NCBI GenBank assembly: GCA_964540995.1
Contig: CAZIOU010000003.1
Location: forward strand, 576 to 64,575
Reading direction: 5' to 3'
DNA from: an uncultured Gammaproteobacteria bacterium
GTDB lineage: Bacteria; Patescibacteriota; Patescibacteriia; UBA1558; 2-01-FULL-52-15
Length of the DNA: 64,000 bases
Positions within the stretch are counted from its first letter, which is position 1. Each line of letters opens with the position of its first letter. Both the position numbers and the translations under genes were made by a program. Positions 1-64,000 of the stretch are shown here, in pieces. The notes under the pieces were generated by a model, which ran no database searches, had not been told where the DNA came from, and saw only the letters and a list, made by a program, of their open reading frames with translations.

Positions 1-1
1 T

Positions 2-1048
2 ATGAATATGTTGGAGTTCTTCAATCCCGAACAGAAGACCTTGGTTATCAACGAAGTGATCAATATTTTTGATAAACTGTATGATTTGCGGAAAACTGGT
101 GGTCCGATGTTTGAACAATATCTCCGCAACACCATTTTATTGATGATGGAAGATGTCGAATCAGGCTCGAGTTTGATGGAAGTTTCCAAAGTGTTGTCGG
201 ATGAAGAATTCCGTCGCTACAAATTATCCAAATCAACCAACCAAGTGATTCGTGATTTTTGGCTCAAAGAAGCACACAAAGCCGGCGGTGAAGCGGCGCT
301 GGCCAATATGGTTCCCTACGTCACGAGTAAGTTGACGCAATTTGTAGCCAACGATATAATGAGACCAATAGTTGCACAGCAACAAAGCTCTTTTAATTTC
401 CGGCAGGTGATGGACGAGAATAAAATATTATTGGTCAACTTATCCAAAGGTAAAATTGGTGAGATGAACAGTAATTTATTGGGATTGATCGTTGTCAGTA
501 AATTATTAATTGCTGCTTTGTCACGAGTTGACGAAGCGGAGGATAAACGCTCTGATTTCTATCTCTATATTGATGAATTTCAGAATTTCTTGACCGATAG
601 TATTGCTGTCATTTTGTCTGAAGCTCGGAAGTATAAGCTCAATCTCGTAGTAGCCCATCAATATATCAACCAATTAGTTAAGGATGGAGACACCAAGATA
701 CGTGATGCGGTATTTGGCAACGTTGGTACCAAAGTTGCTTTCCGTGTCGGCCCCGAGGACGCGGAATTTCTCGATAAGCAGTTTGCGCCTGTCTTCACCC
801 AGTATGATTTGATCAATATTCCCAAGCAGCAAGCCTATATTAAATTGTTAGTTGATAATCAGAATCCGCCGGCCTTCAATTTCCGTCCGGCACCACCGCA
901 GTCAGGAGATCGAAATCGTGCTACAATGATACGAGAGCTATCACGTATGAAATACGGACGGCCGAAAGAGCAAATAGAAATGGAATTACGCGCACGTGCG
1001 CAACGGCAGTCACCACCAGCGGCAGCGACAACCGCCGCAGTAAAATAA
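2..1048 (+). CDS. 5'-truncated CDS; C-terminal part of a TraG/VirD4/TraD-like type IV secretion coupling ATPase (weak call)
   Basis: ORF runs in from the window edge. Motifs 'ILLVNLSKGKIGE', 'YIDEFQNF' (Walker-B-like) and 'ARKYKLNLVVAHQYINQL' resemble the C-terminal region of coupling proteins. Assigned from memory of the family only. Confidence 0.4.
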   Translation: MNMLEFFNPEQKTLVINEVINIFDKLYDLRKTGGPMFEQYLRNTILLMMEDVESGSSLMEVSKVLSDEEFRRYKLSKSTNQVIRDFWLKEAHKAGGEAALANMVPYVTSKLTQFVANDIMRPIVAQQQSSFNFRQVMDENKILLVNLSKGKIGEMNSNLLGLIVVSKLLIAALSRVDEAEDKRSDFYLYIDEFQNFLTDSIAVILSEARKYKLNLVVAHQYINQLVKDGDTKIRDAVFGNVGTKVAFRVGPEDAEFLDKQFAPVFTQYDLINIPKQQAYIKLLVDNQNPPAFNFRPAPPQSGDRNRATMIRELSRMKYGRPKEQIEMELRARAQRQSPPAAATTAAVK

Positions 1049-1105
1049 AGACCACAATAAAATTGCTGACGCTTCCTTCCCCGAAGGAGACGTGAGTCAA
1101 AACAA

Positions 1106-1675
1106 ATGTCCAAAGTTAAGAAAATTCAAGAACTAGAAGACTTCATTCATCGACAGGAGTTAGAGCTTAAGAAGATGAAAGTTGTGTTAGCTGAAATGAT
1201 GGGTCAAGGATCGACTCAGGCTGTTGATTATGCTATCAAAGCCCAAGAAGTTGGTCGTGAAGCGACGAGTGATGAAGGTAAAGTCATTGAAGGTGTTTTC
1301 GATGGTCAGAATATGATTGGTCCTGATGGTAAGGTCTATTCGGTGCCGGCTAACTATGCTTCCAAGTCCAAATTGGCTGAAGGTGATATTTTGAAATTAG
1401 TCATTGACGGTCAAGGTAACTTTATCTACAAGCAGATCGGCCCCGTAGAGCGTAAACGCTTGATGGGTGTCTTGGCCCGTGATCAGGACAAAGGTGACTA
1501 TATTGTGGTTGTTGATGATCATCTGTTCCGTGTACTGACGGCTAGTATTACCTATTACAAAGGCGAAGAAGGCGACCAAGTAGTTATCCTCGTGCCCAAA
1601 GACGCGGATAGCAAGTGGGCAGCAGTGGAAAATATCATCAAACGCAGTCTTTTCCCCAACCAAAGTTACAATTAA
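1106..1675 (+). CDS. hypothetical protein with coiled-coil N-terminus
   Basis: 189-aa ORF, AAGGAG upstream, no recognisable family. Confidence 0.5.
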   Translation: MSKVKKIQELEDFIHRQELELKKMKVVLAEMMGQGSTQAVDYAIKAQEVGREATSDEGKVIEGVFDGQNMIGPDGKVYSVPANYASKSKLAEGDILKLVIDGQGNFIYKQIGPVERKRLMGVLARDQDKGDYIVVVDDHLFRVLTASITYYKGEEGDQVVILVPKDADSKWAAVENIIKRSLFPNQSYN

Positions 1676-1744
1676 ATTGCCACCTTTTGATAGGTGTTCG
1701 GCTTGACTTGCCTAAGGCAAGTTTATTTATTACTATAGGAGTCT

Positions 1745-3238
1745 ATGGCAGTTCTCTATCGTAAATATCGACCCCAAAGTTTCAACACGGTAGTGGGTCA
1801 AAATCATATCAAAACGACGCTGGCTGGTGAGATCATGAGCGGTCATTTGGCGCACGCTTATCTTTTCGTCGGGCCGCGTGGTACCGGTAAGACGACTCTG
1901 GCGCGTCTGTTTGCTCGGGCGATCAACTGTTCCAAACGTTCGGCTGATTCGGCCGAACCATGTAATAGTTGCGAGATGTGTCAACAGATTTTGGCGGGCC
2001 GCTCAATGGATATTATGGAGATCGATGCCGCTACTCATACACAAGTTGATAATGTCCGTGAAAATATAATTGCTAATGCCCAGGTGCCACCGTACAACAG
2101 TAAGGGGTATAAGGTATTTATCATCGATGAAGTACATATGTTATCCAAGGCGGCTTTCAATGCCTTGTTGAAAACCATGGAAGAACCGCCAGAGCGAGTA
2201 GTATTCATATTAGCTACGACCGAAATTCGTAAAGTACCAGAAACCATTATTTCGCGTTGTCAGCGTTTTGATTTCAAGAAGATCCCGACTATTTCCATTA
2301 TCGAACGCTTACAGTCGATCGCCAACCAAGAGCAGATTACGGTGCCGGCGGAAGTTCTGGCTGCTGTTGCTCGCCGCTCAGAAGGTGGTATGCGTGATGC
2401 AGAATCGATACTAGGTCAAATAGTAAGTTTAGCAGAAGATAAGAAGGTGACTGAAGAAATTGCTTACCTTGTTTTACCACGCAGTAATTGGTCGGATGTG
2501 GAGATCATCCTCGACAATCTGCAGGTGCGTAATGTGCAGCAAGCACTTAAGCATTTACACCAGTTAGTTCGCGAAGGGATAGACGTTGATGATCTGGCTT
2601 CTGATCTGGTGGAGTACACGCGTCAGATATTATTGGCGCAAGTGATGGGTCTGGCCTACAGTCCCGATATTGAAGAGCAACGGATTGCTAAGATTCGTGA
2701 GCTGGCTGGCCGTTTCAGTAGCAAAGAATTGGTGCAACTATTAGAAATATTTCTGGACAAAGCAGCTGAGACCAAATCAGCGATGATACCGCAGTTACCT
2801 TTGGAATTGGGTATTGTGGAGTTTTGCCAAGACGCTATTGTTAGCTCCGAGCCTATTGTGGAGCGACCAGTTATTGAAACGACTCAGACAGCTACTATCA
2901 CCCCGACTATGAATACCAGTACCTGGATGTCTATATTAGATGCTCTGAAACCGCACAATCATTCGCTGTCAGCCTTTATGAAGGTTGGTCATCCGATTAG
3001 TTTGGATAAAAATGTATTGACCATTGGATTTGAATACGATTTTCACGCCGAGCGAGTCCGCGAAAGCAAGAATAAGCAGACAGCCCAACAAATTATCAGC
3101 GATGTGCTGGGTCAGAAGATTGCTATTGATGCAGTAGTAGATAAGAATTATCAGGCCAATCATCAGAAGTTTAATGGTGGCCAAGACAAAGAAGTAGAAG
3201 ATGTTTTGGGTGTACTGGGTGGAGGAGAGATGGTTTAA
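1745..3238 (+). CDS. dnaX: DNA polymerase III subunit gamma/tau
   Basis: N-terminus 'YRKYRPQSF..VVGQ', Walker A 'GPRGTGKTT', clamp-loader box 'IIDEVHML'. SD-like 'TAGGAG' immediately upstream. Confidence 0.95.
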   Translation: MAVLYRKYRPQSFNTVVGQNHIKTTLAGEIMSGHLAHAYLFVGPRGTGKTTLARLFARAINCSKRSADSAEPCNSCEMCQQILAGRSMDIMEIDAATHTQVDNVRENIIANAQVPPYNSKGYKVFIIDEVHMLSKAAFNALLKTMEEPPERVVFILATTEIRKVPETIISRCQRFDFKKIPTISIIERLQSIANQEQITVPAEVLAAVARRSEGGMRDAESILGQIVSLAEDKKVTEEIAYLVLPRSNWSDVEIILDNLQVRNVQQALKHLHQLVREGIDVDDLASDLVEYTRQILLAQVMGLAYSPDIEEQRIAKIRELAGRFSSKELVQLLEIFLDKAAETKSAMIPQLPLELGIVEFCQDAIVSSEPIVERPVIETTQTATITPTMNTSTWMSILDALKPHNHSLSAFMKVGHPISLDKNVLTIGFEYDFHAERVRESKNKQTAQQIISDVLGQKIAIDAVVDKNYQANHQKFNGGQDKEVEDVLGVLGGGEMV

Positions 3239-3369
3239 TAAACTAGGCTTTAGGCGTTAGGTTTTTAGTTGTAGGACGTAGGGAAATCGTTACAGCAATA
3301 AATTTTTGTAAATGAATAGAGGAGCTCCGAATGGATGCTCCTCTATATGTTGGCCGTATTCGGCCAGCG

Positions 3370-3582
3370 CTATTGCGTGAACTGGTAGCCGTTGGGCGGG
3401 GTGACGCGGGCCGTGTCGCATTGAGCAGCGACGGTCTGGGTGGCCAAGTTTCTGGCCGCCAGACGCTCCTTCCCGATCTTGCCGGCTTCATGCATGACGA
3501 AGGCGCCGACAGCCATGATAACCAGGAAGAAAATCAAACCGGCTTCATTTTCGTCGATCATGTCGAGATCCTTTCTGATCAA
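3370..3582 (-). CDS. possible small membrane protein (alternative TTG start)
   Basis: 70-aa ORF with one hydrophobic helix 'GLIFFLVIMAVGAFV', in a locally GC-rich segment. It overlaps a 98-aa plus-strand ORF, so strand and reality are uncertain. Confidence 0.25.
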   Translation of the reverse strand: MIRKDLDMIDENEAGLIFFLVIMAVGAFVMHEAGKIGKERLAARNLATQTVAAQCDTARVTPPNGYQFTQ

Positions 3583-3652
3583 TGCCTAGCGAAACGGCTA
3601 GTTCGTGTACTAATTACTACATATTAGCACGATTATGTTTATTTGTCAAGTG

Positions 3653-4075
3653 TTACTTCAACGTCATCAATATTGCCCCGCCAGTTATCAACAGGGCGCC
3701 GATGGCAGAGTACCAGGATAATTTCTCACCCAAGAAGACTACGGCTAAGATCAGGACGAAGACGACACTCAGTCGGTCAAGTGCGGCTACCCCAGATGCA
3801 GGGCCAGCTTTGAGTGCGTTGAAATAGAACAGCCACGATAGCGCGCCGGCGACTCCGGCCAGGATGATATAGAGCCACGCTTTGCCTTGAATAGTATGGA
3901 GTTGTTGAAATTTATTCAATGACAGAGCAACTATCGTCAGGAATATGGCCATGATGATCGAGCGAACTGTCGTTGCTAAGGTAGTATCGATATTTTTGAT
4001 ACCCAGTTTACCGAAGATGGCTACTCCCGCGGCTGATATGGCCGATAGAAGTGCATAGATGATCCAGAGAGACAT
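3653..4075 (-). CDS. small DMT/EamA-family transporter (4 TM)
   Basis: 140 aa with four hydrophobic helices and an EamA-like pattern. Confidence 0.55.
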   Translation of the reverse strand: MSLWIIYALLSAISAAGVAIFGKLGIKNIDTTLATTVRSIIMAIFLTIVALSLNKFQQLHTIQGKAWLYIILAGVAGALSWLFYFNALKAGPASGVAALDRLSVVFVLILAVVFLGEKLSWYSAIGALLITGGAILMTLK

Positions 4076-4165
4076 ACTATTAGTATAAGGTATTTGGTAT
4101 AAAGTATAAAGTTCACCCCGTTAGATTTGAAGATATCTAGCGGGGTGACTTAGTCATAGACCGTA

Positions 4166-4193
4166 TTGACGTCAGTGTTGAATGATTTATAAT
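4166..4193 (+). promoter_or_regulatory. sigma70-like promoter (TTGACG, 16 bp spacer, TATAAT)
   Basis: TTGACG at 4166-4171 and TATAAT at 4188-4193, about 35 nt upstream of the 4228 ATG. Confidence 0.5.
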
Positions 4194-4227
4194 ACTGAAA
4201 ACAGGGGCTAATTACTAAAGCATAATT

Positions 4228-4572
4228 ATGCCAAAGAAACGTCAAAACACTATTACCCTTAATCAATTGGCCACCCTCATCAAAGGGGTTGAACAATCAG
4301 TAAGGGGTGATATATCGGGTATTAAAGGTGAGCTCAAAAATTTAAATAGTAGGGTCGATGAGGGGCTTACTAAGACCACTAAAACCTACCATACCCTAAA
4401 TGATTTAGCTTTGATGATCAAAAAGGGTTTTGACGCCACACCCACGAGGGAAGAAATGAATCACAGATTTAATCAAGTTGATAAACGATTTGATGCGGTA
4501 GAGAAGCGATTAACCAGCTTGGAGCAAAATAATTCCATCGTTCAGCGTGTCAAAGATGCATTAGCATTATAA
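4228..4572 (+). CDS. hypothetical coiled-coil protein
   Basis: 114-aa ORF bracketed by a good promoter and a strong terminator. Confidence 0.5.
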   Translation: MPKKRQNTITLNQLATLIKGVEQSVRGDISGIKGELKNLNSRVDEGLTKTTKTYHTLNDLALMIKKGFDATPTREEMNHRFNQVDKRFDAVEKRLTSLEQNNSIVQRVKDALAL

Positions 4573-4582
4573 TAATTTATGA

Positions 4583-4620
4583 AAACCCGAAGAGTTTGCG
4601 TTAGCCTTCGGGTTTTTTAT
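4583..4620 (+). terminator. rho-independent terminator
   Basis: Stem AAACCCGAAG..CTTCGGGTTT followed by TTTTTAT. Confidence 0.75.
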
Positions 4621-4674
4621 TTCCTTGTACAGGAAAGATTAATTCATGGTATAATAAGCCTGTTAAAATCTGTT

Positions 4675-6453
4675 GTGACGAAAACAAAAATACAACTGAT
4701 CTCTTCTTGGAAACAGTTTGCTGCCTTAGCTTTCGTAGCTGCGGTGGTTGTTCTATTTCCGCATAGTAGTCACGCCGCTTCACTCTACATAAGCCCTTCA
4801 TCCGGCAAGATTAGTGCCGATGGTAACATTACCGTCGGTGTTTATGTTAATAGCGAAGGTCGTGCAGTCAATAATGCCGAGGGTACCATTAGCTTCCCCG
4901 AAGATACCTTAGAAGTTATCTCGCTCAATCGAGCTGGATCAATCCTGTCTATTTGGGTTGAAGAACCAAATTTTTCCAATGATTCTGGTCGTATTTCTTT
5001 TAACGGTGGTTTACCAACGCCAGGATTCAATGGTACTGGCGGTAAGATTTTTTCAGTCACCTTTCACGCCAAGAAGTCGGGGAGCGCTTTGCTTTCATTC
5101 CCAGCTGCTTCTGTCTTGGCCAATGACGGTCTTGGCACTAATGTACTAAGTGGCACGGGTAGCGCTAATTTCACCATTGATGGCGGCACACCTCCTCCAG
5201 CCGAGACTCCGCCACCAGCACCAGTCACACCTCCAGTGACACCGCCAGCAGAAACTCCTCCAGTTAATAGCAATGTGCCACGAGCGCCATTGGTAAGCTC
5301 TGGTTCACATCCAGATCAGAATAGTTGGTACAACCAAAGTACGGCTTCTTTCCGTTGGGTGTTGCCTTCCGGCATAACTTCAGCACGTACTAAGATCAAT
5401 CAAGAAGCCAACTTCACTCCGACCGTAACCTATAGTCCAGCTATCAGTTCCAAATCAGTTAGTGATATTACTGACGGTGTGTGGTATTTCCATGTACAAT
5501 TACGCAATCAAGCTGGTTGGGGCGGTATAGCTCACTATCGTATTCAGGTTGACACGACTGCGCCCAAACCATTCGACATTCTGTTGCAAGATGGTGGATC
5601 GACGAGTAAGCCGGTAATTACTTTCGCGGCACAAGATGATGTCTCTGGTGTCGATCATTATGATGTTATTATCGACAAAGGTAATCCGATACGCGTCACC
5701 GAAAGTACTTACACTCTAGATTCTTTGGCCAGCGGTAGCCATAACGTAGAGGTACGTGCTTATGATCGTGCGGGTAATGTCACTACTAGTACCAAAGATA
5801 TCTCGATACTTTCAGTTTCTAGTCCGATCATCACCGATTACAGTCGTGAAGTAGAGTCAGGAGCTAAGATTGATGTCAGAGGAACGGCACTTGCTAATGT
5901 AACGATCAAAGTCTATATCCAACGCGATGGTCTGACGATTAGCAGTCGTGAGGTTAAGAGTGACGCTCAAGGTAATTGGTCATCAAGCGACAAAGCGCCG
6001 AGTGAACGTGGTGCCTATGAATTGTGGGCGGAAGCTATCGATGCTGCGGGAGTCAAGAGTGCACCATCGGATAAGTTAGCATTAACAGTCACCCTACCAA
6101 TCTTCGTCCGCATCGGTCAATTAGCAGTTGATTATCTGACTACTGTTGTTACCTTGATATTCTTAGTCATACTATTGTGCTTGATAATCATCTTCTTGAG
6201 CCGTAAGTTCTGGTTATGGCACAAACGTAGCTCGACTGATGTGCGTTATATCGAGCAAAGTGTCGAGACCGCTTTCCGAGCGTTGAGTACCAAGATTAAT
6301 GAACAGATAGAATATCTTGATGGCAAGTCCGGTCTGACCAAAGATGAACGGCGGGTTCGTGACCGCTTACAACAGGCCTTGGGTGTCTGTGAAAGTTTCA
6401 TTACGAAGCGCGTCAAGAAGCTGAGCAGCAAGAGTCGTAAAGGTCGTTCCTAG
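4675..6453 (+). CDS. membrane-anchored cell-surface protein: cohesin-like N-terminal domain, Pro/Thr-rich linker, Ig-like repeats, C-terminal TM and basic tail
   Basis: The ORF track begins at 4579 inside the upstream terminator. An extended -10 (TGgTATAAT, 4647-4655) and an in-frame GTG at 4675 give a plausible signal peptide (MTKTKIQLISSWKQFAALAFVAAVVVLFPHSSHA). Linker PPPAETPPPAPVTPPVTPPAETPP; C-terminal helix VVTLIFLVILLCLIIIFL. Confidence 0.6.
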   Translation: MTKTKIQLISSWKQFAALAFVAAVVVLFPHSSHAASLYISPSSGKISADGNITVGVYVNSEGRAVNNAEGTISFPEDTLEVISLNRAGSILSIWVEEPNFSNDSGRISFNGGLPTPGFNGTGGKIFSVTFHAKKSGSALLSFPAASVLANDGLGTNVLSGTGSANFTIDGGTPPPAETPPPAPVTPPVTPPAETPPVNSNVPRAPLVSSGSHPDQNSWYNQSTASFRWVLPSGITSARTKINQEANFTPTVTYSPAISSKSVSDITDGVWYFHVQLRNQAGWGGIAHYRIQVDTTAPKPFDILLQDGGSTSKPVITFAAQDDVSGVDHYDVIIDKGNPIRVTESTYTLDSLASGSHNVEVRAYDRAGNVTTSTKDISILSVSSPIITDYSREVESGAKIDVRGTALANVTIKVYIQRDGLTISSREVKSDAQGNWSSSDKAPSERGAYELWAEAIDAAGVKSAPSDKLALTVTLPIFVRIGQLAVDYLTTVVTLIFLVILLCLIIIFLSRKFWLWHKRSSTDVRYIEQSVETAFRALSTKINEQIEYLDGKSGLTKDERRVRDRLQQALGVCESFITKRVKKLSSKSRKGRS

Positions 6454-6465
6454 TTAGAGCTCATC

Positions 6466-6491
6466 GAGACCCCCGTAAGGGGGTCTTTTGG
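6466..6491 (+). terminator. rho-independent terminator
   Basis: GAGACCCCCGTAAGGGGGTCTTTTGG. Confidence 0.7.
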
Positions 6492-6560
6492 GTAGTGTAA
6501 TAATAGGTCGTATCGTACGTCTTCAATAGTAGCGAACTTATAATTTATCAATATTAACCT

Positions 6561-7052
6561 ATGAAACGAGCTATTATTTCCATCCTTGTCACTATTGTGG
6601 CTTTGGGCGGAATCATCTATTTTGGTTATCAGAGCAGCTGGTGGCAGAATCCGTCACCAACCGCCGTAGTGCCAGAAGCCGAAGTAAAAACCCCTGTTGT
6701 CGAGGCTGCCAGTACTAAAGTGGTTTCACAGAAAAATAAAGAAGAAAAAGATTTTAATAAGAAAACCTACCAACAGTTAGTAGCAGAGTACAAAGGTCGT
6801 AGATTTCAAATTCAGGATTGTACCTCAACTCCTAACCAAGTTACTTTCAAGAGCGGTACCACCATCATGTTAGATGGTTTCTCCGCCGATCCACAGAAGA
6901 TAACTATCGGGACTCAATCGGTGGTTTTGAACGGTTATGACGTAGCCTTCATGACATTGAAGAGTACCAAATTACCGACAACGTTGACGATTGATTGTCT
7001 CTGGCTTGATCAACCTCAATACAATATAGCGACTATTTTACTCCAAGCCTAA
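6561..7052 (+). CDS. hypothetical N-terminally anchored protein
   Basis: 163 aa with an N-terminal TM helix. Confidence 0.5.
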   Translation: MKRAIISILVTIVALGGIIYFGYQSSWWQNPSPTAVVPEAEVKTPVVEAASTKVVSQKNKEEKDFNKKTYQQLVAEYKGRRFQIQDCTSTPNQVTFKSGTTIMLDGFSADPQKITIGTQSVVLNGYDVAFMTLKSTKLPTTLTIDCLWLDQPQYNIATILLQA

Positions 7053-7056
7053 TACC

Positions 7057-7090
7057 AAAACCACCTAGTTGAATGACTAGGTGGTTTTTT
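7057..7090. terminator. bidirectional hairpin terminator
   Basis: AAAACCACCTAGT..ACTAGGTGGTTTTTT, flanked by A-run and T-run, between convergent genes. Confidence 0.7.
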
Positions 7091-7099
7091 AGTTGGCAA

Positions 7100-7318
7100 T
7101 TATTTCTTACTACTGTGACTGGCAATCCAGTACCATAAGGTAGCTGCAGCCATGAAGTAGAGGAAGAACGGGTAGAGCAGATCAGTGACAGAGTGGGCGT
7201 TACGATTGAGCGCCAGAAATACGTTGATGATAAACAGTAAAGGCAAGATGGTTACTACCCAGCCCATTATTGAAATAGGGCAGTAGAGCCAACCGCACGA
7301 TTTGAACCAAGGTTTCAT
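7100..7318 (-). CDS. small 2-TM membrane protein
   Basis: 72 aa, two hydrophobic helices. Confidence 0.4.
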   Translation of the reverse strand: MKPWFKSCGWLYCPISIMGWVVTILPLLFIINVFLALNRNAHSVTDLLYPFFLYFMAAATLWYWIASHSSKK

Positions 7319-7336
7319 AGTACTGGAAGTATAGGC

Positions 7337-8461
7337 TTATATGGCATCGACGCCAATGGCCTGATGAATATTGTTGTAGCCATCTCGTCGTAGGAGTTCA
7401 ACTAAGCCATCATTAATTTGACCTGGCAGTTGTGGGCCTTGAAATATAAGGCCAGTGATTAATTGGATCAAGCTGGCTCCTAATTTGATTTTGGTATAAG
7501 CATCTTTAGCTGAGAAGACACCGCCACAGCCGATGATGATTAGTTGTTGGCCGTATTTCTGATAGGTTAACTTGATCAACTCATTGGAACGGTTCCAGGT
7601 TGGTTTACCACTAAAATTGCCTATTGGATATTTAGCTAGTTCTGCGGGTACGAATTCTGGTACGGTTCGATCTTTTTGTAAATTACCGATGATAACACCA
7701 GCGATTGGGAACTGACTGATGACTTCAACCATGGCTAACGTTTCCTCGTCATTTTTTTCAATCGGCATTTTGATGAACAGTGCCTTGGTCAGGTTCAAGG
7801 CCGTAACAGCGGCCAGTAATTCGCGCAGTCGCTCCGGTTCGTAGAAGCTGATATTACCGATCAGATTGGGACAGCTGATATTTAGTTCGTAATAACTAAA
7901 GGGGATAGAGGAAGCTTCAGTTTGGCGAAAGGAGGCGATGATATCTTCGATGGCTTGTTCTTGGGTCATGGCCTCGTTGGTATTAGTTTTTCCGATACTG
8001 ATACCGACCGGGTGATTGAATTGAAGTGGCTGCAATTTGGTTAAGGTCTTGCCGATACCACCATTCTTATAGCCCTTGTTGACCATTAGCGATCGTGAGC
8101 GTACCAGACGTCCCAGACGAGGCTTAGGATTGCCCTCATAGGCCTTCTGGGTGATGGTGCCGATACTTCCGAAGCCAAAGCCCATGCTGGGTAGTATTTG
8201 TGTCAGCTGAGCCAGATAATCAAATCCTGCTGATAATCCAATGGGATTAGCGAAGTGAATACCGGCAATAGTTTGTTCTAGTGATTTGTCCTTAACTTGC
8301 CACAGACCTGCCAATATCCGACGCATTATTTTTGACCGGCCCATAAGTTCACCTTGACTGACAAGGAATTCATGGATTGTTTCGGAATCAAATGAGAAAA
8401 AAACCGGGCGAATAATGTAACGGTATTTCCAAGCAAAGATACGCAGGAAAAGATGTTTCAT
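7337..8461 (-). CDS. pyrD: dihydroorotate dehydrogenase (quinone), class 2
   Basis: 'FANPIGLSAGFD', 'GFGFGSIGTIT..GNPKPR', 'NISCPN', 'IIGCGGVFSAKDA..LGASLIQLITGLIF.GP'. Confidence 0.85.
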   Translation of the reverse strand: MKHLFLRIFAWKYRYIIRPVFFSFDSETIHEFLVSQGELMGRSKIMRRILAGLWQVKDKSLEQTIAGIHFANPIGLSAGFDYLAQLTQILPSMGFGFGSIGTITQKAYEGNPKPRLGRLVRSRSLMVNKGYKNGGIGKTLTKLQPLQFNHPVGISIGKTNTNEAMTQEQAIEDIIASFRQTEASSIPFSYYELNISCPNLIGNISFYEPERLRELLAAVTALNLTKALFIKMPIEKNDEETLAMVEVISQFPIAGVIIGNLQKDRTVPEFVPAELAKYPIGNFSGKPTWNRSNELIKLTYQKYGQQLIIIGCGGVFSAKDAYTKIKLGASLIQLITGLIFQGPQLPGQINDGLVELLRRDGYNNIHQAIGVDAI

Positions 8462-8553
8462 ATTGAACTAATATGGCAGAAATAAGGGATAAAATCAACT
8501 GACAATCTCATTGACAATAAGACTAAATAATTGTATCTTTTCCTAGCAAATAT

Positions 8554-8640
8554 TCGGGGATCGCCACCCTTCGCTAAAGCTTCGGGCGGCAGGTCTAATG
8601 GTAGCCCACCAGAGGCGGGCAGGGACGACACGCGCGAGAA
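8554..8640 (+). pseudogene. decayed tRNA-Gln-like fragment with internal hairpin insertion
   Basis: Begins TCGGGGATCG (identical to the tRNA-Gln 5' end at 9025) and contains a D-loop-like AGGTCTAATGGTAG, interrupted by CCACCCTTCGCTAAAGCTTCGGGCGGC. Confidence 0.4.
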
Positions 8641-8728
8641 TTGTATTTAAAGTCAGGTATTGGCAGAGAAGAGAAACAAAAAATTATTACTTACTCGGGG
8701 ATCGTCTAATGGTAGGACGACAGGTTCT
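8638..8728 (+). repeat. 91-bp direct repeat copy 1 (leader plus tRNA-Gln 5' half to the anticodon loop)
   Basis: Near-identical (2 mismatches) to 8968-9058. Ends ...ACAGGTTCT inside the anticodon loop, then diverges into a perfect palindrome CCTGCCTGCCGGCAGGCAGG. Confidence 0.7.
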
Positions 8729-8766
8729 CCTGCCTGCCGGCAGGCAGGGGTCCTTCAAAGGGTTCG

Positions 8767-9039
8767 ATGGAGTTTAAAATGAAACACTGGGTATATATTC
8801 TGATAAGTGAGACTACAAAGAATTGGTCATATGTAGGTAGTACTTCAAACTTGCAAGAACGCCTATATAGACATAGTATTGGTAGGGTTAGTTCTACGAA
8901 AAGCAAGAGACCGTTGAAATGTATTTACAGTGAGATTCATTCTGACAGAACGCAGGCTTATAAACGGGAATTGTATTTAAAGTCGGGTATTGGTAGAGAA
9001 GAGAAACAAAAAATTATTACTTACTCGGGGATCGTCTAA
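8767..9039 (+). CDS. GIY-YIG nuclease family protein (small YhbQ/UPF0213-like)
   Basis: 'WVYILISE..SYVGSTSNLQERLYRH' GIY-YIG core. The ATG lies in a degenerate T-arm-like GGGTTCGATGG; the C-terminus is encoded by repeat copy 2. Confidence 0.75.
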   Translation: MEFKMKHWVYILISETTKNWSYVGSTSNLQERLYRHSIGRVSSTKSKRPLKCIYSEIHSDRTQAYKRELYLKSGIGREEKQKIITYSGIV

Positions 9040-9058
9040 TGGTAGGACGACAGGTTCT
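8968..9058 (+). repeat. 91-bp direct repeat copy 2 (overlaps GIY-YIG 3' end and the intact tRNA-Gln 5' half)
   Basis: See copy 1. Confidence 0.7.
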
Positions 9059-9098
9059 GGTCCTGTTAATTGGGGTTCGAGTCCCTATCCCCGAACCA
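9025..9098 (+). tRNA. tRNA-Gln (anticodon CUG)
   Basis: Hand-folded: acceptor UCGGGGA/UCCCCGA, U8, D-stem GUC/GAC with loop UAAUGGUAG, anticodon stem ACAGG/CCUGU with loop UUCUGGU, T-arm UGGGG-UUCGAGU-CCCUA, discriminator A, encoded CCA. Confidence 0.85.
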
Positions 9099-9162
9099 CC
9101 AGCCAGAGGCTGGTAAGGCGCGGCTACAAGGTAACTACTTTTCATTTAAATTATTATCAAAA

Positions 9163-9303
9163 CTTTTAGGGACTCGAACCCGGGAAGGGGTCGGGAAACG
9201 GGAGTTTCCCGTGGCGGAAGTACTGAAACCGAAGGGTTTCAGAATCACGCTTTAGCGTGATTGGGTTCTAGGAGTGAAACGACGGAGTCCCTATCCCCGA
9301 ACC
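9163..9303. pseudogene. tRNA-Gln-derived fragments (inverted T-arm copy; degenerate copy with insertions ending GAGTCCCTATCCCCGAACCA)
   Basis: 9163-9185 is the reverse complement of the tRNA-Gln T-arm. 9195-9303 has UCGGGAA ... UUGGGUUC[16-nt insert]GAGUCCCUAUCCCCGAACCA, identical over the last 20 nt to the real tRNA 3' end. Confidence 0.4.
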
Positions 9304-9422
9304 ACCCTGCGTCGTCCAAAGACGACTTCGGGTGGCCTCTGGCCATCCGACAACCGAAGGTTGTGCAGGGTAGTAACCCGAAGCTTTAAAGCGAAGGGTT
9401 ACAGGTTAGCAATTTATACATA

Positions 9423-10190
9423 ATGAAACTAATCTCACTCAACACATGGGGAGGACGGGCGGGGAAAGAAAAATTGTTAGATTTTTTTGCTAGATATCGC
9501 GACGTCGATATTTTTTGTTTGCAAGAAATTTGTGCTGGACCATTTCCCGAGCTTGAAGGTACTCAAGCAGGCGGTAAGACGCTTAAGCACGAAGAGGTGA
9601 TGGTATACGGAAGACAAGAGATTGCTGAGTTATTGAAGAATGACTATGTTTCTTTTTTTGATCCTCACTTCTTAGATATTTACGGTTTAATGCTGCTGAT
9701 GAAGAAAGATATTCCTGCAATTTCACAAGGAGATACATTTGTCTATCGCGAAAAAGGACACGTTCCCAGCGGTGATGCCGGTAATCATGCACGCAATATT
9801 CAGTACGCCACTATTCAGACCACGAAAGGCCCCGTGACTCTTGTTAACTTTCATGGATTGTGGAATGGCGGTGGCAAGGGCGATAGCGAAGATAGATTAT
9901 TACAGTCGGATCGTATTATTGAGTTTCTCAAATCTCTGACGAATCCATATATATTTTGTGGTGATTTTAATCTCAAGCCTGATACCGAAAGCTTGAAAAA
10001 GTTCGAAACATTGGGACTACGCAATTTGATCAAAGAATTCGGCATTACCTCCACCAGAACGAGCCTCTATACTAAGGAGGAGAAGTTTGCCGACTACACC
10101 TTCGTCAGTAATGGTATAATGGTTAAGGACTTCAAAGTATTGCCAGACGAGGTTTCTGATCATGCGGCAATGTATCTTGAATTTGACTAA
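9423..10190 (+). CDS. endonuclease/exonuclease/phosphatase (EEP) family protein
   Basis: 'LNTWGG', 'DIFCLQE', C-terminal 'SDHAAM'. Confidence 0.75.
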   Translation: MKLISLNTWGGRAGKEKLLDFFARYRDVDIFCLQEICAGPFPELEGTQAGGKTLKHEEVMVYGRQEIAELLKNDYVSFFDPHFLDIYGLMLLMKKDIPAISQGDTFVYREKGHVPSGDAGNHARNIQYATIQTTKGPVTLVNFHGLWNGGGKGDSEDRLLQSDRIIEFLKSLTNPYIFCGDFNLKPDTESLKKFETLGLRNLIKEFGITSTRTSLYTKEEKFADYTFVSNGIMVKDFKVLPDEVSDHAAMYLEFD

Positions 10191-10208
10191 TATATCACGC
10201 GTACAATC

Positions 10209-11516
10209 TTGAGATCGGGTAAGGTTAGCCTTATTTATTTGCTACTGCTGGTGCTTATCGGCGGAGGGGTTTTCTGGTTTCTACGTCAATCAGACTGGAA
10301 ACAGACCAAAAGCTTGGTCAAGCAGGCTACCAGTGAAGCCAAAGCCAAATCAGAAGTACCATCCAGAGTGATCGAGATCCCGAGCGGAGAGACTTTCGGG
10401 GCGCTACTACAAGACAATGGATTTACCGGTGCTGAAGCGCAGGCCATAGTTGAAGCAAGTAAAGATGTCTATGATCTGACTACGATCCGCGCTGGTAAGA
10501 AGATAGAGCTTTATACTGATGAGGCAGGGGAGGTGCAGAAGTTGAAATATAATATTAATACGGAAGAGTACTTAGAGGTTAGTCGGGACTCGTCACTCGG
10601 TACTGGGAAGTCCAATTCTCAAGTCACGAGCATCGACTCTTCAGTGACGAGCACCGAGTACCGAGTCCCAAGTCCCCATCCCTGGACTGCTGTGAAAGTC
10701 AAAGTTCCGTACGAAGTCAAGATTCAGACAGCACAAGGTACGGTCAAAGATATTTTCTATTCTTCGGCCTTGGAGCAGGGGATAGATGAATTATTGGTTT
10801 TGGACATTGCCGATCTATTTCAATGGCAAGTTGATTTCGCCTTGGACATTCGTAACGGTGATAGTTATAAGGTCATCTACGAAGCCCGTTATCTGGACGG
10901 TAAATACGTCATGCCTGGTAAGATTTTGGCAGCCGAATTTATTAACCAAGGCCAAAGCTATAAGGCGTTCAATTTCACTGACGCCGAAGGTAATGACAGT
11001 TATTATGATCAAGATGGTAATTCGACCGAGAAGATGTTCCTCAAAGCACCGGTATCCTTCAAATATATTTCTTCCGGCTTCACGACCGGTAAACGTTATG
11101 TTAGCGCGTTCAATGTTTCTACTGGTCACCGAGCGATTGATTATGCCGCTGCCGCTGGTACACCCATACGCGCTACAGCTGACGGCACGGTCACGTATGC
11201 TGGTTGGACCAACGCCGGCTACGGCAATCTGACGAGTATTCGCCACAACAGTACCTATTCTACTAATTACGGCCATCAGTCTAAGATTCTTGTTAAGGTG
11301 GGGCAGAAGGTCAAGCAAGGCCAGACTATCGGCTACGTCGGCTCTACTGGATTCTCGACCGGTCCACATCTGCATTATGAAATGGTCAAGAACGGTGTGA
11401 AGATCAATCCGCAACACGAAGTCTTACCACCAGGGAAATCTCTTGGAGCTGAAAGTAAAGAAGCCTTTGCTCAAGTTGTAGCTGAATATAGTCAGAAGTT
11501 AGAGGCGATTAAATAA
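10209..11516 (+). CDS. M23 family metallopeptidase (membrane-anchored), TTG start
   Basis: N-terminal TM; 'HRAIDYAA..GTPIRATADGTVTYAG', 'GYVGSTGFSTGPHLHYEM'. Confidence 0.85.
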   Translation: MRSGKVSLIYLLLLVLIGGGVFWFLRQSDWKQTKSLVKQATSEAKAKSEVPSRVIEIPSGETFGALLQDNGFTGAEAQAIVEASKDVYDLTTIRAGKKIELYTDEAGEVQKLKYNINTEEYLEVSRDSSLGTGKSNSQVTSIDSSVTSTEYRVPSPHPWTAVKVKVPYEVKIQTAQGTVKDIFYSSALEQGIDELLVLDIADLFQWQVDFALDIRNGDSYKVIYEARYLDGKYVMPGKILAAEFINQGQSYKAFNFTDAEGNDSYYDQDGNSTEKMFLKAPVSFKYISSGFTTGKRYVSAFNVSTGHRAIDYAAAAGTPIRATADGTVTYAGWTNAGYGNLTSIRHNSTYSTNYGHQSKILVKVGQKVKQGQTIGYVGSTGFSTGPHLHYEMVKNGVKINPQHEVLPPGKSLGAESKEAFAQVVAEYSQKLEAIK

Positions 11517-11524
11517 ACAATTTT

Positions 11525-11556
11525 AAGAGGAGACCGGTTAGGGTCTCCTCTTTTTT
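11525..11556 (+). terminator. rho-independent terminator (copy 1 of a repeated hairpin)
   Basis: AAGAGGAGACC-GGTTAG-GGTCTCCTCTTTTTT. Confidence 0.8.
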
Positions 11557-11749
11557 GTCGAGTTTAGTCCTCTTGATCAATCTTGATATGACCATTTCGA
11601 GTGACGGGGTCATAATTGACTATCAGCTCACAAGCAGTTTGTGGGCCATGCTTTGTTCTGTAAGCCTGAAAGGCGATTGACGAAACCTCCTTGTATTGAG
11701 CCGGAGTGATAACCAAACTTAGAATCCACCTCAGAGGATTCCGACATTC

Positions 11750-11962
11750 CTATTCGACTAACCCTTCTTTTCTCATCATCCAGAGACCTACTTGGAGAGA
11801 TCTATGATCGCCCTCATGATTGATAACTTTGAAGTAGACAGTCCGAAGGGATCCGCTCTCGATGATTGGTACTGGATCAGTCAATGCCAATTCCAAGTCG
11901 CGGAGTGAGGGACCGTCAACGATAGAGAATGGATCTGGCCTTTTGACGGCTTTCTGTGTCAT
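11750..11962 (-). CDS. short diverged paralog of the 12399-12839 protein
   Basis: 'FSIVDGPSLRDLELALTDPVP' versus 'FDIVAGPSLREIELAMTDPWP'; 'SLQVGLWMMRKEGL' versus 'AIVEIWMIRHVGL'. Confidence 0.4.
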   Translation of the reverse strand: MTQKAVKRPDPFSIVDGPSLRDLELALTDPVPIIESGSLRTVYFKVINHEGDHRSLQVGLWMMRKEGLVE

Positions 11963-12096
11963 CCGACACCTCCTAATGAACGTATTCCTTTACAGGCAGG
12001 AACAGCCCTTTACTCCGCGAGTAGCAGAGCGTATCTACCATACGGCAGATATGGCTTAATTATCATGAGTTTGCTAGGTTGTCAATCGAGACGATT

Positions 12097-12129
12097 TTAA
12101 GAGGAGACCGGTTAGGGTCTCCTCTTGGT
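12097..12129 (+). repeat. second identical copy of the 11525 hairpin (no strong U-tract)
   Basis: TTTTAAGAGGAGACCGGTTAGGGTCTCCTCTT identical at 11521-11552 and 12097-12128. Confidence 0.6.
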
Positions 12130-12146
12130 TATAGGTAATAGTTAAT

Positions 12147-12356
12147 TCAGGTGACAAGACGTTGACAGAAATGCCCGAGAAGGCTTCGCGACGGTATCTG
12201 ATCTCGCTCGCCGCGAACCTGATCCATCTGAGCATTCAGACCATCGTCCATGAACAGTTCGTGAATCGATTGAGGGGGAATAATTTTCCCTTCTACTTCG
12301 TTCATGAATAGCTCATGAACTCTGGGATCCACAGTGGTGCTGTCCAGTTGTCTCAT
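12147..12356 (-). CDS. hypothetical small protein
   Basis: 69-aa ORF, last gene of a three-gene minus-strand islet. Confidence 0.35.
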   Translation of the reverse strand: MRQLDSTTVDPRVHELFMNEVEGKIIPPQSIHELFMDDGLNAQMDQVRGERDQIPSRSLLGHFCQRLVT

Positions 12357-12398
12357 TTTTACTCCTTAGGTCTCGTAGGAATAGGAGTTGACGGACTG

Positions 12399-12839
12399 TT
12401 AAGGTCGTAGCTGTCTCCATGGTGGGTTAGTCAGAACGATGCGACCTCGTTTGCGCTCATAATCGTAGAGCGCGGCAATTTCACCGATATCGTACTCATC
12501 GTCGAAACGCTGTTCTAACTCCTCGTTGGGTTCGCTAGTGGGGTTGAAGATATGCCTAGCATCGAACCCTCGCATCACAAGGCCGAGATCAAGGCTTGTC
12601 TTGGTGGTCTCGCTTAGGTCATCCGTCGGTAGGCCGACATGGCGGATCATCCATATTTCTACTATGGCGTCCACCGTCCTGCCATCAATAGCGATGATGG
12701 AAAATTTAACCTTTCGCATAAATTTAGCTTCATCTGTCGATGCGGGCCGCCCGAGTGGCCAGGGGTCGGTCATGGCTAACTCGATTTCCCGCAATGATGG
12801 GCCAGCAACAATGTCGAAAGCTTGTGGTGTATCTGACAT
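12399..12839 (-). CDS. hypothetical protein (GC-rich islet)
   Basis: 146 aa, has a paralog at 11750-11962, no known family recognised. Confidence 0.5.
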   Translation of the reverse strand: MSDTPQAFDIVAGPSLREIELAMTDPWPLGRPASTDEAKFMRKVKFSIIAIDGRTVDAIVEIWMIRHVGLPTDDLSETTKTSLDLGLVMRGFDARHIFNPTSEPNEELEQRFDDEYDIGEIAALYDYERKRGRIVLTNPPWRQLRP

Positions 12840-12859
12840 AGCTTCCTCCGAAGACAGGA

Positions 12860-13348
12860 CTAGCGTCCGTGAGCCTGAAAGCCATGACTCGATCCGAGTA
12901 CGTTAGGAGCGTCTTCACCATCATAAACTGCCGTTTGGCTTTTTTCGCCTTTGGCGAAGAGCTGCAGAGACCACACTATGGATCCATTTCGGCCATTGAG
13001 TGAGGCAGTAATGCGGAAGCCGGTCCATTGCGTTTTACCTCGCGCTAGCAGAAAATCGACGAGAAAGGCAAGAATCTTTTCTGGCGTGGAATCCTTGGCC
13101 CAGTAGCCGATATCGCCTTCAAAGCTTCCGGTGTGCTGCTCGATGCAGGCTTGGCCACGAGTTGGATCGCGATACAGAATTCGATCGTGGTCTTCCATCA
13201 CGAGAGTGTCGACGGTGTCATCATAGTCCAGCGGGAACTGATATTGCCGCATCAACATATTACTGGCGGTGCCCGATAATGAGTCGAGACCACCAAAACG
13301 ATAGCGTTCGGCCAGTGCTACTCGTTCGATTGCCATAGTAATCTCCAA
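12860..13348 (-). CDS. hypothetical protein (GC-rich islet); likely start at second Met (MAIERV)
   Basis: SD GGAGA lies within the first codons and serves the second ATG. A TTGACA promoter-like sequence sits upstream on the minus strand. Confidence 0.5.
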   Translation of the reverse strand: MEITMAIERVALAERYRFGGLDSLSGTASNMLMRQYQFPLDYDDTVDTLVMEDHDRILYRDPTRGQACIEQHTGSFEGDIGYWAKDSTPEKILAFLVDFLLARGKTQWTGFRITASLNGRNGSIVWSLQLFAKGEKSQTAVYDGEDAPNVLGSSHGFQAHGR

Positions 13349-13440
13349 AGTGAGAGAAATGTAATGAACGGTGATAGGATAAAATACTATTTATGTGTAA
13401 TATTGTCAAGGTAGTGAAACCTTGATTTTATTGCCATTTT

Positions 13441-14985
13441 ATGGCATTGTTCAATATCGATATGACAAAAAACTCCAAAGATTACTTTCTCTACCGCTTC
13501 TGGGAGATTATCCCAGGCAGCTTAGTTTGGCTGACCTTTATCTTGGCTATTGGCTTGTCGCTCTGGCAGCCATTGTGGGGTATCTATTTCATCTTGATCT
13601 TTGATGTCTATTGGGTATTGCGGGTCACCTATTTGTTGGTTTTCCTTTTGCTGTCGTGGCGTAAATTTAGACAGAATATCAAACTCAATTGGTTCGCCAA
13701 ATTGAAGACAGAATTCGGTACTGGCGACAAAGTCTGGTCTGACTACCGCCATATAATTTTCTTGCCGATGTACAAAGAGCCTCTGTCGGTAGTGGAGGAT
13801 AGTTTCCAGAGTCTAATCGCTACTAACTATGATCACCGGAAGTTTCTCATCGTTTTGGCCGGCGAAGGTGGTGCGCAAGAACACTTTGAGCAAGTCTCGG
13901 CAGCTATCGTCACTAAATATAAGCAACACTTTTTCGATATTGTAGTTACCATTCATCCGCAAGACATTGAAGGTGAATTACGCGGCAAAGGCTCCAATCT
14001 TTATTGGGCGGGGAATAAGACCAAAGAGTATGTCGATCAACAAGGCTGGGATTACAAGCAGATTATTGTGTCCGCTTTTGACATCGATACTAGACCTCAC
14101 GAACAGTATTTCAGTTACTTGACCTATGCTTTCTTAACCAGTCCCAATCCCTATCGCACCAGCTTCCAACCGTTGACCTTATACCACAATAATATCTGGG
14201 AATCTGATCTGGTGACTCGGGTCGTAGCCAATTCGACCACCTTCTGGCTTATGACTGATCTGGCGCGAGCTGATCGGCTATTTACCTTCTCATCACATAG
14301 TATGAGCTGGCAGGCGCTGGTCGATGTCGGCTTCTGGCAAAATAATATCGTGACGGAAGACTCTCGCATCTTTTTGCAATGCTTGATCCACTATGATGGA
14401 GATTATCGGGTAACGCCGATGTATATGACGGTTTCGATGGACACTGTCTATGTCGGTTCGGTCTGGAAAAGTTTACTCAATCAATATAAGCAAATGCGCC
14501 GTTGGGCTTGGGGTGTCGAGCATTATCCTTATATGATGTGGCATTTCCGAGCTAATAAGAAGATTCCGCGTAAGAAGGCGCTAATCTATATTTTCAATCA
14601 GACGGAAGGTGTCTACTCTTGGGCTACCGCTCCAATACTAATCTTTATCATGGGTCATCTACCGCTGTGGATGGCCGATCGTATCAATGAGAATTCAGCT
14701 TTGGCACAGGCAGCACCGCTAATTTTGAGTAATTTGATGACGGCTGCCTTGGCAGGATTAGTCGTAACCGCTTTTATGAGTGTTTATATCTTACCCAAAT
14801 GTCCTTACACCGGAATTCGTAAGTTCTGGGCTTATAGTATGATGCTAGTGCAGTGGGTGTTTTTCCCGATTACTATGATCCTGTGGGGCTCGATACCAGC
14901 TATAGACGCACAAACACGCCTAATGGTAGGCGCGTATATGGGTTTCTGGGTGACAGAGAAGACGAGAGTGGGGAAGAGTAATTAG
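13441..14985 (+). CDS. membrane-embedded processive family-2 glycosyltransferase (cellulose/chitin-synthase-like)
   Basis: Multiple TM helices, 'SAFDID' (DxD), 'QYKQMRRWAWG' (QxxRW motif). Confidence 0.7.
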   Translation: MALFNIDMTKNSKDYFLYRFWEIIPGSLVWLTFILAIGLSLWQPLWGIYFILIFDVYWVLRVTYLLVFLLLSWRKFRQNIKLNWFAKLKTEFGTGDKVWSDYRHIIFLPMYKEPLSVVEDSFQSLIATNYDHRKFLIVLAGEGGAQEHFEQVSAAIVTKYKQHFFDIVVTIHPQDIEGELRGKGSNLYWAGNKTKEYVDQQGWDYKQIIVSAFDIDTRPHEQYFSYLTYAFLTSPNPYRTSFQPLTLYHNNIWESDLVTRVVANSTTFWLMTDLARADRLFTFSSHSMSWQALVDVGFWQNNIVTEDSRIFLQCLIHYDGDYRVTPMYMTVSMDTVYVGSVWKSLLNQYKQMRRWAWGVEHYPYMMWHFRANKKIPRKKALIYIFNQTEGVYSWATAPILIFIMGHLPLWMADRINENSALAQAAPLILSNLMTAALAGLVVTAFMSVYILPKCPYTGIRKFWAYSMMLVQWVFFPITMILWGSIPAIDAQTRLMVGAYMGFWVTEKTRVGKSN

Positions 14986-14992
14986 AAATAAG

Positions 14993-15087
14993 ATTCAATA
15001 ATCAAGCTACAATAATCAATATCAAATTGCAGAAAACGCCGGTGCACGAGTTTGAATATTGATTATTTCTGTATTGAATATTGTTTG
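14993..15087 (+). repeat. about 95-bp AT-rich repeat element ending in paired TTGAATATTG motifs
   Basis: TTCAATAATCAA..TGCAGAAAACG..GAGTTTGAATATTGATTATTTCTGTATTGAATATTGTTTG; a second full copy at 22051-22165. Confidence 0.6.
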
Positions 15088-15181
15088 AAATTTGGGTATT
15101 GATTATTGAACATTTCTCTGTATGCTGGATTGCTTCGCCCGCGGACGTTCTCGCAAAAGTGACAATAACTTGCTCTAGGCG

Positions 15182-16093
15182 CTAACTAGTAACTATCTTA
15201 TATCCGTTGGCAAATTCTGCCGCGGACATTTTATTTTTGCCTTCTGGTTGAATTTCCAATACTTGCAGGGCAGCGATGCCACAGGCGACCAATAGGTTGT
15301 CTCCCTCTTTCCACCAGGTACCAGCCGGTTTGTGATCGGGATTCTCGGCCAAGTCAGCTTTGGAAATGATAAATCGTTTGTCATTCCAGAAGAAATAAGC
15401 GCTGGGCCAAGGAGTATAGGCGCGAATTTTGTTGCGAACTTCTGTGGCAGCATCGTCCCACATGATCAGGCCGTCTTCTTTGGACAATTTCTTGCACAGG
15501 GTTGCGGCCACATGATTCTGTTCTTCAGCTGTAGTCACACCTTCTAAATACTGTGGTAATTTCTCCGCTAACAATTGAGCAGAAGTTTCCGCCAGACGTT
15601 TCTCGAGATCAAGATAATAGTCACTGGGGTAGATCGGTAATTCCCGCTGCGCTACGATAGGACCGTGATCCATCTGAGCGTCCAGTTGCATCAGCGTGAC
15701 GGCGGTTTCTGGCTCATTGGCTAGGAGCACTGATTGGATAGGAGAGGCTCCACGCCAGCGCGGTAGGCGAGAAGGATGGATATTGAGCGCCGGTAATTCC
15801 GAAAGTTGTAGTACGGCATCGGGTATAATCTTGCCATAAGCAATAACTAGAAAGGTGGCTGGTAAGTAGGGTTGGAGCGAAGCAATGAATGTTTCGTCTA
15901 GTGCTTCGGGTGTTAGGATAGACAGGCCTAATTCCGTGGCGACTTTCTTCACGGGCGACATATTGACTGATTGACCGCGGCCTTGTTCGGAATCTGGCTT
16001 GGTGATGACCGCGCGGATTAGCCCACGTTCAGCTAATTTCTTCAGACTAGGCACGGCGAATTCTGGGCTGCCCCAGAAGATGACTGGATTCAT
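15182..16093 (-). CDS. fmt: methionyl-tRNA formyltransferase
   Basis: 'IFWGSPEFAVPSL', formyltransferase core 'NIHPSRLPRWRGASPIQ'. Confidence 0.9.
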   Translation of the reverse strand: MNPVIFWGSPEFAVPSLKKLAERGLIRAVITKPDSEQGRGQSVNMSPVKKVATELGLSILTPEALDETFIASLQPYLPATFLVIAYGKIIPDAVLQLSELPALNIHPSRLPRWRGASPIQSVLLANEPETAVTLMQLDAQMDHGPIVAQRELPIYPSDYYLDLEKRLAETSAQLLAEKLPQYLEGVTTAEEQNHVAATLCKKLSKEDGLIMWDDAATEVRNKIRAYTPWPSAYFFWNDKRFIISKADLAENPDHKPAGTWWKEGDNLLVACGIAALQVLEIQPEGKNKMSAAEFANGYKIVTS

Positions 16094-16096
16094 GGG

Positions 16097-16594
16097 TTAG
16101 ATAGATAATAATGTATCAAGTTTCTTACGACCTTCGATGATGCTCTCGGCCTTATCGATGAAGAGTATGCCATTGAGATGGTCGACTTCATGCTGAATAA
16201 CGATAGCTTCGAAATTTTTGGCTTTGCCGATAACTTTTTTCCCGTTGAGATCAGTGTATTTGTAGCGGATTTTGGCTGAACGTTTGACTGTGCCGAAGAC
16301 TTCTGGGACAGAGAGACAGCCTTCTTCACTAACCATTTTTTCTTTGGAACTGAAAGTAATTTCAGGATTGATCATCGGGATCGCTCCATCTTTGCCATCC
16401 GTCACGACAATCAAGCGGATACTGTGATTGATCTGGGGCGCTGCTAGTCCGACACCTTTGAATTCATGCATAGCCACCATCATTTGTTCGGCTAGTATCC
16501 TGATGTCTGCAGACACAGTAGTAATAGCCTTCGCTTTGTGACGCAGGATTGGCTGGGGGACGGTGATTAAGGTGAGACCTGATCTTAGCTCCAT
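16097..16594 (-). CDS. def: peptide deformylase
   Basis: 'GVGLAAPQ', 'EGCLSVPE', 'HEVDHLNG'. Confidence 0.95.
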   Translation of the reverse strand: MELRSGLTLITVPQPILRHKAKAITTVSADIRILAEQMMVAMHEFKGVGLAAPQINHSIRLIVVTDGKDGAIPMINPEITFSSKEKMVSEEGCLSVPEVFGTVKRSAKIRYKYTDLNGKKVIGKAKNFEAIVIQHEVDHLNGILFIDKAESIIEGRKKLDTLLSI

Positions 16595-18315
16595 TGGTAG
16601 GGATTAATTTCAATCAATATCCTATTATTGTAGGTTTTGATGAGATTGTCAATGAAGTCGTGGGATAAGCTACCACGAATAATCAGATAGGTGTCGTCAC
16701 GGACAGCTATTGTTGTGCCGGTCTGTGATTCGATGCGTGTAGTCAGTTCTGATTGAATCGTCGGTGCATGGGCTTTATCCTTGATAAAAATCTTATAACT
16801 AGTGGCAAAAGGTGGGTAGTTAAATTCTTGTCGGAAGGCTAATTCTTCGGAAATGAAAGCTTTGAAGTTAGTCAGTGATTGATAGACATAATGAGTCGGT
16901 GTGGCAGTTTGGATAAGGAGTGACTGACTTCGTACGAGTAGCTGCCGCAAGTGTTGGCGGAGCTCTTCGGTAGCATTAAAGTCTGGACGCCACAGCTCAC
17001 CATCGGGATGGATCGCTACCGTGAGATCAAATCTTAGTTCAGTGGATAATATCTTGGAAGTTGCTATGACAATGTCAGCCTGATGAATGGTTGATGTTAA
17101 CCGCTGACTCAAGATAGAAACTTTTTTATCTGGCCAGAGCTCTTGCACTTCGCGTACCAAACGACTTAAACCACTGGAGCGTAATTTGAGCTTGGTACTA
17201 TAGCAGCGGGGACAAGTCATCACGGCTTCGTGTTGCAACTGGCAGTTCCAACAACGCAGATCACGACTTTGGGGTTGGTAACTTAAAGCCCGGTGACAGC
17301 GAGGGCATTCGGCAATCCATTTACAGCGTCCACAAGCCACCATATTGGCTGTGCCGTAGTGATTGAGATAGAGAAGGGTTTTGGGGCTATGAACAGCGGC
17401 CTCTTGTGCTGCTTGTGATAGTAGTCCGCGCCCACCAGAATTGCGCTCACTGGTCATGTCGACAGTGGTTACGGCTTTGCTTTTGTGTTCTATAGATTTG
17501 ACCGGTAGAGCAGTCTGACGGGTAGCTTGGAATAGATTGCAATTGGGAGACGGTGAGGCTAGAAGTAATTTACAGCCGTATAGTCTCTGATAATGACCGA
17601 TGAAATCACTCAGATGCAAGCGAGGATTCTGTTCAGAACGATGCAACTGGGTATTCTCAGCATCGATAACGACAAGCTGTTGTAGATTGTGAAAGGGTAA
17701 AAACAGGCTATGAAATGTCCCGATGATAACAGGAGCAGCATGGGATTGCTCCCAAGCTTGCCAATAGGCTAATTTCTCCACCTTCGATGGTAGTACGAGT
17801 GCTTCGGGGGCAATAGTTCGCGCCAAAGGCAGTAGATAATATTCTGGTACGATGATCAGCGTCTGACCGTGAGCGGCTTTGATGGCTGCTTGGACGTAGG
17901 TTGAAAGACTGCTCCAATCATCATAGATCGCCCAACTATGATACGTATCGGGAGTTACCTCGTTGCTGATGGTGGGTTCGGTTATTGCCGGTGAGTTTTT
18001 GCGTTTTGGTTCATTAGCTACAAATAATGGCAGTAAAGTCGAAGCTGATAGATGATACAGTTCAGCTAAATGTCGAAGGAGTTCAATCTGTTGTCGAGTT
18101 AATTCGGTTGCCGCGATTGAGACGATTGATTGAATCTTGTCCCATGTACTAGAGCTGACAATTTCTAAAACGACGCCAGTGAGATGCTGACGACGGAACG
18201 GTACTTTGACTAGTGAACCAGGATGAATATCTGATTCTAGATGTTGCGGAATCTTATAGTCAAAATAATCCAAGTTCGCCGGCAAACGGCGGAGTGGAGC
18301 GACACGAGCGATCAT
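16585..18315 (-). CDS. priA: primosomal protein N' (PriA)-like with degenerate helicase ATPase motifs
   Basis: PriA N-terminal 3'-DNA-binding region ('DYFDYKIPQ..GSLVKVPFRRQHLTGVV') and the Cys4-Cys4 zinc region ('CGRCKWIAECPRC..CWNC..CPRC'). Walker A is replaced by 'AAHGQTLIIVPE' and DExH by 'VIDAEN'. Confidence 0.65.
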   Translation of the reverse strand: MIARVAPLRRLPANLDYFDYKIPQHLESDIHPGSLVKVPFRRQHLTGVVLEIVSSSTWDKIQSIVSIAATELTRQQIELLRHLAELYHLSASTLLPLFVANEPKRKNSPAITEPTISNEVTPDTYHSWAIYDDWSSLSTYVQAAIKAAHGQTLIIVPEYYLLPLARTIAPEALVLPSKVEKLAYWQAWEQSHAAPVIIGTFHSLFLPFHNLQQLVVIDAENTQLHRSEQNPRLHLSDFIGHYQRLYGCKLLLASPSPNCNLFQATRQTALPVKSIEHKSKAVTTVDMTSERNSGGRGLLSQAAQEAAVHSPKTLLYLNHYGTANMVACGRCKWIAECPRCHRALSYQPQSRDLRCWNCQLQHEAVMTCPRCYSTKLKLRSSGLSRLVREVQELWPDKKVSILSQRLTSTIHQADIVIATSKILSTELRFDLTVAIHPDGELWRPDFNATEELRQHLRQLLVRSQSLLIQTATPTHYVYQSLTNFKAFISEELAFRQEFNYPPFATSYKIFIKDKAHAPTIQSELTTRIESQTGTTIAVRDDTYLIIRGSLSHDFIDNLIKTYNNRILIEINPYQWS

Positions 18316-18316
18316 A

Positions 18317-19096
18317 TTAGCCGAGGTGAATTAGCGCATTATAATAGCCAATACCGACAGCGTGCTCGAAGCTAAGTGGCTGGACACTATAATTCTTGGT
18401 CTGTAGTAGACCGAGGGCCATGACGACCGGTCGTAGACCGCATATTGATTGGACCAAAGGATTATCGGTTGGGAGAGCTAGAAGTGCTTTGGTGTCATGA
18501 CGCTCAATCCAGGTGATTATCTTACGGTCGAGAGCGATAGCTTCAGCGTTAGACTGATTCTTGGTGTCATGACTAAGGTCGGCCGAGACAAGAACAGCTA
18601 CTCTTTGATTGGTCAGGTCGAGTGATTCGCGCCAGCGCTCACCGCAGGTATAGTGTGTTAGTAGATCCAATTCATGTGCCGTACCGACAGAAATTACGGG
18701 TATATTCCCAAGTATATCTAGTAAATGAAAGAGGGGTACTGAAGTGGCGTGATCGAGTTCACCGGTTTCTATGGCCACCATCGGAACGGCTGTTTCTATC
18801 GCTTGACGCAAGCTGTAGGCCAAACCGATATTGTTCTGCATCTGGCCATAGGGAGTGAGATCGCCAAAATCACGAAAGGTGACCGTCAAAGTAGTATTTT
18901 GATTGATACTCATGGTGCCAGCTGGAGCTTTGACATGCGGTGAAATAACCAAAATAGTCTCTGGCTTGGAAGCATAGAGTTCCTGTCGGATTTGTTTGAG
19001 ACCGGCCATGGTTGCCGCAATTTGATGGTCGGTGCCTTTTCCGATGGCCGGTATGGAGACGACCGGATGTGCCACGATAGCCGCGAAGCAAATCAT
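18317..19096 (-). CDS. LigB-family (class III extradiol dioxygenase / MEMO-like) protein
   Basis: 'IVAHPVVSIP' and 'ILVISPHVKAP' resemble LigB/DODA signatures; weak. Confidence 0.45.
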   Translation of the reverse strand: MICFAAIVAHPVVSIPAIGKGTDHQIAATMAGLKQIRQELYASKPETILVISPHVKAPAGTMSINQNTTLTVTFRDFGDLTPYGQMQNNIGLAYSLRQAIETAVPMVAIETGELDHATSVPLFHLLDILGNIPVISVGTAHELDLLTHYTCGERWRESLDLTNQRVAVLVSADLSHDTKNQSNAEAIALDRKIITWIERHDTKALLALPTDNPLVQSICGLRPVVMALGLLQTKNYSVQPLSFEHAVGIGYYNALIHLG

Positions 19097-19097
19097 G

Positions 19098-20492
19098 TTA
19101 GAAGATTATATCAGGACCTTGAGGGTGAAGATTCAGTACTTTGTCTGAGACAGTTATCACATTGGTAAACTTGTAGCCCAGCGCAGTGAAGGTCTTTTCA
19201 TCGGGGATACGAAGACGCATTCCATTGGAGACAACGAAGACATCGGGTATATCCTTGGCTTTAAGAAGCATTCCGTCTTTAAAGAAGATCGGATCACCAT
19301 CGGTGAAGCTTTCTAAGGTCTTCTGGCTAGCTGGATAGATCTTGACCTTGGGGTAATTGGCCTTGAGGAGTTCTCGGGCCCATATAGGATGTTTGATATT
19401 GGCTTCAACATAGTAAACACCTCCGGTCGTGCGATCTTGAAGTAAAGCACCGGTAGGATAATTATCGAGTTCAGTGATATCAGCACCGTCCGGAATAAGT
19501 GCTAGCTGTTCGGCTGTGATATCGTCAGCTTCGGCCGGATTGAAGCCAATCAACTTGAATACTTTGGGTGAGGCGATCTTGCGTTTGTACTGATCGGCGA
19601 TCATATAGTAGGTCTTGTCCGGGCCGACCACTAGCGAATTGGCAGCATAGCGGACAGGTTCACCGGTCTCATAAGCATCAATGTCAGTTTTTTCGACGGT
19701 TAAGATTTGAGTGGTGCTATAGCGCGAAGCAAAAGCAGCCTTAGTAGCAAAGAGACGCTTCTTACCGTCTTGGATTAGCCAGATATCTTTATCTTTCTTG
19801 ACTTGCAAGATGGAGCCATCGGGGAAGTGTGATTTGGCGAAATATTTATCCCACAGCGTCTTGAATAGCTCATTGCCGTGAAGATGAGGTGTGTAGGTGT
19901 AGAGAGCGGCGGTACTGACATTTTTGGGAGTGACGGTAGCGCATTTGCCATCGGCGCTGTTATTGCAGATGCGGTAGGTTTTGCCTGGCTGATAGTAATA
20001 TTCATCAATGTTATCTAAGTAGTAGCGGAATTGGGCAGCGGCACTGATAACTTGTTTATGGAAGCCGCGCCAACGTTCGGAGCAGGGCGCGGTGTCGGGA
20101 CAGCCATAACCGGCAGCATAATCGAGAGCTCGTTGACTGGGATTAGCAGAAGTCAGTAGACTTTGCTCTTTCTGGATCAGGATCAGGAGAAATTTGGGGT
20201 TGATCTGATATTGATGAGCGGCTCGATAGATCATCTCAGTCGCAGAGACTAAGCGACCCTCGCCAGTATCCATGAAGTAATTCTTCAAGAAGCTGCCGCT
20301 CTGATTCAAGAAGTCTAAAATGCCGGTTTGTGATAGAGCGTCGGCATTGGTAAGTTCGCTATCGGATATAAGATAGTTGTAGTCGACAGTCGAAGTCGTG
20401 GTTGAGGCTGTTTGCGCTTGAGCCGTATCTAACGGTAAGATACACACAGCGATGAGAATAAAAAGCGCGATAGCGCGGTTAAATTGATTCAT
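19098..20492 (-). CDS. secreted hypothetical protein (signal peptide)
   Basis: N-terminal 'MNQFNRAIALFILIAVCILPLDTAQA'. Confidence 0.55.
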   Translation of the reverse strand: MNQFNRAIALFILIAVCILPLDTAQAQTASTTTSTVDYNYLISDSELTNADALSQTGILDFLNQSGSFLKNYFMDTGEGRLVSATEMIYRAAHQYQINPKFLLILIQKEQSLLTSANPSQRALDYAAGYGCPDTAPCSERWRGFHKQVISAAAQFRYYLDNIDEYYYQPGKTYRICNNSADGKCATVTPKNVSTAALYTYTPHLHGNELFKTLWDKYFAKSHFPDGSILQVKKDKDIWLIQDGKKRLFATKAAFASRYSTTQILTVEKTDIDAYETGEPVRYAANSLVVGPDKTYYMIADQYKRKIASPKVFKLIGFNPAEADDITAEQLALIPDGADITELDNYPTGALLQDRTTGGVYYVEANIKHPIWARELLKANYPKVKIYPASQKTLESFTDGDPIFFKDGMLLKAKDIPDVFVVSNGMRLRIPDEKTFTALGYKFTNVITVSDKVLNLHPQGPDIIF

Positions 20493-20583
20493 GTTACAAA
20501 ATATTTATTATTCTACCACAGATAACGGTTGCTCTCAACCTTTTTCTTTACAATTATTTGATTTACTGGCATAATATCGAACT

Positions 20584-21144
20584 ATGTCTGATGCCTTACG
20601 ATTATTTATAGCTTTGGAGCCTGATAGTGGCGTTCAGAAGCAAGCAGCTAAGGAGTTTGCTCGCTTTGGTTTCGGTACTGAAGTCAAACCAACCGACAAG
20701 GAGCAGTTACACTCCACACTCAAATTTTGGAGTCATTTCCCACTTCAAGACCTGGCTCAACTCTTACAAGCATTAGAAGATGTGGCACAGCGTCATCCAG
20801 TGCTTACTTTGGATTTCAATCAGCCAGTAATCTTCGGCGGGCAACAAGCTCGTGTCCTAGCACTCGAAGCCGAGAAGAATGAGGAATTAGTTGATCTGTA
20901 TAATGATCTGGAGGAGACCTTGGTGGAATACGGCTTGGCTGACAGGGAAGGTAGATTGTTCCGCCCGCATCTGACATTGGCGCGAGTCAAAGATTATTTT
21001 ACTGAAGAAGACAGGCAGAAGTTTGAAGCTTGGAAGCCGGACATCTCGGCAGTCCATGAAGATTTGAAATTATATTCCAGTATTCTCACTCCCAAAGGAC
21101 CGGAGTATGATCAGTTGGGGAGTTTTCCGCTGCAGAATGAGTAA
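20584..21144 (+). CDS. thpR: RNA 2',3'-cyclic phosphodiesterase (2H phosphoesterase, LigT/ThpR)
   Basis: Two HxT/S motifs, 'HSTLKFW' and 'HLTLARV'. Short leader after a CATAAT-like -10. Confidence 0.8.
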   Translation: MSDALRLFIALEPDSGVQKQAAKEFARFGFGTEVKPTDKEQLHSTLKFWSHFPLQDLAQLLQALEDVAQRHPVLTLDFNQPVIFGGQQARVLALEAEKNEELVDLYNDLEETLVEYGLADREGRLFRPHLTLARVKDYFTEEDRQKFEAWKPDISAVHEDLKLYSSILTPKGPEYDQLGSFPLQNE

Positions 21145-21256
21145 TTTAATATCGTCTTTGCGAGAACGTCTGCGGGCAAAGCAATCTAGTATGCAGGAAA
21201 TTTCAAGCTAGACTGCCACGGCCTTGCTAGGCCTCGCAGAGACAGAATGAAAATAA

Positions 21257-21295
21257 ATCACCCCACCGACCAAAGTCGACGGGGTGTTTGTTATA
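21257..21295. terminator. bidirectional hairpin terminator
   Basis: CACCCCACCGAC-CAAA-GTCGACGGGGTG with U-rich flanks on both strands. Confidence 0.55.
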
Positions 21296-21306
21296 GAACG
21301 AATTAT

Positions 21307-21978
21307 CTACTTCTTCCCAGCTGGTGTCGGGAAGTAGCGAGCATAGGTCGCATCTTCAGGAATGAGCTTCGCCAGCTTGAAATCATCGAAGGCCTGCTTG
21401 AACTTGGCCTGAAGGGCTGGCAGCTCGATGCTAAGAGGATCAAGGTCGCTATCACGCCGCAGCTTGTCGAGCTCGATGGCTAGATTCTTGAGCTTACTCT
21501 CAGCCCGCATGTGCAGGACGGTCCAGTAGCTACTAACCACTTCAATGACTGAAATGTTCAGATGTTCAGCTACTGTCTTGACGATTGACTCGAGATTGTT
21601 AGTGCCGGCGTCATGGTTATCCATTGTTACAATTGAGGCAACATACATGACAACCAACAGCAATAAAATCGCAACAAACAACCAGCCATCGAAATTTTCC
21701 GGAACCATAATGAGCGGCGAGGCGAACCAAACGATGGCTGCAATTGTCGAGAGCATAGCCGAGTTCTGGCAAAAGTCATATATTGCCAGTGCTTCGAGCG
21801 GATCTTTTCCTTTGACGAGAAAATTTTTCCGCCAGTGTGAGTCTGGGGGCAGTACGATACCTGCCTTTTTGAGATCACGTTCCAATGACATGTGAAAGAA
21901 CCTCTGCTGCTGTGAAGAATCAATGGGTGCTTCCGGCACCGTCTGATAGAGGCTTCCGGCCACGATCAGAACCTTCAT
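21307..21978 (-). CDS. hypothetical 2-TM membrane protein
   Basis: 223-aa ORF with a central pair of hydrophobic helices. Confidence 0.5.
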   Translation of the reverse strand: MKVLIVAGSLYQTVPEAPIDSSQQQRFFHMSLERDLKKAGIVLPPDSHWRKNFLVKGKDPLEALAIYDFCQNSAMLSTIAAIVWFASPLIMVPENFDGWLFVAILLLLVVMYVASIVTMDNHDAGTNNLESIVKTVAEHLNISVIEVVSSYWTVLHMRAESKLKNLAIELDKLRRDSDLDPLSIELPALQAKFKQAFDDFKLAKLIPEDATYARYFPTPAGKK

Positions 21979-22039
21979 TGATGATACCGTAGCAGCGACG
22001 GTAATAGAGGATAATTACCACGATTATCACTAAATGTCA

Positions 22040-22510
22040 AATATAGGGTAATACTCAAGTTTCAATAATCAATAGCCAAACAATAATAAATAATTAAGTT
22101 AAAATGCAGAAAACGTTAAAGAATGAGTTTAAATATTGATTATTTCTGCGTTGAATATTGTTTGCCTGCCCGTCTTGGCAAGCCAAAGGCGCGTCGGGCG
22201 GGGAATTTGAGTATTGTTTATTGAATATTTATAAGCTAGACTGCTTCGTCGACCAAGCTCGCCTCGCAGAGACAGAGACTGCTTTGTTTATTGAATATTG
22301 GACCTTTCTCTGGTATCTTTAGCCCAGAATAGACAATAATTATCAATATTCAAGCCACAATAGTCAAACAATAATCTCAGCCAAAGGCTGATCGTCCTCT
22401 GGACGAAAACAATAACTAATAATCAATTTTCAATAGAAGAAAAATACATAAAGAGTTTGAATATTGATTATTTCTGTATTGAATATTGTTTGTAACTTGA
22501 GTATTGTTTA
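22040..22510 (+). repeat. 470-bp AT-rich non-coding region packed with TTGAATATTG / CAATATTCAA motifs and two about 40-bp direct repeats
   Basis: GAGTTT(G/A)AATATTGATTATTTCTG..TTGAATATTGTTTG at 22125-22165 and 22453-22493. GAGTATTGTTTATTGAATATT at 22209 and 22500, the latter abutting the tagA ATG. Confidence 0.6.
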
Positions 22511-23239
22511 TTGAATATTATGAAAAAGATTGAGCTCCTCGGAGTCAAAATAGCTACGCTAGAGCCAACCGAAATCGATAGCACTTTGGCTGATTTTTTG
22601 CATACACCTGGTCTCAAACAGATTGTCACGGTTAATCCAGAATTTCTCGTTACAGCTCAAGAAGACAGTGAATTCAAAGCTATTCTGAACTCGGCTGATC
22701 TGGCCTTGCCGGACGGTGTCGGCATCATCTACGTCAGTAAAATATTAGGAAAGAAAATTTCACGAACCAATAGAATGACAGGTGTGGAGCTGACGCACTC
22801 ACTACTGAAGCTGGCTGAAGCTGAACAAAAAACCGTGGAGATCGTTTTGCCCGCCAATGCACTTTCAACCCAAGAAGAAATTTTAATCAACGTGAAAAAA
22901 CTGAATCCCCAGAGCATCGTTAAAGTTATTGCAGCTGCAGATGTCCAAGAACAATCACCACGAGCAGATATAATCTTCGTAGCGCTGGGAGCTCCGGAGC
23001 AAGAGAAGTGGATTTGGAGTCAGCGAGAGAAATTATTGGGCACGAAGATTGCCGTCGGAGTAGGGGGGACGTTTGACTTCATATCTGGTAAAATACCAAG
23101 AGCACCACAGTGGCTGCGTTCTCTGGGCTTGGAATGGCTCTATCGCCTCTACCAAGAGCCAAGGAGAAGGTTTAAGCGCATTATACGGGCGGTTATCGTG
23201 TTTCCGTGGCTCGTACTCACTAAGAGTAATAATCAATAA
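22511..23239 (+). CDS. WecB/TagA/CpsF-family glycosyltransferase
   Basis: 'LLGVKI', 'VTVNPEF', 'LPDGVGI'. Confidence 0.85.
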   Translation: MNIMKKIELLGVKIATLEPTEIDSTLADFLHTPGLKQIVTVNPEFLVTAQEDSEFKAILNSADLALPDGVGIIYVSKILGKKISRTNRMTGVELTHSLLKLAEAEQKTVEIVLPANALSTQEEILINVKKLNPQSIVKVIAAADVQEQSPRADIIFVALGAPEQEKWIWSQREKLLGTKIAVGVGGTFDFISGKIPRAPQWLRSLGLEWLYRLYQEPRRRFKRIIRAVIVFPWLVLTKSNNQ

Positions 23240-23366
23240 TCAAATTCCAATTTACAAACAATATTTAATCTTCAAATCCCAAACAGCAATGCTTTTAGGT
23301 TTGTCTGTATTGAATATTTGATATTGTTTGGCACTTGATTATTGAGTCTTGAAATTTCATTTTTGT

Positions 23367-24806
23367 ATGTCAAAAATTGTAACCCGCTTCGCACCATCAC
23401 CCACCGGCTATCTTCATCTCGGCGGTCTTCGTACTGCCTTGTATTCCTATCTGTGGGCCAAGAAGCACGATGGCCAATTTATCCTCCGTATCGAAGATAC
23501 TGATCAGAAACGTAAAGTGGAGGGCGCAGAAGAGCAATTAATCGGCGTTTTGAGTCAGTTGGGTATGAAACATGATCAATTATTCCGTCAGTCCGATCGA
23601 CTGGATCTCTATCGTGAAGCGGCCGAGAAGCTAATTGCTTCTGGCCATGCCTATCGCTGTTACTGCAGTGAAGAGCGCCTCGAAGAATTACGAGCGCGTC
23701 AGACAGCTGAACATCAGGTGCCACGCTATGACGGCCGTTGCCGTTCGCTATCGGCCGAAGAAATTCAATCGCAGGCTGGCAAGCCGAGTGTGGTCCGTTT
23801 CCGTATGCCTGACAATCGTGTCATCACGATGAGAGACTTTATTCGTGGCACTATTACCGTGAAAAGTGAAGATTTAGACGATTTCATCTTGCTCAAGTCT
23901 GATACCTGGCCTACCTACCATCTAGCGGTCGTTGTGGATGATTCTTCTATGGGAGTGACACACATCATCCGAGGAGATGAGTGGTTGTCGTCGCTACCCA
24001 AGCATCAATTACTGTATGAAGCTTTTGGTTTAGAAGTACCAACGTTCGTGCATCTGCCGTTATTACTCAATCCTGACAAATCGAAACTGTCCAAACGTCA
24101 GGGCGATGTGGCGGTGGAAGATTATCTGGCTAAGGGTTATCTCAAAGTAGCTCTGATCAACTACGTGTCGTTACTTGGCTGGCATGCTTCTAGCGATGAA
24201 GAGTTTTTTACCTTGGAACAATTGATCAAGGAATTCGATCTAGATCGTCTGCAGAAATCGGGTGCCGTCTTTGATGTCGAGAAACTTAATTGGTATAACA
24301 GTCATTATATTCGTCAGGCGGTTGAGCAAAATATTCCGGCGTATTACCAAGAGGTACTGGCTTTCGTCCGAGCCAACGTCTTGCCTGGAGTCGACGAGTC
24401 ACTGATGGAGAAGATTGTTAAAGTGTATTCGCCTCGTTTAGAGTATTTGATGTTATTAAAAGATCGTTGTAGCTATATTTTTGAATTGCCTGACTATCCG
24501 GCGGAGATGTTAGTTTTCAAGAAAAGCACCAAAGAAGTTACCACTAAGGGTTTACACGCTGTTATCAAAGCTTTGACCGACGTCAATGTGACATGGTGGG
24601 TGGCGGTAGAACAGTTAGATTCTTTATTGAAAGAAGTTGTTACCATGGAGGGATTAACCTTCGGCGATGTCTTATGGCCAGTGCGAGTTGCTTTGAGTGG
24701 TGTAGAGCAGAGCCCATCACCGGCAGAATTGGCCTGGATCTTGGGTCGTGATGAATCATTGCGTCGTTTACAGTTGGCTAGCGACAAGCTGGGAACTATG
24801 GTATAA
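23367..24806 (+). CDS. gltX: glutamate--tRNA ligase
   Basis: 'RFAPSPTGYLHLGG' HIGH region, 'KLSKRQG' KMSKS region. Start moved to the MSKIV Met. Confidence 0.95.
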   Translation: MSKIVTRFAPSPTGYLHLGGLRTALYSYLWAKKHDGQFILRIEDTDQKRKVEGAEEQLIGVLSQLGMKHDQLFRQSDRLDLYREAAEKLIASGHAYRCYCSEERLEELRARQTAEHQVPRYDGRCRSLSAEEIQSQAGKPSVVRFRMPDNRVITMRDFIRGTITVKSEDLDDFILLKSDTWPTYHLAVVVDDSSMGVTHIIRGDEWLSSLPKHQLLYEAFGLEVPTFVHLPLLLNPDKSKLSKRQGDVAVEDYLAKGYLKVALINYVSLLGWHASSDEEFFTLEQLIKEFDLDRLQKSGAVFDVEKLNWYNSHYIRQAVEQNIPAYYQEVLAFVRANVLPGVDESLMEKIVKVYSPRLEYLMLLKDRCSYIFELPDYPAEMLVFKKSTKEVTTKGLHAVIKALTDVNVTWWVAVEQLDSLLKEVVTMEGLTFGDVLWPVRVALSGVEQSPSPAELAWILGRDESLRRLQLASDKLGTMV

Positions 24807-24828
24807 TAGTTTCATCTTGCTTGTCAGA

Positions 24829-26097
24829 ATGAAAACAAAAAAATTGTACCCAACCATTATTAAATTTTTGAAGCCCAGCATCGGGTTGATGTTGGTTTTT
24901 TTGTTTAGCGTTAGCCCAATTGTCCAAGCAGCCACGACGTCGTTGTCGCTGGATAATGCCGCTGATCAAGAAATTTGGCAGCTCAATCAGCAGATAAATG
25001 ACAAAAAGAAGGCCATTGATGATTTGAAACGACAAGCGGAGATTTACCGCAAGGCCGTAGCGCAGAAACAAGCCAAAGTCTCGACACTTACCAATCAATT
25101 GACGCAGATCAATTCCACTATTGCGCGTGTCAGCTTGGAGATTGATTCGCTGGAGCTGCAGATGGACGAAGTTAACCTCCGTTTGGAGTCGACTAAGTTG
25201 AAAATATCGGCCAAAGAAAAGGAAATTCAAGATCAGAAGGGTCGCCTAGCTGATCTGATACGAGCTTTGGATGATCGCTATCAAGAGAATGCTATGGTTA
25301 TGATGTTGGCGACAAGTGACAGCCTCGGTGACTATATGGACAATCTGCAAACCTTGCAGAATTTGCAACACGATCTTTATAATAACCTTGATCAGATGAA
25401 CAATCTCAAGATTGCTTTGGTCTCGGACCAGAATCAACTGACCGATAGCAAGAAAGATCTGGACAGTCTGCGGGAGAATTTGGATGGTAAGGTTGATCAA
25501 CTACAATCCCAGAAGGATGTCAAAAGTAATCTCATCGTCAATACCAAGGGTGAAGAAGCCAAATATCAGAAACTGTTAGCCCAAGCCAAAGCAGAAGCTG
25601 ATAAAATTGATAGCGATATTACCAATCTAGAGAAGGTCGCTCGTGAAAAGTTACAACGACAAGTAACCAAGGGAGATGTCTTGGGAGGAGATGAGGCTTT
25701 TGCCTGGCCGGTACCATCACATATTGTTAATGCCTATTTCCACGATCCTGATTACCCTTTTCGCAATGTTTTCGAGCATTCCGGTGTCGACCTGAAGGCC
25801 AAGCAGGGCACCGAAGTGCGCGCGGCCAAGTCAGGCTATGTCGCCAAGGCCAAGAATGCCGGCATGGGCTACAGCTATGTGATTTTGGTGCATGACAATC
25901 AATTATCTACTGTCTACGGTCATTTGAGTAAGATTTTGGTCAAAGATGATAATTTCGTTAATCAAGGTCAGATTATCGGTTATTCTGGTGGCACCCCTCA
26001 TACTCCTGGAGCAGGCCCGTTCGTCACTGGTCCGCATTTACATTTTGAAGTTCGATTGAACGGTATCCCTGTCAACCCACTCAATTATTTACCTTAG
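24829..26097 (+). CDS. coiled-coil M23 peptidase (EnvC-like murein hydrolase activator)
   Basis: Signal peptide after Met at 24829, an extended -10 TGgTATAAT at 24799-24807 inside the gltX 3' end, a long coiled-coil, and C-terminal 'TGPHLHFEV'. Confidence 0.85.
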   Translation: MKTKKLYPTIIKFLKPSIGLMLVFLFSVSPIVQAATTSLSLDNAADQEIWQLNQQINDKKKAIDDLKRQAEIYRKAVAQKQAKVSTLTNQLTQINSTIARVSLEIDSLELQMDEVNLRLESTKLKISAKEKEIQDQKGRLADLIRALDDRYQENAMVMMLATSDSLGDYMDNLQTLQNLQHDLYNNLDQMNNLKIALVSDQNQLTDSKKDLDSLRENLDGKVDQLQSQKDVKSNLIVNTKGEEAKYQKLLAQAKAEADKIDSDITNLEKVAREKLQRQVTKGDVLGGDEAFAWPVPSHIVNAYFHDPDYPFRNVFEHSGVDLKAKQGTEVRAAKSGYVAKAKNAGMGYSYVILVHDNQLSTVYGHLSKILVKDDNFVNQGQIIGYSGGTPHTPGAGPFVTGPHLHFEVRLNGIPVNPLNYLP

Positions 26098-26132
26098 TCG
26101 TCGATGACCCGAGTCATGACGCTTGTCATAGG

Positions 26133-26672
26133 ATGAAGACGTTAGCTCGCTCGGTTTTATTGTTATTGGCCCTTCTGGGGCTGTTTAGTTTCTTTACTGC
26201 TGGTCGAGCACAGAATGTATTGTCTAGTGCTTCTGTACCTTCGGAGACAGAGTTTCAAAAGCTGCAATACTGCCTGAAGGATAGTGATTGTCAGATTGTA
26301 CGCTGGGACGATTGTACGCAATGTTCTTATTCACGGGCAGTCAATAGTCGTTGGGCCAACTATTTTCACGACAACGCTGATTACTACCAATATCCTATCA
26401 GCTTCAATACCTATTATTGCCAAGCGTTGATCAAATTACCTACCACTACGGTAACTACGACGAAACCCGCCCCACGGCCGGTCACCTGTCAGGACGAATT
26501 CCAGTCAGAGCAAGTAATCGGTAGCGGCTGCGATAGTTTCATTCATCAATGTTATGCCAAGTGCAAAGATTTGTTGGGTAGAACCCATAAGTGCACCTTT
26601 GACTCCTATTTGCAACGACTAACTGATACCTACGTGCCTCAATTAATAGTCCCTACGCATGAAGCCAAGTAG
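26133..26672 (+). CDS. secreted Cys-rich hypothetical protein
   Basis: Signal peptide and about 14 cysteines. Confidence 0.5.
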   Translation: MKTLARSVLLLLALLGLFSFFTAGRAQNVLSSASVPSETEFQKLQYCLKDSDCQIVRWDDCTQCSYSRAVNSRWANYFHDNADYYQYPISFNTYYCQALIKLPTTTVTTTKPAPRPVTCQDEFQSEQVIGSGCDSFIHQCYAKCKDLLGRTHKCTFDSYLQRLTDTYVPQLIVPTHEAK

Positions 26673-28320
26673 AGGCTTTAGCTTACATTTTATCTTGCTC
26701 TTGTTGTTCTATTTTTTTGCTTTGTTGCCCTTATTTTTTTTCTTGAGCAACACGTTTCAGCCTGACGTCATCCTGCAGCTAAGCCGTGAAGGTGTGGTTT
26801 CAACCACGGGGAGCGAACAGCTAGTCGCCCTGTATCAGCAGTTGCAATCACGACAAGATTCTCTGCTTCTGTGGTTCGGCATCTATGTGCTGGTAGTGAG
26901 CGGCTTGATCATCGTAATTGCTCGGCAGATTACACGACCACTCCGTGACCTCGAACGTCAAGCTACTACCATGGCACAAGGAAATCTGGGCTCAGCTATA
27001 CGCGCTGGGGGCAGTCTGATACCACTGCGGGAGGCGCATCATGTGGCCGCCGCACTCGAAAGCGCTCGTGTCAAAATCTTGCAGTCTTATCAAGAGTTGG
27101 AGTCGCAAGTAGCCGAGCGCACGTGGGATTTGCAGGTCAAAGTCCATCAATTGAGTCAGGCCGAGCAGCGTATCCAAGCGTCTAATAAAGCTCTAGCAGA
27201 ATCATTAGCCGTTAACCAGCGTCAGAGAGTGGTGCTGCAAGATGTGTTGGACAACATGCCGGTCGGAGTCATGATTAGTCGTGCTGCCAATGGTCCCGTG
27301 GAATTTATCAATCGGCGAGCTGGAGAGCTGCTCGATGGTAATAAGCGTGGCGGTGATTATGCTGAACGCTATCAGATCTATCAGGTGGATCAGAAAACTC
27401 TTTACGACGCTAGTCAATTGCCGATTAATGCTAGCTTCGGTAGCAAGAAAGGCAGCTACAAAGAAGATCTATTTGCCCGCCGACCAGACGGCAACTTTAT
27501 CCAGCTCTACGCTCAATCGTCAGTATTATACGATAAGATAGGGCAGGTGGAGCTGACGATTATGATTTTTGACGACATTACTGCTCGCAAAGAAATTGAG
27601 CGCCAGAAGTCGGAGTTTGTCTCGGTAGCTTCACATCAATTACGTACACCACTTACTGGAGTGAAGTGGTTTGCGGAGTTATTATTGGATAAACGGAGCG
27701 GCAAGTTATCTGAAAAACAGCGTTCCTTCGCCGATAATATCTTACAATCAACTGAACGGCTGATTAGTTTGGTCAATGATCTGCTCAATGTTTCTCGCAT
27801 CGAGTCGCATCGAGTCGCGATCACTCCGGAGCCGGTGGATATCAAGAAGTTGCTCGAGAACCTGCAGTTGCAGCTGACGCCCCTATGGACGGCTCGACAG
27901 CAAACCGTCAAGCTGGAGTCGCCAGAACGCGTACCACTGATCTCTCTCGACCCTAAGTTTATCGCGGAAGCCTTCACCAATCTTTTGTCCAACGCTATCA
28001 AATATTCTCCCGATGGAAGCATTATTCATATAGCGATTGAATTGCGACCCTCTGATGTGCTGATAACGGTTAGTGATCAGGGTCTGGGTATACCGATGGC
28101 CGACCAGTCTAAGCTATTTACCAAATTTTTCCGGGCTGATAATGTAGTGAAGAAGGAGACCGAAGGCACGGGTTTGGGATTGTATGTGACGAAGCGAATT
28201 ATCGAAGCTTCTGGTGGTACTATTTCTTTCCAATCAGCAGAAAATAAAGGCACACAATTTTTCATCACCTTACCATTGACCGGAAGTCCAATGATTAAAG
28301 GTGAAAAACAACTAATTTAA
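26659..28320 (+). CDS. sensor histidine kinase (2 TM, PAS-like, HisKA, HATPase_c)
   Basis: H-box 'SHQLRTPLT'; N, G1 and G2 boxes 'LLSNAIKYS', 'DQGLGI', 'GTGLGL'. Confidence 0.9.
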   Translation: MKPSRGFSLHFILLLLFYFFALLPLFFFLSNTFQPDVILQLSREGVVSTTGSEQLVALYQQLQSRQDSLLLWFGIYVLVVSGLIIVIARQITRPLRDLERQATTMAQGNLGSAIRAGGSLIPLREAHHVAAALESARVKILQSYQELESQVAERTWDLQVKVHQLSQAEQRIQASNKALAESLAVNQRQRVVLQDVLDNMPVGVMISRAANGPVEFINRRAGELLDGNKRGGDYAERYQIYQVDQKTLYDASQLPINASFGSKKGSYKEDLFARRPDGNFIQLYAQSSVLYDKIGQVELTIMIFDDITARKEIERQKSEFVSVASHQLRTPLTGVKWFAELLLDKRSGKLSEKQRSFADNILQSTERLISLVNDLLNVSRIESHRVAITPEPVDIKKLLENLQLQLTPLWTARQQTVKLESPERVPLISLDPKFIAEAFTNLLSNAIKYSPDGSIIHIAIELRPSDVLITVSDQGLGIPMADQSKLFTKFFRADNVVKKETEGTGLGLYVTKRIIEASGGTISFQSAENKGTQFFITLPLTGSPMIKGEKQLI

Positions 28321-28321
28321 T

Positions 28322-28699
28322 ATGTCTACATCAACCATCAAAGTATTGGTAGTCGAGGACGATCCCTTCTTGTCCAAAGTTTACGAGAGTTCCTTCGCGG
28401 AAGCTGGCTACACTATGGCCTTTGCCCACGACGGTGAAGAAGCGCTCGATCAGATCGGTAGCTTTCATCCTGACGTAGTGTTATTGGATCTCGTCATGCC
28501 CAAGAAAGATGGCTTCGAAGTTTTGGAGGCGGTCAAAGCTAACCCGGCCTTGGCGGGCATTAAGATTGTCGTCTTGAGTAATCTGGGACAGCCTGAGGAT
28601 AAAGCGAAATGTTTGGCTTTGGGTGCTGTCGACTATTTGATTAAGACGGATATTGCCATCTTGGATTTGGTGGCTAAAGTCAAAACCTATGTTAGCTGA
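28322..28699 (+). CDS. single-domain response regulator (CheY-like receiver)
   Basis: 'VLVVEDD', 'LLDLVMP', 'K..VLS'. Confidence 0.9.
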   Translation: MSTSTIKVLVVEDDPFLSKVYESSFAEAGYTMAFAHDGEEALDQIGSFHPDVVLLDLVMPKKDGFEVLEAVKANPALAGIKIVVLSNLGQPEDKAKCLALGAVDYLIKTDIAILDLVAKVKTYVS

Positions 28700-30362
28700 T
28701 CGCTTAGCCTCACATGAATTACGTGATCTGATCGTCAAGCCGGGATTTATCACCGCCGATGAATTTCAAGCCGCTATCAATGAAGCGCAGCACAGCGGTA
28801 AATCATTGGCTACCGTTATATTGGAGAAAAGTTTCCTCACGACTGAAGAGCTAACTCGTCTAGCGTCAGATCATTTTCAGATCCCTTTCGTGCAACTTAG
28901 TCGGGTGTCGATCCCAGCTGATGTCATACAAGCTATCCCCGAATTAGTGGCACAAGAACATCGGGCCGTTGCTTTTGGTTCAGATACTGCGGGAATCAAA
29001 GTTGCTTTCGTCGATCCGCTCGACACCACTGCTATTGAGACCTTGAAGAAAGCAGTAGAACATCCGATCATTGTCTGTGCTGCGACTGAAGATGACGTGG
29101 CGGCTGCTTTGGGTGCGTACCCACATCACTACCTTGATGGGATCAAAGAATTAGCTTTAGCCGCAGCCAAACAGCAAGGAGATAGTAGTGGCATTAGTGA
29201 CGGTCTGATTAAACTGTTTGAATCGTTGCTCAACTATGCAGTAGTCAATCACGCCTCGGATATTCACCTCGAGCCGTATGAAGATCGTTTCTTAGTTCGG
29301 TATCGTATCGATGGAGTCATGCATCATGTTATAGACCTACCTAAGGCCATAGGACTGCCTATAATCAATCGAATCAAGGTATTGGGTAAGATGAAGCTTG
29401 ATGTTAAGAATACGCCGCAGGATGGCAAATTTCGCTTCGGACAAGGAACGGCTGCTATCGATATCCGCGCCTCAATCGCGCCATTAGTTACCGGTGAGAA
29501 AGTTGTCTTACGTTTACTCAGTAGTCGTCATCGGTCATTAAATTTGGGTGATCTTGGTTTGTCGGCTGATCAACTTAAAGCCCTAGGTGCATTAGCTATG
29601 AAGAAGCAGGGTATGATTGTTTCTTGCGGTCCGAGTGGTTCTGGTAAAACAACAACCCTGTATGCTCTACTGAAGAAAATGAATTCGGAGCAAGTTACGA
29701 TTGCTAGTATTGAAGATCCAGTAGAGTATGATCTAGAAGGAGTCAACCAATTGCAAGTGAATGAAGCTTTCAGTCTTTCGTTTAGCGAAGGATTGAAAGT
29801 AATTTTGCGACAGGATCCAGACATCATCATGATTAGTGCCATTCGCGATATTGCTACGGCGCATCTGGCCAATAATGCCGCTCTGACGGGGCACTTGGTT
29901 TTGACCAGTCTAGACGGTACTGATGCTGTCAGTGCTATTGGTCGACTGCGTGAGCTCGAGCTTGATCCTTTCCCCTTGGCTACAAGTTTGCAAGGAATCA
30001 TCGGGCAGCGACTGGTGCGCAAAATTTGTTTCAACTGTCGTATTAGTTATGATCTTAATGACAAAGAGCGGGAAGTACTGGCGCAGCAGTTTCGATTGAC
30101 ACCAGAACAAACCCCCAAACATCTCTATCGAGGTAAGGGTTGTGATGTCTGCGGACAAACTGGTTATCGTGGTCGGGTAGGACTATTTGAAGTATTAGAA
30201 ATTACCGAAGCACTTCGTCAAATGATAATCGATAATCAACCATCCGAAGCGTTGGCTAAAGCGGTACAAACGGCTGGCTGGCGCAGTTTGCGGCTGGACG
30301 CTATAGACAAAGTCTCGTCCGGTCTGACGACGGCGGACGAGGCGTTTCAAGTTTTGTTATAA
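28689..30362 (+). CDS. pilB: type IV pilus assembly / type II secretion ATPase (PilB/GspE family)
   Basis: GSPII_E N-terminal domain, Walker A 'GPSGSGKTTT', tetracysteine 'CFNC..CDVCGQTGYRGR'. ATG at 28689 overlaps the regulator stop codon. Confidence 0.9.
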   Translation: MLADRLASHELRDLIVKPGFITADEFQAAINEAQHSGKSLATVILEKSFLTTEELTRLASDHFQIPFVQLSRVSIPADVIQAIPELVAQEHRAVAFGSDTAGIKVAFVDPLDTTAIETLKKAVEHPIIVCAATEDDVAAALGAYPHHYLDGIKELALAAAKQQGDSSGISDGLIKLFESLLNYAVVNHASDIHLEPYEDRFLVRYRIDGVMHHVIDLPKAIGLPIINRIKVLGKMKLDVKNTPQDGKFRFGQGTAAIDIRASIAPLVTGEKVVLRLLSSRHRSLNLGDLGLSADQLKALGALAMKKQGMIVSCGPSGSGKTTTLYALLKKMNSEQVTIASIEDPVEYDLEGVNQLQVNEAFSLSFSEGLKVILRQDPDIIMISAIRDIATAHLANNAALTGHLVLTSLDGTDAVSAIGRLRELELDPFPLATSLQGIIGQRLVRKICFNCRISYDLNDKEREVLAQQFRLTPEQTPKHLYRGKGCDVCGQTGYRGRVGLFEVLEITEALRQMIIDNQPSEALAKAVQTAGWRSLRLDAIDKVSSGLTTADEAFQVLL

Positions 30363-30363
30363 G

Positions 30364-30753
30364 TTAGCGGGCAGTAAAGGTGGCGGAGATGATCTGACCA
30401 CTTTTGTTTTGGGCGGGTAGATCTTGGGAAGCGATGAATTTGAGATCGCTATTGTCAGCATGCATAACTACCAGATATTGTTTGCCGCCTTGGAGTTTGT
30501 CAGCGGTAGCGATAGTAATATTGGAGCTCGATCCGATGGGGTAGAGGATGCTCAAACCGAGGATTTTGCCTGGTTGGCCGTTATCGTTCTCATGCACCAC
30601 CAGATAACCAGGAGTATCGAACGTGACTTTCTTGATAACTACACGGTCGCCACTAGCGCTAATGCCAGAGAGCGGTCCTGATTGGCCCAGGGAGCAGCCA
30701 GAAATGATCAATAATACGCCAGCCATCAAGGTGGCGAAAAGTAGCTTTTTCAT
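30364..30753 (-). CDS. lipoprotein, hypothetical
   Basis: Lipobox 'LLIISGCS'. Confidence 0.5.
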   Translation of the reverse strand: MKKLLFATLMAGVLLIISGCSLGQSGPLSGISASGDRVVIKKVTFDTPGYLVVHENDNGQPGKILGLSILYPIGSSSNITIATADKLQGGKQYLVVMHADNSDLKFIASQDLPAQNKSGQIISATFTAR

Positions 30754-30818
30754 GTATATAGTATAGCATGCACGGCGGGTAGTGATAAGCTTTCTGTGCT
30801 ATTATTACTGCGTTTACT

Positions 30819-31532
30819 ATGAAAGTTTGGATTCATCTCAATACGTATAACGAGGCTGATAATCTGGAACCGATAGTGCGGTCTATTTTGGCGCAGCAAC
30901 TCGGTGATTTCACCTTGGCTATCGTTGATGATAATTCTCCTGATGGCACCGGTCACATCGCCGACACGTTAGCCCTTGAAGATAGACGAATTACAGTTAT
31001 CCACCGCCCTGCCAAAGAAGGTATTGGCCCAGCTTATCGGGCTGGTTTCAAGCAGGCTCTGGCCGGTGACTATGATGCTTGTATTCAGATTGATGCTGAC
31101 TTCTCTCATGACGCTGCTGATTTGCCACGGCTGATCGCTGCGCTTACAAATTCTGCCGATATTGTTATTGGTTCTCGCTATGTGCCTGGTGGTCGGGTAG
31201 AGGGTGTGCCTTTGTACCGTCAATGGATCAGCCGTTTAGGTAATTGGTATATCGAGAAGAAACTTCATCTGCCAGTCAATGATGTTACGGCTGGTTTCGT
31301 GGGATTTCGACGAAGTGCTTTGGAGCAGCTCGATATCACTACTATCGGATCATTTGGTTATGCTTGGCAGATCGAAACGAAGGTGCGTGCCGTTCGATTG
31401 AAATTATCTATCGTCGAATTGCCGATAATCTTTCGCGAGCGCCGAGCTAACCAATCTAAATTTACTTGGTCGATTGCCCAGGAGTGCATCGCGGTAGTCA
31501 ATCGTATAGCAATTTCTAACCATGATCACTAA
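30819..31532 (+). CDS. GT2 polyprenyl-phosphate glycosyltransferase (Dpm1-like)
   Basis: 'NTYNEADNL', 'IVDDNSPDGT', 'DADFSHD'. Confidence 0.85.
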   Translation: MKVWIHLNTYNEADNLEPIVRSILAQQLGDFTLAIVDDNSPDGTGHIADTLALEDRRITVIHRPAKEGIGPAYRAGFKQALAGDYDACIQIDADFSHDAADLPRLIAALTNSADIVIGSRYVPGGRVEGVPLYRQWISRLGNWYIEKKLHLPVNDVTAGFVGFRRSALEQLDITTIGSFGYAWQIETKVRAVRLKLSIVELPIIFRERRANQSKFTWSIAQECIAVVNRIAISNHDH

Positions 31533-33231
31533 GTTACGCCGCTGGTGGCCTGAATTATTATCGGCAGCGATTATCATTAGTCTGCTTTTCTGGCGTCTAG
31601 ATTGGACTGGTATGCTGGGTGATGAGGCGGCCTATGCGGTACGATCGTGGCGTTGGGTTGATTTCCTCTTCTCGCCCTATCAGACTACACCCTGGCAGTG
31701 GTATAACCCCTTGCCCTGGTGGGTTTTCTTGTCTTTTCATGACGCGCCACCGCTGGCGTTCTGGTGGCAGCATGGTGCGCAAACTCTGTTTGGCGCTACT
31801 ACCTGGACAACACGTTTGCCGGGGGTACTAGCTGGTATCGGTGTGGCTGCTTTGGTCTACGACTGTTTGCAACAAACATTTTCGCGACGTACTGCTGTGG
31901 TGGGGTTGCTTATACTTGCAACTCTGACGCCCTTTTATTGGTTGCAACGGACTGCTTTGCTGGAACCAACGATGATGCTGTGGATAATGTTGGCTATTGC
32001 TGCCTTTCTACGAGCCGCTAAGCAACCGCGCTGGTATCTGGCTATTGGAGCCGCTCTTGGACTCGCGCTCCTGACGAAGTACACCGCTTTATTTGTGTTG
32101 CCCGCATTGCTGATTATTATTATCTGGCGCCGTAGAAGTGCTTTGAAACAGCGCCAAATATGGTCCGGTGTCGGTCTGATGATTATCCTGCAATATCCAG
32201 TACTTCTTTATAATCTGCTGATGTACAAGAGTCGAGGACACGCTGATGTACAGATCGCAGCTTTATTACGTCAGACCAATCGCGATTGGCCGATCTTATC
32301 CACACAGGTCAGTACGAGCTGGTGGCAATCATTGGTAAGCCTAGTTCAAAATGTGACTGATCTCTATGCTTGGCCAATGATCATACTTATTATCTTGGTT
32401 CTGGTGCTACTCGGGTTGAAGAAGGTCTGGCGACAAGCTACCAACTATTGGTTGTTACTTGGTCTTTTGGCTCTTGGGTGGATTGTCTTCATGCTGCTGA
32501 CACGACAGGACGCCCGCTTCATCGCTACCGGTTATATTTTCGTTCCCTTGCTTGTAGCGCCACTGGTGACTGCTTGGAGCTACCAATTTCGTTGGTATAG
32601 TCTGATAGTAGTATTACTGCTAGTAATATCATTATTTTATAATCTGCAAACAAATTATTTACCGCAACAGTGGGGGAGCGTTCGCTGGACTTATTCAGCG
32701 TTCCATGGTCGAGGATATGGCTTATTAGCGACGGAGCACTACCTAGCTGCTTTGACTGCTGGTCATCAACCAGATGTATTATTACAGGACGATTATTATC
32801 GACAGTTTGATCCTCGAGTTGCTAAAGAGAAAATATTTGATTTTACAGCCGATGCTTCGGTTTCCAAGGAGCCGGTGTTATCGGATATTATTATCTACGA
32901 TCAGAGAATCAATTGGTTTGCGGAGATTTGGTATTTCAAACGAATCTTTTATTTCCAACGTTTCATGGTCATTAGCACGCGAGATTTAGTAAAGTTTCAC
33001 GAGCAATTTCCTCAAGAATATTTAGATATTACCAGCGGCAAAAATTTTCATTATTTTCAAATAACTGATAGTGATTTGATTGATAAAGTTGCTGGGCTTG
33101 ATAGTGTCAACACGCAAGCAGAAAAGTTACTAACTGCTTCAGGTGAAACGATGTTACCGAGCCCGACTGGTCAATCCGCCTTCAAATTGTACACCGGAGT
33201 TTTCCCAGTCGGAGCTGTGCCTAAGCCCTAG
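31522..33231 (+). CDS. GT-C fold integral membrane glycosyltransferase (PMT/ArnT-like)
   Basis: More than 10 TM helices and a luminal C-terminal domain; overlaps the Dpm1-like gene, suggesting a functional pair. Confidence 0.6.
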   Translation: MITKLRRWWPELLSAAIIISLLFWRLDWTGMLGDEAAYAVRSWRWVDFLFSPYQTTPWQWYNPLPWWVFLSFHDAPPLAFWWQHGAQTLFGATTWTTRLPGVLAGIGVAALVYDCLQQTFSRRTAVVGLLILATLTPFYWLQRTALLEPTMMLWIMLAIAAFLRAAKQPRWYLAIGAALGLALLTKYTALFVLPALLIIIIWRRRSALKQRQIWSGVGLMIILQYPVLLYNLLMYKSRGHADVQIAALLRQTNRDWPILSTQVSTSWWQSLVSLVQNVTDLYAWPMIILIILVLVLLGLKKVWRQATNYWLLLGLLALGWIVFMLLTRQDARFIATGYIFVPLLVAPLVTAWSYQFRWYSLIVVLLLVISLFYNLQTNYLPQQWGSVRWTYSAFHGRGYGLLATEHYLAALTAGHQPDVLLQDDYYRQFDPRVAKEKIFDFTADASVSKEPVLSDIIIYDQRINWFAEIWYFKRIFYFQRFMVISTRDLVKFHEQFPQEYLDITSGKNFHYFQITDSDLIDKVAGLDSVNTQAEKLLTASGETMLPSPTGQSAFKLYTGVFPVGAVPKP

Positions 33232-33294
33232 TGCAAAAAACCCAAGAAAATGCTATTATTTCAAAGATAATTAATCAATTAAGATTATCCACAT

Positions 33295-33579
33295 ATGGCA
33301 AAAGGTATTACTAAGTCTCAAATGCTTGAGGCATTAGCCACCAAGACCGGTCACTCCAAGAAGGATGTGGCTGCAATGTTGGAAGCTGTAGCTAACCTAG
33401 CTTACAGCGAAGTTAAGAAAAACGGAGAAATTACCATCCCAGGAATTGGTAAATTGGTCAAGAAGCACCGTGCAGCTCGCATGGGTCGCAACCCGGCCAC
33501 TGGCGCAGAGATCAAAATCCCAGCCAAAACCGTAGTAAAGTTCAAGGTTGCAAAGGCTGCCAAGGACGCTATTCTATAG
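33295..33579 (+). CDS. hup: DNA-binding protein HU
   Basis: 'GFGKF', arm 'RMGRNPATGAEIKIPA'. Confidence 0.9.
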   Translation: MAKGITKSQMLEALATKTGHSKKDVAAMLEAVANLAYSEVKKNGEITIPGIGKLVKKHRAARMGRNPATGAEIKIPAKTVVKFKVAKAAKDAIL

Positions 33580-33649
33580 GAATTAGCTTGTAGGTTGTAG
33601 CCTGTAGGGACAGGTCTTGACCTGTCCTGTAGGTTAGTAGCAAATCAAA

Positions 33650-33712
33650 AAATACTCCTTTTCTTAAGGACGCTCAGCGCCTGCAAGAAGAGGAGTATTT
33701 GTTATTGACAAA
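33650..33712 (+). terminator. long imperfect hairpin terminator after hup
   Basis: AATACTCCTTTTCTT..AAGAAGAGGAGTATT followed by TGTTATTG. Confidence 0.55.
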
Positions 33713-33931
33713 ATAGTTAAAACTTATTGTTAAAAAATACCCCCAACCGTTAGGTCGGGGGTTGAAAGCTGATTTGGTTCAGTTCGCTATTGAGGCGAAC
33801 CTGTCCATGAGATAGGGTAGCCAGCAGATCACCGTGCCGTAAGAATGTCCACAACATGTAGCCGTAGACAGCCAGACAGGCTAGTAGTAGATTCCTCGGA
33901 AGCGGATATGTCCTATGCTTTGACATCTCCT

Positions 33932-34393
33932 TCAGCCCTTGTGGTCGGCGGGAGTGATGTGACACAGAACTCGGTCTCCCTCCATGAGTGCCACTGAACC
34001 ACCGCGATCGTCCATCAAAGCTGTGAGATATGCGATAAAATCACTGTAACTCCTCGAGCTTCTAAAGAATACCTTCCATTCACTCAACTGCAGAGAACGC
34101 TTGGGGGTCTGGTTTGACCTCGGCATAACTAGGCCTAGGAATTTGCCATTGGCCATGATTGGGGTGGGGAAGTCACCATTCGCATCGATGGTACTTGTGA
34201 GAATCTCAAAAAATGTCGCTGCCGCCTTGTCATCTTTGAAGAAGCCAACAGGAGTTGGTTGATCGCTGGGCGGAGTTTGGAATTGTTTGATCAGAGCAAA
34301 AACCTTATCATAGGCGGCAGAGGCGTCTTGATCGATGAAAAGGTGGCGGTAATGGGCCAACTCAATAAGTACTTTGTTGGGTGTCTCAGACAT
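33932..34393 (-). CDS. hypothetical protein
   Basis: AAGGAG 8 nt upstream of the ATG on the minus strand. Confidence 0.5.
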   Translation of the reverse strand: MSETPNKVLIELAHYRHLFIDQDASAAYDKVFALIKQFQTPPSDQPTPVGFFKDDKAAATFFEILTSTIDANGDFPTPIMANGKFLGLVMPRSNQTPKRSLQLSEWKVFFRSSRSYSDFIAYLTALMDDRGGSVALMEGDRVLCHITPADHKG

Positions 34394-34480
34394 GGAACAA
34401 CTCCTTGGTTGAGAGCGGTGGTGTAAAGGAACGGAGCGTAATGAAACTACTAGATTTAGCTAATTTAGTCAATAAAAAGT

Positions 34481-34840
34481 GCCGCCTAAGTTTCCTTAGG
34501 CGGCGATCTGCTACATGGCCCCTTGCGAACAAGGGATAGCGACTTGTTTAAGGTCATCTATTATTGCCGCAGCAGAAGGAAGGTGGAGGCAGCGTTCAAA
34601 CTTACTAGAGCTCTACGGAACCTAAGTTTCCTTAGGCAGGTCCATGGAGAGTTTGGTAACTCTACCGTAGTAACTATAGCAGCGAGTCTGCCTCCAATGA
34701 TAAGGTACGATCCCCTCGAATGCTATCGTAGGATAGCTCGCGACCGTCCCGCTGGAAGCATTTCAACGGGATCGCACCAAAATGGCTGGGTGGCTCACAG
34801 AGTGGTCAAAAAATCGCGTGTTCGACCCAGAGCGTCCTCC
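34481..34840. ncRNA. candidate structured RNA or decayed RNA gene, identity unresolved
   Basis: About 360-bp GC-enriched non-coding stretch with many stable hairpins (GCCGCCTAAG-TTTCC-TTAGGCGGC; CCCCTTG-CGAA-CAAGGG; GGAGGCAG..CTGCCTCC long-range pair). The only ORF is Arg-rich junk. It lies next to a tyrosine integrase, a classic tmRNA/tRNA context. I could not find tmRNA (GGGG..TCCACCA, T-loop) or RNase P (AAGUCCGG, GGUAAGAGCGCACC) signatures. Confidence 0.3.
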
Positions 34841-35037
34841 TTTTACAAGTAAGAACAACTCATCTCTGTGAGACGCACCCAAAGGTACAATATAAGGGGG
34901 TACAACCGGAACAGCTTCGGCCTTACACTAACACTCGTTTGAGGTTAGATGACTGTAACCGGTCGTACCCGCAACCAGCGCACTTTAGCACACTGGTCTA
35001 ATGTGTCAAATTATTTCAGGGGGTATTTGGCACTATG

Positions 35038-35589
35038 TCACAAGCGCTGTCGACACTCATATATCTTAAACTCGATCACTTCATTTTCGTTGGGTATGTA
35101 TAGAATGGTCGCGTCCTTCATACTTGAGAGATTGTAGGCAAGTTTGTATAGACTCGTTGTTCCGATTTCAACATAAATCTTTTGATTATCTTTTTCGGCC
35201 AGTAAGTCTGCGGTTCCAAAATTGGTATGAGGTTCCTGTAATATAGTGTAGTCTTCGAATTCAAAATAGTTAACTACTTTATTCATCATATCAAAATGCC
35301 AATCGGCACCATGTTTTTTCGTTAGATTCTTACGGTTTACTGAATGGCCAGTGTGTTCCCATAGAGTAGAGGATTTTAGCTCCTTCACCGCGACGTCACC
35401 AGTAACTATGAGGATAGCAATGTGCCTCAAAAGGCATTTAGAGCATGAAATGGGTTCATTGATATGAGGACTCTGAGCTTGCTGAATTTTCGAACTTAGC
35501 CATTGTATTTCTTTATGAAGGTGTTTCTCTACAACATCCCAGGGTAAACTTGATGGTTGTTTATTCATTCTTGATATCCTTTCCACCAT
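35038..35589 (-). CDS. hypothetical protein, possibly PD-(D/E)xK-type nuclease
   Basis: 'GTADLLAEKDNQKIYVEIG' resembles a D..E.K core. It overlaps the integrase 3' end by 29 nt. Confidence 0.4.
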   Translation of the reverse strand: MVERISRMNKQPSSLPWDVVEKHLHKEIQWLSSKIQQAQSPHINEPISCSKCLLRHIAILIVTGDVAVKELKSSTLWEHTGHSVNRKNLTKKHGADWHFDMMNKVVNYFEFEDYTILQEPHTNFGTADLLAEKDNQKIYVEIGTTSLYKLAYNLSSMKDATILYIPNENEVIEFKIYECRQRL

Positions 35590-36517
35590 GATATTTGCTG
35601 TGAATATCTTTTAGTTGTTTATTAGTAACATGTGTATAGATCTGAGTAGTGGCAATATTTTTGTGTCCTAGAAATTCTTGTACTAATCTTAGGTCAACGC
35701 CATGAATAAGTAGGTCGGTGGCATAGGAGTGTCTCAGTGTATGTGGTGAAGCGTCTAGTGCAATACCAGCTAGGCGCGTATATTTCTGCACGATACGCTC
35801 CATAGAACGAGGTGTCAGACGATTAGCTTTGGAGGCGATATTAAAGCTATGTGAAATAAATAGTGCTTTGTCATCATCATTACGTTCATGAAGATACTTC
35901 TGTAACCAGTCGAGACAACGAACCGAAAAATAAACGGTTCTTACACGATTACCTTTACCGATAACCGGCACTTCCAGACTAATCTTTTGTTGCTTAGCGG
36001 GTATTCGCTCCTTATTGAGTGCCGTTAGTTCTGAAACTCGCAAACCAGTGGAGAATAGGGTTTCTAAGATAGCTCTATCTCGAAGTCCAATGATAGTTTC
36101 TAAATCAGGTGTAAGCAGTAAACGTTCAATTTGATCGAGAGATAAAAATTTTATTTTTTGACCTGATTTATCGTCCTTAGCCAATTTTACCTTATCAGGT
36201 GCTATGCAGGGTATATTCTTGTCACTGAAATAACTTAATAATGATCTTAGAGCAATTAGATAATAATTTTGAGTAGTGCGTTTGAGTGGTTTGTCATTCG
36301 AAGTATTCCTTTTCGACAAGAAAATTCTATATTGCCAAAGCAGGTCAGTCGTCAAAAGAGGGGGAGTGAGATCGGGTTGCTTAATTGTTTGAAGCCAGTC
36401 AGTAAATTTTTTTAGATAGCGATCATAATTAATTTGAGTAGTCTGAGATAGACCGCGTTCAATTTCTAGATATTCTAATAAATCTGGGATGTAAGCTCGG
36501 ATCGATTTGTAAACCAT
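35561..36517 (-). CDS. tyrosine-type site-specific recombinase/integrase
   Basis: 'TLRHSYATDLLIHGVDLRLVQEFLGHKNIATTQIYTHV' (R..H..R..Y catalytic set) and an N-terminal SAM-like core-binding domain. Confidence 0.9.
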   Translation of the reverse strand: MVYKSIRAYIPDLLEYLEIERGLSQTTQINYDRYLKKFTDWLQTIKQPDLTPPLLTTDLLWQYRIFLSKRNTSNDKPLKRTTQNYYLIALRSLLSYFSDKNIPCIAPDKVKLAKDDKSGQKIKFLSLDQIERLLLTPDLETIIGLRDRAILETLFSTGLRVSELTALNKERIPAKQQKISLEVPVIGKGNRVRTVYFSVRCLDWLQKYLHERNDDDKALFISHSFNIASKANRLTPRSMERIVQKYTRLAGIALDASPHTLRHSYATDLLIHGVDLRLVQEFLGHKNIATTQIYTHVTNKQLKDIHSKYHGGKDIKNE

Positions 36518-37079
36518 AGAGGAGTGTTAATTATTAGTTGTTGTGGACAACTATAGTATGTCGCACAATATATGTAAAGCGACATGTAAATAATAACGTA
36601 TCCCAATAAAGCCGTCAAACGCTACAGTAATGATCGTTTTGACCCTGTGCCCTACTACGTAAATCAAATTTTGAATTCAAGGTACAATATGACCTGAAAT
36701 TTCAATTTGTACGCTCTTCTATCGGTTTCGTCCGTTACTCCTATCTCTTTAGCTACGACGCATTTAAAGCCTCGTTTGAGGATGGCTACGGTACTCGGTA
36801 CTAGGTGCTCGTTTAGATCTATTAGGGCATCTATGACCTAAGTCGCTCTTAGTGACACTAGCTAGCACTTATTCAGTTAATGCGCTTTGGGTCATCTATG
36901 ACCTGAATTGGTAAATTTAAATTCAACTGACGTTCGTGTTGGATAGATCAGACCACTACGGCTCGTTTCGAATTATGTTTAGGAGGTATGTCGCCTCCAA
37001 AAATGCACTGGTGGGCTATGTGTCGTAAAATATATTGCTGCATGGGACTCGGTACTAGGTGCTCGGGACTCGAAAAGAA

Positions 37080-37110
37080 ACACCGCCTCGATGTTTGAGA
37101 CGGTGTTGTG
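37080..37110 (-). terminator. rho-independent terminator of the serS-alr-ftsQ transcription unit
   Basis: On the minus strand: AACACCGTCTC-AAACATC-GAGGCGGTGTT followed by TCTTTTC. Confidence 0.6.
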
Positions 37111-37132
37111 GACGTTGGGCGTCCGAAGATTA

Positions 37133-37393
37133 TTAGTTGCGAATGGGCTTACGACCGCGCTTGGCTGCTGGCGGTCGACGGGTGAAGGGATTGATCAGGT
37201 CATGACGGGCAATCCAGGCTGATAGACATGATCTGGCGCCGCCCTCCTCTATTTCGAAATCGGTGGCTTGGAATGAACTACCTCCAATGGCAAATATTCC
37301 ATGAATCTCGTCGGCAATTTGTTGGCGTTCGGGCTTGCGAACAATGAATGGAGTCTCTTCAACTTTCTTTCGCCATACCCTGCACCTGATCAT
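37133..37393 (-). CDS. hypothetical small protein
   Basis: 86-aa ORF at the operon end. Confidence 0.35.
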   Translation of the reverse strand: MIRCRVWRKKVEETPFIVRKPERQQIADEIHGIFAIGGSSFQATDFEIEEGGARSCLSAWIARHDLINPFTRRPPAAKRGRKPIRN

Positions 37394-37428
37394 GGTCTTT
37401 TCCGCCCTGGTTAGAAGTGGGAAAGCAA

Positions 37429-38274
37429 CTACTTGAAATAAACATGATCTCCAAAACGAAGATCAACATACTGGATAGTAGCAGGAATTACATTTTGGTC
37501 AAGCAGGTCACGCAGACGCTGGATCTGTGGACCAAAGGCATCGCTAGAACTGAAAAGGACGCGGTAGCCTCGTGAAGTTGAGACGATTAGCTGTCGGTCA
37601 TCATCGTTGAGGTGGAATTTGCTGATAGTAATCATGTCAGTTGGGAAATTCCAGGCCTGACGAATGGCTGACGCTTTTTCTAAATAGTCAGTACTAATCC
37701 ATTGACTGCGGTCAGAACGCTCATCAGCAATGACTACATTGGTAGGGATCGTCGTGCTAGCTAGATCTCCTAGTTGCTGCCCGCGATAATCCAATTGGGT
37801 GAAAGCTTCTGGAGTCTGTCGCACGAAGGGTAAGATACGTTCCTCGCCTTTGATGTGTAATGTATTGGGGAACTGCTTCCGTATGATTACATTCTTGAGC
37901 CAGAAATCGTCAGTTAATTGTTGCTGTAATTTTCCTGATTTAAATAAAAGAAAATTACTATTTTTAAAGATTAGCCAGCGATGCTGCTGCAAAACCGGAT
38001 TAATACGTTGATCAAGCTGCTCTCGTGGTATATCGGGTAAGCCTTCGATAGTGACGTGACTCAATGCCAGCCATGGCACCTGGAAGATACTCTGCCCGAT
38101 CAAAAATATTGCAATGATCCCCATTACTAGATAAGCGCGAGACATCGTCCTTTGGGCCGGTGGTTCGCGGTAATAGTCATAGACTTGCCGCCGACGAGGT
38201 TCGTTGGCTACACGAGTCGTATCGAGTCGGTAGAAACGATTACTAGGAGTTTGTTGACGCTTCTTCAGGAACAT
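37429..38274 (-). CDS. ftsQ: cell division protein FtsQ/DivIB-like (POTRA)
   Basis: Cytoplasmic basic N-terminus, one TM, POTRA 'VTIEGL', C-terminal 'VDLRFGDHVYFK'. Confidence 0.7.
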   Translation of the reverse strand: MFLKKRQQTPSNRFYRLDTTRVANEPRRRQVYDYYREPPAQRTMSRAYLVMGIIAIFLIGQSIFQVPWLALSHVTIEGLPDIPREQLDQRINPVLQQHRWLIFKNSNFLLFKSGKLQQQLTDDFWLKNVIIRKQFPNTLHIKGEERILPFVRQTPEAFTQLDYRGQQLGDLASTTIPTNVVIADERSDRSQWISTDYLEKASAIRQAWNFPTDMITISKFHLNDDDRQLIVSTSRGYRVLFSSSDAFGPQIQRLRDLLDQNVIPATIQYVDLRFGDHVYFK

Positions 38275-39368
38275 ATGATGCGGGGTAATAACGGATTGAG
38301 GCGAGTAGTCACTTCATAGTTAATCGTTGCAGACCATTTGGCTAGATCATCAACTGTGATCAGTTCTTTACCATCACGACCAATCAGGGTGACGATGTCA
38401 TCAACCTTAATCTGATGCTTGGCGGGTAATGCTATCATCATGACATTCATACAAATCCTGCCCACGACTGGATAGCGCTGGCCTTTGATCAGCACTGTGG
38501 CATTATTGCTGAAGCGTCGATCGAAACCATCATAGTAACCAACCGGAATGGTGGCGATGAAGCTGTCCTTAGTCACTCGATAACTTTGGCCATAGCCAAC
38601 GGTGTCCCCGCGTTTGACGGCTTTGACTTGCAACACTTTGGTCTTCCATGACAGTACAGGCTTGAGTACTCCTCCCCGCTTCTGATCATGATAGGGTTCT
38701 AAGCCATACAGACCCAAGCCTAAACGTAAGCCTTGAACTTGATACGATGGTTGGCGCAAGACAGCGGCAGTACAAGCAATGTGATTGAGTGGGAAAATGA
38801 TATTGTCTTTGTGTAATTCATGAATGACACGTAGGAAGCGTTGAAACTGCAGATGAGTGAAATCTTGCTGGCGATTCTCGCTGTCAGCAAAATGACTAAA
38901 GATGCCTTGGATTTGTAAATTTTTTAACTTAACGATTTGTTCGATACCACCGACAGCTTGACGGTAATCGATACCGAGTCGACGCGTACCAACATCAACT
39001 TTGATCTGGGTTGACACTTTGACCCCCAGCGAATTCAAGTATTGAGCGTCGGCTAGGTCTTTGATCGGCAAGGTAATCTTGGCTCGAGCAGCGGCACGTA
39101 ATTCTGATTTCGATCGAGGCCAGAAGCCCAAAATTAAGATTGGCTTAGTTGTTTGTTTCCTGATAGCTAGTGCTTCTGATAATTCAAAGACAACAAATCC
39201 GTCTACCAACTTGTTTCGCTTGAGGCTAGAGACAATTTCCGCTTGCCCATGACCGTAGGCGTTACCTTTGACTACGGCGAAAAGTTTGGTCTGGGGATTG
39301 AGCAAACGACGAAAATAACGAACGTTGTGTTCGAGATTGCTGCGGGAGATTTCGAGCCAGCTGGTCAT
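38265..39368 (-). CDS. alr: alanine racemase
   Basis: PLP site 'AVVKGNAYGHG' and C-terminal barrel motifs. Confidence 0.9.
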   Translation of the reverse strand: MTSWLEISRSNLEHNVRYFRRLLNPQTKLFAVVKGNAYGHGQAEIVSSLKRNKLVDGFVVFELSEALAIRKQTTKPILILGFWPRSKSELRAAARAKITLPIKDLADAQYLNSLGVKVSTQIKVDVGTRRLGIDYRQAVGGIEQIVKLKNLQIQGIFSHFADSENRQQDFTHLQFQRFLRVIHELHKDNIIFPLNHIACTAAVLRQPSYQVQGLRLGLGLYGLEPYHDQKRGGVLKPVLSWKTKVLQVKAVKRGDTVGYGQSYRVTKDSFIATIPVGYYDGFDRRFSNNATVLIKGQRYPVVGRICMNVMMIALPAKHQIKVDDIVTLIGRDGKELITVDDLAKWSATINYEVTTRLNPLLPRIICS

Positions 39369-39456
39369 CGTTAGTTATTAGTTACATGTTACTAGTTATT
39401 AGGGAAGAGCTAATGAATCAATCTGACCCTAATAACTAATACCTAATAACTGCTCG
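39369..39456. repeat. TTATTAGTTATTAGGG / CCCTAATAACTAATA inverted-repeat spacer
   Basis: Arms at 39373-39400 and 39428-39452. Related copies at 45715-45755 and 55130-55200. Confidence 0.6.
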
Positions 39457-40731
39457 CTATTTAATGACTTTCTTCCCCACAAATGGCTGTAGGACATCCG
39501 GTACAACGATCGATCCGTCCGCTTGCTGATAGTTCTCGAGGATGGCGATCAAGATACGCGGTGAGGCCACCACGGTGTTATTCAAGGTATAAGGATAGAT
39601 GTTTTCGCCCTTGTCATTCTTGTAGCGTAGATTGAGTCGGCGACTCTGCCAATCGGTCAGGAAGGATAGTGAATGAGTCTCACCGTAGGCATTGCGACTG
39701 GGCATCCAGGTTTCAATATCGTACATTTTGTATTTACCAGCACCCATATCACCGGTACAGATGTGGAGCAGACGATGTGGTAAACCAAGCTCTTGGAGTA
39801 ATTCTACTGCGTAGCCGAGCATCTCTTGGAAGTACTTCTCCCCGACTTTGAGATCAGCTTCGCAAACTACGACTTGTTCAATTTTGAAAAACTCATGTAC
39901 GCGGTACAGGCCTTTGGTATCTTTGCCATAGCTGCCAACTTCGCGGCGATAGCATTGAGAAATACCACAATACTTCAAAGGTAATTCTTTGGCTGTTAAC
40001 AGTTCATCGGCACGATAGGCTAAGAGTGAGGGTTCGCTCGTGCCGGCTAAATATTTATTTTCTTTCTCATTCTGCTCACTGGTTTCATAGATTTCTTCTC
40101 GGCCAGCAGGGAAATGTCCGCTACCGGTGAGCGCCATTTCTTTGACCATGGTTGGAGTAAACATCGGGGTGAAGCCAGCTTTGACCATTTTTTGGATAGC
40201 CAGACTGATCAAGCCCCAATGCATCAAAGCCAATTCATTTTTCAAGAAATACCCGCGGAAACCAGCAACCTTCACTCCTCGATCGAAGTCTAGTAGGTCA
40301 TGAGCCAAACCTAATTCGATGTGATCTTTGATAGGGAAATCAAAATTTTTCGGTTCACCATTTTTCTGAATCTCGACATTGCTATGTTCATCAGCACCAA
40401 CAGGCGTATCTTCAGCGTAGACATTGGGTACCAGCAGCATCAGGTTAGTGTATTCGATTTCAATTTCATCGAAATGTTTCTGCAATACTTCTAACTTCGA
40501 TTTGATCTTCTTGCCCAATTCGATTAGTTCCTGATCAGGTTTGCCCTTCTGTCCGCTAATGGTAAAAGCATTGGCCTTCTTCTCTTGATTAAGCTGTTCT
40601 ATTTGACGCATCAGGTCACTACGCTGTTCGTGCAAAGCCAAGAGACGATCTAGATCGACCTGACTATTTTTGTTCTTGATAGCCAAGAGAACTTGTTCTT
40701 TGTTGGCTTGGATGAATTTGATGTCAAGCAT
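39457..40731 (-). CDS. serS: serine--tRNA ligase
   Basis: N-terminal coiled-coil; class II motifs 'FRREVGSYGKDTKGLYRVHEF', 'GETHSLSFLTD..RR'. Confidence 0.95.
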   Translation of the reverse strand: MLDIKFIQANKEQVLLAIKNKNSQVDLDRLLALHEQRSDLMRQIEQLNQEKKANAFTISGQKGKPDQELIELGKKIKSKLEVLQKHFDEIEIEYTNLMLLVPNVYAEDTPVGADEHSNVEIQKNGEPKNFDFPIKDHIELGLAHDLLDFDRGVKVAGFRGYFLKNELALMHWGLISLAIQKMVKAGFTPMFTPTMVKEMALTGSGHFPAGREEIYETSEQNEKENKYLAGTSEPSLLAYRADELLTAKELPLKYCGISQCYRREVGSYGKDTKGLYRVHEFFKIEQVVVCEADLKVGEKYFQEMLGYAVELLQELGLPHRLLHICTGDMGAGKYKMYDIETWMPSRNAYGETHSLSFLTDWQSRRLNLRYKNDKGENIYPYTLNNTVVASPRILIAILENYQQADGSIVVPDVLQPFVGKKVIK

Positions 40732-40734
40732 AGG

Positions 40735-40798
40735 AGTCAGTATTAAGTATAGTATTAAGTATAATGTATTAAGTATGATGTATTAAGTATGATGTATG
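40735..40798. repeat. tandem repeat of about 13 bp (GTATTAAGTAT unit, about 5 copies)
   Basis: AGTATTAAGTATAGTATTAAGTATAATGTATTAAGTATGATGTATTAAGTATGATGTATG directly upstream of the serS start. Confidence 0.7.
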
Positions 40799-41170
40799 TC
40801 AGGCTTTGAGCGTTCTGATAAGACCATTGATGAGTTTATGGGTCGTTATAATTCCTTGATCAAGCAGATCATATTCGGGTTTTGTTATCTGGTTAATATC
40901 ATGACAGATATAAATTTGACTTTGAAGTTCCGTTAATGATCCGAGTGCGATAGCTAAGAGTTGAATTTTGTCTTTCTTACCCCTACGAGAAAACGATTCT
41001 GCAATATTGGAAGTGACTGATACAGTTGCACGTCGCATCTGCGATGTTAGTCCGAATCGTTCAGTGTCAGGAAAAGTCGATGTTATGCGATAAATGCGAT
41101 TTACAATTTTGGCTGCTTCTTGCCAAGCGTACAAATCTTTGAATGACGTTATCTTCTGATTGGCGCACAT
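40799..41170 (-). CDS. four-helix-bundle protein (family formerly called 23S rRNA intervening-sequence protein)
   Basis: 'FKDLYAWQEAAKIVNRIYRIT..FP..ERFGLTSQMRRATVSVTSNIAE' is typical of the family. Confidence 0.8.
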   Translation of the reverse strand: MCANQKITSFKDLYAWQEAAKIVNRIYRITSTFPDTERFGLTSQMRRATVSVTSNIAESFSRRGKKDKIQLLAIALGSLTELQSQIYICHDINQITKPEYDLLDQGIITTHKLINGLIRTLKA

Positions 41171-41216
41171 TATACTTCATACTTTCTACATAATACTATT
41201 CCCTGTTAACTAGTAA

Positions 41217-41870
41217 TTACTTAATAATAATTGACTCAATTTTGTCTCCCTGCTGAATTTTATTGACGATGTCCTGTCCAGCAGTGACTTGGCCAAAGAT
41301 GGTGTGTTTGTCATTTAACCATTCAGTTGGTACGTGAGTAATGAAAAATTGTGAACCGTTAGTAGCGGGGCCAGAATTGGCCATAGCGAGGACGCCTGGT
41401 TTATCGAAACGCAAGGCAGCGTTAAACTCATCTTCAAATTGATAACCAGGGCCGCCAGTGCCAGCGATGGGTAAGCGCTTAGGATTATTGTTGGAGTCGT
41501 AGACGAAATCTTTACCCGCTTCGCCCTTGGCTTGCGGGTCACCAGTCTGAATCATGAAATCAGCGATCACGCGATGAAAATAGATGCCGTTGTAGAATTT
41601 CTCGTTAGCTAATTTGATGAAGTTGGCTACGGCCTTGGGAGCTTCGTTACCGTACAATTCGACAGTGATGTCACCTTTGTTAGTCTTGATAGTCGCAGTA
41701 TTGGTCATGGTTGGCTTAGGCAAATTATTAGTTGGTTGATTGGTGTTGGCATTGATGGTGGCTAGTCCACCGGAAGGATTGTAGTCATCATTGGAAGTAA
41801 CTGGCTTAGATGGTGTACATCCAGTAAGCGCGATGAGCGCGATGAACGATAGTGTTAAGTATTTGTACAT
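41217..41870 (-). CDS. cyclophilin-type peptidyl-prolyl isomerase lipoprotein
   Basis: Lipobox 'ALTGCT'; '[15 protein letters not shown]', '[13 protein letters not shown]'. Confidence 0.9.
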
Positions 41871-41871
41871 G

Positions 41872-43461
41872 TTATGTAGTGACTTCTTGGAGTCGAGTTA
41901 ATAATAAGGTTCGAGGCAAAACACTCAAGAACCAACCGGCTTTAGGGCCGCTGGTAGCATTGAGGAATGATTTGTAAATTGCTTCAAATAACTCTTTGGG
42001 TTCTATGCCTTGTGTTTCTTTGATCTCGTGTAACTTGGTATGGAAATCTTGGCCATTGAGATTATCATTGGCTTGGATATAGTGCAGGATTTCGATCAGA
42101 GCTTTCTTCTGTGATGTTGTTAAGCTCCGAGCTAGTTCTGGTACCGAATCAGTAAAGATAGTGAGGCGGAATTTGTCTGGTGAATAGGTATCCAGCCAAC
42201 GCCGAGCATAATCAGCACGATAGGTGACTTCATTTTTGTCCGCTGCAGTCAAAGCCTCACCCTTCATCTTGGCGGTTTCAACTTGCAGATCAATATGTGG
42301 CATCTGTGACAAGTAAGCGATCAAGCTGAAACGCGGTAAGAATCGTGGTTGTAATTTATCAGTCTGCGAAGGTGTGTGCGTTAACAGAAATAATCGCTGA
42401 TGATCTTCATGTGATTTAGCCCAATAATCAACCGCCAAAGTATCGTAGAAGTCATAGAGAACAGGAATGGTGTCACCATCCGGTTGGAAATCAATCTCAT
42501 GCTGTGGCTTGGCGCGCAGCATCAGCAAACGAGTCATTTCAGGTGGCAGCAAATCAGAGATGTCTTTGGCGGTCGAGCCGAGGCCTTTGGACGAGGACAT
42601 TTTCTTGCCACCCACTACCAAGAAGTTATAAGGAATATCGAAAGGATTATGATAGCCGAATATTTCCTTGGCAATCAGACTCGAGACTTCGCGAGAGCCA
42701 CCTTTGGTCGCATGATCTTTGCCTGCTCCTTCGATGTCAACGCCAATAATTTTCCATTTAGCTGCCCACTCAACTTTCCATGGTAATTTACCTTTGCCGT
42801 CGAAGGGCGAAACCTTACCTTCATGGCCACAACCTTGTGCCCATTTGACTAAGTCTGGTTCACACCGATAGGTAACGACAGCGCCGTCCCAATCTATGGC
42901 TTTGGTGGTACCAATCTTCTGACACTGTTCACAAACCAATTGTACTGGCAGCCACTCCTCACCCTTGTCAGAACCAGAGACTCGTTTGTAGATGTCGCGA
43001 ATCTTCTCGGCATTATCCAGAGCCAGACGAATCGTTTCGTTAAATTTACCTTCTAAGTATAAGGTGCTAGCGCGATACAACTCTGGCTCGAAGCCGGTAG
43101 TCTTCACTACTTTGACAAATTCATCAGCCACGTATTCGGCGAAATTAGGAAAAGCTGGATCAGGCGATGGTACGTCTTTGAGGGTGCGTCCCATGTAAGG
43201 ACGATAGACTTTCTCATCTAAATAATGAGGCAGACCGTCGAATGGATCGAAATCATTAATTTCAAATAAATACCGGCTAGCAATATTTCGCTCCTTCAGT
43301 ATCTGATCAATAATACCGTGAATCACCACTCCTCTTAGAGAGCCCACATGTACTCTACCGGACATTGTCTTCTCATCGCGGATAATTAAAGGCTGACCGC
43401 TTTTAATTTTGTCGGCCAGCTTAGCTTGGATTTCGTCGACTATTTTATCGCCCCAAAACAT
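41872..43461 (-). CDS. lysK: lysine--tRNA ligase, class I
   Basis: '[12 protein letters not shown]' (archaeal-type LysRS HIGH region) and exact 'KMSSSKG'. Confidence 0.8.
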
Positions 43462-43634
43462 AAAGTAGGTTATTAGGTTGTAGTCAGGTAGTAATTAGGG
43501 AATTTTAGCTAAATTGGGCTATTTTAGCAAGGATACTTGACAAAATCATGTAAAAATGCCAATATACTCAATTACACGTGCGATCTACGCCGTGTTAGTT
43601 CCTGAACAATTTGTACTCATTGGTTGCCTAGGGG

Positions 43635-44231
43635 GTGTCAGTGGAACTTGCCAAAGCGCTGGCCTTCGTGGCCACTGGATTTCAGTTGTGGGCCTTCTGG
43701 CTCTACAACCGTAAGATGATCGTTGATCAGCAAAATCCTAACACATCGACCTGGCTTCTGTGGGCAGTACTGACGATTCTCAATTTCACCAGCTACAGCA
43801 TTGCTAGTGGTGATATCTGGAAAAGTCTCCTGCCAATGGCCACTTCTTTCGCCTGTATCGGAACTTGTATCTTCGCCCTCCGGCGAGGCAAGTTCAAGAA
43901 GTTGTCTGGTCTCACGGACATGTTAGTCATCATTGTTGGATTGACGGCGGCGATCGTCTGGAAAGTCTACCAATCTGCCGCCTTGGGGAATGTCACATTG
44001 CAATTAGCAATTGTGATTTCCTTCATACCAACCTTCCGTGATGTACTCATCAAGGATGAAAATCCACTACCCTGGTTACTCTGGGGTGTGGCCTATGCGT
44101 TCCTACTGATCGTCGTCATCCTGCGTTGGCAACATCAGCCATGGGATCTGGTATATCCCTTGGTTGGAGTCACTTTTCACCTGGCCGTTGCATTGCTAAG
44201 CAGAGCGCGCCGTAGCCAAAAGGAGCGGTAA
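43635..44231 (+). CDS. polytopic membrane protein (tandem paralog 1)
   Basis: 6-7 TM helices, GTG start after AGGGGGTG. Confidence 0.5.
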   Translation: MSVELAKALAFVATGFQLWAFWLYNRKMIVDQQNPNTSTWLLWAVLTILNFTSYSIASGDIWKSLLPMATSFACIGTCIFALRRGKFKKLSGLTDMLVIIVGLTAAIVWKVYQSAALGNVTLQLAIVISFIPTFRDVLIKDENPLPWLLWGVAYAFLLIVVILRWQHQPWDLVYPLVGVTFHLAVALLSRARRSQKER

Positions 44232-44232
44232 C

Positions 44233-44820
44233 ATGAACAGCTTTCGGCAGATCTTGTCATTGGCCTCGGCGATTGTCTTTCTGATTGCCTTCGTGCCCTA
44301 TATCGTGGCCATCGTACGCCGCCAGAGTACGCCACCGTTCTTTACTTGGGCACTGTGGGCAGCGCTCGACATCGTCACTTTGGTAGCGATGATTAGTCAG
44401 GGCGCTTCACACATTTGGCTGTTCGTAGCTGCGATCTTCGGTGCTTCCACGGTTGCGTTGCTGGCGCTGAAGTACGGCGAGCGCAGTTTTAGTCGGGTTA
44501 ACATTTCCTGCAGTGTACTCGTCACGATTGCCATCATCTGCAAGATCAGTGGCGCTGGCATGATGTCGCTGGCGGCAGGATTGGTTGGTCTGATAATCGC
44601 CGGTATCCCTATGGTCGTTAATGCGTGGAAGGACCCGACTAGCGAGGATCGGAATAGTTGGATCTTGTTCGCCATTTCCAGCTGGATGGCCATGGCAGCA
44701 GCTAACCTGGATATATTGGGTGATATGCTGCCTCCTTTGACCTTTCTTCTCATCGATTCTCTGATATTGGCTATCGTTCTTTTTCGCCCGAAACGGGCCA
44801 ACGTCATCGTGAACGTTTAA
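44233..44820 (+). CDS. polytopic membrane protein (tandem paralog 2)
   Basis: Similar topology and N-terminal pattern to the upstream gene. Confidence 0.5.
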   Translation: MNSFRQILSLASAIVFLIAFVPYIVAIVRRQSTPPFFTWALWAALDIVTLVAMISQGASHIWLFVAAIFGASTVALLALKYGERSFSRVNISCSVLVTIAIICKISGAGMMSLAAGLVGLIIAGIPMVVNAWKDPTSEDRNSWILFAISSWMAMAAANLDILGDMLPPLTFLLIDSLILAIVLFRPKRANVIVNV

Positions 44821-44834
44821 TCAAGAAATTATAC

Positions 44835-44870
44835 AGGCCTCCCTTCAAAAGGAGGCCTGTTTCTTTTTAT
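44835..44870 (+). terminator. rho-independent terminator
   Basis: CAGGCCTCC-CTTCAAAA-GGAGGCCTG followed by TTTCTTTTT. Confidence 0.75.
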
Positions 44871-44936
44871 CCACAAGTACGCTAGGGTAGCTAAGACACG
44901 GGTTCTTGTTCTTTCTACCTACTGAAATGCGGAGGT

Positions 44937-45623
44937 TTGTCCATGAAACGGCTTATTACTGCCATTGTGGTGCTGTTGAGTATTCTTGTGCCCAGTTTAG
45001 CCTATTCGCTGGAATGGGCGGGTTCAGAGCCGACTATTGGTTTCAACTATCGTATTCCTGTCTACACTTCATGGGGACTTCAGGCTTCGGGTGAGCTTCG
45101 GGCAATTCCGTCTTCTGATAAAGTTTATCAGTCCTTGAGTCTGGGTGGCGGTTGGTATTGTGGCAACCGCTGGTACTATATCACCATCGGTGGCATCAGG
45201 AACTGGTTTGCTGAAGGCAACGAAGCGATGACATGGGGTTTAGTCGCCGGAACTTCTACCAGTAACGGTAACATTTGGGCCGAAGCGGACGCTCACTTCA
45301 TTGAGAGCAAGGGCTTCCCGCATCAGTATTACGGCCGTTACAGGTTTGTCAGGCTTTTTCATCCGCTGATGCTGACGGCAAATGTCGAACAGCGTAATCT
45401 CAACGAGATTCGCATCGGCCCTGGTATTGGGATATATTCCCGCGATGGTTTCTCGCTCATAGGCAAGTGGCTGGTCTGGCGCGATCTTGATACGGTCAAA
45501 ACGCCGCCCATGCATAGCGTACGGATTGAAGTTATGTGGTACTTCCCCTTGCCGGGAGAGGACGCCAAGAGACAGGCGGGTTACTCGACATATCTCGGTC
45601 AACCTCCACTTCCTCCGAAGTAG
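44937..45623 (+). CDS. secreted hypothetical protein (signal peptide, beta-rich)
   Basis: SD GCGGAGG; signal peptide MKRLITAIVVLLSILVPSLAYS. Confidence 0.5.
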   Translation: MSMKRLITAIVVLLSILVPSLAYSLEWAGSEPTIGFNYRIPVYTSWGLQASGELRAIPSSDKVYQSLSLGGGWYCGNRWYYITIGGIRNWFAEGNEAMTWGLVAGTSTSNGNIWAEADAHFIESKGFPHQYYGRYRFVRLFHPLMLTANVEQRNLNEIRIGPGIGIYSRDGFSLIGKWLVWRDLDTVKTPPMHSVRIEVMWYFPLPGEDAKRQAGYSTYLGQPPLPPK

Positions 45624-45624
45624 T

Positions 45625-45668
45625 GACCAAAACAGCGGGCGTTTCCACATCGTGGAAACGCCCGCTTT
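45625..45668. terminator. hairpin terminator
   Basis: AGCGGGCGTTTCCAC-ATC-GTGGAAACGCCCGCT followed by TTAAAAT. Confidence 0.7.
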
Positions 45669-45834
45669 AAAATAGAAGAAAGTAGAATGTAGAAAGAAGT
45701 AAGGGAAAGAAGCTAGAGTTTGCCCTTCCCTAATAACTAATAACGAATGACGAATATCAATTCAACCAGCTAGATTGCTTCCCTCATTGTCATGGTTCTA
45801 CAAGCTCACCATGACAATTCGGTCGCAATGACAG

Positions 45835-46641
45835 TTAGGAATGCGGATTCTGCTTACCGCGATATTTCATCCAGTATTTATAGAAACTTTTGATATGTTC
45901 ACGACTGGAGCGGTGAAAGACGCTTTGCAACACTCCATTATCGGCTGATTCACGTTTGTGATAATGAGTAAATTCAGCATCAGCCACGTACCAGACTTGA
46001 TAACCAGCTTCCCAGAAACGTCGACACCAATCAGTATCTTCGAGGTATAAGAAAAAATTCTCGTCCAAAAGACCAACTCTGATCAAAGCTTCTTTGCGTA
46101 CGATCAGTGTGGCTCCCACCAACCAATCAATGGCGCGGTTAGACCGGTGATCCCACTCGCGATAGAAATAATGATCTAACCACTTGCGGCCATAAGTAGT
46201 ATCTTTGAGTGCCGTGCGTCGGAAGAACGGTAGCAATAAGCTAGGCCAGCGCGAACAGGATTCTTGCAGTTCACCATTGGGATGTACCAGACGCGGTCCA
46301 GCGATGCCGACGTTGGTATTGCGATCCATGAAATCAACCAAACGCTCGATCTCTTCTGCTCGGCGGATGGTGATATCGGGGTTGATGATGAGAATATATT
46401 TTCCTTGGGCTCGATTGATGCCGAGATTATTACCGGCAGCGTAGCCTCGATTGGCATCGGACGTGAGGAAGGTGACGCTCGGATAGTCTGGGCCCAATTC
46501 AGCAGCTAGGTTGTCTCCAGATGCATTGTCCACGACAATAATTTCCATTTCCAATGATGGTTTGAGAGACAACAAATTCTTCAGTTGGTATTTGACCAGC
46601 TGGGCAGTCTGATAGTTGACGATGATGATGGAGAGGGTCAT
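45835..46641 (-). CDS. family-2 glycosyltransferase
   Basis: 'LSIIIVNYQ', 'VVDNASGD', 'DAEF'. Confidence 0.85.
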   Translation of the reverse strand: MTLSIIIVNYQTAQLVKYQLKNLLSLKPSLEMEIIVVDNASGDNLAAELGPDYPSVTFLTSDANRGYAAGNNLGINRAQGKYILIINPDITIRRAEEIERLVDFMDRNTNVGIAGPRLVHPNGELQESCSRWPSLLLPFFRRTALKDTTYGRKWLDHYFYREWDHRSNRAIDWLVGATLIVRKEALIRVGLLDENFFLYLEDTDWCRRFWEAGYQVWYVADAEFTHYHKRESADNGVLQSVFHRSSREHIKSFYKYWMKYRGKQNPHS

Positions 46642-46740
46642 GAAGATTGGGGCTGGGGACTCGTTACTCGCGACTCGGACGGGCGCGTCTTCCCCTAGTA
46701 GCGAGTAACGAGTACCTAGTACCCTTGTTATCTAAACCAC
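46641..46740. repeat. palindromic MITE-like element, copy A (intergenic)
   Basis: GGGGCTGGGGACTCGTTACTCGCGACTCGGACGGGCGCGTCTTCCCCTAGTAGCGAGTAACGAGTACCTAGTACC. Its reverse complement matches 52090-52215. Confidence 0.7.
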
Positions 46741-47732
46741 GAAGCGAAATCGCTCGGCTTAATACTAATTAATTTACGGATATATTTGCGCTTATACACC
46801 AGTTTAGGTCGTAAGCGCCAATACTCGACTAATCCGGTAATACTAGATCCATCGACAAAAAGCAAGTACAGCCACTTGGCTAATTCATAGACCAGCATCC
46901 GTGGGAAAAATCTAATGGTCAGCGAAGAGAAACTGTTTTTCTTAATCATGGCCAGATGATTACGGTAAGACAATAGATTGATCAGCTTACGGCCGCGGCG
47001 TTCGTGTTGGCGATTCTTCTCCTGATTGCTGATCGTACGATCATGATAGGCAGCGATATCAGCCAAGACATAGTGCTCCCAGCCATTGAGGCGGAGTCGC
47101 CAAGCCAGGTCAACATCTTCTTTGTAGGCGAAGAAATCCTCGTCAAAATATTCGTATAAGTCAGGACTATTCTTCTTGGGGATTTTGGTGGCTTCCAGCG
47201 CCTGCCGGCGATACAGTACTGCCACTGCGCTCAAGCCAAAGACCTGTCCCGACTGATAGGTCTCGCTGTCGGGTAAGGTCTGATAGCGGTCGGCGACATG
47301 ATAGCGCTGGTAAATCTCCAAACCAAAAGAATCAATACTATCTGTCAGCTCGGAATTGGCGAAGTCCCAGCGTAATAATTTACCGCTGACAGAGGCAACT
47401 TCAGGATGTTGATCTAAGAATGCAACCAGACGTGAGACGTAGTTCTCTGGTAGCAAGACATCAGGATTGAGCACCAAGATATAGTCACTGTCAGACCAAT
47501 TGATAATAGCGTTATGCGCGCGGGAGAAACCGATGTTATGTCGCTGCTCCAATAACTTGCAGTTAATAGCCACCTCACGGATAGCAGCCAAGGTTCCGTC
47601 AGTTGATTCATTATCTAAAATAAACAACTGCCAATCTTTAAAGTCCTGCTTAGCAATAGCCGGCAAGACATAAGGCATATATTTCTCACTGTTGTAGGTA
47701 ACCAAACTAATGGCTACTTTGGGTTTTGTCAT
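46728..47732 (-). CDS. family-2 glycosyltransferase
   Basis: 'VAISLVTYN', 'ILDNESTDGT'. Confidence 0.85.
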   Translation of the reverse strand: MTKPKVAISLVTYNSEKYMPYVLPAIAKQDFKDWQLFILDNESTDGTLAAIREVAINCKLLEQRHNIGFSRAHNAIINWSDSDYILVLNPDVLLPENYVSRLVAFLDQHPEVASVSGKLLRWDFANSELTDSIDSFGLEIYQRYHVADRYQTLPDSETYQSGQVFGLSAVAVLYRRQALEATKIPKKNSPDLYEYFDEDFFAYKEDVDLAWRLRLNGWEHYVLADIAAYHDRTISNQEKNRQHERRGRKLINLLSYRNHLAMIKKNSFSSLTIRFFPRMLVYELAKWLYLLFVDGSSITGLVEYWRLRPKLVYKRKYIRKLISIKPSDFASWFR

Positions 47733-49155
47733 GATAGAGATATAACCAGACTAAGATCAGATAGCCGAGACCCAAGGGGTGGTTGAGATACGGCGTCAGA
47801 GCATGGGTCAGACTGATGAAGAGTAAACTGCTGCCGGCCAGGAGTAGCCCTGTCTGATGACGCTCCACTCCTCGACGCCAACAGAGCCATAAGAGATAAA
47901 CGATCAGGCTAAACCAAGTCAGCCAACCAAGGATACCAAATTTGAAAGCAAAATCCAGCCACCCAAGTTCAAAGGCATAAGTAGTATAAGTTCCATCGGG
48001 ATTAGCCAGATTTCTAATGCGCGGATCCTGATTGATATAGGTTAACGTACTACCGAAGCCAGCACCGGTTATCCAATTGGTTTCTATACCACGAATCAAG
48101 ACTGGTAATAAATTGGCACGGGAAGAAGCTGCTGCTTCGCCTCCGGACAGTCGCCGAGCAAAAGCTGCAGCTACGTTAGCGTCTACCGGTGGGACGAAGA
48201 GTAATCCCAGTGTCAAAACAGCTGACGACAGAACAAGGCAGATTATCAGACCGATTCGTTTCCAAGATAGTTGTAATCTTCTGGCTATAAGTGGAATGGT
48301 GATAATCACCGTTCCGATCAGGGCTACTCCGAAGCTGCGTGACAAACTGATCAGGATGGCTGATCCGATGACGGTGAGTAGTAACCAATTCTTCTTGGTG
48401 AAACGTACACTGGCATCGAGTGACAGTAGTAGCAGACCCATTAACCAGATAATGACCAGATAGAGTTGCGACTGGAAAAATACTCGCCAGACATTACCGG
48501 TGACGAAGGTTAATTCCCCCACCTTGGTATCGCGTACCCAGAGATAGAGATAAGCAATATTGGCCCAAGGGTAGGCATGAGCGAAAATATGAAAGATGGC
48601 CAACGCCTTGAGACTGACGATCAGTACCGCCGCAACTGCGATAGCAGCAACTTTCTTCCAATCAATCGTCGGGATGAGATTAAGCCAGACCAACCAGTAG
48701 CCGAGATAGAGATAGTTATTGGCGTCGAAGAACATAGTAGCTAAACTGTTGTGACGCAGCAGTCCCACGGTAATCGCAAGGGCTAAGAAAAATACCACAG
48801 CGCCATACCAGCGTGCTAATGGCTGTGACCAGCTTATTTTACGCAGGCTGCTAATAATCGAAGGCAAACTAACCAAGAAGATAATGACAAACAGTAATAA
48901 GCGTAGCGATACTTCCGCTCCACCGAAAGTCCAGTAAAATGATTTACCGAGTGAACCCCAGACCAATTCTGCTAGTGGCAGATACAAGGCCCAGCGACGA
49001 TCACGGTGAAGTAGCCAGATGGTAGCTCCGGTGATCGCTAGTAATAGTAACCAGTTGAGCCACGACAAGGTATAGGCAGCCAGTGATAGTACTTCGGCGA
49101 TAACCAGTAGCAAGGCAGTGATTTGGAACCAATGATAATTGAGATAGCGAGACAT
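47707..49155 (-). CDS. O-antigen ligase/polymerase-like (Wzy/WaaL family) membrane protein
   Basis: About 12 TM helices and a large periplasmic loop, sited inside a glycan locus. Confidence 0.6.
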   Translation of the reverse strand: MSRYLNYHWFQITALLLVIAEVLSLAAYTLSWLNWLLLLAITGATIWLLHRDRRWALYLPLAELVWGSLGKSFYWTFGGAEVSLRLLLFVIIFLVSLPSIISSLRKISWSQPLARWYGAVVFFLALAITVGLLRHNSLATMFFDANNYLYLGYWLVWLNLIPTIDWKKVAAIAVAAVLIVSLKALAIFHIFAHAYPWANIAYLYLWVRDTKVGELTFVTGNVWRVFFQSQLYLVIIWLMGLLLLSLDASVRFTKKNWLLLTVIGSAILISLSRSFGVALIGTVIITIPLIARRLQLSWKRIGLIICLVLSSAVLTLGLLFVPPVDANVAAAFARRLSGGEAAASSRANLLPVLIRGIETNWITGAGFGSTLTYINQDPRIRNLANPDGTYTTYAFELGWLDFAFKFGILGWLTWFSLIVYLLWLCWRRGVERHQTGLLLAGSSLLFISLTHALTPYLNHPLGLGYLILVWLYLYHDKTQSSH

Positions 49156-49156
49156 A

Positions 49157-50005
49157 TTAGCCTTTGATGAAACTATAGAGCCAAGTCAGGAGCAGATTGA
49201 AGGGCATCATCAGATACAACCAAGCAACAGCAATGGGATTGCTGTGCTTCTTCATGTAGGTCAGTAGACTGCGATTGAACATCATTTGTAAACGAAGGGT
49301 GAAATGTTGACGGAAAGAAGCTTTGCCATGATGCACAATTTCCGCTGCTGGATAATACAGTAATTTCAGACCAGCTTGTTGTACGCGACGACAGAAGTCA
49401 ACTTCCTCGAACCAAAGATAAAACGATTCATCTAGCGTACCGATCTGGTCTAACAGTGAACGACGGAATAGCAAGGCCGCCCCCATAAGCTGCTCGACTT
49501 CTGCTGCTTGCGAATAATCAAAATCCCAACAGAGATACTGGCGTAAGGGCCAGACTGATGGGAGGACATTAATCATTTTGAGCACGACGGCCGTTTGATC
49601 GGCGACGTTAGGATTGCGCCGGACAGAACGTTGCCTGCTACCGTCAGGATTGAGCAAGGCCGGAGCGATAATACCAACCTGCGGCTTTTGTGCCAATTGA
49701 TCCACTAACTGTGCTAATGCAGTCGGCTTAACTTCCGTATCGGGATTGAGCATCAGGATGTAATCACCGGTGGCTTGAGCCAATCCTTGGTTATTGGCAG
49801 CGGCGAACCCTAAGTTAGTATCGTTAGCAATTAGTCTGACCTGAGGAAATTCCGACATCACCATGACTCGTGAGCCATCGCTGGAATGATTATCAATGAC
49901 GATAACTTCCAGTTCTAACGCTTTAGAGGATCGCTGCAACGACTGCAGACATTGTCGCAATAACCCGCGCACATTCCAGCTAACGATGACAACAGACAGC
50001 TTCAT
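49157..50005 (-). CDS. family-2 glycosyltransferase
   Basis: 'LSVVIVSWN', 'IVIDNHSSDGS'. Confidence 0.85.
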   Translation of the reverse strand: MKLSVVIVSWNVRGLLRQCLQSLQRSSKALELEVIVIDNHSSDGSRVMVMSEFPQVRLIANDTNLGFAAANNQGLAQATGDYILMLNPDTEVKPTALAQLVDQLAQKPQVGIIAPALLNPDGSRQRSVRRNPNVADQTAVVLKMINVLPSVWPLRQYLCWDFDYSQAAEVEQLMGAALLFRRSLLDQIGTLDESFYLWFEEVDFCRRVQQAGLKLLYYPAAEIVHHGKASFRQHFTLRLQMMFNRSLLTYMKKHSNPIAVAWLYLMMPFNLLLTWLYSFIKG

Positions 50006-50006
50006 C

Positions 50007-51194
50007 TTAAGCGTTTATTTTTTTCTCCACGATGTCTACCATGGCGTCAACCGTTTTGATCCAAGAATAGCGCTCCATCAAGGTTTTCTTGGCTTGCGCT
50101 TTGGTCTCGTCGCCAATGTCAGCAATAGCCAGTTGCAGCTGGTCATGGAAAGCCTCATAACTATCAGCAATATAGATCTGGTCATGGAACATTTCGGCTC
50201 CACTCCCCGCCGTTGCTACCACCGGTTTACCGCAAGCTAGATATTCGTACATTTTCATCGGATTGGTAGAGGCGATGAATTCATCTTGTTTGTGCGGTAT
50301 CAGACCAATGTCAAATTGTTGGATGTACATAGGAGATTCAGAATATTCTTTGTAACCGAGGAAATGAATATTGGGTAAGGCTTGTAACTCTTTGGAATCT
50401 TCGGCGTACCAGACAGGACCACAGAGTACGAAGGATTTGTCAGGATTTTTCTCGGCCAGATATTTGATCAACGGCAGATCGACTCGTTTCTGGATGACGC
50501 CAATGTAACCAATAATCGGTCGTGGCAAATCAGCAATATCACGATTGACCAGACGCCACGGCTGTTGATAATGTTTTAGATCCACGCCATTGGGGATCCA
50601 ATAGACATTAGGTTGATTGTCGAAAACTTTCTGCAAATCTTCGGACACCGTGAAGATGACGTGACTGTGTTTCTTGATGTATTGATAGTTGTCTTGCAAT
50701 CGTTTCTTGATGAAACCATAGGAGCTGTGCTCGGCCCAGTTATCAACCGCGTCGAAAATAGTGAATTCAGCTTTGAGCGGTTCGAGATATGGCATGATCG
50801 GCGGGAAGAAGGACCAGACCACCGTAGTTTCAAATCCCAACTTGGTCAATGTCTGACGCAAGCGTTTGATGTAGCCTTGGGGATCGAGATGGAAAGAAAT
50901 GTCAGAGTAAACAAATTGCCGATCCGATAGTTGGATCGTTCGTTGCCACAGTGAACGTTGGATCACCTTGCCGCTCTTGAGCGGAGTGATGATAGTTTCT
51001 TTGAAATTACGAGCAGCTCGTTTCCAAGTTAGTGGCGGATAGTCGATGCAGATAATTTTGCGAAATTCGTGTCGCTTGGCCAATTCTTGCCAGATGTGGA
51101 AATTGCGGTTATGCACACCGTGCTCCCACTCGGTGAAATTGGACATATTGATCAAGACCAGATCGATCGGTTTCATATTAGGACAGTATAGCAT
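50007..51194 (-). CDS. family-1 (GT4-like) glycosyltransferase
   Basis: C-terminal 'FDIGLIPHK..E..STNPMKMYEYLACGKPVVAT'. Confidence 0.85.
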   Translation of the reverse strand: MLYCPNMKPIDLVLINMSNFTEWEHGVHNRNFHIWQELAKRHEFRKIICIDYPPLTWKRAARNFKETIITPLKSGKVIQRSLWQRTIQLSDRQFVYSDISFHLDPQGYIKRLRQTLTKLGFETTVVWSFFPPIMPYLEPLKAEFTIFDAVDNWAEHSSYGFIKKRLQDNYQYIKKHSHVIFTVSEDLQKVFDNQPNVYWIPNGVDLKHYQQPWRLVNRDIADLPRPIIGYIGVIQKRVDLPLIKYLAEKNPDKSFVLCGPVWYAEDSKELQALPNIHFLGYKEYSESPMYIQQFDIGLIPHKQDEFIASTNPMKMYEYLACGKPVVATAGSGAEMFHDQIYIADSYEAFHDQLQLAIADIGDETKAQAKKTLMERYSWIKTVDAMVDIVEKKINA

Positions 51195-52347
51195 TAAGCT
51201 GGTTAGCCTTGGTGGTCCAATCAGGTAAGGTTTGGAGCTGATTGTAAGCGGCTTCGCCTAATTGTTGGCGCACTTCTGGATGGTCTAGTAGGTATTTCAG
51301 ATTAGCACTAATCGCTTCCAGTGAGGTGCTATCAACCAACAAACCGCTAACTTCGTGCTGCAGTATTTCTTCGGCTGAAGTATGTTGACCAGCGATGATC
51401 GGCAAGTGGAAATGAGCAGCGTCGAGATAGACGATGCCATAGCCTTCGATATCAGCACCAAGATTCAGTGTGGGTAACATGAAGATATCGGCTGCCTGAT
51501 AGTAGTTAGCAATATCCTCGTCACTGACATCAGTTAGGAAGGAAACCTGATCATTAATTTTCAGTTCGGTTGCGAGATGCTGTAAGGAAGCTAATTCTGG
51601 ACCGTTGCCAACGATGAGATAGTGACTATCATCACGACCCAAGGCATTCATCGCTTTCAACATCAGTTCATGATTCTTGCGTTTCACTAGACGACTAACA
51701 GTAAGGATGATCTGTTGGCCGACAAACTGTTGCTTGATAGCGGCGACACGCACTGGATCGGCTACCAGTCGTCCTGTCATGTACGGTGTGATCACGGTTA
51801 ATTTATTGGCCGGCAAAAGTGGCGCTACGATGGATCGGGTTGTTTCGCTGTTGACGATGACGTGATGGGCATTGGTCAGTAGACGAATGGCAGTCGTGCG
51901 ATCTTTGGCCAAAGCCAGATTGATATCCAGACCGTGTAATGACAAAACGTAGGGAAGGTTTAATTTCTTGCCGACTTTTTCCGCGATCAAGCCCAGCGGC
52001 AAAATGTGTGGTGTGAAAATAAGTTCAATCTTTTGTTGCTGACACAATTTCTTGACATTACGATAACCAGTTAGCCAGCGCGGGCGGAAGAGCTTTCCGA
52101 GAAGAGGTACTCGGTGCTCGTTACTAGGTACTCGGGAAGACGCGGGCGACCGAGTCGCGAGTAGCGAGTCGCTAGTACCGATTTGTCCGTCTCGAGCACC
52201 AAGTGACGAGTCCCCAGCCCCGCTCTTCATATCATGCGCCACAATATAATTTTGCTGTGGCAAATGTGAAAATAAACCGTAGCAATAATTGGCAATGCCG
52301 CCGCGGAAGGGGAAATATTCGTGTGTGAGGAGAAGGGTTTTTTTCAT
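51178..52347 (-). CDS. family-1 (GT4-like) glycosyltransferase carrying an in-frame insertion of repeat element B
   Basis: N-terminus 'MKKTLLLTHEYFPFRGGIANY' and C-terminus 'EGYGIVYLDAAHFHLPIIAG' are typical GT4. Residues about 42-85 (SGAGDSSLGARDGQIGTSDSLLATRSPASSRVPSNEHRVP) are low-complexity and are encoded by the element at 52090-52215. Confidence 0.8.
   Translation of the reverse strand: MKKTLLLTHEYFPFRGGIANYCYGLFSHLPQQNYIVAHDMKSGAGDSSLGARDGQIGTSDSLLATRSPASSRVPSNEHRVPLLGKLFRPRWLTGYRNVKKLCQQQKIELIFTPHILPLGLIAEKVGKKLNLPYVLSLHGLDINLALAKDRTTAIRLLTNAHHVIVNSETTRSIVAPLLPANKLTVITPYMTGRLVADPVRVAAIKQQFVGQQIILTVSRLVKRKNHELMLKAMNALGRDDSHYLIVGNGPELASLQHLATELKINDQVSFLTDVSDEDIANYYQAADIFMLPTLNLGADIEGYGIVYLDAAHFHLPIIAGQHTSAEEILQHEVSGLLVDSTSLEAISANLKYLLDHPEVRQQLGEAAYNQLQTLPDWTTKANQLNAILS
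52085..52215. repeat. palindromic MITE-like element, copy B (inside a CDS, inverted relative to A)
   Basis: GGTACTCGGTGCTCGTTACTAGGTACTCGGGAAGACGCGGGCGACCGAGTCGCGAGTAGCGAGTC...GAGTCCCCAGCCCC. Shares GAAGACGCG..CCGAGTCGCGAGTA.CGAGTC and CCCAGCCCC blocks with revcomp(A). Confidence 0.7.
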
Positions 52348-52470
52348 GGGGGTTGGGAATTGGGAATCAGGAATTAGGCGTTAGGAATTGGCAATTTGGT
52401 TTTTAGTAAATTATGGCCTCTCTGATTCCTACTGCCTAATGCCTACGGCCTAAGGAACTGGATTAATGAT

Positions 52471-53910
52471 TTAACGTTTGAGACTCGCTAACAAAGTACG
52501 TAAGTCAGCTGGTTTAAGTAGCCCAAGGATCCAGGTTCCTGCCAGGTAGGCTAGAGCAGCCAAAGCTATAGTTAGGTAGATATTGAGGTAATGGACTAGG
52601 AAAAGGATCAGCAGGGCCATCAGGAAGGCCATTATAAGCGTTTTAACGGCCATTATAAGCGTTTTGGCCCTGTTATAGGCTATATGGCGGTTGAGCACCC
52701 ATAAGCTCAAAATAAAGACCAAAATGGTACTAGTGGTCGAAGCCGCAGCCGCTCCCCGTGCCCCGTACATCGGGATCAGGATAAGGTTGCTGGTCACATT
52801 CCAGATAAGACCAGCAGTCACGATGGCGGTCTGCGCCCGCTGTTGGTTAATGGCATTGAGCAAAGAGCCCAAAGGAAAATTGATAAACAGAAATGGTAAA
52901 TTGGTGATCAGGATTTGTAAGGGCAAGACAGCATTGCCGAAAGCGCCGGTATAAATATGCGGTATCACATACGGTGCAGACACGATCAAACCTAAACTAA
53001 TGGGAGCAGCGACTAATAACAGATAGTGAATCGAACGAGTGAAGGTGACGGCTAGTTGCTCACGATCGTGCTGCCAGTAGTAGGCAAAGGCCGGATATAG
53101 TGCAGCGACGAAAGCTAATGGTATGAATTGGAAAGCAAAAGTAATTTTGTAGGCCACAGAATAATAACCGACTTCGGTGCTGCCCTGCATCAAGCGCAAC
53201 AAGACAGAATCAGTATAGGCATATAAGCGTGTAAAGACTGCAGCCAGAGCAAACGGTACGATCAAAGTCCATAATTCACGCAGTAGACCTTGATTCCAAG
53301 TCCAGTGCAGATGAAATCCGACTTTGCGCCGAGCGACCCACCACGAGTAAGCGAAGTTGAAGCTGCTGGCCACTACCAGGGCAACGATCAAAATGTCGAC
53401 GGGGAAGTGCAGACGTATCAAGGTGAAGCCAATGACGAGAATGATGAATTGGTGTAGCAGCGTGGCGAAACTTTCGTAGCCTAAGTTTTGTTTACCACGG
53501 ATACCGGAATAAAAAATTAAGGTAAAGCCATCCATAACCATGGCGATAGCGGCGACGATGATCAAGATGGCAGTCGCTAGATCGTGTACCAAGAAAGGGG
53601 TGATCAATCCCAACGCTACAATGACAAACAGTGACGTGACGATCTTGAGCGAGATGATCTGGTTAAATAATTTATCAGCGCCCTCCCCGCCTTTGGCCAC
53701 TTCGCGGGTAGCGATAGCGGACATACCGAGGTCAGCGAAGACGGCAAAGATTAGGACATAGGAAGTAGCGAAGAAGTATTTACCGGTATCCTCTGGGCCG
53801 AGGTAGCGGGCCAATAAGGTGAAATAAACAAAAGAAATGACCTTCTGCAAGGTCAGGGCAATCATATACCAGGCGGCATTGGAGGTGACTTTCTGGGTCG
53901 AAACTGACAT
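52471..53910 (-). CDS. Wzx-like oligosaccharide flippase (polysaccharide biosynthesis protein, MOP superfamily)
   Basis: 14 predicted TM helices and a typical N-terminal region. It contains a 21-bp in-frame tandem duplication at about 52600-52645 (KTLIMAV KTLIMAF). Confidence 0.75.
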   Translation of the reverse strand: MSVSTQKVTSNAAWYMIALTLQKVISFVYFTLLARYLGPEDTGKYFFATSYVLIFAVFADLGMSAIATREVAKGGEGADKLFNQIISLKIVTSLFVIVALGLITPFLVHDLATAILIIVAAIAMVMDGFTLIFYSGIRGKQNLGYESFATLLHQFIILVIGFTLIRLHFPVDILIVALVVASSFNFAYSWWVARRKVGFHLHWTWNQGLLRELWTLIVPFALAAVFTRLYAYTDSVLLRLMQGSTEVGYYSVAYKITFAFQFIPLAFVAALYPAFAYYWQHDREQLAVTFTRSIHYLLLVAAPISLGLIVSAPYVIPHIYTGAFGNAVLPLQILITNLPFLFINFPLGSLLNAINQQRAQTAIVTAGLIWNVTSNLILIPMYGARGAAAASTTSTILVFILSLWVLNRHIAYNRAKTLIMAVKTLIMAFLMALLILFLVHYLNIYLTIALAALAYLAGTWILGLLKPADLRTLLASLKR

Positions 53911-54054
53911 ATGGGCAGTATAGCAAATTAGACTAATTTATCTAGTGTTTTGGCAAGGGGAAGATAGGGAGCTCGCAAAGGGTAATTCGTAATACGTAAT
54001 GCGTAATTACGTGCTACACCTTACGTTGTACGCCGTACGTCTTACGCTTTACGT

Positions 54055-54100
54055 CTCTAAAAAAATCCCCCCATACACGAATGTACGAGGGGATGGTTGG
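54055..54100 (-). terminator. terminator (shared motif with 55195-55243)
   Basis: Minus strand: CCATCCCCTCGTACA..TGTATGGGGGGATTTTTTTAGAGA. Confidence 0.6.
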
Positions 54101-54970
54101 TCAGACTGGTTGCTCTTCGACTGGCTTTTGCTGTTCGGCAGCTTTGGCTTCAGCATCCAGAATTGCGGTGGCTTGATCGGCCCATCGAGCACGACGCAGG
54201 CTGCTCATGATGCGGAAGTCGTCCCAGATATGCAGTTTGAGTATTAGTTGCTCCAGCTCAACACGCATTCTGCGACCGACTTCGGATTTGATCTTGCCCT
54301 TCTCGGTTCGTTCTCGATTACTTCTTTCGATCACGACGCTGACCCCGATACCCAAGGTGTCGATTACCTGATTCATGTAGTCCTCGTCACCTTGGGCAGA
54401 ATAATGACCATTCATCCATACTAGTAGCTCTGTCGTAGACAGTCGGCCAACTGACCGTCCCAAATCATCAAGAAGTTGACACGTACTATTTGGAGTCCAG
54501 GCTTGTATTTTCTTCCATCTGTATTCACGGTCGTCAGTGCAAACAAACGAACACGACCGAAATATTCCGCGATTGCGAAGTTGGAGGATGAAGTGTCGGA
54601 TCTTGACCGCGTGTCGCTCGTCCAGCTCGTTGGCATAGTAGAAATACCATCCATCACCGATCTCTAAGGGTGCTATTAGATGTGTATGTTGTTTACCATT
54701 CACATCTTCGAACTGGTACACTTCCTGACCAATGACGGAGTAGCGAATTAGGTCACTGAGATTGATCAGGAACCAGAAAACACAGACAGCAGATAGCACG
54801 AAGCAAACTTCCTGTAGGATACCATTGTTGACATTACACATTATGCCCAGATAAATGGCACCGAAAAGCCATAGCGCTAGACTAGAAATACCTTTGGCAC
54901 ATGAATAACGCCACAACTCTTTTTCGCAGCCGCAGTTCCGTTGTTTGCTTTTTGCTTCTTCGTCTGACAT
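54101..54970 (-). CDS. membrane protein with N-terminal Cys cluster, 2 TM and a conserved C-terminal domain (tandem paralog 1)
   Basis: 'NCGCEKE..C', two TM helices, 'VYQFEDVNGKQHTHLIAPLEIGDGWYF' homologous to the downstream paralog. Confidence 0.55.
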   Translation of the reverse strand: MSDEEAKSKQRNCGCEKELWRYSCAKGISSLALWLFGAIYLGIMCNVNNGILQEVCFVLSAVCVFWFLINLSDLIRYSVIGQEVYQFEDVNGKQHTHLIAPLEIGDGWYFYYANELDERHAVKIRHFILQLRNRGIFRSCSFVCTDDREYRWKKIQAWTPNSTCQLLDDLGRSVGRLSTTELLVWMNGHYSAQGDEDYMNQVIDTLGIGVSVVIERSNRERTEKGKIKSEVGRRMRVELEQLILKLHIWDDFRIMSSLRRARWADQATAILDAEAKAAEQQKPVEEQPV

Positions 54971-55194
54971 TGATGCTCCTTAGGGTGAATCTGTATCTGG
55001 TTGTTAGATACTATTTCACCGGAAGAAGGTGCTAAGATAGGCCATTTCTGCGAGATGGCAGAACATTCCTATCAGAGCGGTGTAAATGAACTGTTGCAGT
55101 TTTACTATGGATGGAGTCATTTGTCAATCGTTATTAGTTATTAGGGTAGGTTGCCCTCTCTTCCCGAATAACGAGTAACTAATAAAAAATATCT

Positions 55195-55243
55195 CTCTTC
55201 AAAAAAATCCCCCCGCACTATGCGTACGAGGGGATGGTTATCA
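55195..55243 (-). terminator. terminator (paralogous to 54055-54100)
   Basis: Minus strand: CCATCCCCTCGTACGCATAGTGCGGGGGGATTTTTTTGAAG. Confidence 0.6.
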
Positions 55244-56089
55244 TCAGGCGACGGTTTCCGAAGGTTGCGTCGGTTCTGATGACAGCTGTTCTGCCGTGAG
55301 AGATGAACCAGGGTAGAGTCGCTTGAACTCCAATCCAGCAACTTCTTCCCATTCAGCGACTTGCTTCTGGTCACGGAATTGTGCCAAACTCTCCTCGAGT
55401 GTGCGTCTCATTGCTGCGGCATTGGGTGAGGGCTGCGTCTGCCGACCAAACTGCGCCTGACGTCTGGCCAGACACATGGCGACACCGAGACGGAAGGTGT
55501 GCTCCTGGTACTCAGACCAGTCGTCACAGGAGTTGATGATAGTTAAAGCCTCACCAACTGAGACTCTCGGTCCTCTATTACAGCGGTCTCGAAGTTCAAC
55601 CGAATCAGAGTGATACGCCGAGTAAGCTCGAATCTCTTTCCAGGAGTAATCGACGGGATTGAGCACATACGACCTTGTGTTTGACCAACCATTTGGGCGG
55701 ATAACTACGATATACTTTTTGATCTGGATCGCCGTTCCGTTGGGATTGTTGCAGTGCCAGATCTGACCGACACGGATCGGAAGCGTGACATGCAGATGTT
55801 CTACGCCTTTGGCATCTTGGAAAAGGTAGAGTTCCTGCTTGCTACTGCAAATCATAAGGATCACTGCGATGACCATACATATGAATGAAGTGGGTAGTAC
55901 GAATTGAGAGGAGTTAGGTGTTAGCTGTTGATTCTGCAATGAGTCAAATAGAGCGGCAATGAACAGTAGGATACTGATTAACCCAAAGATAATTGAGAAT
56001 TTGGCTGAATGCTTAAGCCGTTCCTCGGATTGAGAATCAGGAACTGTTACGCAATATTCACAGCCTGGTTTGTACATATTGAACCTCAC
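55244..56089 (-). CDS. membrane protein with N-terminal Cys cluster, 2 TM and a conserved C-terminal domain (tandem paralog 2)
   Basis: 'PGCEYC', two TM helices, 'LYLFQDAKGVEHLHVTLPIRVGQIWH'. Confidence 0.55.
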   Translation of the reverse strand: MRFNMYKPGCEYCVTVPDSQSEERLKHSAKFSIIFGLISILLFIAALFDSLQNQQLTPNSSQFVLPTSFICMVIAVILMICSSKQELYLFQDAKGVEHLHVTLPIRVGQIWHCNNPNGTAIQIKKYIVVIRPNGWSNTRSYVLNPVDYSWKEIRAYSAYHSDSVELRDRCNRGPRVSVGEALTIINSCDDWSEYQEHTFRLGVAMCLARRQAQFGRQTQPSPNAAAMRRTLEESLAQFRDQKQVAEWEEVAGLEFKRLYPGSSLTAEQLSSEPTQPSETVA

Positions 56090-56245
56090 GACGTCAGGCC
56101 AGATTCACCTAACGACAGAGTGCCAAGATACAGCCATCCCTATCAGTTGATTGGGCATTCCGTATCAGGGCGATGTGTAAATGAACTAGACCTACCCTAC
56201 TGATTTTCGTCTCTACCGTCAAGCCAACCTGCCTGCTGCAGCTTG

Positions 56246-56300
56246 TCGTTTCGACCGAAGTCCCGCTCGGGTGGGACGAGCAGAGAAACCTTTATTATAC
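56246..56300 (-). repeat. inverted copy of the GIY-YIG-flanking repeat
   Basis: GTCGTTTCGACC[hairpin]GAGCAGAGAAACCTTTATTATA equals revcomp of the conserved ends of 56856-56917. Confidence 0.6.
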
Positions 56301-56396
56301 TTTGGGTGGCAATACAGTATTTAGTAAAGGTTTCTCTGCTCGTTATCTTATGGATAGCTGGGAAAAGTCACAATCATAATTGGTTGCTGTGTAGTG

Positions 56397-56458
56397 TGTA
56401 ATAAAGGTTTCTCCGCTCTCTACGCCTGCGGCTTCGTTCGGTCGAAACGACAGAGCAA
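56397..56458 (+). repeat. direct repeat R1 flanking the GIY-YIG gene (3' side)
   Basis: GTGTAATAAAGGTTTCTCCGCTC[22-nt hairpin]GTCGAAACGACAGAGCA. Confidence 0.7.
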
Positions 56459-56460
56459 TA

Positions 56461-56787
56461 TTAATCTTCGCGAGGGACTATCTCCTCCCCCGTCAGAGCA
56501 AAGTCATACAAGTCGATGAATTTGGGATTATAGATTTGGATGAGTTGTAATTTTTTATTTCTGTTCCAGCGTTTGATTTGCTTCTCGCGCGCGATGGCCT
56601 CTAATGGACTACCATAATGTTGGAAGAAAAGCAGTTTGTGTGTATTGTAGTGGGCGCTAAAACTTCGAGGATTATATTTTGTCCGATGTTCATTAATTCG
56701 CCGCTCAATGTTATTCGTAATGCCCACGTAAATACAGGTATTGTATTTGTTACTAATTATATAGGTGGTGTAGATGCGATCTGGCAT
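56461..56787 (-). CDS. GIY-YIG nuclease family protein (second copy, diverged)
   Basis: 'IYTTYIISNKYNTCIYVGITNNIERRINEH'. Confidence 0.8.
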   Translation of the reverse strand: MPDRIYTTYIISNKYNTCIYVGITNNIERRINEHRTKYNPRSFSAHYNTHKLLFFQHYGSPLEAIAREKQIKRWNRNKKLQLIQIYNPKFIDLYDFALTGEEIVPRED

Positions 56788-56855
56788 TGGAGGTTAAATA
56801 AACTGTAATAATTTTTTTTGGCCTGTCTGGCTACGCAAACTTGGAGAAGTCTCGA

Positions 56856-56917
56856 TTATGTGTAATAAAGGTTTCTCCGCTCACCTCTCGCCGCGAGAGG
56901 TTTGGTCGAAACGACAG
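56856..56917 (+). repeat. direct repeat R2 flanking the GIY-YIG gene (5' side)
   Basis: TGTGTAATAAAGGTTTCTCCGCTC[ACCTCTCGCCGCGAGAGGTTTG]GTCGAAACGACAGAGCA. Ends are identical to R1; the middle hairpin differs. Confidence 0.7.
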
Positions 56918-56924
56918 AGCAGAA

Positions 56925-56960
56925 AATAAAACAAGGTATCGAATGATACCCTGTTTTTTG
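56925..56960. terminator. bidirectional terminator after rpsI
   Basis: CAAGGTATC-GAAT-GATACCCTG with A-tract 5' and T-tract 3'. Confidence 0.65.
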
Positions 56961-57018
56961 TAATATATTGTGTCTAGCGTTTCGACCATCCCCTCGGCTT
57001 TGCTCGGGGTTCCGCAAG

Positions 57019-57423
57019 CTAACGCTTGCTCCATTGAGGGGCGCGACGAGCACGTTTCAAACCTGGCTTCTTACGTTCTTTCTTGCGAGAATCGCGAGTG
57101 AGTAAACTATTTTTCTTCAAAGTAGATTTGACTGTCTCGTCCATTTTGAGTAGAGCGCGGGCAACAGCGTGACGGACAGCTTCTGATTGGGAAGATTTAC
57201 CACCACCGGAAACTTTGACGGAGATGTTCAACCGATCCTGACCCACTAGCTTCATTGGTTCGAGGATATTCTCTTGCCACTGGGCATAGGGGAAATACTG
57301 CTTCCAATCAACGTCATTGACGGTCATGGTGAAAGCCTGATCATCAGATTTGTTGATGCGTAGACGGGCAACAGCAGTTTTGCGGCGACCGACAGTGATA
57401 ATAGTGGTAGTTCGAGCAGTCAT
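57019..57423 (-). CDS. rpsI: 30S ribosomal protein S9
   Basis: C-terminal 'GLKRARRAPQWSKR'. Confidence 0.95.
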   Translation of the reverse strand: MTARTTTIITVGRRKTAVARLRINKSDDQAFTMTVNDVDWKQYFPYAQWQENILEPMKLVGQDRLNISVKVSGGGKSSQSEAVRHAVARALLKMDETVKSTLKKNSLLTRDSRKKERKKPGLKRARRAPQWSKR

Positions 57424-57433
57424 GGTTTAGAAA

Positions 57434-57835
57434 TTAGGATTTAACTTCAGTCTTAGGCTTAGGAGGGTTACCGAACGTCATGCGCTTAATACGAGCAGAC
57501 CGTAGTCGGTTCTTGGGTAACATGTCATTGACCATTTTCCACAACAACTTCTTAGGGTTCTTGAGGTTCATCTCTTTCAACGGAGTGGTGATGATACCAC
57601 CTGGGTAACCAGTATAACGATGGTAGACTTCCTTTTCTAATTTCTTACCGCTGAATTTGAGTTTGTCGATATTATAAACTTTGACCATGTCTCCCCCATC
57701 GATATGAGCTTGGTAGTCAACTTTGTGTTTACCAATTAACCAGGTAGCGATCTGGGTAGCGATACGGCCGGCGTTATTGGATGAAGCGTCGATTGTCTTG
57801 ATTTCTCGTTTGATCATATTATTGCAGATATTCAA
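57434..57835 (-). CDS. rplM: 50S ribosomal protein L13
   Basis: 'GRIATQIATWLIGKHK', 'YHRYTGYPGG'. Confidence 0.95.
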   Translation of the reverse strand: MNICNNMIKREIKTIDASSNNAGRIATQIATWLIGKHKVDYQAHIDGGDMVKVYNIDKLKFSGKKLEKEVYHRYTGYPGGIITTPLKEMNLKNPKKLLWKMVNDMLPKNRLRSARIKRMTFGNPPKPKTEVKS

Positions 57836-58172
57836 TTTGAGCTACAGTCGCGCCGTCACCTTTGCGTACTCCCAATTTGACGACACGGGTGTAGCCGCTG
57901 GTGCGGTCAGCGAAACGAGGCACATAGACTTCGATTAGTTTCTTGACAGCCTTCTTATCGAGCATGAGAGCGTTCAATTCACGTTTGGAAACTAAGGTCT
58001 TCTTCTTAGCGATAGTGATAAGTTTATCGGCCAATGGCTTGATAGCCTTAGCTTTGGCTTCGGTGGTTTTGACCTTTTCAAATAAGACTAAGCTGGTAGC
58101 CAAGCTTAAGAGAAGCGCTTTGCGAGGGGCGGCTTTGCGGTCGAGAATAACTTGTTTCTTGCGATGCTTCAT
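57819..58172 (-). CDS. rplQ: 50S ribosomal protein L17
   Basis: 'MKHRKK..L.R', 'RTSGYTRVVKLG.R.GD'. Confidence 0.95.
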   Translation of the reverse strand: MKHRKKQVILDRKAAPRKALLLSLATSLVLFEKVKTTEAKAKAIKPLADKLITIAKKKTLVSKRELNALMLDKKAVKKLIEVYVPRFADRTSGYTRVVKLGVRKGDGATVAQIEYLQ

Positions 58173-58248
58173 AATAGTTGGTAGCTTGGTAGGTTATTAG
58201 CTTAGTAGGAATGTAGGCTGGTAGATAAGTAGATTGGTAGTTGTGTAG

Positions 58249-59016
58249 CTAGGCAGTAGCTTCGGCTGATTCAGCCTCTTCTTCAGCGGCTTCAGCTTTC
58301 TTGGACTTTTTCTTAGGCTTAACTTCAACGGCTGATTGTTCTTTGATGAAGTTGAAGTGCTCGATCAAGATATCAGATGACATAGTGATAGCTTCTTCAC
58401 CGGTCATTGATCCATCGGTGGTGATAGCCATGACCAAACGTTCATAGTCAGTCTGTTGACCGACACGGACGTGTTCGATCTCGAAGCCGACATTGATAAC
58501 TGGTGAGAAAATAGCATCGATATCGATGGCTCCGATCTCGCCTTTGTGCTTGCTCTGGGTATCGACCGCTAGATAACCACGACCGCGGCTGATAGTCAAT
58601 TCCATCTCGAAGACGGCTTTCTTATCAGTCAGGGTGGCGATCACCATATCGGGGTTGGTGACTTCAGCTTGAGCGTTGGGTTTGATGTCAGCACCGGTGA
58701 CTACTTTGTCGCCTTTGGCGGACAGGGTCAAGACAACCGGCTCATCGCCATGAAGCTTAACGTTTAATTTCTTCAAATTCAAAATGATATCTACCACGTC
58801 TTCTTTGACATGGTCGATAGTCTGAAATTCATGCTGGACACCAGAGATCTTGATACTGGTGACAGCAGCGCCGGGTAGCGACGATAAGAGGACGCGTCGC
58901 AGTGAATTGCCGAGGGTGACACCGTAGCCAGGGAAACAAGGCTCAATGACTACTTCGTAGACATTGGCTTTCTTTTCCTTATAGGATACGGATTTTGGTA
59001 ATTCGATTAATCCCAT
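58249..59016 (-). CDS. rpoA: DNA-directed RNA polymerase subunit alpha, N-terminal domain only (no recognisable alpha-CTD)
   Basis: Typical alpha-NTD (255 aa) ending in an acidic tail 'KKKSKKAEAAEEEAESAEATA'. No helix-hairpin-helix CTD follows before rpsD. Confidence 0.85.
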   Translation of the reverse strand: MGLIELPKSVSYKEKKANVYEVVIEPCFPGYGVTLGNSLRRVLLSSLPGAAVTSIKISGVQHEFQTIDHVKEDVVDIILNLKKLNVKLHGDEPVVLTLSAKGDKVVTGADIKPNAQAEVTNPDMVIATLTDKKAVFEMELTISRGRGYLAVDTQSKHKGEIGAIDIDAIFSPVINVGFEIEHVRVGQQTDYERLVMAITTDGSMTGEEAITMSSDILIEHFNFIKEQSAVEVKPKKKSKKAEAAEEEAESAEATA

Positions 59017-59039
59017 GAGCGTTTATAAAAAGTTGATTA

Positions 59040-59654
59040 TTATCGTGAGTAGAACTCAACGATTGGTTTAGTATCAATGTTGGCTGGCAACTCTTCTTTC
59101 AACGGTTCGGAGGTGACGGTAATCGTCATCTTGTCCCAGTCGACGGTGAGCCAGCTAACGGTGGGCTTAGCTTTCTTCTGTTCTTCGATCAGATTCTTCC
59201 AGTAGGCAGTCTTCAATTTGGAAGTGCGGACCGTAATAGTCTGACTGATCTTGACGGAATAGGAAGGAATATCGGTTTTGATCTTATTGACGGCGACATG
59301 ACCATGAGTCACCAACTGACGAGCCAGACGACGAGTCTTGGCAAAGCCAGCGCGGTACACCACATTGTCTAAGCGCTTTTCGAGCAACTTCATCAAGTTC
59401 TCACCAGCATCACCAGTCATACCCTTGGATTTCTCGAATAGATTGGAGAATTGACGTTCAAATAAGCCGTAAATCAATTTGGCCTTCTGTTTCTCGCGCA
59501 GCTGCTTACCGTAGTCAGTGGCTTTGCGGAATCCCATCTTGGTCGGACCGTGTTGTCCTGGTGGGTAATTTCTCTTATTCCATTTCGGAGTATCGAAAAT
59601 ATCCGTTCCTTCACGGCGAGAGATTTTGACTTTGGGACCTGTGTATCTACCCAT
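59040..59654 (-). CDS. rpsD: 30S ribosomal protein S4
   Basis: 'MGRYTGPK.K.SRREG'. Confidence 0.95.
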   Translation of the reverse strand: MGRYTGPKVKISRREGTDIFDTPKWNKRNYPPGQHGPTKMGFRKATDYGKQLREKQKAKLIYGLFERQFSNLFEKSKGMTGDAGENLMKLLEKRLDNVVYRAGFAKTRRLARQLVTHGHVAVNKIKTDIPSYSVKISQTITVRTSKLKTAYWKNLIEEQKKAKPTVSWLTVDWDKMTITVTSEPLKEELPANIDTKPIVEFYSR

Positions 59655-59754
59655 AGGATTGTTAATTGATTAATTGATTCATCGACTAATTGGCTACTCC
59701 TCTATCTTCTCGCTGAATCAATTGCTCTATTATTCTATTAATCTATTAATTAAA

Positions 59755-60150
59755 TTATACTCTTCGGACTTTCTTGGGTCGGCAACCGTTGTGTGGGATA
59801 GGAGTTTGATCTTTGATAGACAAGACATCGAGGCCATGAGCGTGTAAGGCACGGACAGCCGCTTCGCGACCAGAGCCAACACCTTTGACGAAGACATCGA
59901 CTTCTTTCAAGCCATAATCTTTGACTTGATCAATAACTTTCTTGACGATCAATCCGGCAGCATACGGAGTAGGCTTCTTGGGACCTTTGAAACCAGTATT
60001 ACCGGCACTGGACCAAGCGATAACATTTCCCGCCTGATCGGTCAGGGTGACTAAGGTGTTATTGTACGTAGCTTGAACATAAGCTCGGCCACGAGTGACT
60101 GTGCGCTTCTTCTTGTTCTTCTTAGTTGTTGTCGTTGGTTTGTCTACCAT
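59755..60150 (-). CDS. rpsK: 30S ribosomal protein S11
   Basis: 'GNVIAWSSAG..GFKG.KK.TPYAA'. Confidence 0.95.
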   Translation of the reverse strand: MVDKPTTTTKKNKKKRTVTRGRAYVQATYNNTLVTLTDQAGNVIAWSSAGNTGFKGPKKPTPYAAGLIVKKVIDQVKDYGLKEVDVFVKGVGSGREAAVRALHAHGLDVLSIKDQTPIPHNGCRPKKVRRV

Positions 60151-60246
60151 GTGTTTAGTTTGTAGGTTGTAAGATAGGAATGTAGGCTGGTAGGTTGCAG
60201 AGCTAATTCTGGCTACATCCTACTACCTAATAACCTACGATCTTAA

Positions 60247-60636
60247 TTATGTTTTCTGCGCCGCTGGCTTCTTACCGCTGGTAGCGGTGTGTCGGACGTT
60301 ACCGCGGATTGTACGGGAATTGGTCTTGGTGCGTTGACCGCGGACAGGTAGGCCTTTGGCATGACGAGAGCCACGGTGGGAGCCAATTTCTTTCAAACGT
60401 TTGATATTGGTCAAGATTTCACGACGAAGATCACCTTCAACTTTGTAGGTGTCCTCAATAATACGGCGTAATTTGTTGACTTGGTCTTCGGTCAGATCTT
60501 TGACGCGAATGTTACCGTCAATATTGGTCTGAGCCAAAATCTTGACAGCGAGGGTCGGGCCAATGCCATACAGATATGGTAAAGCTGCTTCGACTCTTTT
60601 ATTATTGGGTAAATTGACGGATGCGATTCTAGCCAT
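60247..60636 (-). CDS. rpsM: 30S ribosomal protein S13
   Basis: 'MARIA.V.LP..KRVE.AL..IYGIG'. Confidence 0.95.
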
Positions 60637-60723
60637 TTGTATAATAGATTAATGGAGTAATAGATTAATTGTCCCTACTTCAGTGCTGTGCAATTAATCA
60701 ATTATTCGATGATTCAATGATAT

Positions 60724-60837
60724 TTATCCCTGTCGTTGTTTATGCTTAGGATTTTCACAGAGACAGACTACGCGTCCTTTGCGGCGGACGAGCTTACATT
60801 TCTTACACATGACTTTGACTGATGGACGTACTTTCAT
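60724..60837 (-). CDS. rpmJ: 50S ribosomal protein L36 (not in the ORF track, too short)
   Basis: Hand translation of the minus strand gives [37 protein letters not shown]. Confidence 0.85.
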
Positions 60838-60913
60838 AGGATGTAGGTTGGTAGATTGGTAGGCGGTAGGTTGGTAGATGAAATAGTCTGGCTACTTCCT
60901 ACCTCCTGACGGA

Positions 60914-61147
60914 CTACTTTCTATAAGTAATTCTGCCTTTGGTTAAATCATAGGGGCTGATCTCCATGACTACCCGATCGCCAGGGATAATACTGATACG
61001 GTGCAAGCGCATCTTACCGGACAAATGAGCCAGAATCATCTGACCGTTGTCGAGTAGGACCTTGAAGGTGGCGTTCGGTAGTTGTTCATCTACCACGCCT
61101 TCCATCTGGATAAAGCCCTTGCTGTCTACAATTCCTGATTCTGACAT
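60914..61147 (-). CDS. infA: translation initiation factor IF-1 (start may be the internal Met at about 61105)
   Basis: 'GKMR..RI.I.PGD.V..E.SPYDL.KGRI.YR'. Confidence 0.9.
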
Positions 61148-61385
61148 GTATTGCTGATAACAAAAAAATACTTCTTCATCTGTGGTGCCACGTATTTAAC
61201 TGGTTCTCACACCCATGAAGAACAGCGTATTTTGCGCTAGTTGTTGATAATTTTTCAAAGCAGGATAATTATACAGTTTTGGTGGGAGTTGTCAAGAAGA
61301 AGTACGGAGTAAGACGTAAAGCGTACGGGGCGTTGTGTCACTGGAAATGAAAGGGCCTGTTTAGAGCCTAATTTACTACTTGCCC

Positions 61386-61413
61386 TTGACAATATTCCTT
61401 GATTATGTATAAT
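61386..61413 (+). promoter_or_regulatory. near-consensus sigma70 promoter with extended -10
   Basis: TTGACA (61386-61391), 16-nt spacer ending TG, then TATAAT (61408-61413). Confidence 0.6.
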
Positions 61414-61419
61414 ACCAAT

Positions 61420-61582
61420 ACCTTGAGGCAACGGCCCGCTCTAGGTACGACTAGCCCCTGATGGCTAGCCGGCAAGGCCATTATACTAATAGCGTACATT
61501 TTTGCACCTCCTCTCCCCGTGACGCTACCCTCGAGGTAGCCGGCGGCGACTATTCACTTCTGATAGTCGCCGTTTTATTTTA
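61420..61582 (+). ncRNA. candidate small RNA (about 160 nt) between a consensus promoter and an intrinsic terminator
   Basis: No SD-preceded ORF; only a 38-codon ATG frame without an RBS. Hairpins CUAGCC-CCUGAU-GGCUAG and GCUACC-CUCGA-GGUAGC, then a terminator. Confidence 0.4.
61543..61582 (+). terminator. rho-independent terminator (sequence repeated at 63137)
   Basis: GGCGACTATTCACTTCTGATAGTCGCCGTTTTATTTT. Confidence 0.8.
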
Positions 61583-61674
61583 ACTTGACGCTCCCCTTCC
61601 ATTATTGTACGATAGCGAATCCTTTGAATATCCCGAGGCGTACACACTCTTCCCCTTCGAAAGGAAGGTTTCTC

Positions 61675-61977
61675 ATGGATTTCATCACCAAGGCACTGTT
61701 GGATAACAAAGGTGTTTTACCCCTAGTTGCTTCCGAGACTCTTCCTCAAACGGAGATCGTCACCGCGGTGGCCTTTCTCCGGGCTGGAGGGTCGGCAGCT
61801 CAGCTGTCCATCCGTTTCCACGATCTGGGTAAAGATGATGAGGCTCGGATGAGTCAACTCAGGATTCGAGTCACGAAGATTCTGGCGTCACTTAGTGATA
61901 CGGGCGAAGTTCTTGGTGCAAGACAAAAACGCGAGGCGGAATACGTCACGTATACACTGACCCGCGAGGTACACTGA
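61675..61977 (+). CDS. hypothetical protein (start moved to the Met with SD GAAAGGAAGG)
   Basis: Good RBS, own promoter-like TTGACG..TACGAT upstream, and a terminator at about 61995-62045. Confidence 0.5.
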   Translation: MDFITKALLDNKGVLPLVASETLPQTEIVTAVAFLRAGGSAAQLSIRFHDLGKDDEARMSQLRIRVTKILASLSDTGEVLGARQKREAEYVTYTLTREVH

Positions 61978-62156
61978 TACAAAAGTACCTTTAACCTTCA
62001 CCAATGCGGCCAACGGCGGCTAGCCACCATACTAGCCGCTTTTTTAATTTAGCTATTGACATTTGCCTCACCTTGTGGCAAATTAATCAATCGACAAATC
62101 GTCGTTTGTACACTTACAATTGATCCAATCCCAAACCTACCAACGGAGGTAAACCC

Positions 62157-62642
62157 GTGACTACCAGGCGTATTGTTGGCTTCGTTTCGCTCGGAATTTT
62201 TGTTATCAGTCTGTGGATCTTTCTGGCCAATACCCTTCATTATGTAGAGAAACATGAGCTGGGATACACCTTCGATCGTTTCAATGGCGAAGTTCAGATC
62301 GTCCCCCACACAGGGTGGGTGGTCAGGAATCCGTTTCATTACTCCGTTTATACCATCGATCTCCGTCCGTATCAGGTATCTATTACCGCTGCTACTGCTA
62401 CGACAGGAATCAGCGATCGCATTCTTAACGCCAAGTTGGTGAGGTTCAATCCTGCGGGATTGCAAACCTTCATTTCCTGGCATGGATGCGGAGCTGGTGG
62501 GAGCGTCGGTAACTTGAAAGAGATTCTCAAGTGTTACGCTTTTGACAAGCAGAATGGGGCGGATTGTCCTTTCGTGACGGTAGTGAGCGAACTCTCTCCC
62601 GATCAAGCGCCTATCGTGCCTCAACCGCAGGAGAATAAGTAG
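62157..62642 (+). CDS. N-terminally anchored membrane protein (paralog 1, weak SPFH-like resemblance)
   Basis: GTG start with GGAGGT SD; 'GWVVRNPFHYSVYTIDLRPYQVSI'. Confidence 0.55.
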   Translation: MTTRRIVGFVSLGIFVISLWIFLANTLHYVEKHELGYTFDRFNGEVQIVPHTGWVVRNPFHYSVYTIDLRPYQVSITAATATTGISDRILNAKLVRFNPAGLQTFISWHGCGAGGSVGNLKEILKCYAFDKQNGADCPFVTVVSELSPDQAPIVPQPQENK

Positions 62643-62650
62643 GAGCCAAC

Positions 62651-63133
62651 ATGCAACGTGAGGAATTTCTCGACCGTCTGCATCAGCTTCGGCGGGCACG
62701 ATGGTTGAAATATACCATGATTGTGTTGCTGGTACTGCTACTGCTTCGAGTCAACCTGTTGACCTACAGCGGTCCGACCGAGATCGGTATTGCTCGCAAT
62801 GTTCTGACAGGACAGACCTGGCCGATGCCTAAAGGGTTGCGTTTCAAACCGCCGTGGGTATTGGTGCCACACATCGATACACGTCCTATGCGAGTCTCAG
62901 TTGATTCGGCTGGTCATGGATGGAGCGCCAAGCTGGTGCAGTTCGTACCATCAGAATGGGAGTCATTCGTGAAAACGGAAGGCTTCTACTTCTGGTGGTG
63001 GGCCAATCGGATTTCCTTCAACAGCGGCTACCGCGATGAACACCGCGGGATCAAGGATATTTTCCGAGGCTATGCCTACGGGGTCAAGCAATATCCGTTC
63101 CTAGTGGTGCTGAAGGATGTGGATCAAGAATAG
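62651..63133 (+). CDS. N-terminally anchored membrane protein (paralog 2)
   Basis: AGGAG SD; 'GLRFKPPWVLVPHIDTRPMRVSV' parallels the upstream protein. Confidence 0.55.
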   Translation: MQREEFLDRLHQLRRARWLKYTMIVLLVLLLLRVNLLTYSGPTEIGIARNVLTGQTWPMPKGLRFKPPWVLVPHIDTRPMRVSVDSAGHGWSAKLVQFVPSEWESFVKTEGFYFWWWANRISFNSGYRDEHRGIKDIFRGYAYGVKQYPFLVVLKDVDQE

Positions 63134-63136
63134 CAA

Positions 63137-63175
63137 TGGCGGCGACTAGTCACTTCTGATAGTCGCCGTTTTATT
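63137..63175 (+). terminator. rho-independent terminator (second copy of the 61543 terminator)
   Basis: GGCGACTAGTCACTTCTGATAGTCGCCGTTTTATTTT. Confidence 0.8.
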
Positions 63176-63322
63176 TTGTGGAGGTTGACAAAACTTCTAC
63201 CGCAGGAGCTATAGTAGGAGTATAGGGCAATGTTCTTTAATAGACTAAAAGTCAGGTGAGCGTCACGATCACCGAGTAAGACTCGTACAATCGGGCTAAA
63301 TGGGCATAAAAGGAGCTTTATA

Positions 63323-63505
63323 ATGTCGGAAGAAAAGGAAGCAGAAAAGAAGGAGGAGGCTGGTCTGCCGGTTGAGGGCGAACAGCAACTCTACCTGTGT
63401 TATGACTGTAAAAAGATGAAAGCCAAGGGAACACACTTTGACAACAACACACGATTCGAGTGTGATGACTGTAGATGGTGGCGAATAGTTGTTATCGAAG
63501 ATTAA
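63323..63505 (+). CDS. small zinc-ribbon protein
   Basis: CYDC..17..CDDC four-cysteine pattern, acidic N-terminus, AAGGAG SD. Confidence 0.45.
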   Translation: MSEEKEAEKKEEAGLPVEGEQQLYLCYDCKKMKAKGTHFDNNTRFECDDCRWWRIVVIED

Positions 63506-63544
63506 ACAGGTGTAGACGGTAAACCAGAAAGGTGGAATTCTGTC

Positions 63545-63898
63545 ATGAGTAGCCACGATGACAAGGAGTTTGGTTGGTCTGATGTCGCTGCGATCGTCGT
63601 AGGGGCAGTTATTTTCTCTCCAATCATTATACCGGCTCTTGCAGCTGAACGGAGTCGACAGACTGCAAAGGAAGCTCAGAACAGACGGTTGGAGCGTGAA
63701 AGATCGAGAGCAGCTCTTGATGCCGCACGTAGCGCCTCCAGTTTCGACTCTGATTCAGATGAAGAAGATGCAGCTGAGGATGATGAAAGTGAATCCGTCA
63801 GGTGTCGCTGTGGATCAACCACTGACCTCCTGGAGCGCGATGGATACTATGAATGTCTCTCGTGTGACAATGACAACAACGCGGGTTGCGATGATTGA
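63545..63898 (+). CDS. small TM protein with acidic linker and C-terminal zinc ribbon
   Basis: TM 'VAAIVVGAVIFSPIIIPALAA', 'CRCG..CLSC', followed by a terminator at about 63905-63950. Confidence 0.45.
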   Translation: MSSHDDKEFGWSDVAAIVVGAVIFSPIIIPALAAERSRQTAKEAQNRRLERERSRAALDAARSASSFDSDSDEEDAAEDDESESVRCRCGSTTDLLERDGYYECLSCDNDNNAGCDD

Positions 63899-64000
63899 GA
63901 ACATCGCCTTACGGCCGCTGGCTTATGAGCTAGCGGCCGTTTTATTAATCCAAATGAAAAGCCGCCTCCCGTGATAAGACGAGAAGCTAAGCTTTTCATC

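Follow-up and report, generated by a model that had tools for sequence, protein, structure and literature searches.

The locus described here lies in a 64 kb stretch of DNA (the window) from an uncultured ultra-small bacterium of the Patescibacteria. A tRNA-Gln(CUG) gene at 9025-9098 is the only tRNA found across the window; ARAGORN and the Rfam tRNA model agree on this single intact copy, as a preliminary description of the sequence had claimed. Upstream, and running into its 5' end, is an intact open reading frame (ORF) for a small GIY-YIG nuclease, and both are surrounded by decayed tRNA copies, repeats and hairpins. On its two sides the zone is flanked only by genes for pyrD, an EEP-family protein and an M23 peptidase; no integrase, transposase or recombinase gene is found between the repeats or within 5 kb, and ARAGORN detected no tmRNA. 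The features are, in order:

8511..8539, + strand: ancestral promoter-like site, TTGACA-17-nt spacer-TATCTT (consensus scan, 10/12 matches)
8554..8630, + strand: pseudo-tRNA-Gln 'a' (sequence reading; repeat families D3 and D4)
8629..8709, + strand: remnant of an earlier nuclease gene copy, last ~26 codons and stop (tblastn, residues 65-90, 92%)
8695..8728, + strand: pseudo-tRNA-Gln 'b', 5' half (repeat D1; 35/35 aligned positions match)
8729..8748, no strand: PAL, a perfect 20-nt palindrome, CCTGCCTGCCGGCAGGCAGG (exact; 0 expected by chance)
8749..8778, + strand: decayed remnant of tRNA positions 36 to ~60 (alignment, ~17/27 positions match)
8779..9039, + strand: intact ORF of a single-domain GIY-YIG nuclease (Pfam PF01541, E=1.9e-15)
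8990..9017, + strand: promoter-like site in the 3' end of the ORF, TTGGTA-16-nt spacer-AATTAT (consensus match)
9025-9098, + strand: intact tRNA-Gln(CUG), sole functional-looking copy (ARAGORN; Rfam RF00005, 58.7 bits)
9167..9181, - strand: inverted 15-nt T-arm fragment (inverted repeat I1, 100% complementary to 9073-9087)
9186..9306, + strand: pseudo-tRNA-Gln 'c' (repeat D5; DNA fold z=-3.9)
9307..9402, + strand: cluster of nested GC-rich hairpins (fold of 9300-9410, -33.2 kcal/mol, z=-7.7; repeats I2 and I6)

The nuclease ORF is 86 aa long when read from the ATG at 8779 and 90 aa, the length originally given, when read from that at 8767. The former is the likelier start because a GGAG motif sits 7 nt upstream of it; the GIY-YIG assignment stands (PF01541), and the protein is probably the shorter form. 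The database entry for the nuclease (P0001) also begins at this second ATG, which explains why an exact-protein look-up of the 90 aa version returned no record. Five residues, Y6, Y18, R28, H32 and E64, are invariant in 28 homologous sequences; the conserved Y, Y, R, H and E we take to be the catalytic residues established from I-TevI and UvrC. The GIY-YIG fold, on which the preliminary description depended, is present in the structure predicted by AlphaFold2 (pLDDT 93), a beta-beta-alpha-alpha-beta-alpha-alpha arrangement with no further domain. The best fold matches of this model are UPF0213 BH0048, Slx1, HIGLE, I-TevI and UvrC, while a profile compared with PDB sequences retrieved UPF0213 BH0048 (1e-9) and EF2693 (1e-7). 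These profile and fold matches agree with the earlier view that a small YhbQ/UPF0213-type gene is lodged in the tRNA-Gln locus, the modelled protein being classed as a UPF0213/Slx1-like single-domain GIY-YIG nuclease. With one domain in 86 aa, it lacks a separate DNA-binding module of the I-TevI or Seg kind. Bacteria very commonly encode single-domain GIY-YIG proteins of this YhbQ/UPF0213 type, and a literature search on UPF0213, YhbQ and COG2827 found nothing relevant and no assigned function.

The ORF and the tRNA gene share sequence: the last four codons (SGIV) and TAA stop of the former correspond to tRNA positions 1-15, such that the end of the nuclease gene is also the opening 12-15 nt of the intact tRNA. 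The near-identical block said to occur twice around the ORF was measured by blastn as a 94 nt direct repeat (8635-8728 and 8965-9058) with 97% identity and a spacing of 330. This repeat, D1, comprises the 5' part of the tRNA and 57 nt of the end of the ORF, and pairs a partial with a complete tRNA copy, as is associated with island-type insertions; the 236 nt between them consist wholly of PAL, a tRNA remnant and the nuclease ORF. The left part of the first copy is the remnant of an earlier nuclease gene, as residues 65-90 match 8629-8706 at 92%, in keeping with the proposal that the second copy encodes the C-terminus of the nuclease and the first encodes the same peptide. The nuclease cassette sits between a displaced, promoter-proximal tRNA 5' part, now a pseudogene, and the intact tRNA. 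The ancestral promoter-like site lies 14 nt upstream of the first tRNA-derived base, whereas the site within the ORF ends 7 nt before the intact tRNA and has a twin in the first repeat copy (8660-8687, detected by the scan of that copy). A TTGGNA-16-TATNNT motif is found at an equivalent distance from the tRNA in ~9/18 loci of the family, and the consensus match suggests that the site at 8990..9017 may act as a promoter.

Relative to the ancestral promoter, pseudo-tRNA 'a' occupies the spot held by the tRNA itself in two related loci, L141 and L143. It agrees with the reported tRNA 5' end and hairpin insert at 8554, and consists of tRNA positions 1-10 (TCGGGGATCG), a 30-nt GC hairpin insert (8564-8593), TCTAATGGTAG, a 19-nt GC insert (8605-8623) and GACGACA; the same insert is present at the same tRNA position in L014, at a non-syntenic tRNA-Gln(UUG) locus. 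In sequence, pseudo-tRNA 'b' is identical to the opening 34 nt of the intact tRNA; its last base is anticodon position 35. Here, following ...ACAGGTTCT, PAL forms a precise insertion between positions 35 and 36 without target-site duplication, 30 nt upstream of the nuclease ORF when the latter is read from 8779; the perfect palindrome noted at the anticodon-loop break is exact. The decayed tRNA remnant beyond it supplies both the GGAG ribosome-binding site and the first ATG of the ORF; it had been credited with providing the start codon and does hold one, but that ATG is probably unused. The two sides of the 35/36 junction appear to differ in age, since identity is 91/94 to the left of PAL and ~17/27 to the right. 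When PAL was deleted in silico and ARAGORN rerun, no new tRNA was detected across any junction: the PAL-bearing tRNA pieces are truly partial or decayed. In pairwise alignments, pseudo 5' halves match the tRNA of their own genome at 94% and those of other genomes at 83%.

Downstream of the intact tRNA, the inverted T-arm reported at 9163-9185 is fully complementary to 9073-9087 over 9167-9181 and is also present in the relative L140, and appears to be a relic of an older rearrangement. The pseudo-tRNA 'c' block, likewise common to the window and L140, combines a AGGGGTCG 5' end, three strong hairpins, a 16-nt T-loop insert (56/57) and, at 9285-9306, the tRNA 3' end reproduced exactly over 22 nt. 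The description of a tRNA copy at 9195-9303 thus holds for its 3' end, but the case for a tRNA origin of the 5' two-thirds is weak; the block is probably a relic of a downstream ('mirror') cassette like that of L141. The whole zone had also been regarded as bounded by an inverted repeat. The sequences exist and form an exact inverted repeat of 12 nt (8575-8586 and 9377-9388), which can be extended by permitting a 2-nt indel. The left one, however, falls within a pseudo-tRNA D-arm, and an inverted copy of the CTAAAGCTT-loop hairpin at 8564-8593 is found at 9373-9402. We take them for a small hairpin motif that is present twice, rather than for the termini of an element. Sought as a wider repeat family, the CTRAAGCTT-loop hairpin gave only 4 matches across all retrieved loci.

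PAL is unique in the window even when 3 mismatches are permitted, and had been taken as a private feature of the cassette. This view was abandoned, as PAL is a separate 20-bp repeat scattered over more than 150 loci, the majority of which have neither a tRNA nor a nuclease gene. The only protein family to recur among its neighbours is the small GIY-YIG type, found at 8/155 loci at a median distance of 52 nt, with PAL positioned upstream, downstream or on both sides of the ORF; for ~95% of PAL copies, the surrounding few kb contain no gene of this kind. Insertions occur in D-, anticodon- and T-loops, within PAL itself and, apparently in frame, inside a protein-coding gene. A 60-nt minimum free energy (MFE) test placed PAL in hairpin loops no more often than random sites (31% against 30.5%), while sites flanked by perfect arms of at least 7 nt were enriched 3-fold (6.6% against 2.2%, p=0.007). 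The proposition that PAL always resides in hairpin loops was dropped in view of the MFE result and the modest arm enrichment, and kept for tRNA-derived sequence only. A literature search for PAL and its translated peptides found nothing relevant.

The arrangement recurs across diverse Patescibacteria. In 17/19 homologous loci the ORF continues into an intact tRNA-Gln, usually ending at the D-loop TAA in intact copies, with the terminal ...SGIV encoded by tRNA positions 1-12; a pseudo-tRNA-Gln with PAL at 35/36 lies ahead of it in 13 loci, and homologues over-called at the N-terminus translate both the palindrome and the tRNA 5' half. More distant homologues, found via PAL, exhibit the same design at tRNA-Asn, Ser, Lys, Arg and Leu, and the mirror layout exists at tRNA-Phe and Ser as well as at the tRNA-Gln of L141. 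Identity to the window ORF is 50-65% among the Gln loci and 35-50% for other tRNA types. The tRNA-Gln-type ORFs share ~60% identity with one another against ~66% for a flanking housekeeping gene. The junction of ORF and tRNA is conserved, with partial synteny, in the Magasanikbacteria-like loci L002, L003, L008 and L019. The cassettes of L016 and L141 carry other hairpins and no PAL. In the pseudo-copies of L005 and L010, positions 36-64 are identical to the local tRNA, and the remnant after PAL still tracks the local anticodon stem. Five of 18 tRNA-Gln-type ORFs are truncated or contain stops (L014, L015, L017, L018 and L019); together with the remnant at 8629-8709, these decayed copies are what a cycle of invasion, degeneration and loss would leave, and favour the original reading of a mobile or homing gene, for which degenerate copies elsewhere are expected. 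A search for a phage vector did not find the family in viral contigs (IMG/VR), and a literature search revealed no published description of such a tRNA-nested nuclease layout, consistent with the preliminary statement that none was known for small YhbQ-type GIY-YIG proteins.

Comparison of syntenic relatives, a check suggested at the outset, showed that the upstream site may be occupied or empty. L141 shares ~82% nucleotide identity with the window on both sides of the locus, yet lacks the upstream cassette, its intact tRNA following the same promoter directly: window 8459-8563 is 91% identical to L141 3023-3127, which directly precedes the intact tRNA, and 9022-9098 is 98.7% identical to the tRNA region. 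In L143, from a second assembly, the intact tRNA is again right behind the same promoter and the upstream site is empty. Because both lack it, the block at 8564-9024 represents an insertion/deletion polymorphism, through gain in the window lineage or loss in that of L141. Downstream of its tRNA, L141 has an intact ORF and a pseudo-tRNA with inserts after position 10 and at 56/57, such that relatives with ~82% identical flanks host two different cassette types at the same tRNA-Gln(CUG) locus; L140 exhibits a further state. The contigs of L140 and L142 (91-93% relatives) break inside the locus and that of L143 ends in the tRNA. The concern that the repeats might be an assembly artefact is unlikely to be justified, given the same architecture in many independent assemblies.

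We consider it reasonably probable that the locus is a tRNA-Gln gene colonised by ultra-compact (~330 bp), selfish, homing-like nuclease cassettes that target tRNA genes, with a mechanism pieced together from sequence; its best reading is that a cassette has invaded at least twice. The nuclease would break the tRNA gene or adjoining DNA, most simply at anticodon positions 35/36, where the resident sequence stops and PAL starts. Repair would then copy the cassette-bearing allele, or the sister chromosome out of register, with conserved tRNA sequence as the homologous stretch on either side. The tRNA would be rebuilt, and the host would survive, thanks to the leader, the promoter-like site and tRNA positions 1-35 with which the cassette ends; because the rebuilt tRNA would again be a target, repeated rounds, or unequal crossing-over between repeats, could generate arrays, which in the window would comprise pseudo-tRNA 'a', the ORF remnant, pseudo-tRNA 'b' with PAL, the ORF and the tRNA. 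Recombination between repeats might also remove cassettes. Displaced copies would gather small GC-rich hairpins at loop positions (after 10, at ~21, at 35/36 and at 56/57), which may either destroy leftover nuclease sites or serve as ssDNA recognition elements of the nuclease, PAL above all, as in the Ssn enzymes discussed below. Two elements of this scheme had been anticipated: that duplication kept the tRNA intact, which the copy of its 5' part in the upstream direct repeat bears out, and that insertion or duplication happened more than once, which is likewise supported. In contrast to a classical homing site, insertion would probably leave the rebuilt tRNA open to further cutting: the gene is intact, and a target within it would remain, interruptions by PAL or other hairpins being confined to the pseudo-copies. 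Long vertical descent with occasional loss would fit much of the distribution, the identity of the ORF being in effect no lower than that of the housekeeping gene. For the remnant after PAL, and for L005 and L010, duplication in situ followed by PAL insertion would fit as well as insertion at 35/36.

An overlapping, and not mutually exclusive, explanation centres on the hairpins. The protein could be an Ssn-like ssDNA nuclease whose cognate site is the PAL hairpin, with or without other GC hairpins, and which does not home into tRNA genes; nicking of ssDNA at hairpins would drive the spread and insertion of 20-bp palindromes, tRNA genes and their pseudo-copies would be hit because their DNA folds into stem-loops, and the gene would stay beside tRNAs because breaks there are repaired by duplication. 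We regard this as credible but unlikely. Its appeal derives from Ssn proteins being ~94 aa, single-domain GIY-YIG enzymes with a repeat flanking their own gene (PMC11893778), from the small GIY-YIG ORFs that are the sole recurrent neighbours of PAL, at 8/155 loci, and may have it on either or both sides, and from the precise insertion of PAL into three types of tRNA loop and into itself with no target duplication. The 3-fold enrichment of perfect-arm sites and the structure-specific nucleases Slx1 and HIGLE as the closest structural neighbours of the model point the same way. By contrast, ~95% of PAL copies lack a nearby gene of this kind, the simple folding test found no preference for hairpin loops, the profile matches UPF0213 and not demonstrably the Ssn clade cd10448, and some cassettes (L016, L141) have other hairpins in place of PAL. 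The insertion step would moreover have no known enzyme: GIY-YIG proteins hydrolyse DNA and, to our knowledge, do not join it. Neither would the fixed ORF-tRNA junction be explained on these grounds alone.

Other explanations dispense with mobility or attribute it to a different agent. In an old, vertically inherited arrangement, the nuclease gene would be co-transcribed with tRNA-Gln and serve a host function, arrays and pseudo-copies would arise only through unequal crossing-over and slippage, and differences between relatives would be losses. The conserved junction and partial synteny of the Magasanikbacteria-like loci, the similar identity of the ORF and flanking housekeeping genes, the match of pseudo-copies to the local tRNA and the capacity of direct repeats for both duplication and deletion are all compatible with this. 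We nevertheless judge it decidedly improbable, as related ORFs use different tRNAs and both orientations, two cassette types occupy one locus in relatives, L014 has pseudo-tRNA 'a' and its hairpin at a non-syntenic site, and the 5/18 degenerate ORFs argue against a needed host function. It is still harder to credit a remnant of an integrase-type island or prophage that integrated in the tRNA gene and was reduced to its att repeats. Mobile-element integration typically leaves a complete and a partial tRNA as direct repeats (PMC9897764), but the 236 nt between those in the window are fully used, with no recombinase gene within 5 kb, the same 0.3-kb content recurs in many genomes, and the duplication extends into the end of the ORF. 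It is also the 5' part of the tRNA that is duplicated here, whereas duplication of the 3' part is reported as the usual outcome for integrase-type islands (Williams 2002). Were the locus to hold an intron, of group I or another kind, or a split tRNA, the upstream 5' half would be an exon joined to the 3' half at 9059 by splicing out the ORF. The break does fall at 35/36, the position of group I tRNA intron enrichment in Patescibacteria (PMC13011429), and NCBIfam scores the protein weakly against group I intron endonucleases, at 20.6 bits where the cutoff is 56. However, a cmscan of 8400-9500 against Rfam at E<=10, the Infernal check originally envisaged, retrieved only the tRNA and two chance sRNA matches, with no intron core, and Rfam at its gathering threshold matched the tRNA alone; pseudo-copies elsewhere are mutated, truncated and full of inserts; and an uninterrupted tRNA is already present, because the would-be intron holds a complete second 5' half. 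The group-I-intron-like arrangement first entertained is accordingly scarcely conceivable.

If the locus has indeed been colonised by selfish cassettes, these would be very small self-perpetuating units that pack half a tRNA, a promoter-like site and a gene for an 86-aa nuclease into ~330 bp, and would demonstrate how bringing along a spare part allows a selfish gene to dwell, with no intron, in an essential RNA gene. A broader and rather doubtful generalisation is that the small UPF0213-type GIY-YIG proteins of Patescibacteria are structure-specific ssDNA nucleases working with a 20-bp palindrome, whose genes nest at tRNAs, always rebuilding them, with neither transposase nor integrase. Were this combination of nuclease and hairpin correct, PAL would be among the smallest insertion-capable DNA repeats known, inserted precisely into the loops of stem-loops in tRNA and other hairpins, and the long-uncharacterised YhbQ/UPF0213 family would gain a function. 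The locus and its relatives offer a testable setting, with a candidate target (tRNA-Gln gene DNA or the PAL hairpin) and natural filled and empty alleles, and PAL constitutes a separate lead on the spread of tiny repeats in reduced genomes. In practical terms, tRNA fragments and hairpin-laden pseudo-tRNAs break Patescibacteria assemblies, the contigs of three relatives ending in the locus, and can mislead tRNA annotation.

Several known systems share parts of this design. In phage T4, SegB is a GIY-YIG homing endonuclease whose gene lies within a tRNA gene cluster (PMC2330249), and the gene in the window likewise is an intron-free GIY-YIG gene among or next to tRNA genes. As for free-standing homing genes in general, spread by break repair with co-conversion of flanks would be expected, and presence/absence polymorphism and decay are found. 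The window protein differs from SegB in having 86 aa, no DNA-binding domain and only putative cleavage activity; its gene is chromosomal in Patescibacteria rather than phage-borne, and overlaps a tRNA, part of which is duplicated. In fungal mitochondria, endonuclease ORFs sit between a gene (atp6, cob) and a partial duplicate of its end (PMC6279837), similarly placing a nuclease ORF between an intact gene and a decaying, displaced partial duplicate. Here, by contrast, the target is a tRNA gene, the tRNA-Gln type duplicates the 5' part and a promoter-like leader instead of the 3' coding end, and there are arrays from apparent repeated rounds and pseudo-copies with mini-hairpins. Integrase islands also leave complete and partial tRNA repeats around the insert and a functional tRNA, but their inserts are 9-120 kb rather than 0.3 kb, and the present locus has no recombinase (PMC9897764). 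The duplication of the 5' part, and a repeat that includes the end of the cargo gene, are further differences.

The Ssn branch was reportedly characterised only in 2025. These enzymes (CDD cd10448) cut ssDNA only, beside a hairpin repeat (NTS/SRM) flanking their own gene; the authors remark on an IS-like look, and mention neither tRNA nor Patescibacteria (PMC11893778). Both systems have a ~90-aa single-domain GIY-YIG protein. The Ssn gene lies beside a hairpin repeat that is also dispersed in solitary copies, and the present family may be comparable in this respect, PAL lying next to homologues in many loci. The hairpin here is different, a perfect 20-bp palindrome unlike the SRM consensus and with a single copy in the 64 kb window, and the nearest solved relatives, of UPF0213, suggest that the protein may form a sister branch to Ssn. 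A more Ssn-like gene with flanking repeats lies elsewhere in the window, at 56461-56787. Very small dispersed palindromic repeats, the SDRs of cyanobacteria, are said to have been described by Elhai et al. in 2008 (cited in PMC3116915). PAL resembles these, and REP/REPIN-RAYT systems, in being ~20 bp, palindromic, dispersed and sometimes nested in itself, with a candidate enzyme gene flanked by copies. That enzyme is a GIY-YIG nuclease where REP/REPIN-RAYT have a Y1/HUH transposase, and PAL is further distinguished from both by its precise insertion in the loops of tRNA-derived sequence.

The sole tRNA gene of the 64-kb window, as identified by ARAGORN and Rfam, is a tRNA-Gln(CUG) at 9025-9098, which is surrounded by the following features:

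8511-8539: promoter-like site, TTGACA-17-TATCTT, 5' of the tRNA
8554-8630: pseudo-tRNA 'a', consisting of tRNA positions 1-10, a 30-nt GC-rich insert, TCTAATGGTAG, a 19-nt GC-rich insert and GACGACA
8629-8709: nuclease gene remnant, the last ~26 codons (92% by tblastn)
8635-8728 and 8965-9058: direct repeat of 94 nt, 97% identical, at a spacing of 330
8695-8728: pseudo-tRNA 'b', matching the real tRNA's first 34 nt without a mismatch and ending after anticodon position 35
8729-8748: perfect 20-nt palindrome (PAL), CCTGCCTGCCGGCAGGCAGG, occurring once in the window (chance expectation 0)
8749-8778: decayed remnant of tRNA positions 36 to ~60
8779-9039: intact nuclease ORF, the final four codons and TAA stop of which are tRNA positions 1-15
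9167-9181: inverted T-arm piece of 15 nt, 3' of the tRNA
9186-9306: hairpin-laden stretch, 3' of the tRNA, closing with 22 nt that repeat the tRNA 3' end exactly
9307-9402: nested hairpin cluster (DNA fold z=-7.7)

From these coordinates, the 94-nt repeat therefore comprises the end of the ORF and tRNA positions 1-35. To the left of PAL the identity in the window is 91/94, compared with only ~17/27 to its right, and the two sides of the 35/36 junction therefore differ in age. Re-reading of the sequence, together with repeat and tRNA searches, confirmed the preliminary description of the locus throughout, except for an inverted repeat that had been taken to bound the whole zone; this is more plausibly a small hairpin motif that is present twice, since one copy lies inside the D-arm of pseudo-tRNA 'a'. 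An assembly artefact is rejected, the same architecture being found in many independent assemblies. The hairpin motif, a second type distinct from PAL, has a conserved CTRAAGCTT loop closed by CG..CG on variable stems; it is present in both orientations in the window (8564-8593 and 9373-9402), at ~140-175 and 510-545 of the tRNA-Ser locus L016, and at ~2460-2500 of the non-syntenic locus L014, at the same pseudo-tRNA position as in the window.

The ORF matches the Pfam GIY-YIG family (E=1.9e-15), and the database copy of the protein starts at the second ATG, which is preceded by GGAG 7 nt upstream, giving 86 aa. Residues Y6, Y18, R28, H32 and E64 are kept in 27 homologues (53-67% identity), each from a Patescibacteria-type source. 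A confident AlphaFold2 model (pLDDT 93) has its best solved-structure matches in the UPF0213 protein BH0048, the Slx1 nuclease domain, HIGLE, I-TevI and UvrC, and a profile search of PDB sequences found UPF0213 proteins at 1e-9 and 1e-7. The GIY-YIG fold originally assigned to the ORF is thus upheld, and because of these Pfam, structural and profile matches the protein is predicted to be a single-domain YhbQ/UPF0213-like nuclease. The window contains a second small GIY-YIG ORF on the minus strand at 56461-56787 (108 aa, PF01541 E=2.5e-16), with no tRNA nearby, which lies between ~65-nt direct repeats (GCTCTGTCGTTTCGACC...AGCGGAGAAACCTTTATTACACA), one on each side (56250-56920), and has a partial inverted copy of the repeat further downstream. 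In the style of its sequence (REKQIKRWNRNKK), this ORF resembles the Ssn/cd10448 type, and its arrangement looks like the hairpin-gene-hairpin layout reported for ssnA.

The arrangement of nuclease ORF and spare tRNA 5' part as a cassette of ~330 bp is a family trait. In a protein alignment nearly all homologues end in ...SGIV, the translation of the tRNA-Gln start TCGGGGATCGTC, and three gene calls are over-long, taking in the palindrome (translated as LPAGRQG or SPACRQAG) as well as the tRNA 5' half that lies before the ORF. Among 19 family loci from species-representative genomes, the ORF abuts an intact tRNA-Gln in 17, mostly with a UUG anticodon, although that of L017 is CUG as in the window; 13 of these 17 have a pseudo-tRNA-Gln 5' of the ORF in which PAL, in some cases slightly mutated, interrupts the sequence precisely at 35/36. 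The pseudo-copies of the family loci extend from position 1 to between ~41 and ~64, never including the 3' acceptor strand, and many have extra GC-rich hairpins in the D-arm. Non-PAL hairpins of differing sequence recur after tRNA position 10 and at ~21, 35/36 and 56/57. Arrays are present at L009, L012 and L018 as well as in the window, five ORFs are truncated or contain stops, and about half of the loci have a promoter-like TTGGNA-16-TATNNT within the ORF end, stopping ~7 nt before the tRNA. The pseudo 5' halves are 94% identical to the tRNA of their own genome, against 83% for those of other genomes.

Other tRNA species are affected similarly. At tRNA-Phe (L013) and tRNA-Ser (L016) the layout is mirrored, with an intact tRNA followed by the ORF and a 3' tRNA fragment, and in L013 PAL lies in the T-loop at 56/57. 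Searching with PAL itself independently revealed loci that have the ORF upstream of tRNA-Asn, Ser, Lys, Arg and Leu; here the palindrome occupies the D-loop, and the ORF at tRNA-Lys once more has the D-loop TAA as its stop. The ORFs of these non-Gln loci share 35-50% identity with that of the window, as against 50-65% among the tRNA-Gln ORFs, and nuclease lineages therefore go with tRNA species. Several cassette-bearing MAGs (L002, L003, L011, L012, L014) are titled 'uncultured Gammaproteobacteria bacterium' though their loci are Patescibacteria-like, and these labels are probably wrong.

In line with the mobile insertion suspected in the preliminary description, the locus is polymorphic among relatives. 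L141, a locus reached via the downstream neighbour gene, is syntenic with the window, both flanks showing ~82% nucleotide identity. It has an intact tRNA-Gln(CUG) directly 3' of the same promoter region; because the two adjoin there, the window block 8564-9024 is absent from it. It instead has a different GIY-YIG ORF 3' of the tRNA (80 aa, PF01541 2.5e-14), then a full-length pseudo-tRNA-Gln with hairpin inserts of 41 nt after position 10 and of 24 nt in the T-loop at 56/57, ORF and pseudo-tRNA together lying at 3218-3600. In the second assembly, L143, the promoter is followed by an uninterrupted tRNA 5' half, and L140, the neighbour gene of which is 93% identical, starts inside an L141-type pseudo-tRNA that leads into the window's downstream relic block. 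The hairpin at 56/57 is common to L140 (1-110) and L141, and so is inherited. As the states of L141, L143 and L140 differ from that of the window, two or more types of cassette have occupied the locus, and cassettes have been gained and/or lost between close relatives. The window and the tRNA-Gln(UUG) locus L014 share pseudo-tRNA 'a', its 30-nt insert included (60 nt, 92%); in the window it occupies the ancestral tRNA position. The contigs of three independent close-relative assemblies (L140, L142 and L143) end exactly in the tRNA/pseudo-tRNA zone, at the promoter, tRNA or a hairpin; in practice, such repeats fragment Patescibacteria assemblies.

PAL is a dispersed repeat and is not confined to the cassette. 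Exact copies, besides that at 8729-8748, are present in at least 120 metagenome contig stretches, mostly of 30-50% GC, among the matches listed (L020-L139), and in 35 viral-contig stretches (L145-L179), most having neither a tRNA nor a family ORF within a few kb. At sites of known uninterrupted sequence, exactly 20 bp have been added and the target is not duplicated; PAL is also nested in itself in L003, L004, L113 and L118. Up to 4 copies are found in 9 kb (L079) and at least six on one 29-kb viral contig, and many lie at contig ends. A preference for hairpin loops is weakly suggested: a folding test was null, and perfect flanking arms of at least 7 nt were enriched 3-fold (p=0.007). Clustering of all ORFs near PAL identified small GIY-YIG genes as the only recurrent neighbour (8/155 loci, at a median of 52 nt). 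In L112 (~12270-12330), PAL falls inside a putative P-type ATPase gene, immediately ahead of the VAFVGDGINDAPALA motif, and by hand translation of the flanks would be read in frame as SLPAGRQ (...KLQRS-LPAGRQ-VAFVGDG...), recalling the in-frame palindromic elements in Rickettsia genes. An ORF interrupted by PAL in L061 (~3590-3650) translates to FVVMPNHVHGIVV, which looks like an IS200/RAYT-type Y1 transposase motif. In L097, L075, L021, L064, L038 and L132, PAL is flanked by sequences of the CGTCATTCTGAGCG...GAATC or GTCATCCTGAGC type, which by eye are like the Ssn-related hairpin motif NTS (CGTCATTCCCGCG..CGCGGGAATC; PMC11893778), possibly representing the insertion of one hairpin repeat into another.

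The cassette has tRNA sequence on both flanks and keeps one tRNA intact, and it is fairly probable that it spreads by homing. The tRNA gene would be broken, 35/36 being the simplest site, and repaired from a cassette-bearing copy via tRNA homology, leaving the resident 5' half behind as a pseudo-copy and joining the cassette's leader and positions 1-35 to the resident 3' half. Because the rebuilt tRNA would again be intact, a further round, or unequal crossing-over, could add another unit, which would explain both why the window repeat ends exactly at position 35 and why nothing but the last codons is left of an earlier ORF; cassettes could be lost by recombination between repeats. RNase P cutting at tRNA +1 would leave read-through nuclease mRNA without a stop codon, and could keep nuclease expression low. 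Against homing, the protein is without a DNA-binding domain, and the rebuilt site would gain no immunity, still being open to re-cutting. Furthermore, positions 36-64 in L005 and L010 are identical to the genome's own tRNA, which in situ duplication followed by PAL insertion fits equally.

A reading centred on the hairpin, overlapping with homing, is rather unlikely, though the many solitary PAL hairpins, few of them beside an enzyme gene, form an Ssn-like pattern. So, from the likeness to Ssn and REP/RAYT systems, PAL may be the nuclease's recognition element, instead of or besides being a site-destroying insert. The group-I-intron-like arrangement raised in the preliminary description, and likewise a split tRNA, are rejected for the lack of a model match at E<=10 and the presence of a complete tRNA, as is an integrase island for the absence of a recombinase gene within 5 kb and an insert of only 0.3 kb.

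The proposed homing route has precedents. SegB is a GIY-YIG homing endonuclease with its gene in the tRNA gene cluster of T4 (PMC2330249), and in fungal mitochondria endonuclease ORFs separate a gene from a partial second copy of its end (PMC6279837); integrase-borne islands, which leave a partial and a complete tRNA copy, are similar by topology only (PMC9897764). Ssn enzymes, GIY-YIG nucleases of a single domain, cleave ssDNA exclusively, beside the NTS/SRM hairpin that flanks their own gene (PMC11893778). In full-text searches of the literature, neither GIY-YIG cassettes at Patescibacteria tRNA genes nor PAL nor a UPF0213/YhbQ function was found described, and a recent survey of Patescibacteria tRNA introns mentions neither tRNA-Gln nor GIY-YIG (PMC13011429). 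The kinds of component are known, namely a free-standing nuclease gene, a partial target-gene duplication and a hairpin repeat next to a small GIY-YIG gene; new is their combination, in which an 86-aa single-domain nuclease gene ends inside the tRNA it restores, displaced tRNA halves form arrays that bear a 20-bp palindrome as their mark, and the whole extends to many tRNA species across an entire phylum.

What the first reader, a model, noticed from the sequence alone, without database searches (positions are those of the whole stretch)
11517..13440. GC-rich three-gene islet of unknown function with an internal partial duplication delimited by an identical terminator hairpin
Between the M23 peptidase and the GT2 synthase lies a segment that is visibly more GC-rich than its surroundings. 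It encodes three minus-strand proteins (162, 146 and 69 aa) with no recognisable domains, each with an SD, and with a promoter-like TTGACA upstream of the first.

A fourth, shorter paralog of the 146-aa protein (70 aa; shared motifs FxIVxGPSLRxxELAxTDP and WMxRxxGL) lies in a 575-bp unit. That unit is bounded by two identical 32-bp copies of the hairpin TTTTAAGAGGAGACCGGTTAGGGTCTCCTCTT, at 11521 and 12097. The hairpin doubles as the peptidase terminator.

Composition, unknown families, the paralogous pair and the cassette-like hairpin boundaries suggest a horizontally acquired module, possibly a toxin/immunity or defence-type module.
Basis: partly seen in the sequence, partly recalled or inferred. 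Interest (0 to 1): 0.65.

Follow-up and report, generated by a model that had tools for sequence, protein, structure and literature searches.

The report
ORFan gene cassettes sharing one terminator
Two tandem transcription units of a very rare, unnamed gene family sit between housekeeping genes of an uncultured bacterium and end in the same terminator hairpin; this is a native, strain-variable locus rather than foreign DNA, and the family carries a conserved, undescribed RNA leader.

Summary
The sequence features are real, with small coordinate errors. The interpretation needs revising.

**The "partial duplication".** It is a complete second cassette: promoter, ~90-nt structured 5' leader, a 132-codon paralog of the 146-aa gene, and the hairpin. 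In this genome a TGG>TAG change splits the paralog into the 70- and 50-aa ORFs. It is intact in two relatives.

**The hairpin.** It is the ancestral intrinsic terminator at the 3' end of this gene family. It stays almost base-for-base conserved in relatives whose neighbouring M23 peptidase is only 61-68% identical.

**Variation between relatives.** They carry 158+146+69+132, 158+146+69, 158+146, or 132 alone in the same slot. A near-identical contig lacks exactly the 574-bp unit.

**Foreign origin.** It is not supported: synteny holds across the lineage, GC3 is normal, and there are no mobility genes.

**Function.** Both families are true ORFans (about 10 and 3 clusters among 5.8 billion). They have no Pfam, NCBIfam, PHROGs, PADLOC, PDB or fold match. 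Function is unknown, and a toxin/immunity or defence role is untested.

**New findings.** The family's 5' leader RNA has a covariation-supported hairpin and no Rfam match. The middle of the 146-aa gene exists as deeply diverged alleles exchanged by recombination.

The parts
10209..11516 (+). Flank: membrane-anchored M23 peptidase (Csd3_N2 + Peptidase_M23), convergent with the slot genes
   Evidence: Pfam PF01551 E=7e-36 and PF19425 E=1.8e-13. Orthologs flank the slot in all relatives.
11517..11552 (.). Outer copy of the 36-nt repeat. The hairpin at 11525-11552 (11-bp stem, 6-nt loop) followed by TTTTTTG is the intrinsic terminator of the peptidase gene, and it marks the 3' end of the 132-codon cassette.
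   Evidence: Conserved in every M23-linked relative.
11564..11962 (-). 132-codon paralog of the 146-aa gene, interrupted by an in-frame TAG at 11750-11752. This yields the 70-aa ORF (11750-11962) and the 50-aa ORF (11564-11716).
   Evidence: It falls in the same 90% cluster as the intact 132-aa P0007. L002 and L004 have TGG at that codon. dN/dS is 0.13-0.16 against L004.
11963..12051 (-). Structured 5' leader RNA of the 132-codon gene. P1 hairpin 12032-12051 (GUAU loop), P2 hairpin 12012-12030, possible H-type pseudoknot 11984-12008, and SD AGGAGG within 11967-11975.
   Evidence: The leader is conserved where the CDS is not: L025 vs L020 is 90% nt identity over 102 nt. P1 covariation is shown, and RNAalifold recovers it independently. 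nhmmer and cmsearch find it only upstream of family genes. No Rfam match. Coordinates.
12058..12085 (-). Promoter-like region of the 132-codon cassette: TTGACA at 12080-12085 and a GATAAT-like -10 after a 15-nt spacer
   Evidence: Read directly from the sequence. It is homologous to the region upstream of the solitary 132-aa gene in L004. The consensus scanner did not call it because of the 15-nt spacer.
12091..12126 (.). Inner copy of the 36-nt repeat (hairpin 12099-12126), at the 3' end of the 158-146-69 operon. It has no T-run on either strand.
12147..12356 (-). 69-aa gene of unknown function. Among the loci examined it is present only in the closest strains (window, L001, L002). It lies between the 146-aa gene and the hairpin.
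   Evidence: Absent from L003 and L009-L017. Identical in L002. No family hit.
12399..12839 (-). 146-aa member of the ORFan family. The N-terminal (~33 aa) and C-terminal (~28 aa) segments are conserved. The middle is deeply divergent between alleles.
   Evidence: AF2 model pLDDT 71.7 with no fold match.
12860..13336 (-). 158-aa gene of a second ORFan family. It is found only in this subclade and is always followed by a 146-type gene.
   Evidence: AF2 model unusable, pLDDT 39.6. No profile similarity to the 146 family.
13381..13409 (-). Promoter-like site TTGACA-17-TATTTT for the 158-146-69 operon
   Evidence: Conserved in L009 and L088.
13441..14985 (+). Flank: conserved 514-aa membrane protein, divergent from the slot genes.
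   Evidence: No Pfam hit at E<=1. The sequence contains a QxxRW-like motif, QYKQMRRWAWG. Orthologs flank the slot in relatives.

Best explanation
**Shown: architecture.** 11517-13440 is a native, strain-variable slot between two conserved chromosomal genes of an uncultured, probably CPR/Parcubacteria-like, bacterium. It holds two independent minus-strand transcription units built around one ORFan family.
- Unit 1 is an operon: promoter at 13409, then the 158-aa, 146-aa and 69-aa genes, then the hairpin.
- Unit 2 is the family's standard self-contained cassette: promoter, ~90-nt structured leader RNA, the family gene (132 codons, recently knocked out here by TGG>TAG), then the hairpin.
- The 28-nt hairpin is the ancestral intrinsic terminator at the 3' end of the family gene, where it converges on the M23 peptidase gene. 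It occurs twice because each unit ends in a copy.

**Inferred: history.**
- The two units descend from an old tandem duplication, or from the joining of two haplotypes, of the promoter-leader-gene-hairpin cassette.
- Unit 1 later lost the leader and gained the 158-aa and 69-aa genes.
- The 36-nt direct repeat now allows precise loss of unit 2 by recombination or replication slippage.
- Relatives have lost one unit or the other.
- Homologous recombination in conserved flanks swaps deeply diverged alleles of the gene's middle part.

**Function: low confidence, about 0.3.** The family protein is a small cytoplasmic factor kept under long-term allelic diversification. That pattern suggests a role in a between-genome conflict, such as an immunity-like or anti-phage/anti-competitor function. 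The leader RNA would control its synthesis post-transcriptionally.
For: **Architecture**
- ORFs, Shine-Dalgarno sequences, promoters and hairpins.
- The intact 132-aa ortholog is in the same 90% cluster as the 70-aa ORF.
- The only disruption is a TAG where L002 and L004 have TGG, and dN/dS against L004 is 0.13-0.16.

**Variable slot**
- Window and L002 carry 158+146+69+132. L001 carries 158+146+69. L003, L009-L017 and L088/89 carry 158+146. L004-L008 carry 132 only.
- L001 is 99.97-100% identical to the window, with the 574 bp missing exactly between the repeats.

**Native, not foreign**
- The flanking genes are syntenic housekeeping genes.
- GC3 is normal.
- A family gene plus the hairpin lies next to the orthologous M23 peptidase at 61-68% aa identity.

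**The hairpin is a terminator**
- It has a U-tract in the peptidase sense in all relatives.
- The recurrent T>C variant keeps pairing (G.U) only in that sense.
- The same stem occurs with other loops in 58 unrelated metagenome contigs, many followed by T-rich tails.

**Cassette unity**
- The leader (90% nt) and the hairpin region (86% nt) are conserved between L020 and L025, while the enclosed proteins are 32% identical.
- The breakpoint between L020 and L021 lies exactly at the 5' end of the leader.
- The sequence upstream of unit 2 is homologous to that upstream of the solitary L004 gene.

**Leader structure**
- P1 is 89% paired. 7 of 8 pairs show changes on both sides, and 0 of 500 shuffles reach the observed score.
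- RNAalifold recovers P1 independently.
- The covariance model finds an untrained leader in L090 at E=0.003.

**Allele exchange**
- L002 is ~100% identical to the window around the gene, but ~57% identical in the middle of the 146 gene.
- There it matches the L009 allele at 87-100%, and dS is saturated (1.9).
Against: - Function is not supported by any homology, domain or fold match.
- dN/dS in the variable part is 0.22, so there is no direct sign of positive selection.
- Recombination patches also occur in neighbouring genes, so allele swapping is not unique to this gene.
- L001 is a k=31 de Bruijn assembly and the exact repeat is 33 nt. The clean deletion could therefore be an assembly path or a minor or major subpopulation, not a fixed haplotype.
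- The order of events cannot be resolved. All family members are about equally distant (~30%), so old duplication with differential loss and later joining of two haplotypes remain equally possible.
- The near-invariance of the hairpin sequence, with no compensatory stem changes across lineages, is more than a terminator normally needs. This is not explained.
- The promoter of unit 2 has a non-canonical 15-nt spacer.
Confidence: 0.6

Rival explanations
1. One reading: a horizontally acquired island encoding a toxin/immunity or anti-phage defence module, with the 158-aa and 146-aa proteins as the functional pair.
For: - The 158+146 core is 52% GC, against 45.8% for the window.
- The families are unknown.
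- There are paralogs and presence/absence variation.
- 158 is always followed by a 146-type gene.
- Alleles are deeply diverged.
Against: - GC3 is within 1 SD of the genome's genes.
- Synteny holds across relatives down to 61-68% peptidase identity.
- There are no mobility genes in the neighbourhood.
- There are no PADLOC, PHROGs or viral hits.
- The family is solitary in the other family contexts examined, so there is no obligate partner.
Confidence: 0.12
2. The hairpin is a site-specific recombination site (attC-like or Xer/dif-like, with 11-6-11 geometry). Unit 2 would be a cassette that excises and integrates through it.
For: - The unit is bounded by directly repeated 11-6-11 palindromes and is precisely absent in L001.
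- Other rearrangements (insertion of the 69-aa gene, the unit junction) abut the hairpin edges exactly.
- The hairpin sequence is far more conserved than a terminator needs.
Against: - There is no recombinase in any of the neighbourhoods.
- The stem is perfect, with no extrahelical bases and no R/L core pairs.
- The cassette has its own promoter.
- There is no GC-skew switch at the site.
- The site is single-copy per locus and fixed in position.
- The outer copy is a canonical terminator.
- A 36-nt direct repeat is enough for RecA-dependent deletion or slippage (established knowledge).
- The inner junction looks like the TAAAATC sequence upstream of the family promoter.
Confidence: 0.06
3. The family protein is a dedicated cytoplasmic partner or regulator of the M23 peptidase or the cell-envelope machinery. 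It would be an ordinary lineage-specific housekeeping accessory, and the variation would be neutral.
For: - The family gene lies tail-to-tail with the orthologous M23 peptidase in four diverged lineages.
- Other contexts lie near FtsW/RodA and DUF3048 or glycosyltransferase clusters.
- Purifying selection: dN/dS 0.13-0.24.
Against: - The arrangement is convergent, so the genes are not co-transcribed.
- The proteins have no signal peptide or TM segment, while the peptidase domains are extracytoplasmic (sequence).
- Other members sit between tRNA synthetase genes or next to prmC/prfA.
- The family diverges far faster than the peptidase: 32% against 80% for L020/L025, and 66% against 92.5% for window/L009.
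- The gene is dispensable, being knocked out here.
Confidence: 0.15
4. The duplication is an assembly artefact, a mis-joined repeat in the MAG.
For: The repeat is short. L001, from another assembly, lacks the unit.
Against: - An independent assembly from another sample (L002, DRR783857) has the same colinear arrangement, with its own point differences and an intact 132-aa gene.
- Unit 2 has orthologs at the same slot in L004-L008.
Confidence: 0.03

Closest known systems
Rho-independent (intrinsic) terminator between convergent genes
   Same: GC-containing 11-bp stem, 6-nt loop, U-tract in the peptidase sense and an A-tract on the other side. It sits immediately after two converging stop codons.
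   Different: The sequence is almost invariant across lineages, with no compensatory drift. The inner copy lacks any U-tract. In the family-gene sense the tail is AAAAUUG, which is not U-rich.
Phage 'morons' and other self-contained accessory transcription units (promoter-gene-terminator inserted between conserved genes; my own knowledge)
   Same: Unit 2 and the solitary relatives are single genes with their own promoter and terminator, lodged between housekeeping genes. They are present or absent between close strains.
   Different: There is no prophage context and no viral hits. The slot is stable across the lineage. A conserved structured leader is part of the unit.
Orphan immunity-gene arrays / polymorphic toxin-immunity loci, e.g. 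recombinase-associated acquired interbacterial defence clusters of Bacteroidales (my own knowledge)
   Same: Tandem divergent paralogs of a small cytoplasmic protein, copy-number variation, pseudogenisation, and deeply diverged alleles exchanged through conserved flanks.
   Different: No toxin gene, no recombinase, no secretion-system context and no homology to any immunity family. Most members are solitary.
Integron gene cassettes (attC) and Xer-dependent dif modules (my own knowledge)
   Same: A gene followed by a palindromic site that is repeated at the cassette boundary, with 11-6-11 geometry. The result is what excision between direct sites would give.
   Different: No integrase or Xer gene nearby. 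The stem is perfect, without attC extrahelical bases or core sites. The cassette has its own promoter. The site also works as a canonical terminator.
Cis-regulatory 5' leader RNAs (riboswitches with H-type pseudoknots such as preQ1-I or SAM-II; autoregulatory leaders of ribosomal-protein and T4 gene 32 mRNAs; my own knowledge)
   Same: An ~90-nt leader conserved more strongly than the coding sequence, a covarying 5' hairpin with an invariant loop, a possible compact pseudoknot a little upstream of the SD, and a loop motif (YCGKAUGR) that repeats the start-codon context.
   Different: No match to any of 4227 Rfam families at E<=1. No ligand or binding protein is known. The pseudoknot support is weak. 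No expression platform that sequesters the SD is evident in the MFE folds.

Membership tests
Intrinsic terminator | Stable GC-containing stem-loop immediately followed by a U-run on the transcribed strand, at the 3' end of a gene | tested here: met
   The outer copy is met on the + strand, and likewise in all relatives. The inner copy has the stem but no U-run, so it is not met there.
Horizontally acquired genomic island | Atypical composition at synonymous sites, mobility genes or tRNA/att boundaries, and absence from sister genomes | tested here: not met
   GC3 is 0.53-0.54 against 0.488 +/- 0.062. There are no integrase or transposase genes among the neighbours. The genes are syntenic in relatives.
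Known anti-phage defence systems (PADLOC-DB v2) | At least one protein matching a defence-system HMM | tested here: not met
   There were no hits at E<=1 for the five window proteins or for 8 family members.
Type II toxin-antitoxin or toxin-immunity pair | Two adjacent co-transcribed genes that always co-occur, with at least one recognisable toxin, antitoxin or immunity domain | tested here: not met
   158 is always followed by a 146-type gene. However, the 146/132 family is solitary in the other family contexts examined. No domain was recognised. Toxicity itself cannot be tested with these tools.
Integron gene cassette / attC | Promoterless ORF plus an imperfect attC hairpin with R''-L''/L'-R' cores and extrahelical bases, with an IntI integrase and attI nearby | tested here: not met
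   The stem is a perfect 11 bp and the cassette has its own promoter. No integrase was seen in the neighbourhoods.
Xer/dif site or dif module | 28-bp 11-6-11 site with dif-like arms, at the GC-skew switch (chromosomal dif) or flanking modules on plasmids, with Xer recombinase binding | tested here: inconclusive
   The 11-6-11 geometry is met. There is no skew switch at the site. Arm similarity to dif was judged by eye only. Recombinase binding cannot be tested.
Any described RNA family (Rfam 15) | Covariance-model match to the leader or the hairpin | tested here: not met
   There were no matches at E<=1 in 11000-14000. In the whole window only tRNA-Gln reached the gathering score.
Structured cis-regulatory leader RNA (generic class) | Conserved position upstream of one gene family, and secondary structure supported by covariation | tested here: met
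   The position is specific to family genes. P1 covariation: 7 of 8 pairs change on both sides, and 0 of 500 shuffles reach the observed score. RNAalifold recovers it. Regulation itself was not tested.
H-type pseudoknot riboswitch | Two interleaved helices with covariation, plus ligand-dependent switching | tested here: inconclusive
   On 5 sequences with hand-picked arms, 92% of cells are paired and 3 pairs change on both sides. 12-25 of 500 shuffles reach the observed values. Ligand binding cannot be tested.
HYR (hyalin repeat) Ig-like domain | Full-length match to the ~80-aa HYR repeat | tested here: not met
   Only an 18-residue motif (LALTDPxPxG) matches the repeats of a 2242-aa protein, E=1.8e-4. 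Pfam gives no HYR hit. AF2 predicts a helix at that position.

The most novel reading that the evidence does not exclude
The promoter-leader-gene-hairpin unit is a new kind of single-gene module specific to CPR-type bacteria. In it, a hypervariable ORFan protein acts in self/non-self or anti-phage conflict. A previously undescribed structured leader RNA controls it, either as a riboswitch or as an autoregulatory binding site whose loop mimics the gene's own start-codon context. Alleles and whole cassettes are exchanged through the invariant leader and hairpin flanks.
Probability: 0.2. Interest if true: 0.7.

Novelty: new variant of a known kind. Interest (0 to 1): 0.42.

Why it matters
**Ordinary part.** As a genome feature this is a native variable slot, where tandem accessory cassettes are gained and lost through a short direct repeat. 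It is not an acquired island.

**What is worth keeping**
- Two protein families have no relatives outside a handful of uncultured lineages. There are about 10 and 3 clusters among 5.8 billion, and no domain or fold match.
- The family's 5' leader RNA has clear covariation in one hairpin and no Rfam counterpart. That makes it a candidate new cis-regulatory RNA in a group of organisms where almost no regulation is understood.
- The locus gives a clean natural example of allele and cassette turnover anchored on conserved non-coding flanks.

If the leader proves to be a sensor, or the protein a conflict factor, it would give a handle on the biology of small-genome episymbionts.

Tried and rejected
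- **Domain and family searches.** Pfam, NCBIfam, PHROGs and PADLOC were run on all five ORFs, and Pfam, PHROGs and PADLOC on 8 family members. Nothing was found.
- **PDB sequence profiles.** Nothing better than E=1.8.
- **Structure.**
  - The 146-aa model is moderate (pLDDT 71.7). Foldseek against the PDB and BFVD gave no match (best E=0.47 and 0.11, TM <= 0.34).
  - The 158-aa model is unusable (pLDDT 39.6).
- **158 vs 146 relationship.** Profile-profile comparison shows none.
- **Viral contig scans.** None for either family.
- **Hairpin scans of JGI metagenomes.**
  - With the AAAAT flank there were zero hits.
  - The stem alone gave 58 hits, all in unrelated organisms with other loops. The scan added no relatives, but it shows the stem is a generic terminator-type sequence.
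- **HYR-repeat similarity.** Rejected as a short motif match.
- **Upstream ORF starting at the AUG in the P1 loop.** Rejected, because its length and sequence are not conserved between loci (my own reading of the leader sequences).
- **Recent tandem duplication.** Rejected. The paralogs are ~30% identical, and window self-BLAST finds no nucleotide similarity beyond the 36-nt repeat.
- **Charge as a clue to function.** The pI ranges from 4.4 to 9.75 across the family.
- **Naming the organism from cluster names.** No names are on record.
- **MAFFT alignment of the pseudoknot region.** It was unreliable, so the arms were extracted by hand.
Full report
**1. Observation**

The two 32-nt hairpin copies are exact and lie at 11521-11552 and 12095-12126. 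None of 100 shuffles gives any match. Together with flanking bases they form a 36-nt direct repeat, 35/36 identical, spaced 574 bp apart.

The hairpin has an 11-bp stem and a 6-nt loop. The 61-nt regions containing it fold at -19.5 to -22.8 kcal/mol on either strand (z -3.5 to -4.9). Only the outer copy is followed by a T-run (TTTTTTG, + strand), so only it scores as a terminator, for the M23 peptidase gene. The inner copy has no T-run in either direction.

The minus-strand ORFs are present. Public gene calls start the first gene at ATG 13336, giving 158 aa, rather than at TTG 13348. The 70-aa ORF matches the N-terminus of the 146-aa protein: 42% identity, E=5e-14.

The GC excess is real but modest. 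The islet is 48.2% against 45.8% for the window (92nd percentile). The 158+146 core is 52.0%, which ties with one other region as the highest in the window. GC3 of the two genes (0.53-0.54) is within one SD of the window's 58 long ORFs (0.488 +/- 0.062). The excess therefore lies in amino-acid composition and is not a foreign synonymous-site signature.

**2. The "partial duplication" is a whole gene with one nonsense codon**

The 70-aa ORF falls in the same 90% cluster as an intact 132-aa protein, P0007. The C-terminus of P0007 is the window's 50-aa ORF at 11564-11716. Reading through, the window differs by a single in-frame TAG at 11750-11752, where L002 and L004 have TGG.

Between the window/L002 lineage and L004 the gene has dN/dS 0.13-0.16, so it is a real, selected gene. 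Between the window and L002 there are 1 synonymous and 5 non-synonymous differences plus the stop, which fits recent inactivation. The 132-aa and 146-aa proteins align over their full length but are only about 30% identical. Apart from the 36-nt repeat, window self-BLAST detects no nucleotide similarity between the two units. This is an old paralog, not a recent copy.

**3. The slot in relatives**

Exact-protein look-ups recovered syntenic contigs. In all of them the slot lies between the conserved 514-aa membrane protein gene and the convergent M23 peptidase gene, among PriA, Def, Fmt, GluRS and similar genes. The content varies:

| Loci | Nucleotide identity to the window | Slot content |
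|---|---|---|
| Window | n/a | 158+146+69+hairpin+132+hairpin |
| L002 | 96.6% overall, ~100% over most of the block | Same as window |
| L001 | 99.97-100% | 158+146+69 with one hairpin; the 574 bp are missing exactly between the repeats |
| L003, L009-L017, L088/89 | ~86-88% (measured for L003 and L009) | 158+146 only (L088/89 are short fragments showing 514-158-146) |
| L004-L008 | ~81-87% (measured for L004) | The 132-aa gene only |

L001 is a k=31 Logan contig and the exact repeat is 33 nt. An assembly short-cut therefore cannot be excluded. However, the same contig ends at other, longer repeats (compare). That suggests the unit-less path was unbranched in that sample. This last point is inference.

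**4. The hairpin**

Every locus in which a family gene lies near the M23 peptidase gene has exactly one copy (two in the window and L002) of AAGAGGAGRCC-CTRACC-GGYCTCCTCTT-AAAAT. In L004 the loop is shortened.

This holds in L020/L021 and L025, whose peptidases are only 61-68% identical to the window's. In L025 another gene (612 aa) lies between the hairpin and the peptidase gene, so there the hairpin stays with the family gene.

In the peptidase sense the hairpin is always followed by a U-run. The recurrent T>C variant (L020, L025, inner copy of L002) keeps a G.U pair only in that sense. The same stem, with unrelated loops, occurs in 58 metagenome contigs of 32-69% GC, many followed by T-rich tails.

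I conclude it is an intrinsic terminator. Its near-invariance, with no compensatory stem changes, is more than a terminator needs and remains unexplained. There is no GC-skew switch at the site, and no recombinase among the called genes of any neighbourhood.

**5. A conserved cassette with a structured leader**

Upstream of every family gene except the 146-type genes lies a promoter-like TTGACA and a leader of about 70-120 nt.

Between L020 and L025 the leader is 90% identical over 102 nt and the hairpin region 86% over 56 nt. The enclosed proteins are 32% identical and the coding sequence does not align at the nucleotide level. L020 and L021 carry the same 143-aa gene and a near-identical leader (99.8% over the shared 946 nt) with different upstream neighbours. 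The breakpoint is at the first base of the leader.

Structure of the leader:
- **P1.** The leader begins with hairpin P1 (window 12051-12032), which has an invariant G(U/G)AU loop. Across 7 distinct sequences 89% of cells pair, and 7 of 8 pairs show changes on both sides. No shuffle of 500 reaches the observed pairing or covariation score, and slid controls fall to 36-48%. RNAalifold on an unguided MAFFT alignment recovers P1.
- **P2.** A second hairpin follows in every sequence.
- **Possible pseudoknot.** In six sequence types two interleaved helices could then form a compact H-type pseudoknot (window 12008-11984). On the five types that could be aligned there are three compensatory pairs. 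However, 12-25 of 500 shuffles do as well, and I picked the arms by hand, so this is only suggestive.
- **Repeated motif.** YCGKAUGR occurs both in the P1 loop and at the start codon of the main ORF (read directly from the sequences).

Specificity of the leader:
- nhmmer and a covariance model find the leader only upstream of family genes, once per locus. In the window this is 11960-12055.
- The model also detects the untrained L090 leader at E=0.003.
- Rfam has no match at E<=1.
- The operon's 5' UTR keeps only a CGTTCATTA remnant upstream of the 158-aa gene.

**6. The proteins**

The 146/132 family comprises about 10 clusters among 5.8 billion. It gave 8 hits among 1.84 billion representatives, one of them a short motif match to HYR repeats that I reject. 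All members are unnamed or "hypothetical". One record is labelled Parcubacteria group.

Members are 109-146 aa with no signal or transmembrane segment. They share an invariant GPS...TDPxP N-terminal motif and a Y...G C-terminal hairpin. Their pI ranges from 4.4 to 9.75.

Contexts:
- Beside the M23 peptidase gene (window clade, L020/21, L025).
- Between a DUF3048 gene and prmC/prfA (L019, L024).
- Between ValRS and PheT genes (L085, my reading of the translated neighbours).
- Next to ydjM (L090).

Outside the 158-146(-69) operon, the family gene has no conserved co-directional partner. L020 and L024 each have one unrelated same-strand neighbour. The 158-aa family has 3 clusters, all in the window's subclade and always followed by a 146-type gene. 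No library, PDB profile or fold search gave a match. The two families are unrelated to each other.

**7. Population signal**

The family diverges far faster than its neighbours:
- 66% against 92.5% (peptidase) for window vs L009.
- 32% against 80% for L020 vs L025.

Between window and L009 the first 33 and last 28 codons of the 146-aa gene are conserved (dN/dS 0.05 and 0.15). The middle has saturated dS (1.9) with dN/dS 0.22.

L002 is identical to the window through the 158-aa gene and the first ~90 nt of the 146-aa gene. It then switches to the L009-type allele: ~57% identity to the window and 87-100% to L009. So there are old allelic lineages, exchanged by homologous recombination in conserved flanks. 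Two other recombination patches occur within the ~15 kb compared (~12 kb in the main aligned block), so the process is not unique to this gene.

**8. Interpretation**

*Shown.* This is a native variable slot holding two transcription units of one ORFan family. Each ends in a copy of the ancestral terminator, and unit 2 is inactivated here.

*Inferred.*
- The arrangement comes from an old tandem duplication of the promoter-leader-gene-hairpin cassette, or from the joining of two haplotypes. The inner junction...CTCTTAAAATCGT..., resembles the AATAAAATC just upstream of the family promoter.
- Unit 1 was then remodelled: the leader was lost and the 158- and 69-aa genes were gained.
- Differential loss in relatives followed, through the 36-nt repeat or the two promoters.

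*Function.* It is unknown. The most likely reading, at about 0.3, is a small cytoplasmic factor under long-term diversification and so conflict-related, with leader-controlled synthesis. A peptidase- or envelope-linked accessory role is the main alternative.

Noticed in passing
window 8635-9306: tRNA-Gln (CTG) lies at 9025-9098. A 94-nt direct repeat (8635-8728 and 8965-9058, 97%) duplicates the 5' part of the tRNA together with the 3' end of a 90-aa GIY-YIG-like ORF (8767-9039). A 22-nt exact repeat of the tRNA 3' end recurs at 9285-9306. These look like scars of insertions at the tRNA gene. Relatives differ in gene content in this interval (L004: 130 aa + CYTH; L009: 278 aa + GIY-YIG + 70 aa).
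   Followed up: partly
window 14990-15175, 21139-21206, 22057-22164, 22407-22492: A small family of ~70-110-nt intergenic repeats at 77-81% identity, direct and inverted. One member lies just downstream of the 514-aa gene. The ends of the Logan contig L001 coincide with such repeats. Nothing here reached an Rfam gathering score.
   Followed up: no
window 18900-19800 and 9900-11700 compared with L002: L002 is ~100% identical to the window over most of the ~12-kb main aligned block. It drops to 77-94% in two further patches (a gene around 19.2-19.8 kb and the M23 peptidase gene). This indicates frequent recombinational imports in the population.
   Followed up: partly
window 11898-11916 and 12002-12020: A 19-nt stretch of the leader (overlapping P2 and S1) is 79% complementary to the codons of the conserved GPSLRD motif of the 132-codon gene. 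I could not find the leader-side sequence conserved in L004, so this is probably chance.
   Followed up: partly
window 33737-33827 (+): Weak covariance-model match to the leader (12.7 bits, E=0.54) in an intergenic region. Probably chance.
   Followed up: no
It is not homologous by BLASTP to the GT2 protein that precedes the family gene in L020.
   Followed up: partly
L018 / L004 (CAZPQR010000005.1): This syntenic relative is deposited as 'uncultured Gammaproteobacteria bacterium'. A distant family member is in a 'Parcubacteria group' MAG. The gammaproteobacterial label may be wrong.
   Followed up: no
P0015 (2242 aa, from the representative search): The family's LALTDPxPxG motif matches seven HYR-type repeats (VRSDNLALTDPYPVG) of a large surface protein at E=1.8e-4. 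I judged it a short convergent motif.
   Followed up: partly

Follow-up and report, generated by a model that had tools for sequence, protein, structure and literature searches.

A homologous family of heptamer-built palindromes in the gene spacers of a Patescibacteria genome

The decamer TTGAATATTG, densely repeated around a tagA-like gene, is the by-product of a 7-nt periodicity: it consists of one TTGWWTA heptamer and the first three bases of the following unit. The heptamers build the arms of F1, a family of four homologous, imperfectly palindromic, non-coding copies (A-D) of 125-190 nt. F1 is one of many palindrome families found in roughly 40-50% of the spacers of this small genome. It belongs to a known but unexplained class of REP/MITE-like, intergenic palindromes made of heptamer repeats, within which it is specific to one clade. 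F1 is probably a small, mobile-looking hairpin repeat, which fills gene spacers, swaps among them and turns over at the DNA level. The window analysed was a 64 kb stretch of one genome; the relatives compared with it, found via gltX, were short Patescibacteria contigs (loci designated L001, L002, etc.).

Results

Exact TTGAATATTG occurs seven times in the window, where 0.27 ± 0.53 occurrences are expected, and none of 100 shuffles reached seven. With up to one mismatch there are 29 matches (6.9 expected), 22 of them within three motif-rich spacers at 15.0, 22.0-22.5 and 23.2-23.35 kb. TTGAWTATTG was found 14 times (0.57 expected), 13 times inside the spacers 14986-15181, 21979-22519 and 23240-23348. 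All sequences quoted in the original prediction are present where it had placed them. Its count of at least ten decamers in 22040-22510 is correct if one mismatch is allowed (13 matches) but not for exact matches (five), whereas GAGTATTGTTTATTGAATATT does occur twice as announced, at 22209-22229 and 22499-22519, the latter touching the ATG of tagA (22520).

The arms of F1 have a period of 7 nt. Their lag-7 self-match was 0.50 (0.48-0.51 per copy) versus 0.32 (0.317) in shuffles (z 9.3), with harmonics at lags 14 and 21. In each copy TAWWCAA-type heptamers make up the left arm and complementary TTGWWTA heptamers the right arm, with a short unique loop (..GCAGAAAACG..GAGTTT) between the two; the copies are long imperfect palindromes because their arms are built of complementary heptamers. 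Homology is not confined to the arms, the alignment of the copies running through the loop. The right arms of copies A, B and C are 90-93% identical, the left arms 73-76%, and every copy has stop codons in all six frames. Termini are not fixed and differ between the copies, and F1 displayed neither a clear target-site duplication nor a GTAG or CGTC tag. The composite element of about 95 bp described earlier is real, but it is longer than had been thought and has four copies, not two and a tail.

All four copies lie on the + strand. Copy A (14987-15125; nhmmer E 5.6e-26; fold -27.3 kcal/mol, z -1.6) separates a 514-aa ORF from fmt, the two converging with their 3′ ends. It comprises a CAATAAT-type left arm, the loop TTGCAGAAAACGCCGGTGCAC, a 67-nt right arm (GAGTTTGAATATTGATTATTTCTGTATTGAATATTGTTTG..TTGATTATTGAACATT) and the tail TTTCTCTGTAT. 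Adjoining it at 15128-15168 is a unit of a second family, a GC-rich hairpin (GATTGCTTCG..N..CTCGCAAAAGTGACAA) also represented in L003, L004, L082 and L162. This unit has an inverted partner at 21150-21196 (58 nt, 79% complementary). Downstream of LigT, at 21145-21250, two inverted units of the GC-rich family make one long hairpin (-40.6 kcal/mol, z -4.3). The 223-aa gene has a canonical intrinsic terminator at 21259-21286 (- strand). Conserved also in L002 and L162, it shows that ordinary terminators exist separately from the palindromes.

Copy B (22046-22327; nhmmer E 9.3e-27; fold z -1.2) occupies the spacer from which the 223-aa gene and tagA diverge. It is full length, and two inserts are nested in it. 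Its terminal tail, GGACCTTTCTCTGGTATCTTTAGCCCAGAAT, has homologous sequence in L004 and in the flank of copy A. The first insert, in the right arm at 22165-22203, is a 39-nt GC-rich hairpin (CCTGCCCG...CGGGCGGGG; -20.2 kcal/mol); the corresponding position is empty in copies A and C, and the hairpin occurs only once among all sequences compared. The second, at 22230-22299, consists of a GC-rich hairpin-family unit 56 nt long (AAGCTAGACTGCTTCG..CTCGCAGAGACAGA) and a duplicate 14-mer: a perfect direct duplication of GTTTATTGAATATT (22216-22229 and 22286-22299) surrounds the nested unit.

Copy C (22328-22519; nhmmer E 2e-26) is the fullest palindrome (-50.6 kcal/mol, z -7.0) and is orthologous to the single copy of L002. 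The last base of its right arm immediately precedes the tagA ATG. Nested in its left arm at 22378-22408 are the mini-hairpins CAGCCAAAGGCTG and CGTCCTCTGGACG, flanked by the similar units AAACAATAAT and AAACAATAAC; both fold within the long hairpin. The tagA-like gene (22520-23239, + strand; WecG/TagA/CpsF glycosyltransferase, PF03808 1.8e-38) has no Shine-Dalgarno sequence, as is the case for most genes of the window. Copy D (23218-23354; nhmmer E 1e-10; fold -26.6 kcal/mol, z -2.8) is diverged. It occupies the spacer between tagA and gltX (glutamyl-tRNA synthetase, 23367-24806, + strand) and overlaps the 3′ end of tagA, its left arm encoding the final codons (..KSNNQ*). D-type orthologues were found in L002, L164 and L166. 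The neighbours of the arrays are fmt, def, priA, LigB, LigT, tagA and gltX.

The window has 38 spacers, and about 14-20 of them contain similar palindromes with a period of 7 or 8, every one built on a heptamer of its own. A significant periodic tract was detected in 14 of the 38, the best lag being 7 or 8 every time, and nearly all arrays reported by TRF had periods of 7/14 or 8/16. Intergenic self-match was 0.306 at lag 7 and 0.289 at lag 14, compared with about 0.26, and the signal was absent from coding sequence. In 13 of 16 cases the better fold of a palindrome is that of the + strand, regardless of gene orientation, with 60 G-U pairs on the + strand and 24 on the - strand; this bias fits a DNA-level or mutational asymmetry rather than selection at the mRNA level. 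The array-loop-array layout recurs in other phyla, also in an isolate genome, which rules out an assembly artefact.

F1 is restricted to a narrow clade: over 2.24 Mb its nhmmer profile matched only the window, L001, L002, L162, L164 and L166. At orthologous spacers syntenic relatives carry different families or nothing, and heptamer units change between orthologous elements. The 505aa/fmt spacer contains F1-A, a GTTATTAG palindrome or GC hairpins. The LigT spacer has GC hairpins in the window, a CGTAAT heptamer palindrome in L002 and F1 in L162, L164 and L166. Directly before tagA, the filled site (..TTAGCCCAGAAT, F1, ATG) contrasts with an empty one (..TTAGCCATAAGT followed by ATG) in L162, L164, L165 and L167; in relatives with 77-80% identical TagA the element is missing or lies in another spacer. 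Between tagA and gltX there are 22 nt, a GC hairpin or a D-type element, the spacer measuring 130-200 nt when long. The spacers that hold the GC hairpin unit CTGCCRCGGCCTTGCTAGGCCTCGCAG likewise differ between the window and L162.

Discussion

Of the three interpretations offered in the original prediction, that of a small non-autonomous repeat family is supported, and it widens to a genome-wide population of heptamer-array palindromes. Replication slippage would enlarge and alter the arrays in 7-nt steps; we infer this from the periodicity and from the unit changes between orthologues, not from length polymorphism. A DNA-level process may copy whole or half elements between neighbouring spacers, candidate routes being single-strand hairpin transposition or, where arrays are similar, gene conversion or template switching. 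The elements would be retained because the spacers that separate terminators from starts tolerate them, in a setting where they close six frames with stops and most genes do without a Shine-Dalgarno sequence. Any influence on tagA and gltX expression would then be incidental.

Several observations count against this interpretation. No mechanism by which F1 moves came to light: it displayed no fixed termini, clear target-site duplication or cognate enzyme. Its 'local' spread (P about 0.036) rests on three spacers in 64 kb. The more distant L004 has an F1-type array, TTGATTATTGATTATTTTTCTG, 22 nt ahead of its tagA; among 161 loci this 16-mer was found outside the window's organism in L004 only. 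F1 sequence has thus long remained near the 5′ side of tagA, behaviour not required of a purely neutral element. Conservation within the window is much stronger in right than in left arms, and function, not gene conversion, could be the reason. Finally, the convergent 505aa/fmt site, which is terminator-less, has kept a palindrome in both the window and L002.

Over-represented intergenic heptameric repeats are known as STRR of heterocystous cyanobacteria, GGGAATC of Xanthomonas and GGGGAYT of Nostoc (PMC4692102); for heptamer over-representation and the idea of polymerase slippage, this source cites Mrazek (2007). Like F1, these are degenerate tandem 7-nt units limited to spacers, some arrays being inverted pairs capable of forming stem-loops; as here, a genome has several unit types, and the repeats vary strongly in length and sequence from one close relative to another (PMC4692102). 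In F1, unlike in these repeats, two arrays and a unique loop constitute one homologous 125-190-nt unit whose spacer differs by genome, the AT-rich TTGWWTA units are not G-quadruplex formers, and the host is a Patescibacteria MAG. We found no report of such heptamer arrays in Patescibacteria in the literature. REP/REPIN and MITE families (PMC3116915) resemble F1 in being non-coding, intergenic, hairpin-forming, multi-copy and limited to narrow lineages, in inserting into or adjoining one another and in having filled and empty sites. F1 differs from them in its internally periodic arms and in the lack of fixed terminal inverted repeats, target duplication, GTAG/CGTC tag and, within the window, a RAYT/IS partner.

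In REPINs, RAYTs mobilise inverted pairs of REP sequences (PMC3116915). F1 might be a conventional non-autonomous transposon, either a MITE or a REPIN-like hairpin that a transposase from elsewhere in the genome, such as an enzyme of the IS200/IS605-RAYT type working on single-stranded hairpins, mobilises in trans. We consider this unlikely. Dispersed, homologous, palindromic and non-coding copies, filled and empty sites without obvious target duplication, nested insertions (one flanked by a 14-nt duplication) and same-family elements at non-orthologous sites of different genomes all agree with it. Single-strand transposition would also agree with the better folding of the + strand, which would be the template for lagging-strand synthesis if the leading strand is the one with positive GC skew. 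However, the copies differ in their termini, the GTAG/CGTC tag is absent, the left and right arms have different histories, and the copies are clustered within 8.4 kb instead of being scattered. No transposase of whatever type was identified among the about 70 ORFs of the window, the sole candidates being a XerC/D-type recombinase and two small GIY-YIG proteins.

Quite unlikely, in our view, is a role at the RNA level, in which the palindromes serve as terminators, 3′-end stabilisers or intercistronic insulators and any heptamer family suffices. The folds of copy C and of several other palindromes are far stronger than those of shuffles, and many palindromes immediately follow a canonical terminator. 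At the 505aa/fmt site, which has no canonical terminator, the window and L002 carry palindromes of different families. Nevertheless, the region of copy A has no predicted U-tract terminator, canonical terminators are present separately and conserved, and copies A and B fold no better than shuffles. For - strand genes the fold of the sense strand is the weaker one in 9 of 10 cases. Palindromes also occur within the rpsM-rpsK-rpsD-rpoA-rplQ cluster, where strong termination would be harmful, and relatives with a 22-nt spacer indicate that the tagA-gltX element is dispensable.

We give little credence to the idea that the arrays are platforms for an abundant protein reading the 7-nt register, such as a DNA-bound HU/IHF nucleoid protein or, on single strands, a protein of the cold-shock or S1 type, and would then organise the chromosome or tune the translation of genes devoid of a Shine-Dalgarno sequence. 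Comparable proposals have been published (PMC2700814, PMC4679880). Paired hepta- and octanucleotide arrays of Geobacter metallireducens are annotated as 'global regulator binding sites' classes 1-3 (PMC2700814). They can be likened to F1 in pairing 3-5 tandem 7-9-nt units with opposite-strand units at variable distance, and to the window in their dozens of species-specific copies and in having period-7 and period-8 families in one genome. Unlike F1, they are short, GC-rich and interpreted as IHF/HU sites, and relocation or nested insertions are not evidenced there (PMC2700814). TAACTGA repeats of Beggiatoaceae, cyanobacteria and Bacteroidetes, located next to start codons, were proposed to be S1/Csp/CsrA sites (PMC4679880). 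As with the palindromes of the window, they occur in ribosomal-protein operons too and the same spacer can be bare in relatives; they are, however, direct repeats of a single dominant heptamer in fixed orientation to the gene (PMC4679880), whereas the window has many heptamers, palindromic and without fixed polarity. The relatedness of heptamers across families (GGTACTC, GTTACTA, GTTATTA, ATTGATT), the arrays that often touch start codons of genes mostly without a Shine-Dalgarno sequence, and an HU gene within the window speak for a platform. Against it, presence is not conserved at orthologous sites, and the polarity of the start-proximal arm is inconsistent (G/T-rich before tagA, C/A-rich before most - strand genes). 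No binding protein was identified, and HU is universal, yet most HU-bearing bacteria lack such arrays.

The original prediction had also proposed operators for a dimeric regulator of the transferase gene. That the TTGAATATTG arrays are operators, a promoter or a leader for a regulator controlling tagA and gltX is very improbable. Three of the four right arms are upstream of a + strand gene, one touching the tagA ATG, the right arm is the best-conserved part, and L004 also has an F1-type array before tagA. But with a 7-nt period the decamers are unfit to be sites on a single helical face, copy A has a 3′ gene end on either side, copy D shares sequence with the 3′ end of tagA, and the empty pre-tagA sites of L162, L164, L165 and L167 contradict this reading. 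Moreover, no + strand sigma-70-like promoter was predicted in 21979-22519, promoter-like sites (8 versus 4.6 ± 1.8 in shuffles) were not clearly above expectation, no regulator gene is adjacent, and apart from the three spacers TTGAATATTG stands upstream of no other gene in the 64 kb, an outcome that the prediction itself had named as speaking against it.

Virtually no credence can be given to replication or partition iterons, also suggested previously, or to a TIGR-type guide-RNA array, known in Patescibacteria (PMC12045711): dense short repeats are all that favours them, and period and gene content contradict both, as no rep, par or Nop-domain gene is among the window's roughly 70 ORFs, the cumulative GC skew climbs monotonically with no switch near the arrays, and the TIGR period of about 36 nt (two alternating 8-12-nt repeats plus 9-nt spacers) has no TRF counterpart here.

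Structure of the F1 repeat family

F1, a family of non-coding imperfect palindromes, is present in the window as four homologous copies in direct orientation, identified by repeat search and alignments: A (14987-15125), B (22046-22327), C (22328-22519) and D (23218-23354). The left arm consists of TAWWCAA/CAATAAT-type units, the loop of unique sequence (..AAATGCAGAAAACG..AGA.GAGTTT) and the right arm of TTGWWTA units, which are complementary to the left arm. The reverse-complementarity of the arms makes every copy a long, imperfect palindrome. The elements measure 125-190 nt and carry no GTAG/CGTC tag; the arms are complementary along their length, the ends differ from copy to copy, and all six reading frames of every copy are interrupted by stop codons. 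Each arm is an array of degenerate heptamers, with a lag-7 self-match of 0.48-0.51 per copy versus 0.317 in shuffles (z 9.3) and further peaks at the harmonic lags 14 and 21. F1 is most likely a clade-specific, non-coding palindromic repeat with heptamer-array arms, and most likely one member of a genome-wide population of elements of this sort, with quick turnover at the DNA level.

The genes near F1 are housekeeping genes (fmt, def, priA, a LigB-family gene, LigT, the WecG/TagA/CpsF transferase gene tagA, and gltX). Copy A lies between convergent 3′ ends, copies B and C share one divergent spacer, and copy D lies between co-directional genes and encodes the last codons and the stop of tagA; F1-type elements can give genes new C-termini and stop codons in this way. 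The neighbours of 223, 514 and 464 aa have no Pfam or NCBIfam annotation, and a PDB sequence search with the 223-aa protein gave no match.

The decamer TTGAATATTG, which the original prediction had singled out, consists of a full heptamer and the opening three bases of its neighbour. Its exact form occurs seven times in the 64-kb window versus 0.27 ± 0.53 expected from dinucleotide-preserving shuffles, and TTGAWTATTG 14 times versus 0.57 expected, with all but one of the 14 inside the spacers 14986-15181, 21979-22519 and 23240-23348. With up to one mismatch, 29 decamers were counted (6.9 expected), 22 of them in the three F1 spacers. All sequences quoted in the prediction are present where it had placed them. 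At least ten decamers had been claimed for the tagA leader; this holds if one mismatch is allowed (13 matches) but not for exact matches (5). GAGTATTGTTTATTGAATATT is present exactly twice, as predicted, and its second occurrence ends at the base immediately preceding the tagA ATG. The accompanying interpretation is partly supported: of the three options offered, the small repeat family is borne out, whereas the regulatory and replication options do not hold.

The copies differ in folding. Copy C folds at -50.6 kcal/mol (z -7.0) and copy D has a z of -2.8, whereas the folds of copies A (z -1.6) and B (z -1.2) are not better than those of shuffles. Right-arm identity among A, B and C is 90-93% within the window, and left-arm identity 73-76%; by the same global alignment, in which low-complexity sequence inflates the values, the right arm of copy C is 78% identical to that of its orthologue in the syntenic contig L002. 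The closer identity among A, B and C than between orthologous C copies suggests that the right half was recently copied or converted. In an RNAalifold alignment of six F1 copies, compensatory changes were found in only three of 26 pairs, a signal too weak to argue for selected structure; a DNA palindrome would give the same result.

Occupancy of orthologous spacers

The relatives found with GltX and TagA are Patescibacteria (Uhrbacteria, Komeilibacteria, Magasanikbacteria, Parcubacteria); the names of some of the closer MAG records are plainly wrong. Syntenic contigs were L002 (GltX 91% identical), L166 (TagA 81%) and L162, L163 and L167 (79-80%), and, more distant, L165, L164 and L004 (77-78%), L003, and L082 (TagA 67%). 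The last was the only moderately close contig in a TagA-based metagenome scan, and GAGTTTRAATATTGATTATTTCTG had no exact match in the metagenome collection. An nhmmer profile of F1, run against 2.24 Mb, matched only the window, L001 (the same organism), L002, L162, L164 and L166.

The occupants of orthologous spacers change between these genomes. The spacer between the 505-aa gene and fmt holds copy A and one GC hairpin in the window, a GTTATTAG-family palindrome in L002, and two GC hairpins in L162 and L004. Between LigT and the 223-aa gene lies a pair of GC hairpins in the window, and in L002 a CGTAAT palindrome that shares 72% identity with window 53982-54073. L162 and L164 have a full F1 copy there; L166 carries this same F1 copy and lacks the 223-aa gene.

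In the spacer between the 223-aa gene and tagA, the window has copies B and C, and L002 an unrelated GAAGTAG palindrome and one F1 copy, orthologous to C. L162, L164, L165 and L167, whose TagA proteins are 77-80% identical, have no F1 there: ..TTTTGCTATGGTTAGCCATAAGT runs directly into the tagA ATG, giving the empty-site form ..TTAGCCATAAGT then ATG, and the spacer holds the GC hairpin unit found in the LigT/223-aa spacer of the window. At the filled site the window and L002 have homologous ..GCTATCTTTAGCCCAGAAT, then F1, then the ATG; the L002 copy is diverged and lacks the decamer. L004 has a short F1-type array 22 nt before tagA which aligns with the end of copy B; among 161 loci, no other matched TTGAWTATTGAWTATT apart from those of the window's own organism. 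From this array it follows that F1 sequence has long been near the 5′ side of tagA.

The tagA/gltX spacer holds copy D in the window and D-type elements in L002, L164 and L166, that of L164 with an extra nested GC insert. The same spacer is reduced to 22 nt in L003, L162, L163 and L167, and holds a plain GC hairpin in L004 and L165. Among the D-type orthologues, heptamer units are exchanged and total length is kept. F1-type elements could serve as strain markers. They also terminate short-read contigs: L001, a Logan contig identical to window 22463-24637, stops inside copy C, so F1-type repeats break assemblies.

Nested GC-rich hairpins

Smaller GC-rich hairpins are nested inside the F1 palindromes. 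A unique 39-nt hairpin (22165-22203) sits in the right arm of copy B, and two mini-hairpins (22378-22408) in the left arm of copy C. Copy B also contains a 56-nt unit (22230-22285), flanked by a perfect 14-nt duplication, of a separate GC-hairpin family with the form (A)GAYTGCTTCG..N12-25..CCTCGCARWGAC, in which the ends are conserved and the centre is variable and often self-complementary. Another unit of this family adjoins copy A (15128-15168), two inverted units form one hairpin of -40.6 kcal/mol at 21145-21250, and a further one lies at 45790-45834. Units were also located in L003 (11689-11800), L004 (2200-2245 and 7690-7770), L082 (1760-1810) and L162 (9305-9345). The family is common to this Patescibacteria clade and occupies different spacers in different genomes. 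It had no Rfam match, and a literature search with its end motifs returned unrelated primer sequences only. A different hairpin, GGACAGGTCTWGACCTGTCC, turns up in spacers that are not orthologous: in the window (33602-33624) it is enclosed by TAGG-type arrays downstream of the HU gene (33295-33579), and in L004 (9950-9975) and L165 (885-910) it lies in the tagA-gltX spacer.

Heptamer-array palindromes in the window and in other bacteria

F1 is one of many arrays. TRF found almost exclusively periods of 7/14, plus 8/16 at 58-61 kb, and the lag-7 and lag-14 excess was seen in spacers and not in coding sequence of the window. A significant tract was present in 14 of 38 spacers, the best lag being 7 or 8 in all; six further spacers, the F1 spacers among them, peak at lag 7. 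At least six heptamer or octamer families can be told apart, each with its own unit (GTTATTAG/CTAATAAC; GGTACTC/GAGTACC; CGTAAT/ATTACG; TAGG-type; GGAATT; TTAATTGA), and most have the layout array, loop, reverse-complement array. Palindromes of the GTTATTAG family lie at 39.4, 45.7 and 55.1 kb. A small, gene-dense Patescibacteria genome thus carries a large, fast-changing population of intergenic palindromes from a shared pool, from which the nested smaller GC hairpins also come.

The cleanest array of the window, GTATTAAGTATGAT repeated 4.3 times with 93% matches (40740-40797), fills the spacer between serS and a gene for a 23S-rRNA-IVP/Avd-like four-helix protein (40799-41170). The genes rpoA, rplQ, rpsD, rpsK and rpsM usually form one operon. 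Here, period-8 and period-7 palindromes (58173-60915) occupy the rpoA/rplQ, rpsD/rpsK and rpsK/rpsM spacers and the region upstream of rpsM, and arrays in neighbouring spacers are complementary to one another (e.g. 59719-59755 and 60635-60671). Heptamer arrays abut the start codons of at least 12 genes. GGAG, GAGG or AGGA is found within 25 nt of the start in only about a dozen of 67 ORFs, and a Shine-Dalgarno sequence is absent from most genes, with or without an array at the start codon; the leaders are mostly G-poor.

The cyanobacterial repeats STRR1-3, of heterocystous cyanobacteria, have the heptamers CCCCART, TTGGTCA and CAACAGT, and very small mobile repeats in Nostoc were reportedly described by Elhai et al. 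in 2008. Heptameric repeats are over-represented in bacterial spacers, as in cyanobacterial STRRs, Xanthomonas GGGAATC and Nostoc GGGGAYT; some form inverted pairs, and they vary from one sister species to another (PMC4692102). TAACTGA repeats abut start codons in Shine-Dalgarno-poor genomes (PMC4679880), and Geobacter metallireducens has paired hepta- and octanucleotide arrays on opposite strands (PMC2700814).

F1 resembles the STRR-type repeats in the 7-nt tandem period of its arms, in the confinement of the period excess to spacers, in the several unit types of the genome, and in occupants of orthologous spacers that vary between close relatives. Unlike strict STRR1-3, the units here are TTGWWTA and others, and the host is a member of the Patescibacteria. 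F1 is therefore a new family of a known but unexplained kind. It adds one more phylum to the scattered heptamer repeats of bacteria; new are the Patescibacteria example, the evidence that array-loop-array is one relocatable unit, and the second layer, of GC mini-hairpins nested in the copies. Though the phenomenon is real and dynamic, this instance does not overturn expectations.

Heptamer palindromes with the array-loop-array layout, many of them carrying a small GC hairpin in the loop, were also seen around gltX and tRNA genes at nine other loci (L034, L036, L041, L042, L054, L066, L071, L007, L023) from the isolate Pelotomaculum propionicicum, Peptococcaceae, Anaerolineae, other Chloroflexota and other Patescibacteria MAGs. 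Saccharibacteria-labelled MAGs show this layout too.

Origin and possible roles of F1

The arrays would grow and change through slippage by 7 nt at a time, which has been put forward to account for the excess of heptameric repeats in general (cited in PMC4692102). Spread to nearby spacers would occur by template switching, gene conversion or hairpin transposition. The orthologous filled, empty and swapped sites can be used to study how heptamer repeats originate; with an uncultured host, F1 does not make that origin directly testable.

For the movement step, it is possible that F1 is a canonical MITE or REPIN. The elements are short, non-coding and multi-copy (four in the window plus those of L002, L162, L164 and L166), and the site before tagA exists in filled and empty forms. 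The 64-kb window, however, encodes no transposase, including the Y1 transposase of REP/REPIN-RAYT systems; those also need a tagged palindrome of 20-40 nt, set as an inverted doublet, and a RAYT gene with the repeats on its flanks, and F1 is longer and untagged. Its arms are complementary throughout but its ends differ between copies, and no clear target duplication is seen at the tagA site, the 14-nt duplication at the nested insert of copy B being the only one observed.

Action as an RNA terminator or stabiliser, or as a protein-binding platform, is possible as a secondary role, for which F1 provides no positive support here. Among 16 palindromes of the window the + strand folds better than the - strand in 13, irrespective of the direction of the flanking genes, and G-U pairs number 60 on the + and 24 on the - strand; for - strand genes the mRNA-sense fold is weaker in nine of ten. 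The + strand is the G-rich strand across the whole window. The bias comes from this wider set, as the F1 copies alone are indecisive. The asymmetry looks replicative or mutational, and counts against selection for mRNA hairpins.

F1 does not have the form of an intrinsic terminator, in which a U-tract follows a short GC-rich stem. No terminator was predicted in 14800-15300. Of the sites predicted in 21000-23500, one is a 12-pair hairpin (21259-21286), a conserved terminator that stands apart from F1, and the only one inside any F1 copy is a 6-pair nested mini-hairpin (22377-22391, - strand); canonical terminators are separate from F1. Two pairs of terminator-like hairpins elsewhere in the window (11517-11552/12091-12126 and 61542-61581/63138-63177) are 97-98% identical and enclose segments of about 0.5 kb and 1.6 kb with short unannotated ORFs only. 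An IHF site was dropped as a candidate, only the half-site WATCAA/TTGATW being present by eye. Rfam gave only tRNA-Gln at gathering score in the window and nothing at E ≤ 1 in 21000-23500.

We consider it unlikely that heptamer-array palindromes are the products of a specific, undescribed mechanism rather than a passive by-product of slippage. Such a mechanism would work with a ruler of 7 nt (sometimes 8), make arrays symmetrical about small GC hairpins and place copies of entire or half elements in adjacent spacers, and might act on the strand exposed during replication. It would account for the occurrence of one layout in Patescibacteria, Chloroflexota, Peptococcaceae, Geobacter, cyanobacteria and others, as well as the + strand fold bias, the nested mini-hairpins and the homogenised right arms, and would make F1 and its relatives a tractable comparative system for the origin of bacterial heptamer repeats.

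That the arrays are operators of a transcription factor, as the original prediction proposed, is contradicted by several observations. The short array before tagA in L004 speaks for an operator, but copy A lies between convergent 3′ ends and copy D over the last codons of tagA, not in a promoter or leader, and the sites are not kept upstream of orthologous tagA (L162, L164, L165 and L167 lack the element). The 7-nt period is neither dyad nor helically phased, and the motif is absent elsewhere in the window. No regulator gene is nearby; F1 is still present in L166, which lacks the unannotated 223-aa neighbour. A promoter scan predicted no + strand promoter before tagA, with counts not clearly above shuffles. 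What looked like dense 'half-palindromic' motifs near an envelope gene is the trace of a repeat element with period 7, which removes the tempting regulatory reading.

Replication iterons or a partition site, also suggested in the prediction, find no counterpart in the window, which has no rep or par gene and a cumulative GC skew that rises monotonically with no switch. A TIGR-Tas guide array, with alternating edge and loop repeats of 8-12 nt, 9-nt spacers, units of about 36 nt and an adjacent Nop-domain gene (PMC12045711), does not fit either, since TRF found no array of about 36-nt period in the window and Pfam no Nop match, although Pfam could miss very divergent Tas proteins.

Repeats at the tRNA-Gln and GIY-YIG genes

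The tRNA-Gln(CTG) gene (9025-9098) is preceded by a small GIY-YIG ORF (8767-9039), weakly matching a group I intron endonuclease, whose 3′ end runs into the tRNA gene. This 3′ end and the 5′ half of the tRNA are duplicated with 97% identity (8635-8728 and 8965-9058), and the upstream partial tRNA copy has a perfect 20-nt palindrome, CCTGCCTGCCGGCAGGCAGG, in the anticodon loop. A third tRNA-like 5′ fragment (8553-8632) is split by two GC mini-hairpins, and the tRNA-Gln 3′ end is repeated at 9283-9303, within the region 8553-9305. A second small GIY-YIG gene (56461-56787, in the region 56090-57018) has on its flanks a 37-nt repeat in three copies (56305, 56382 and 56846) as well as GGTCGAAACGACAGAGC-type repeats, with which it may form a small mobile GIY-YIG cassette family.
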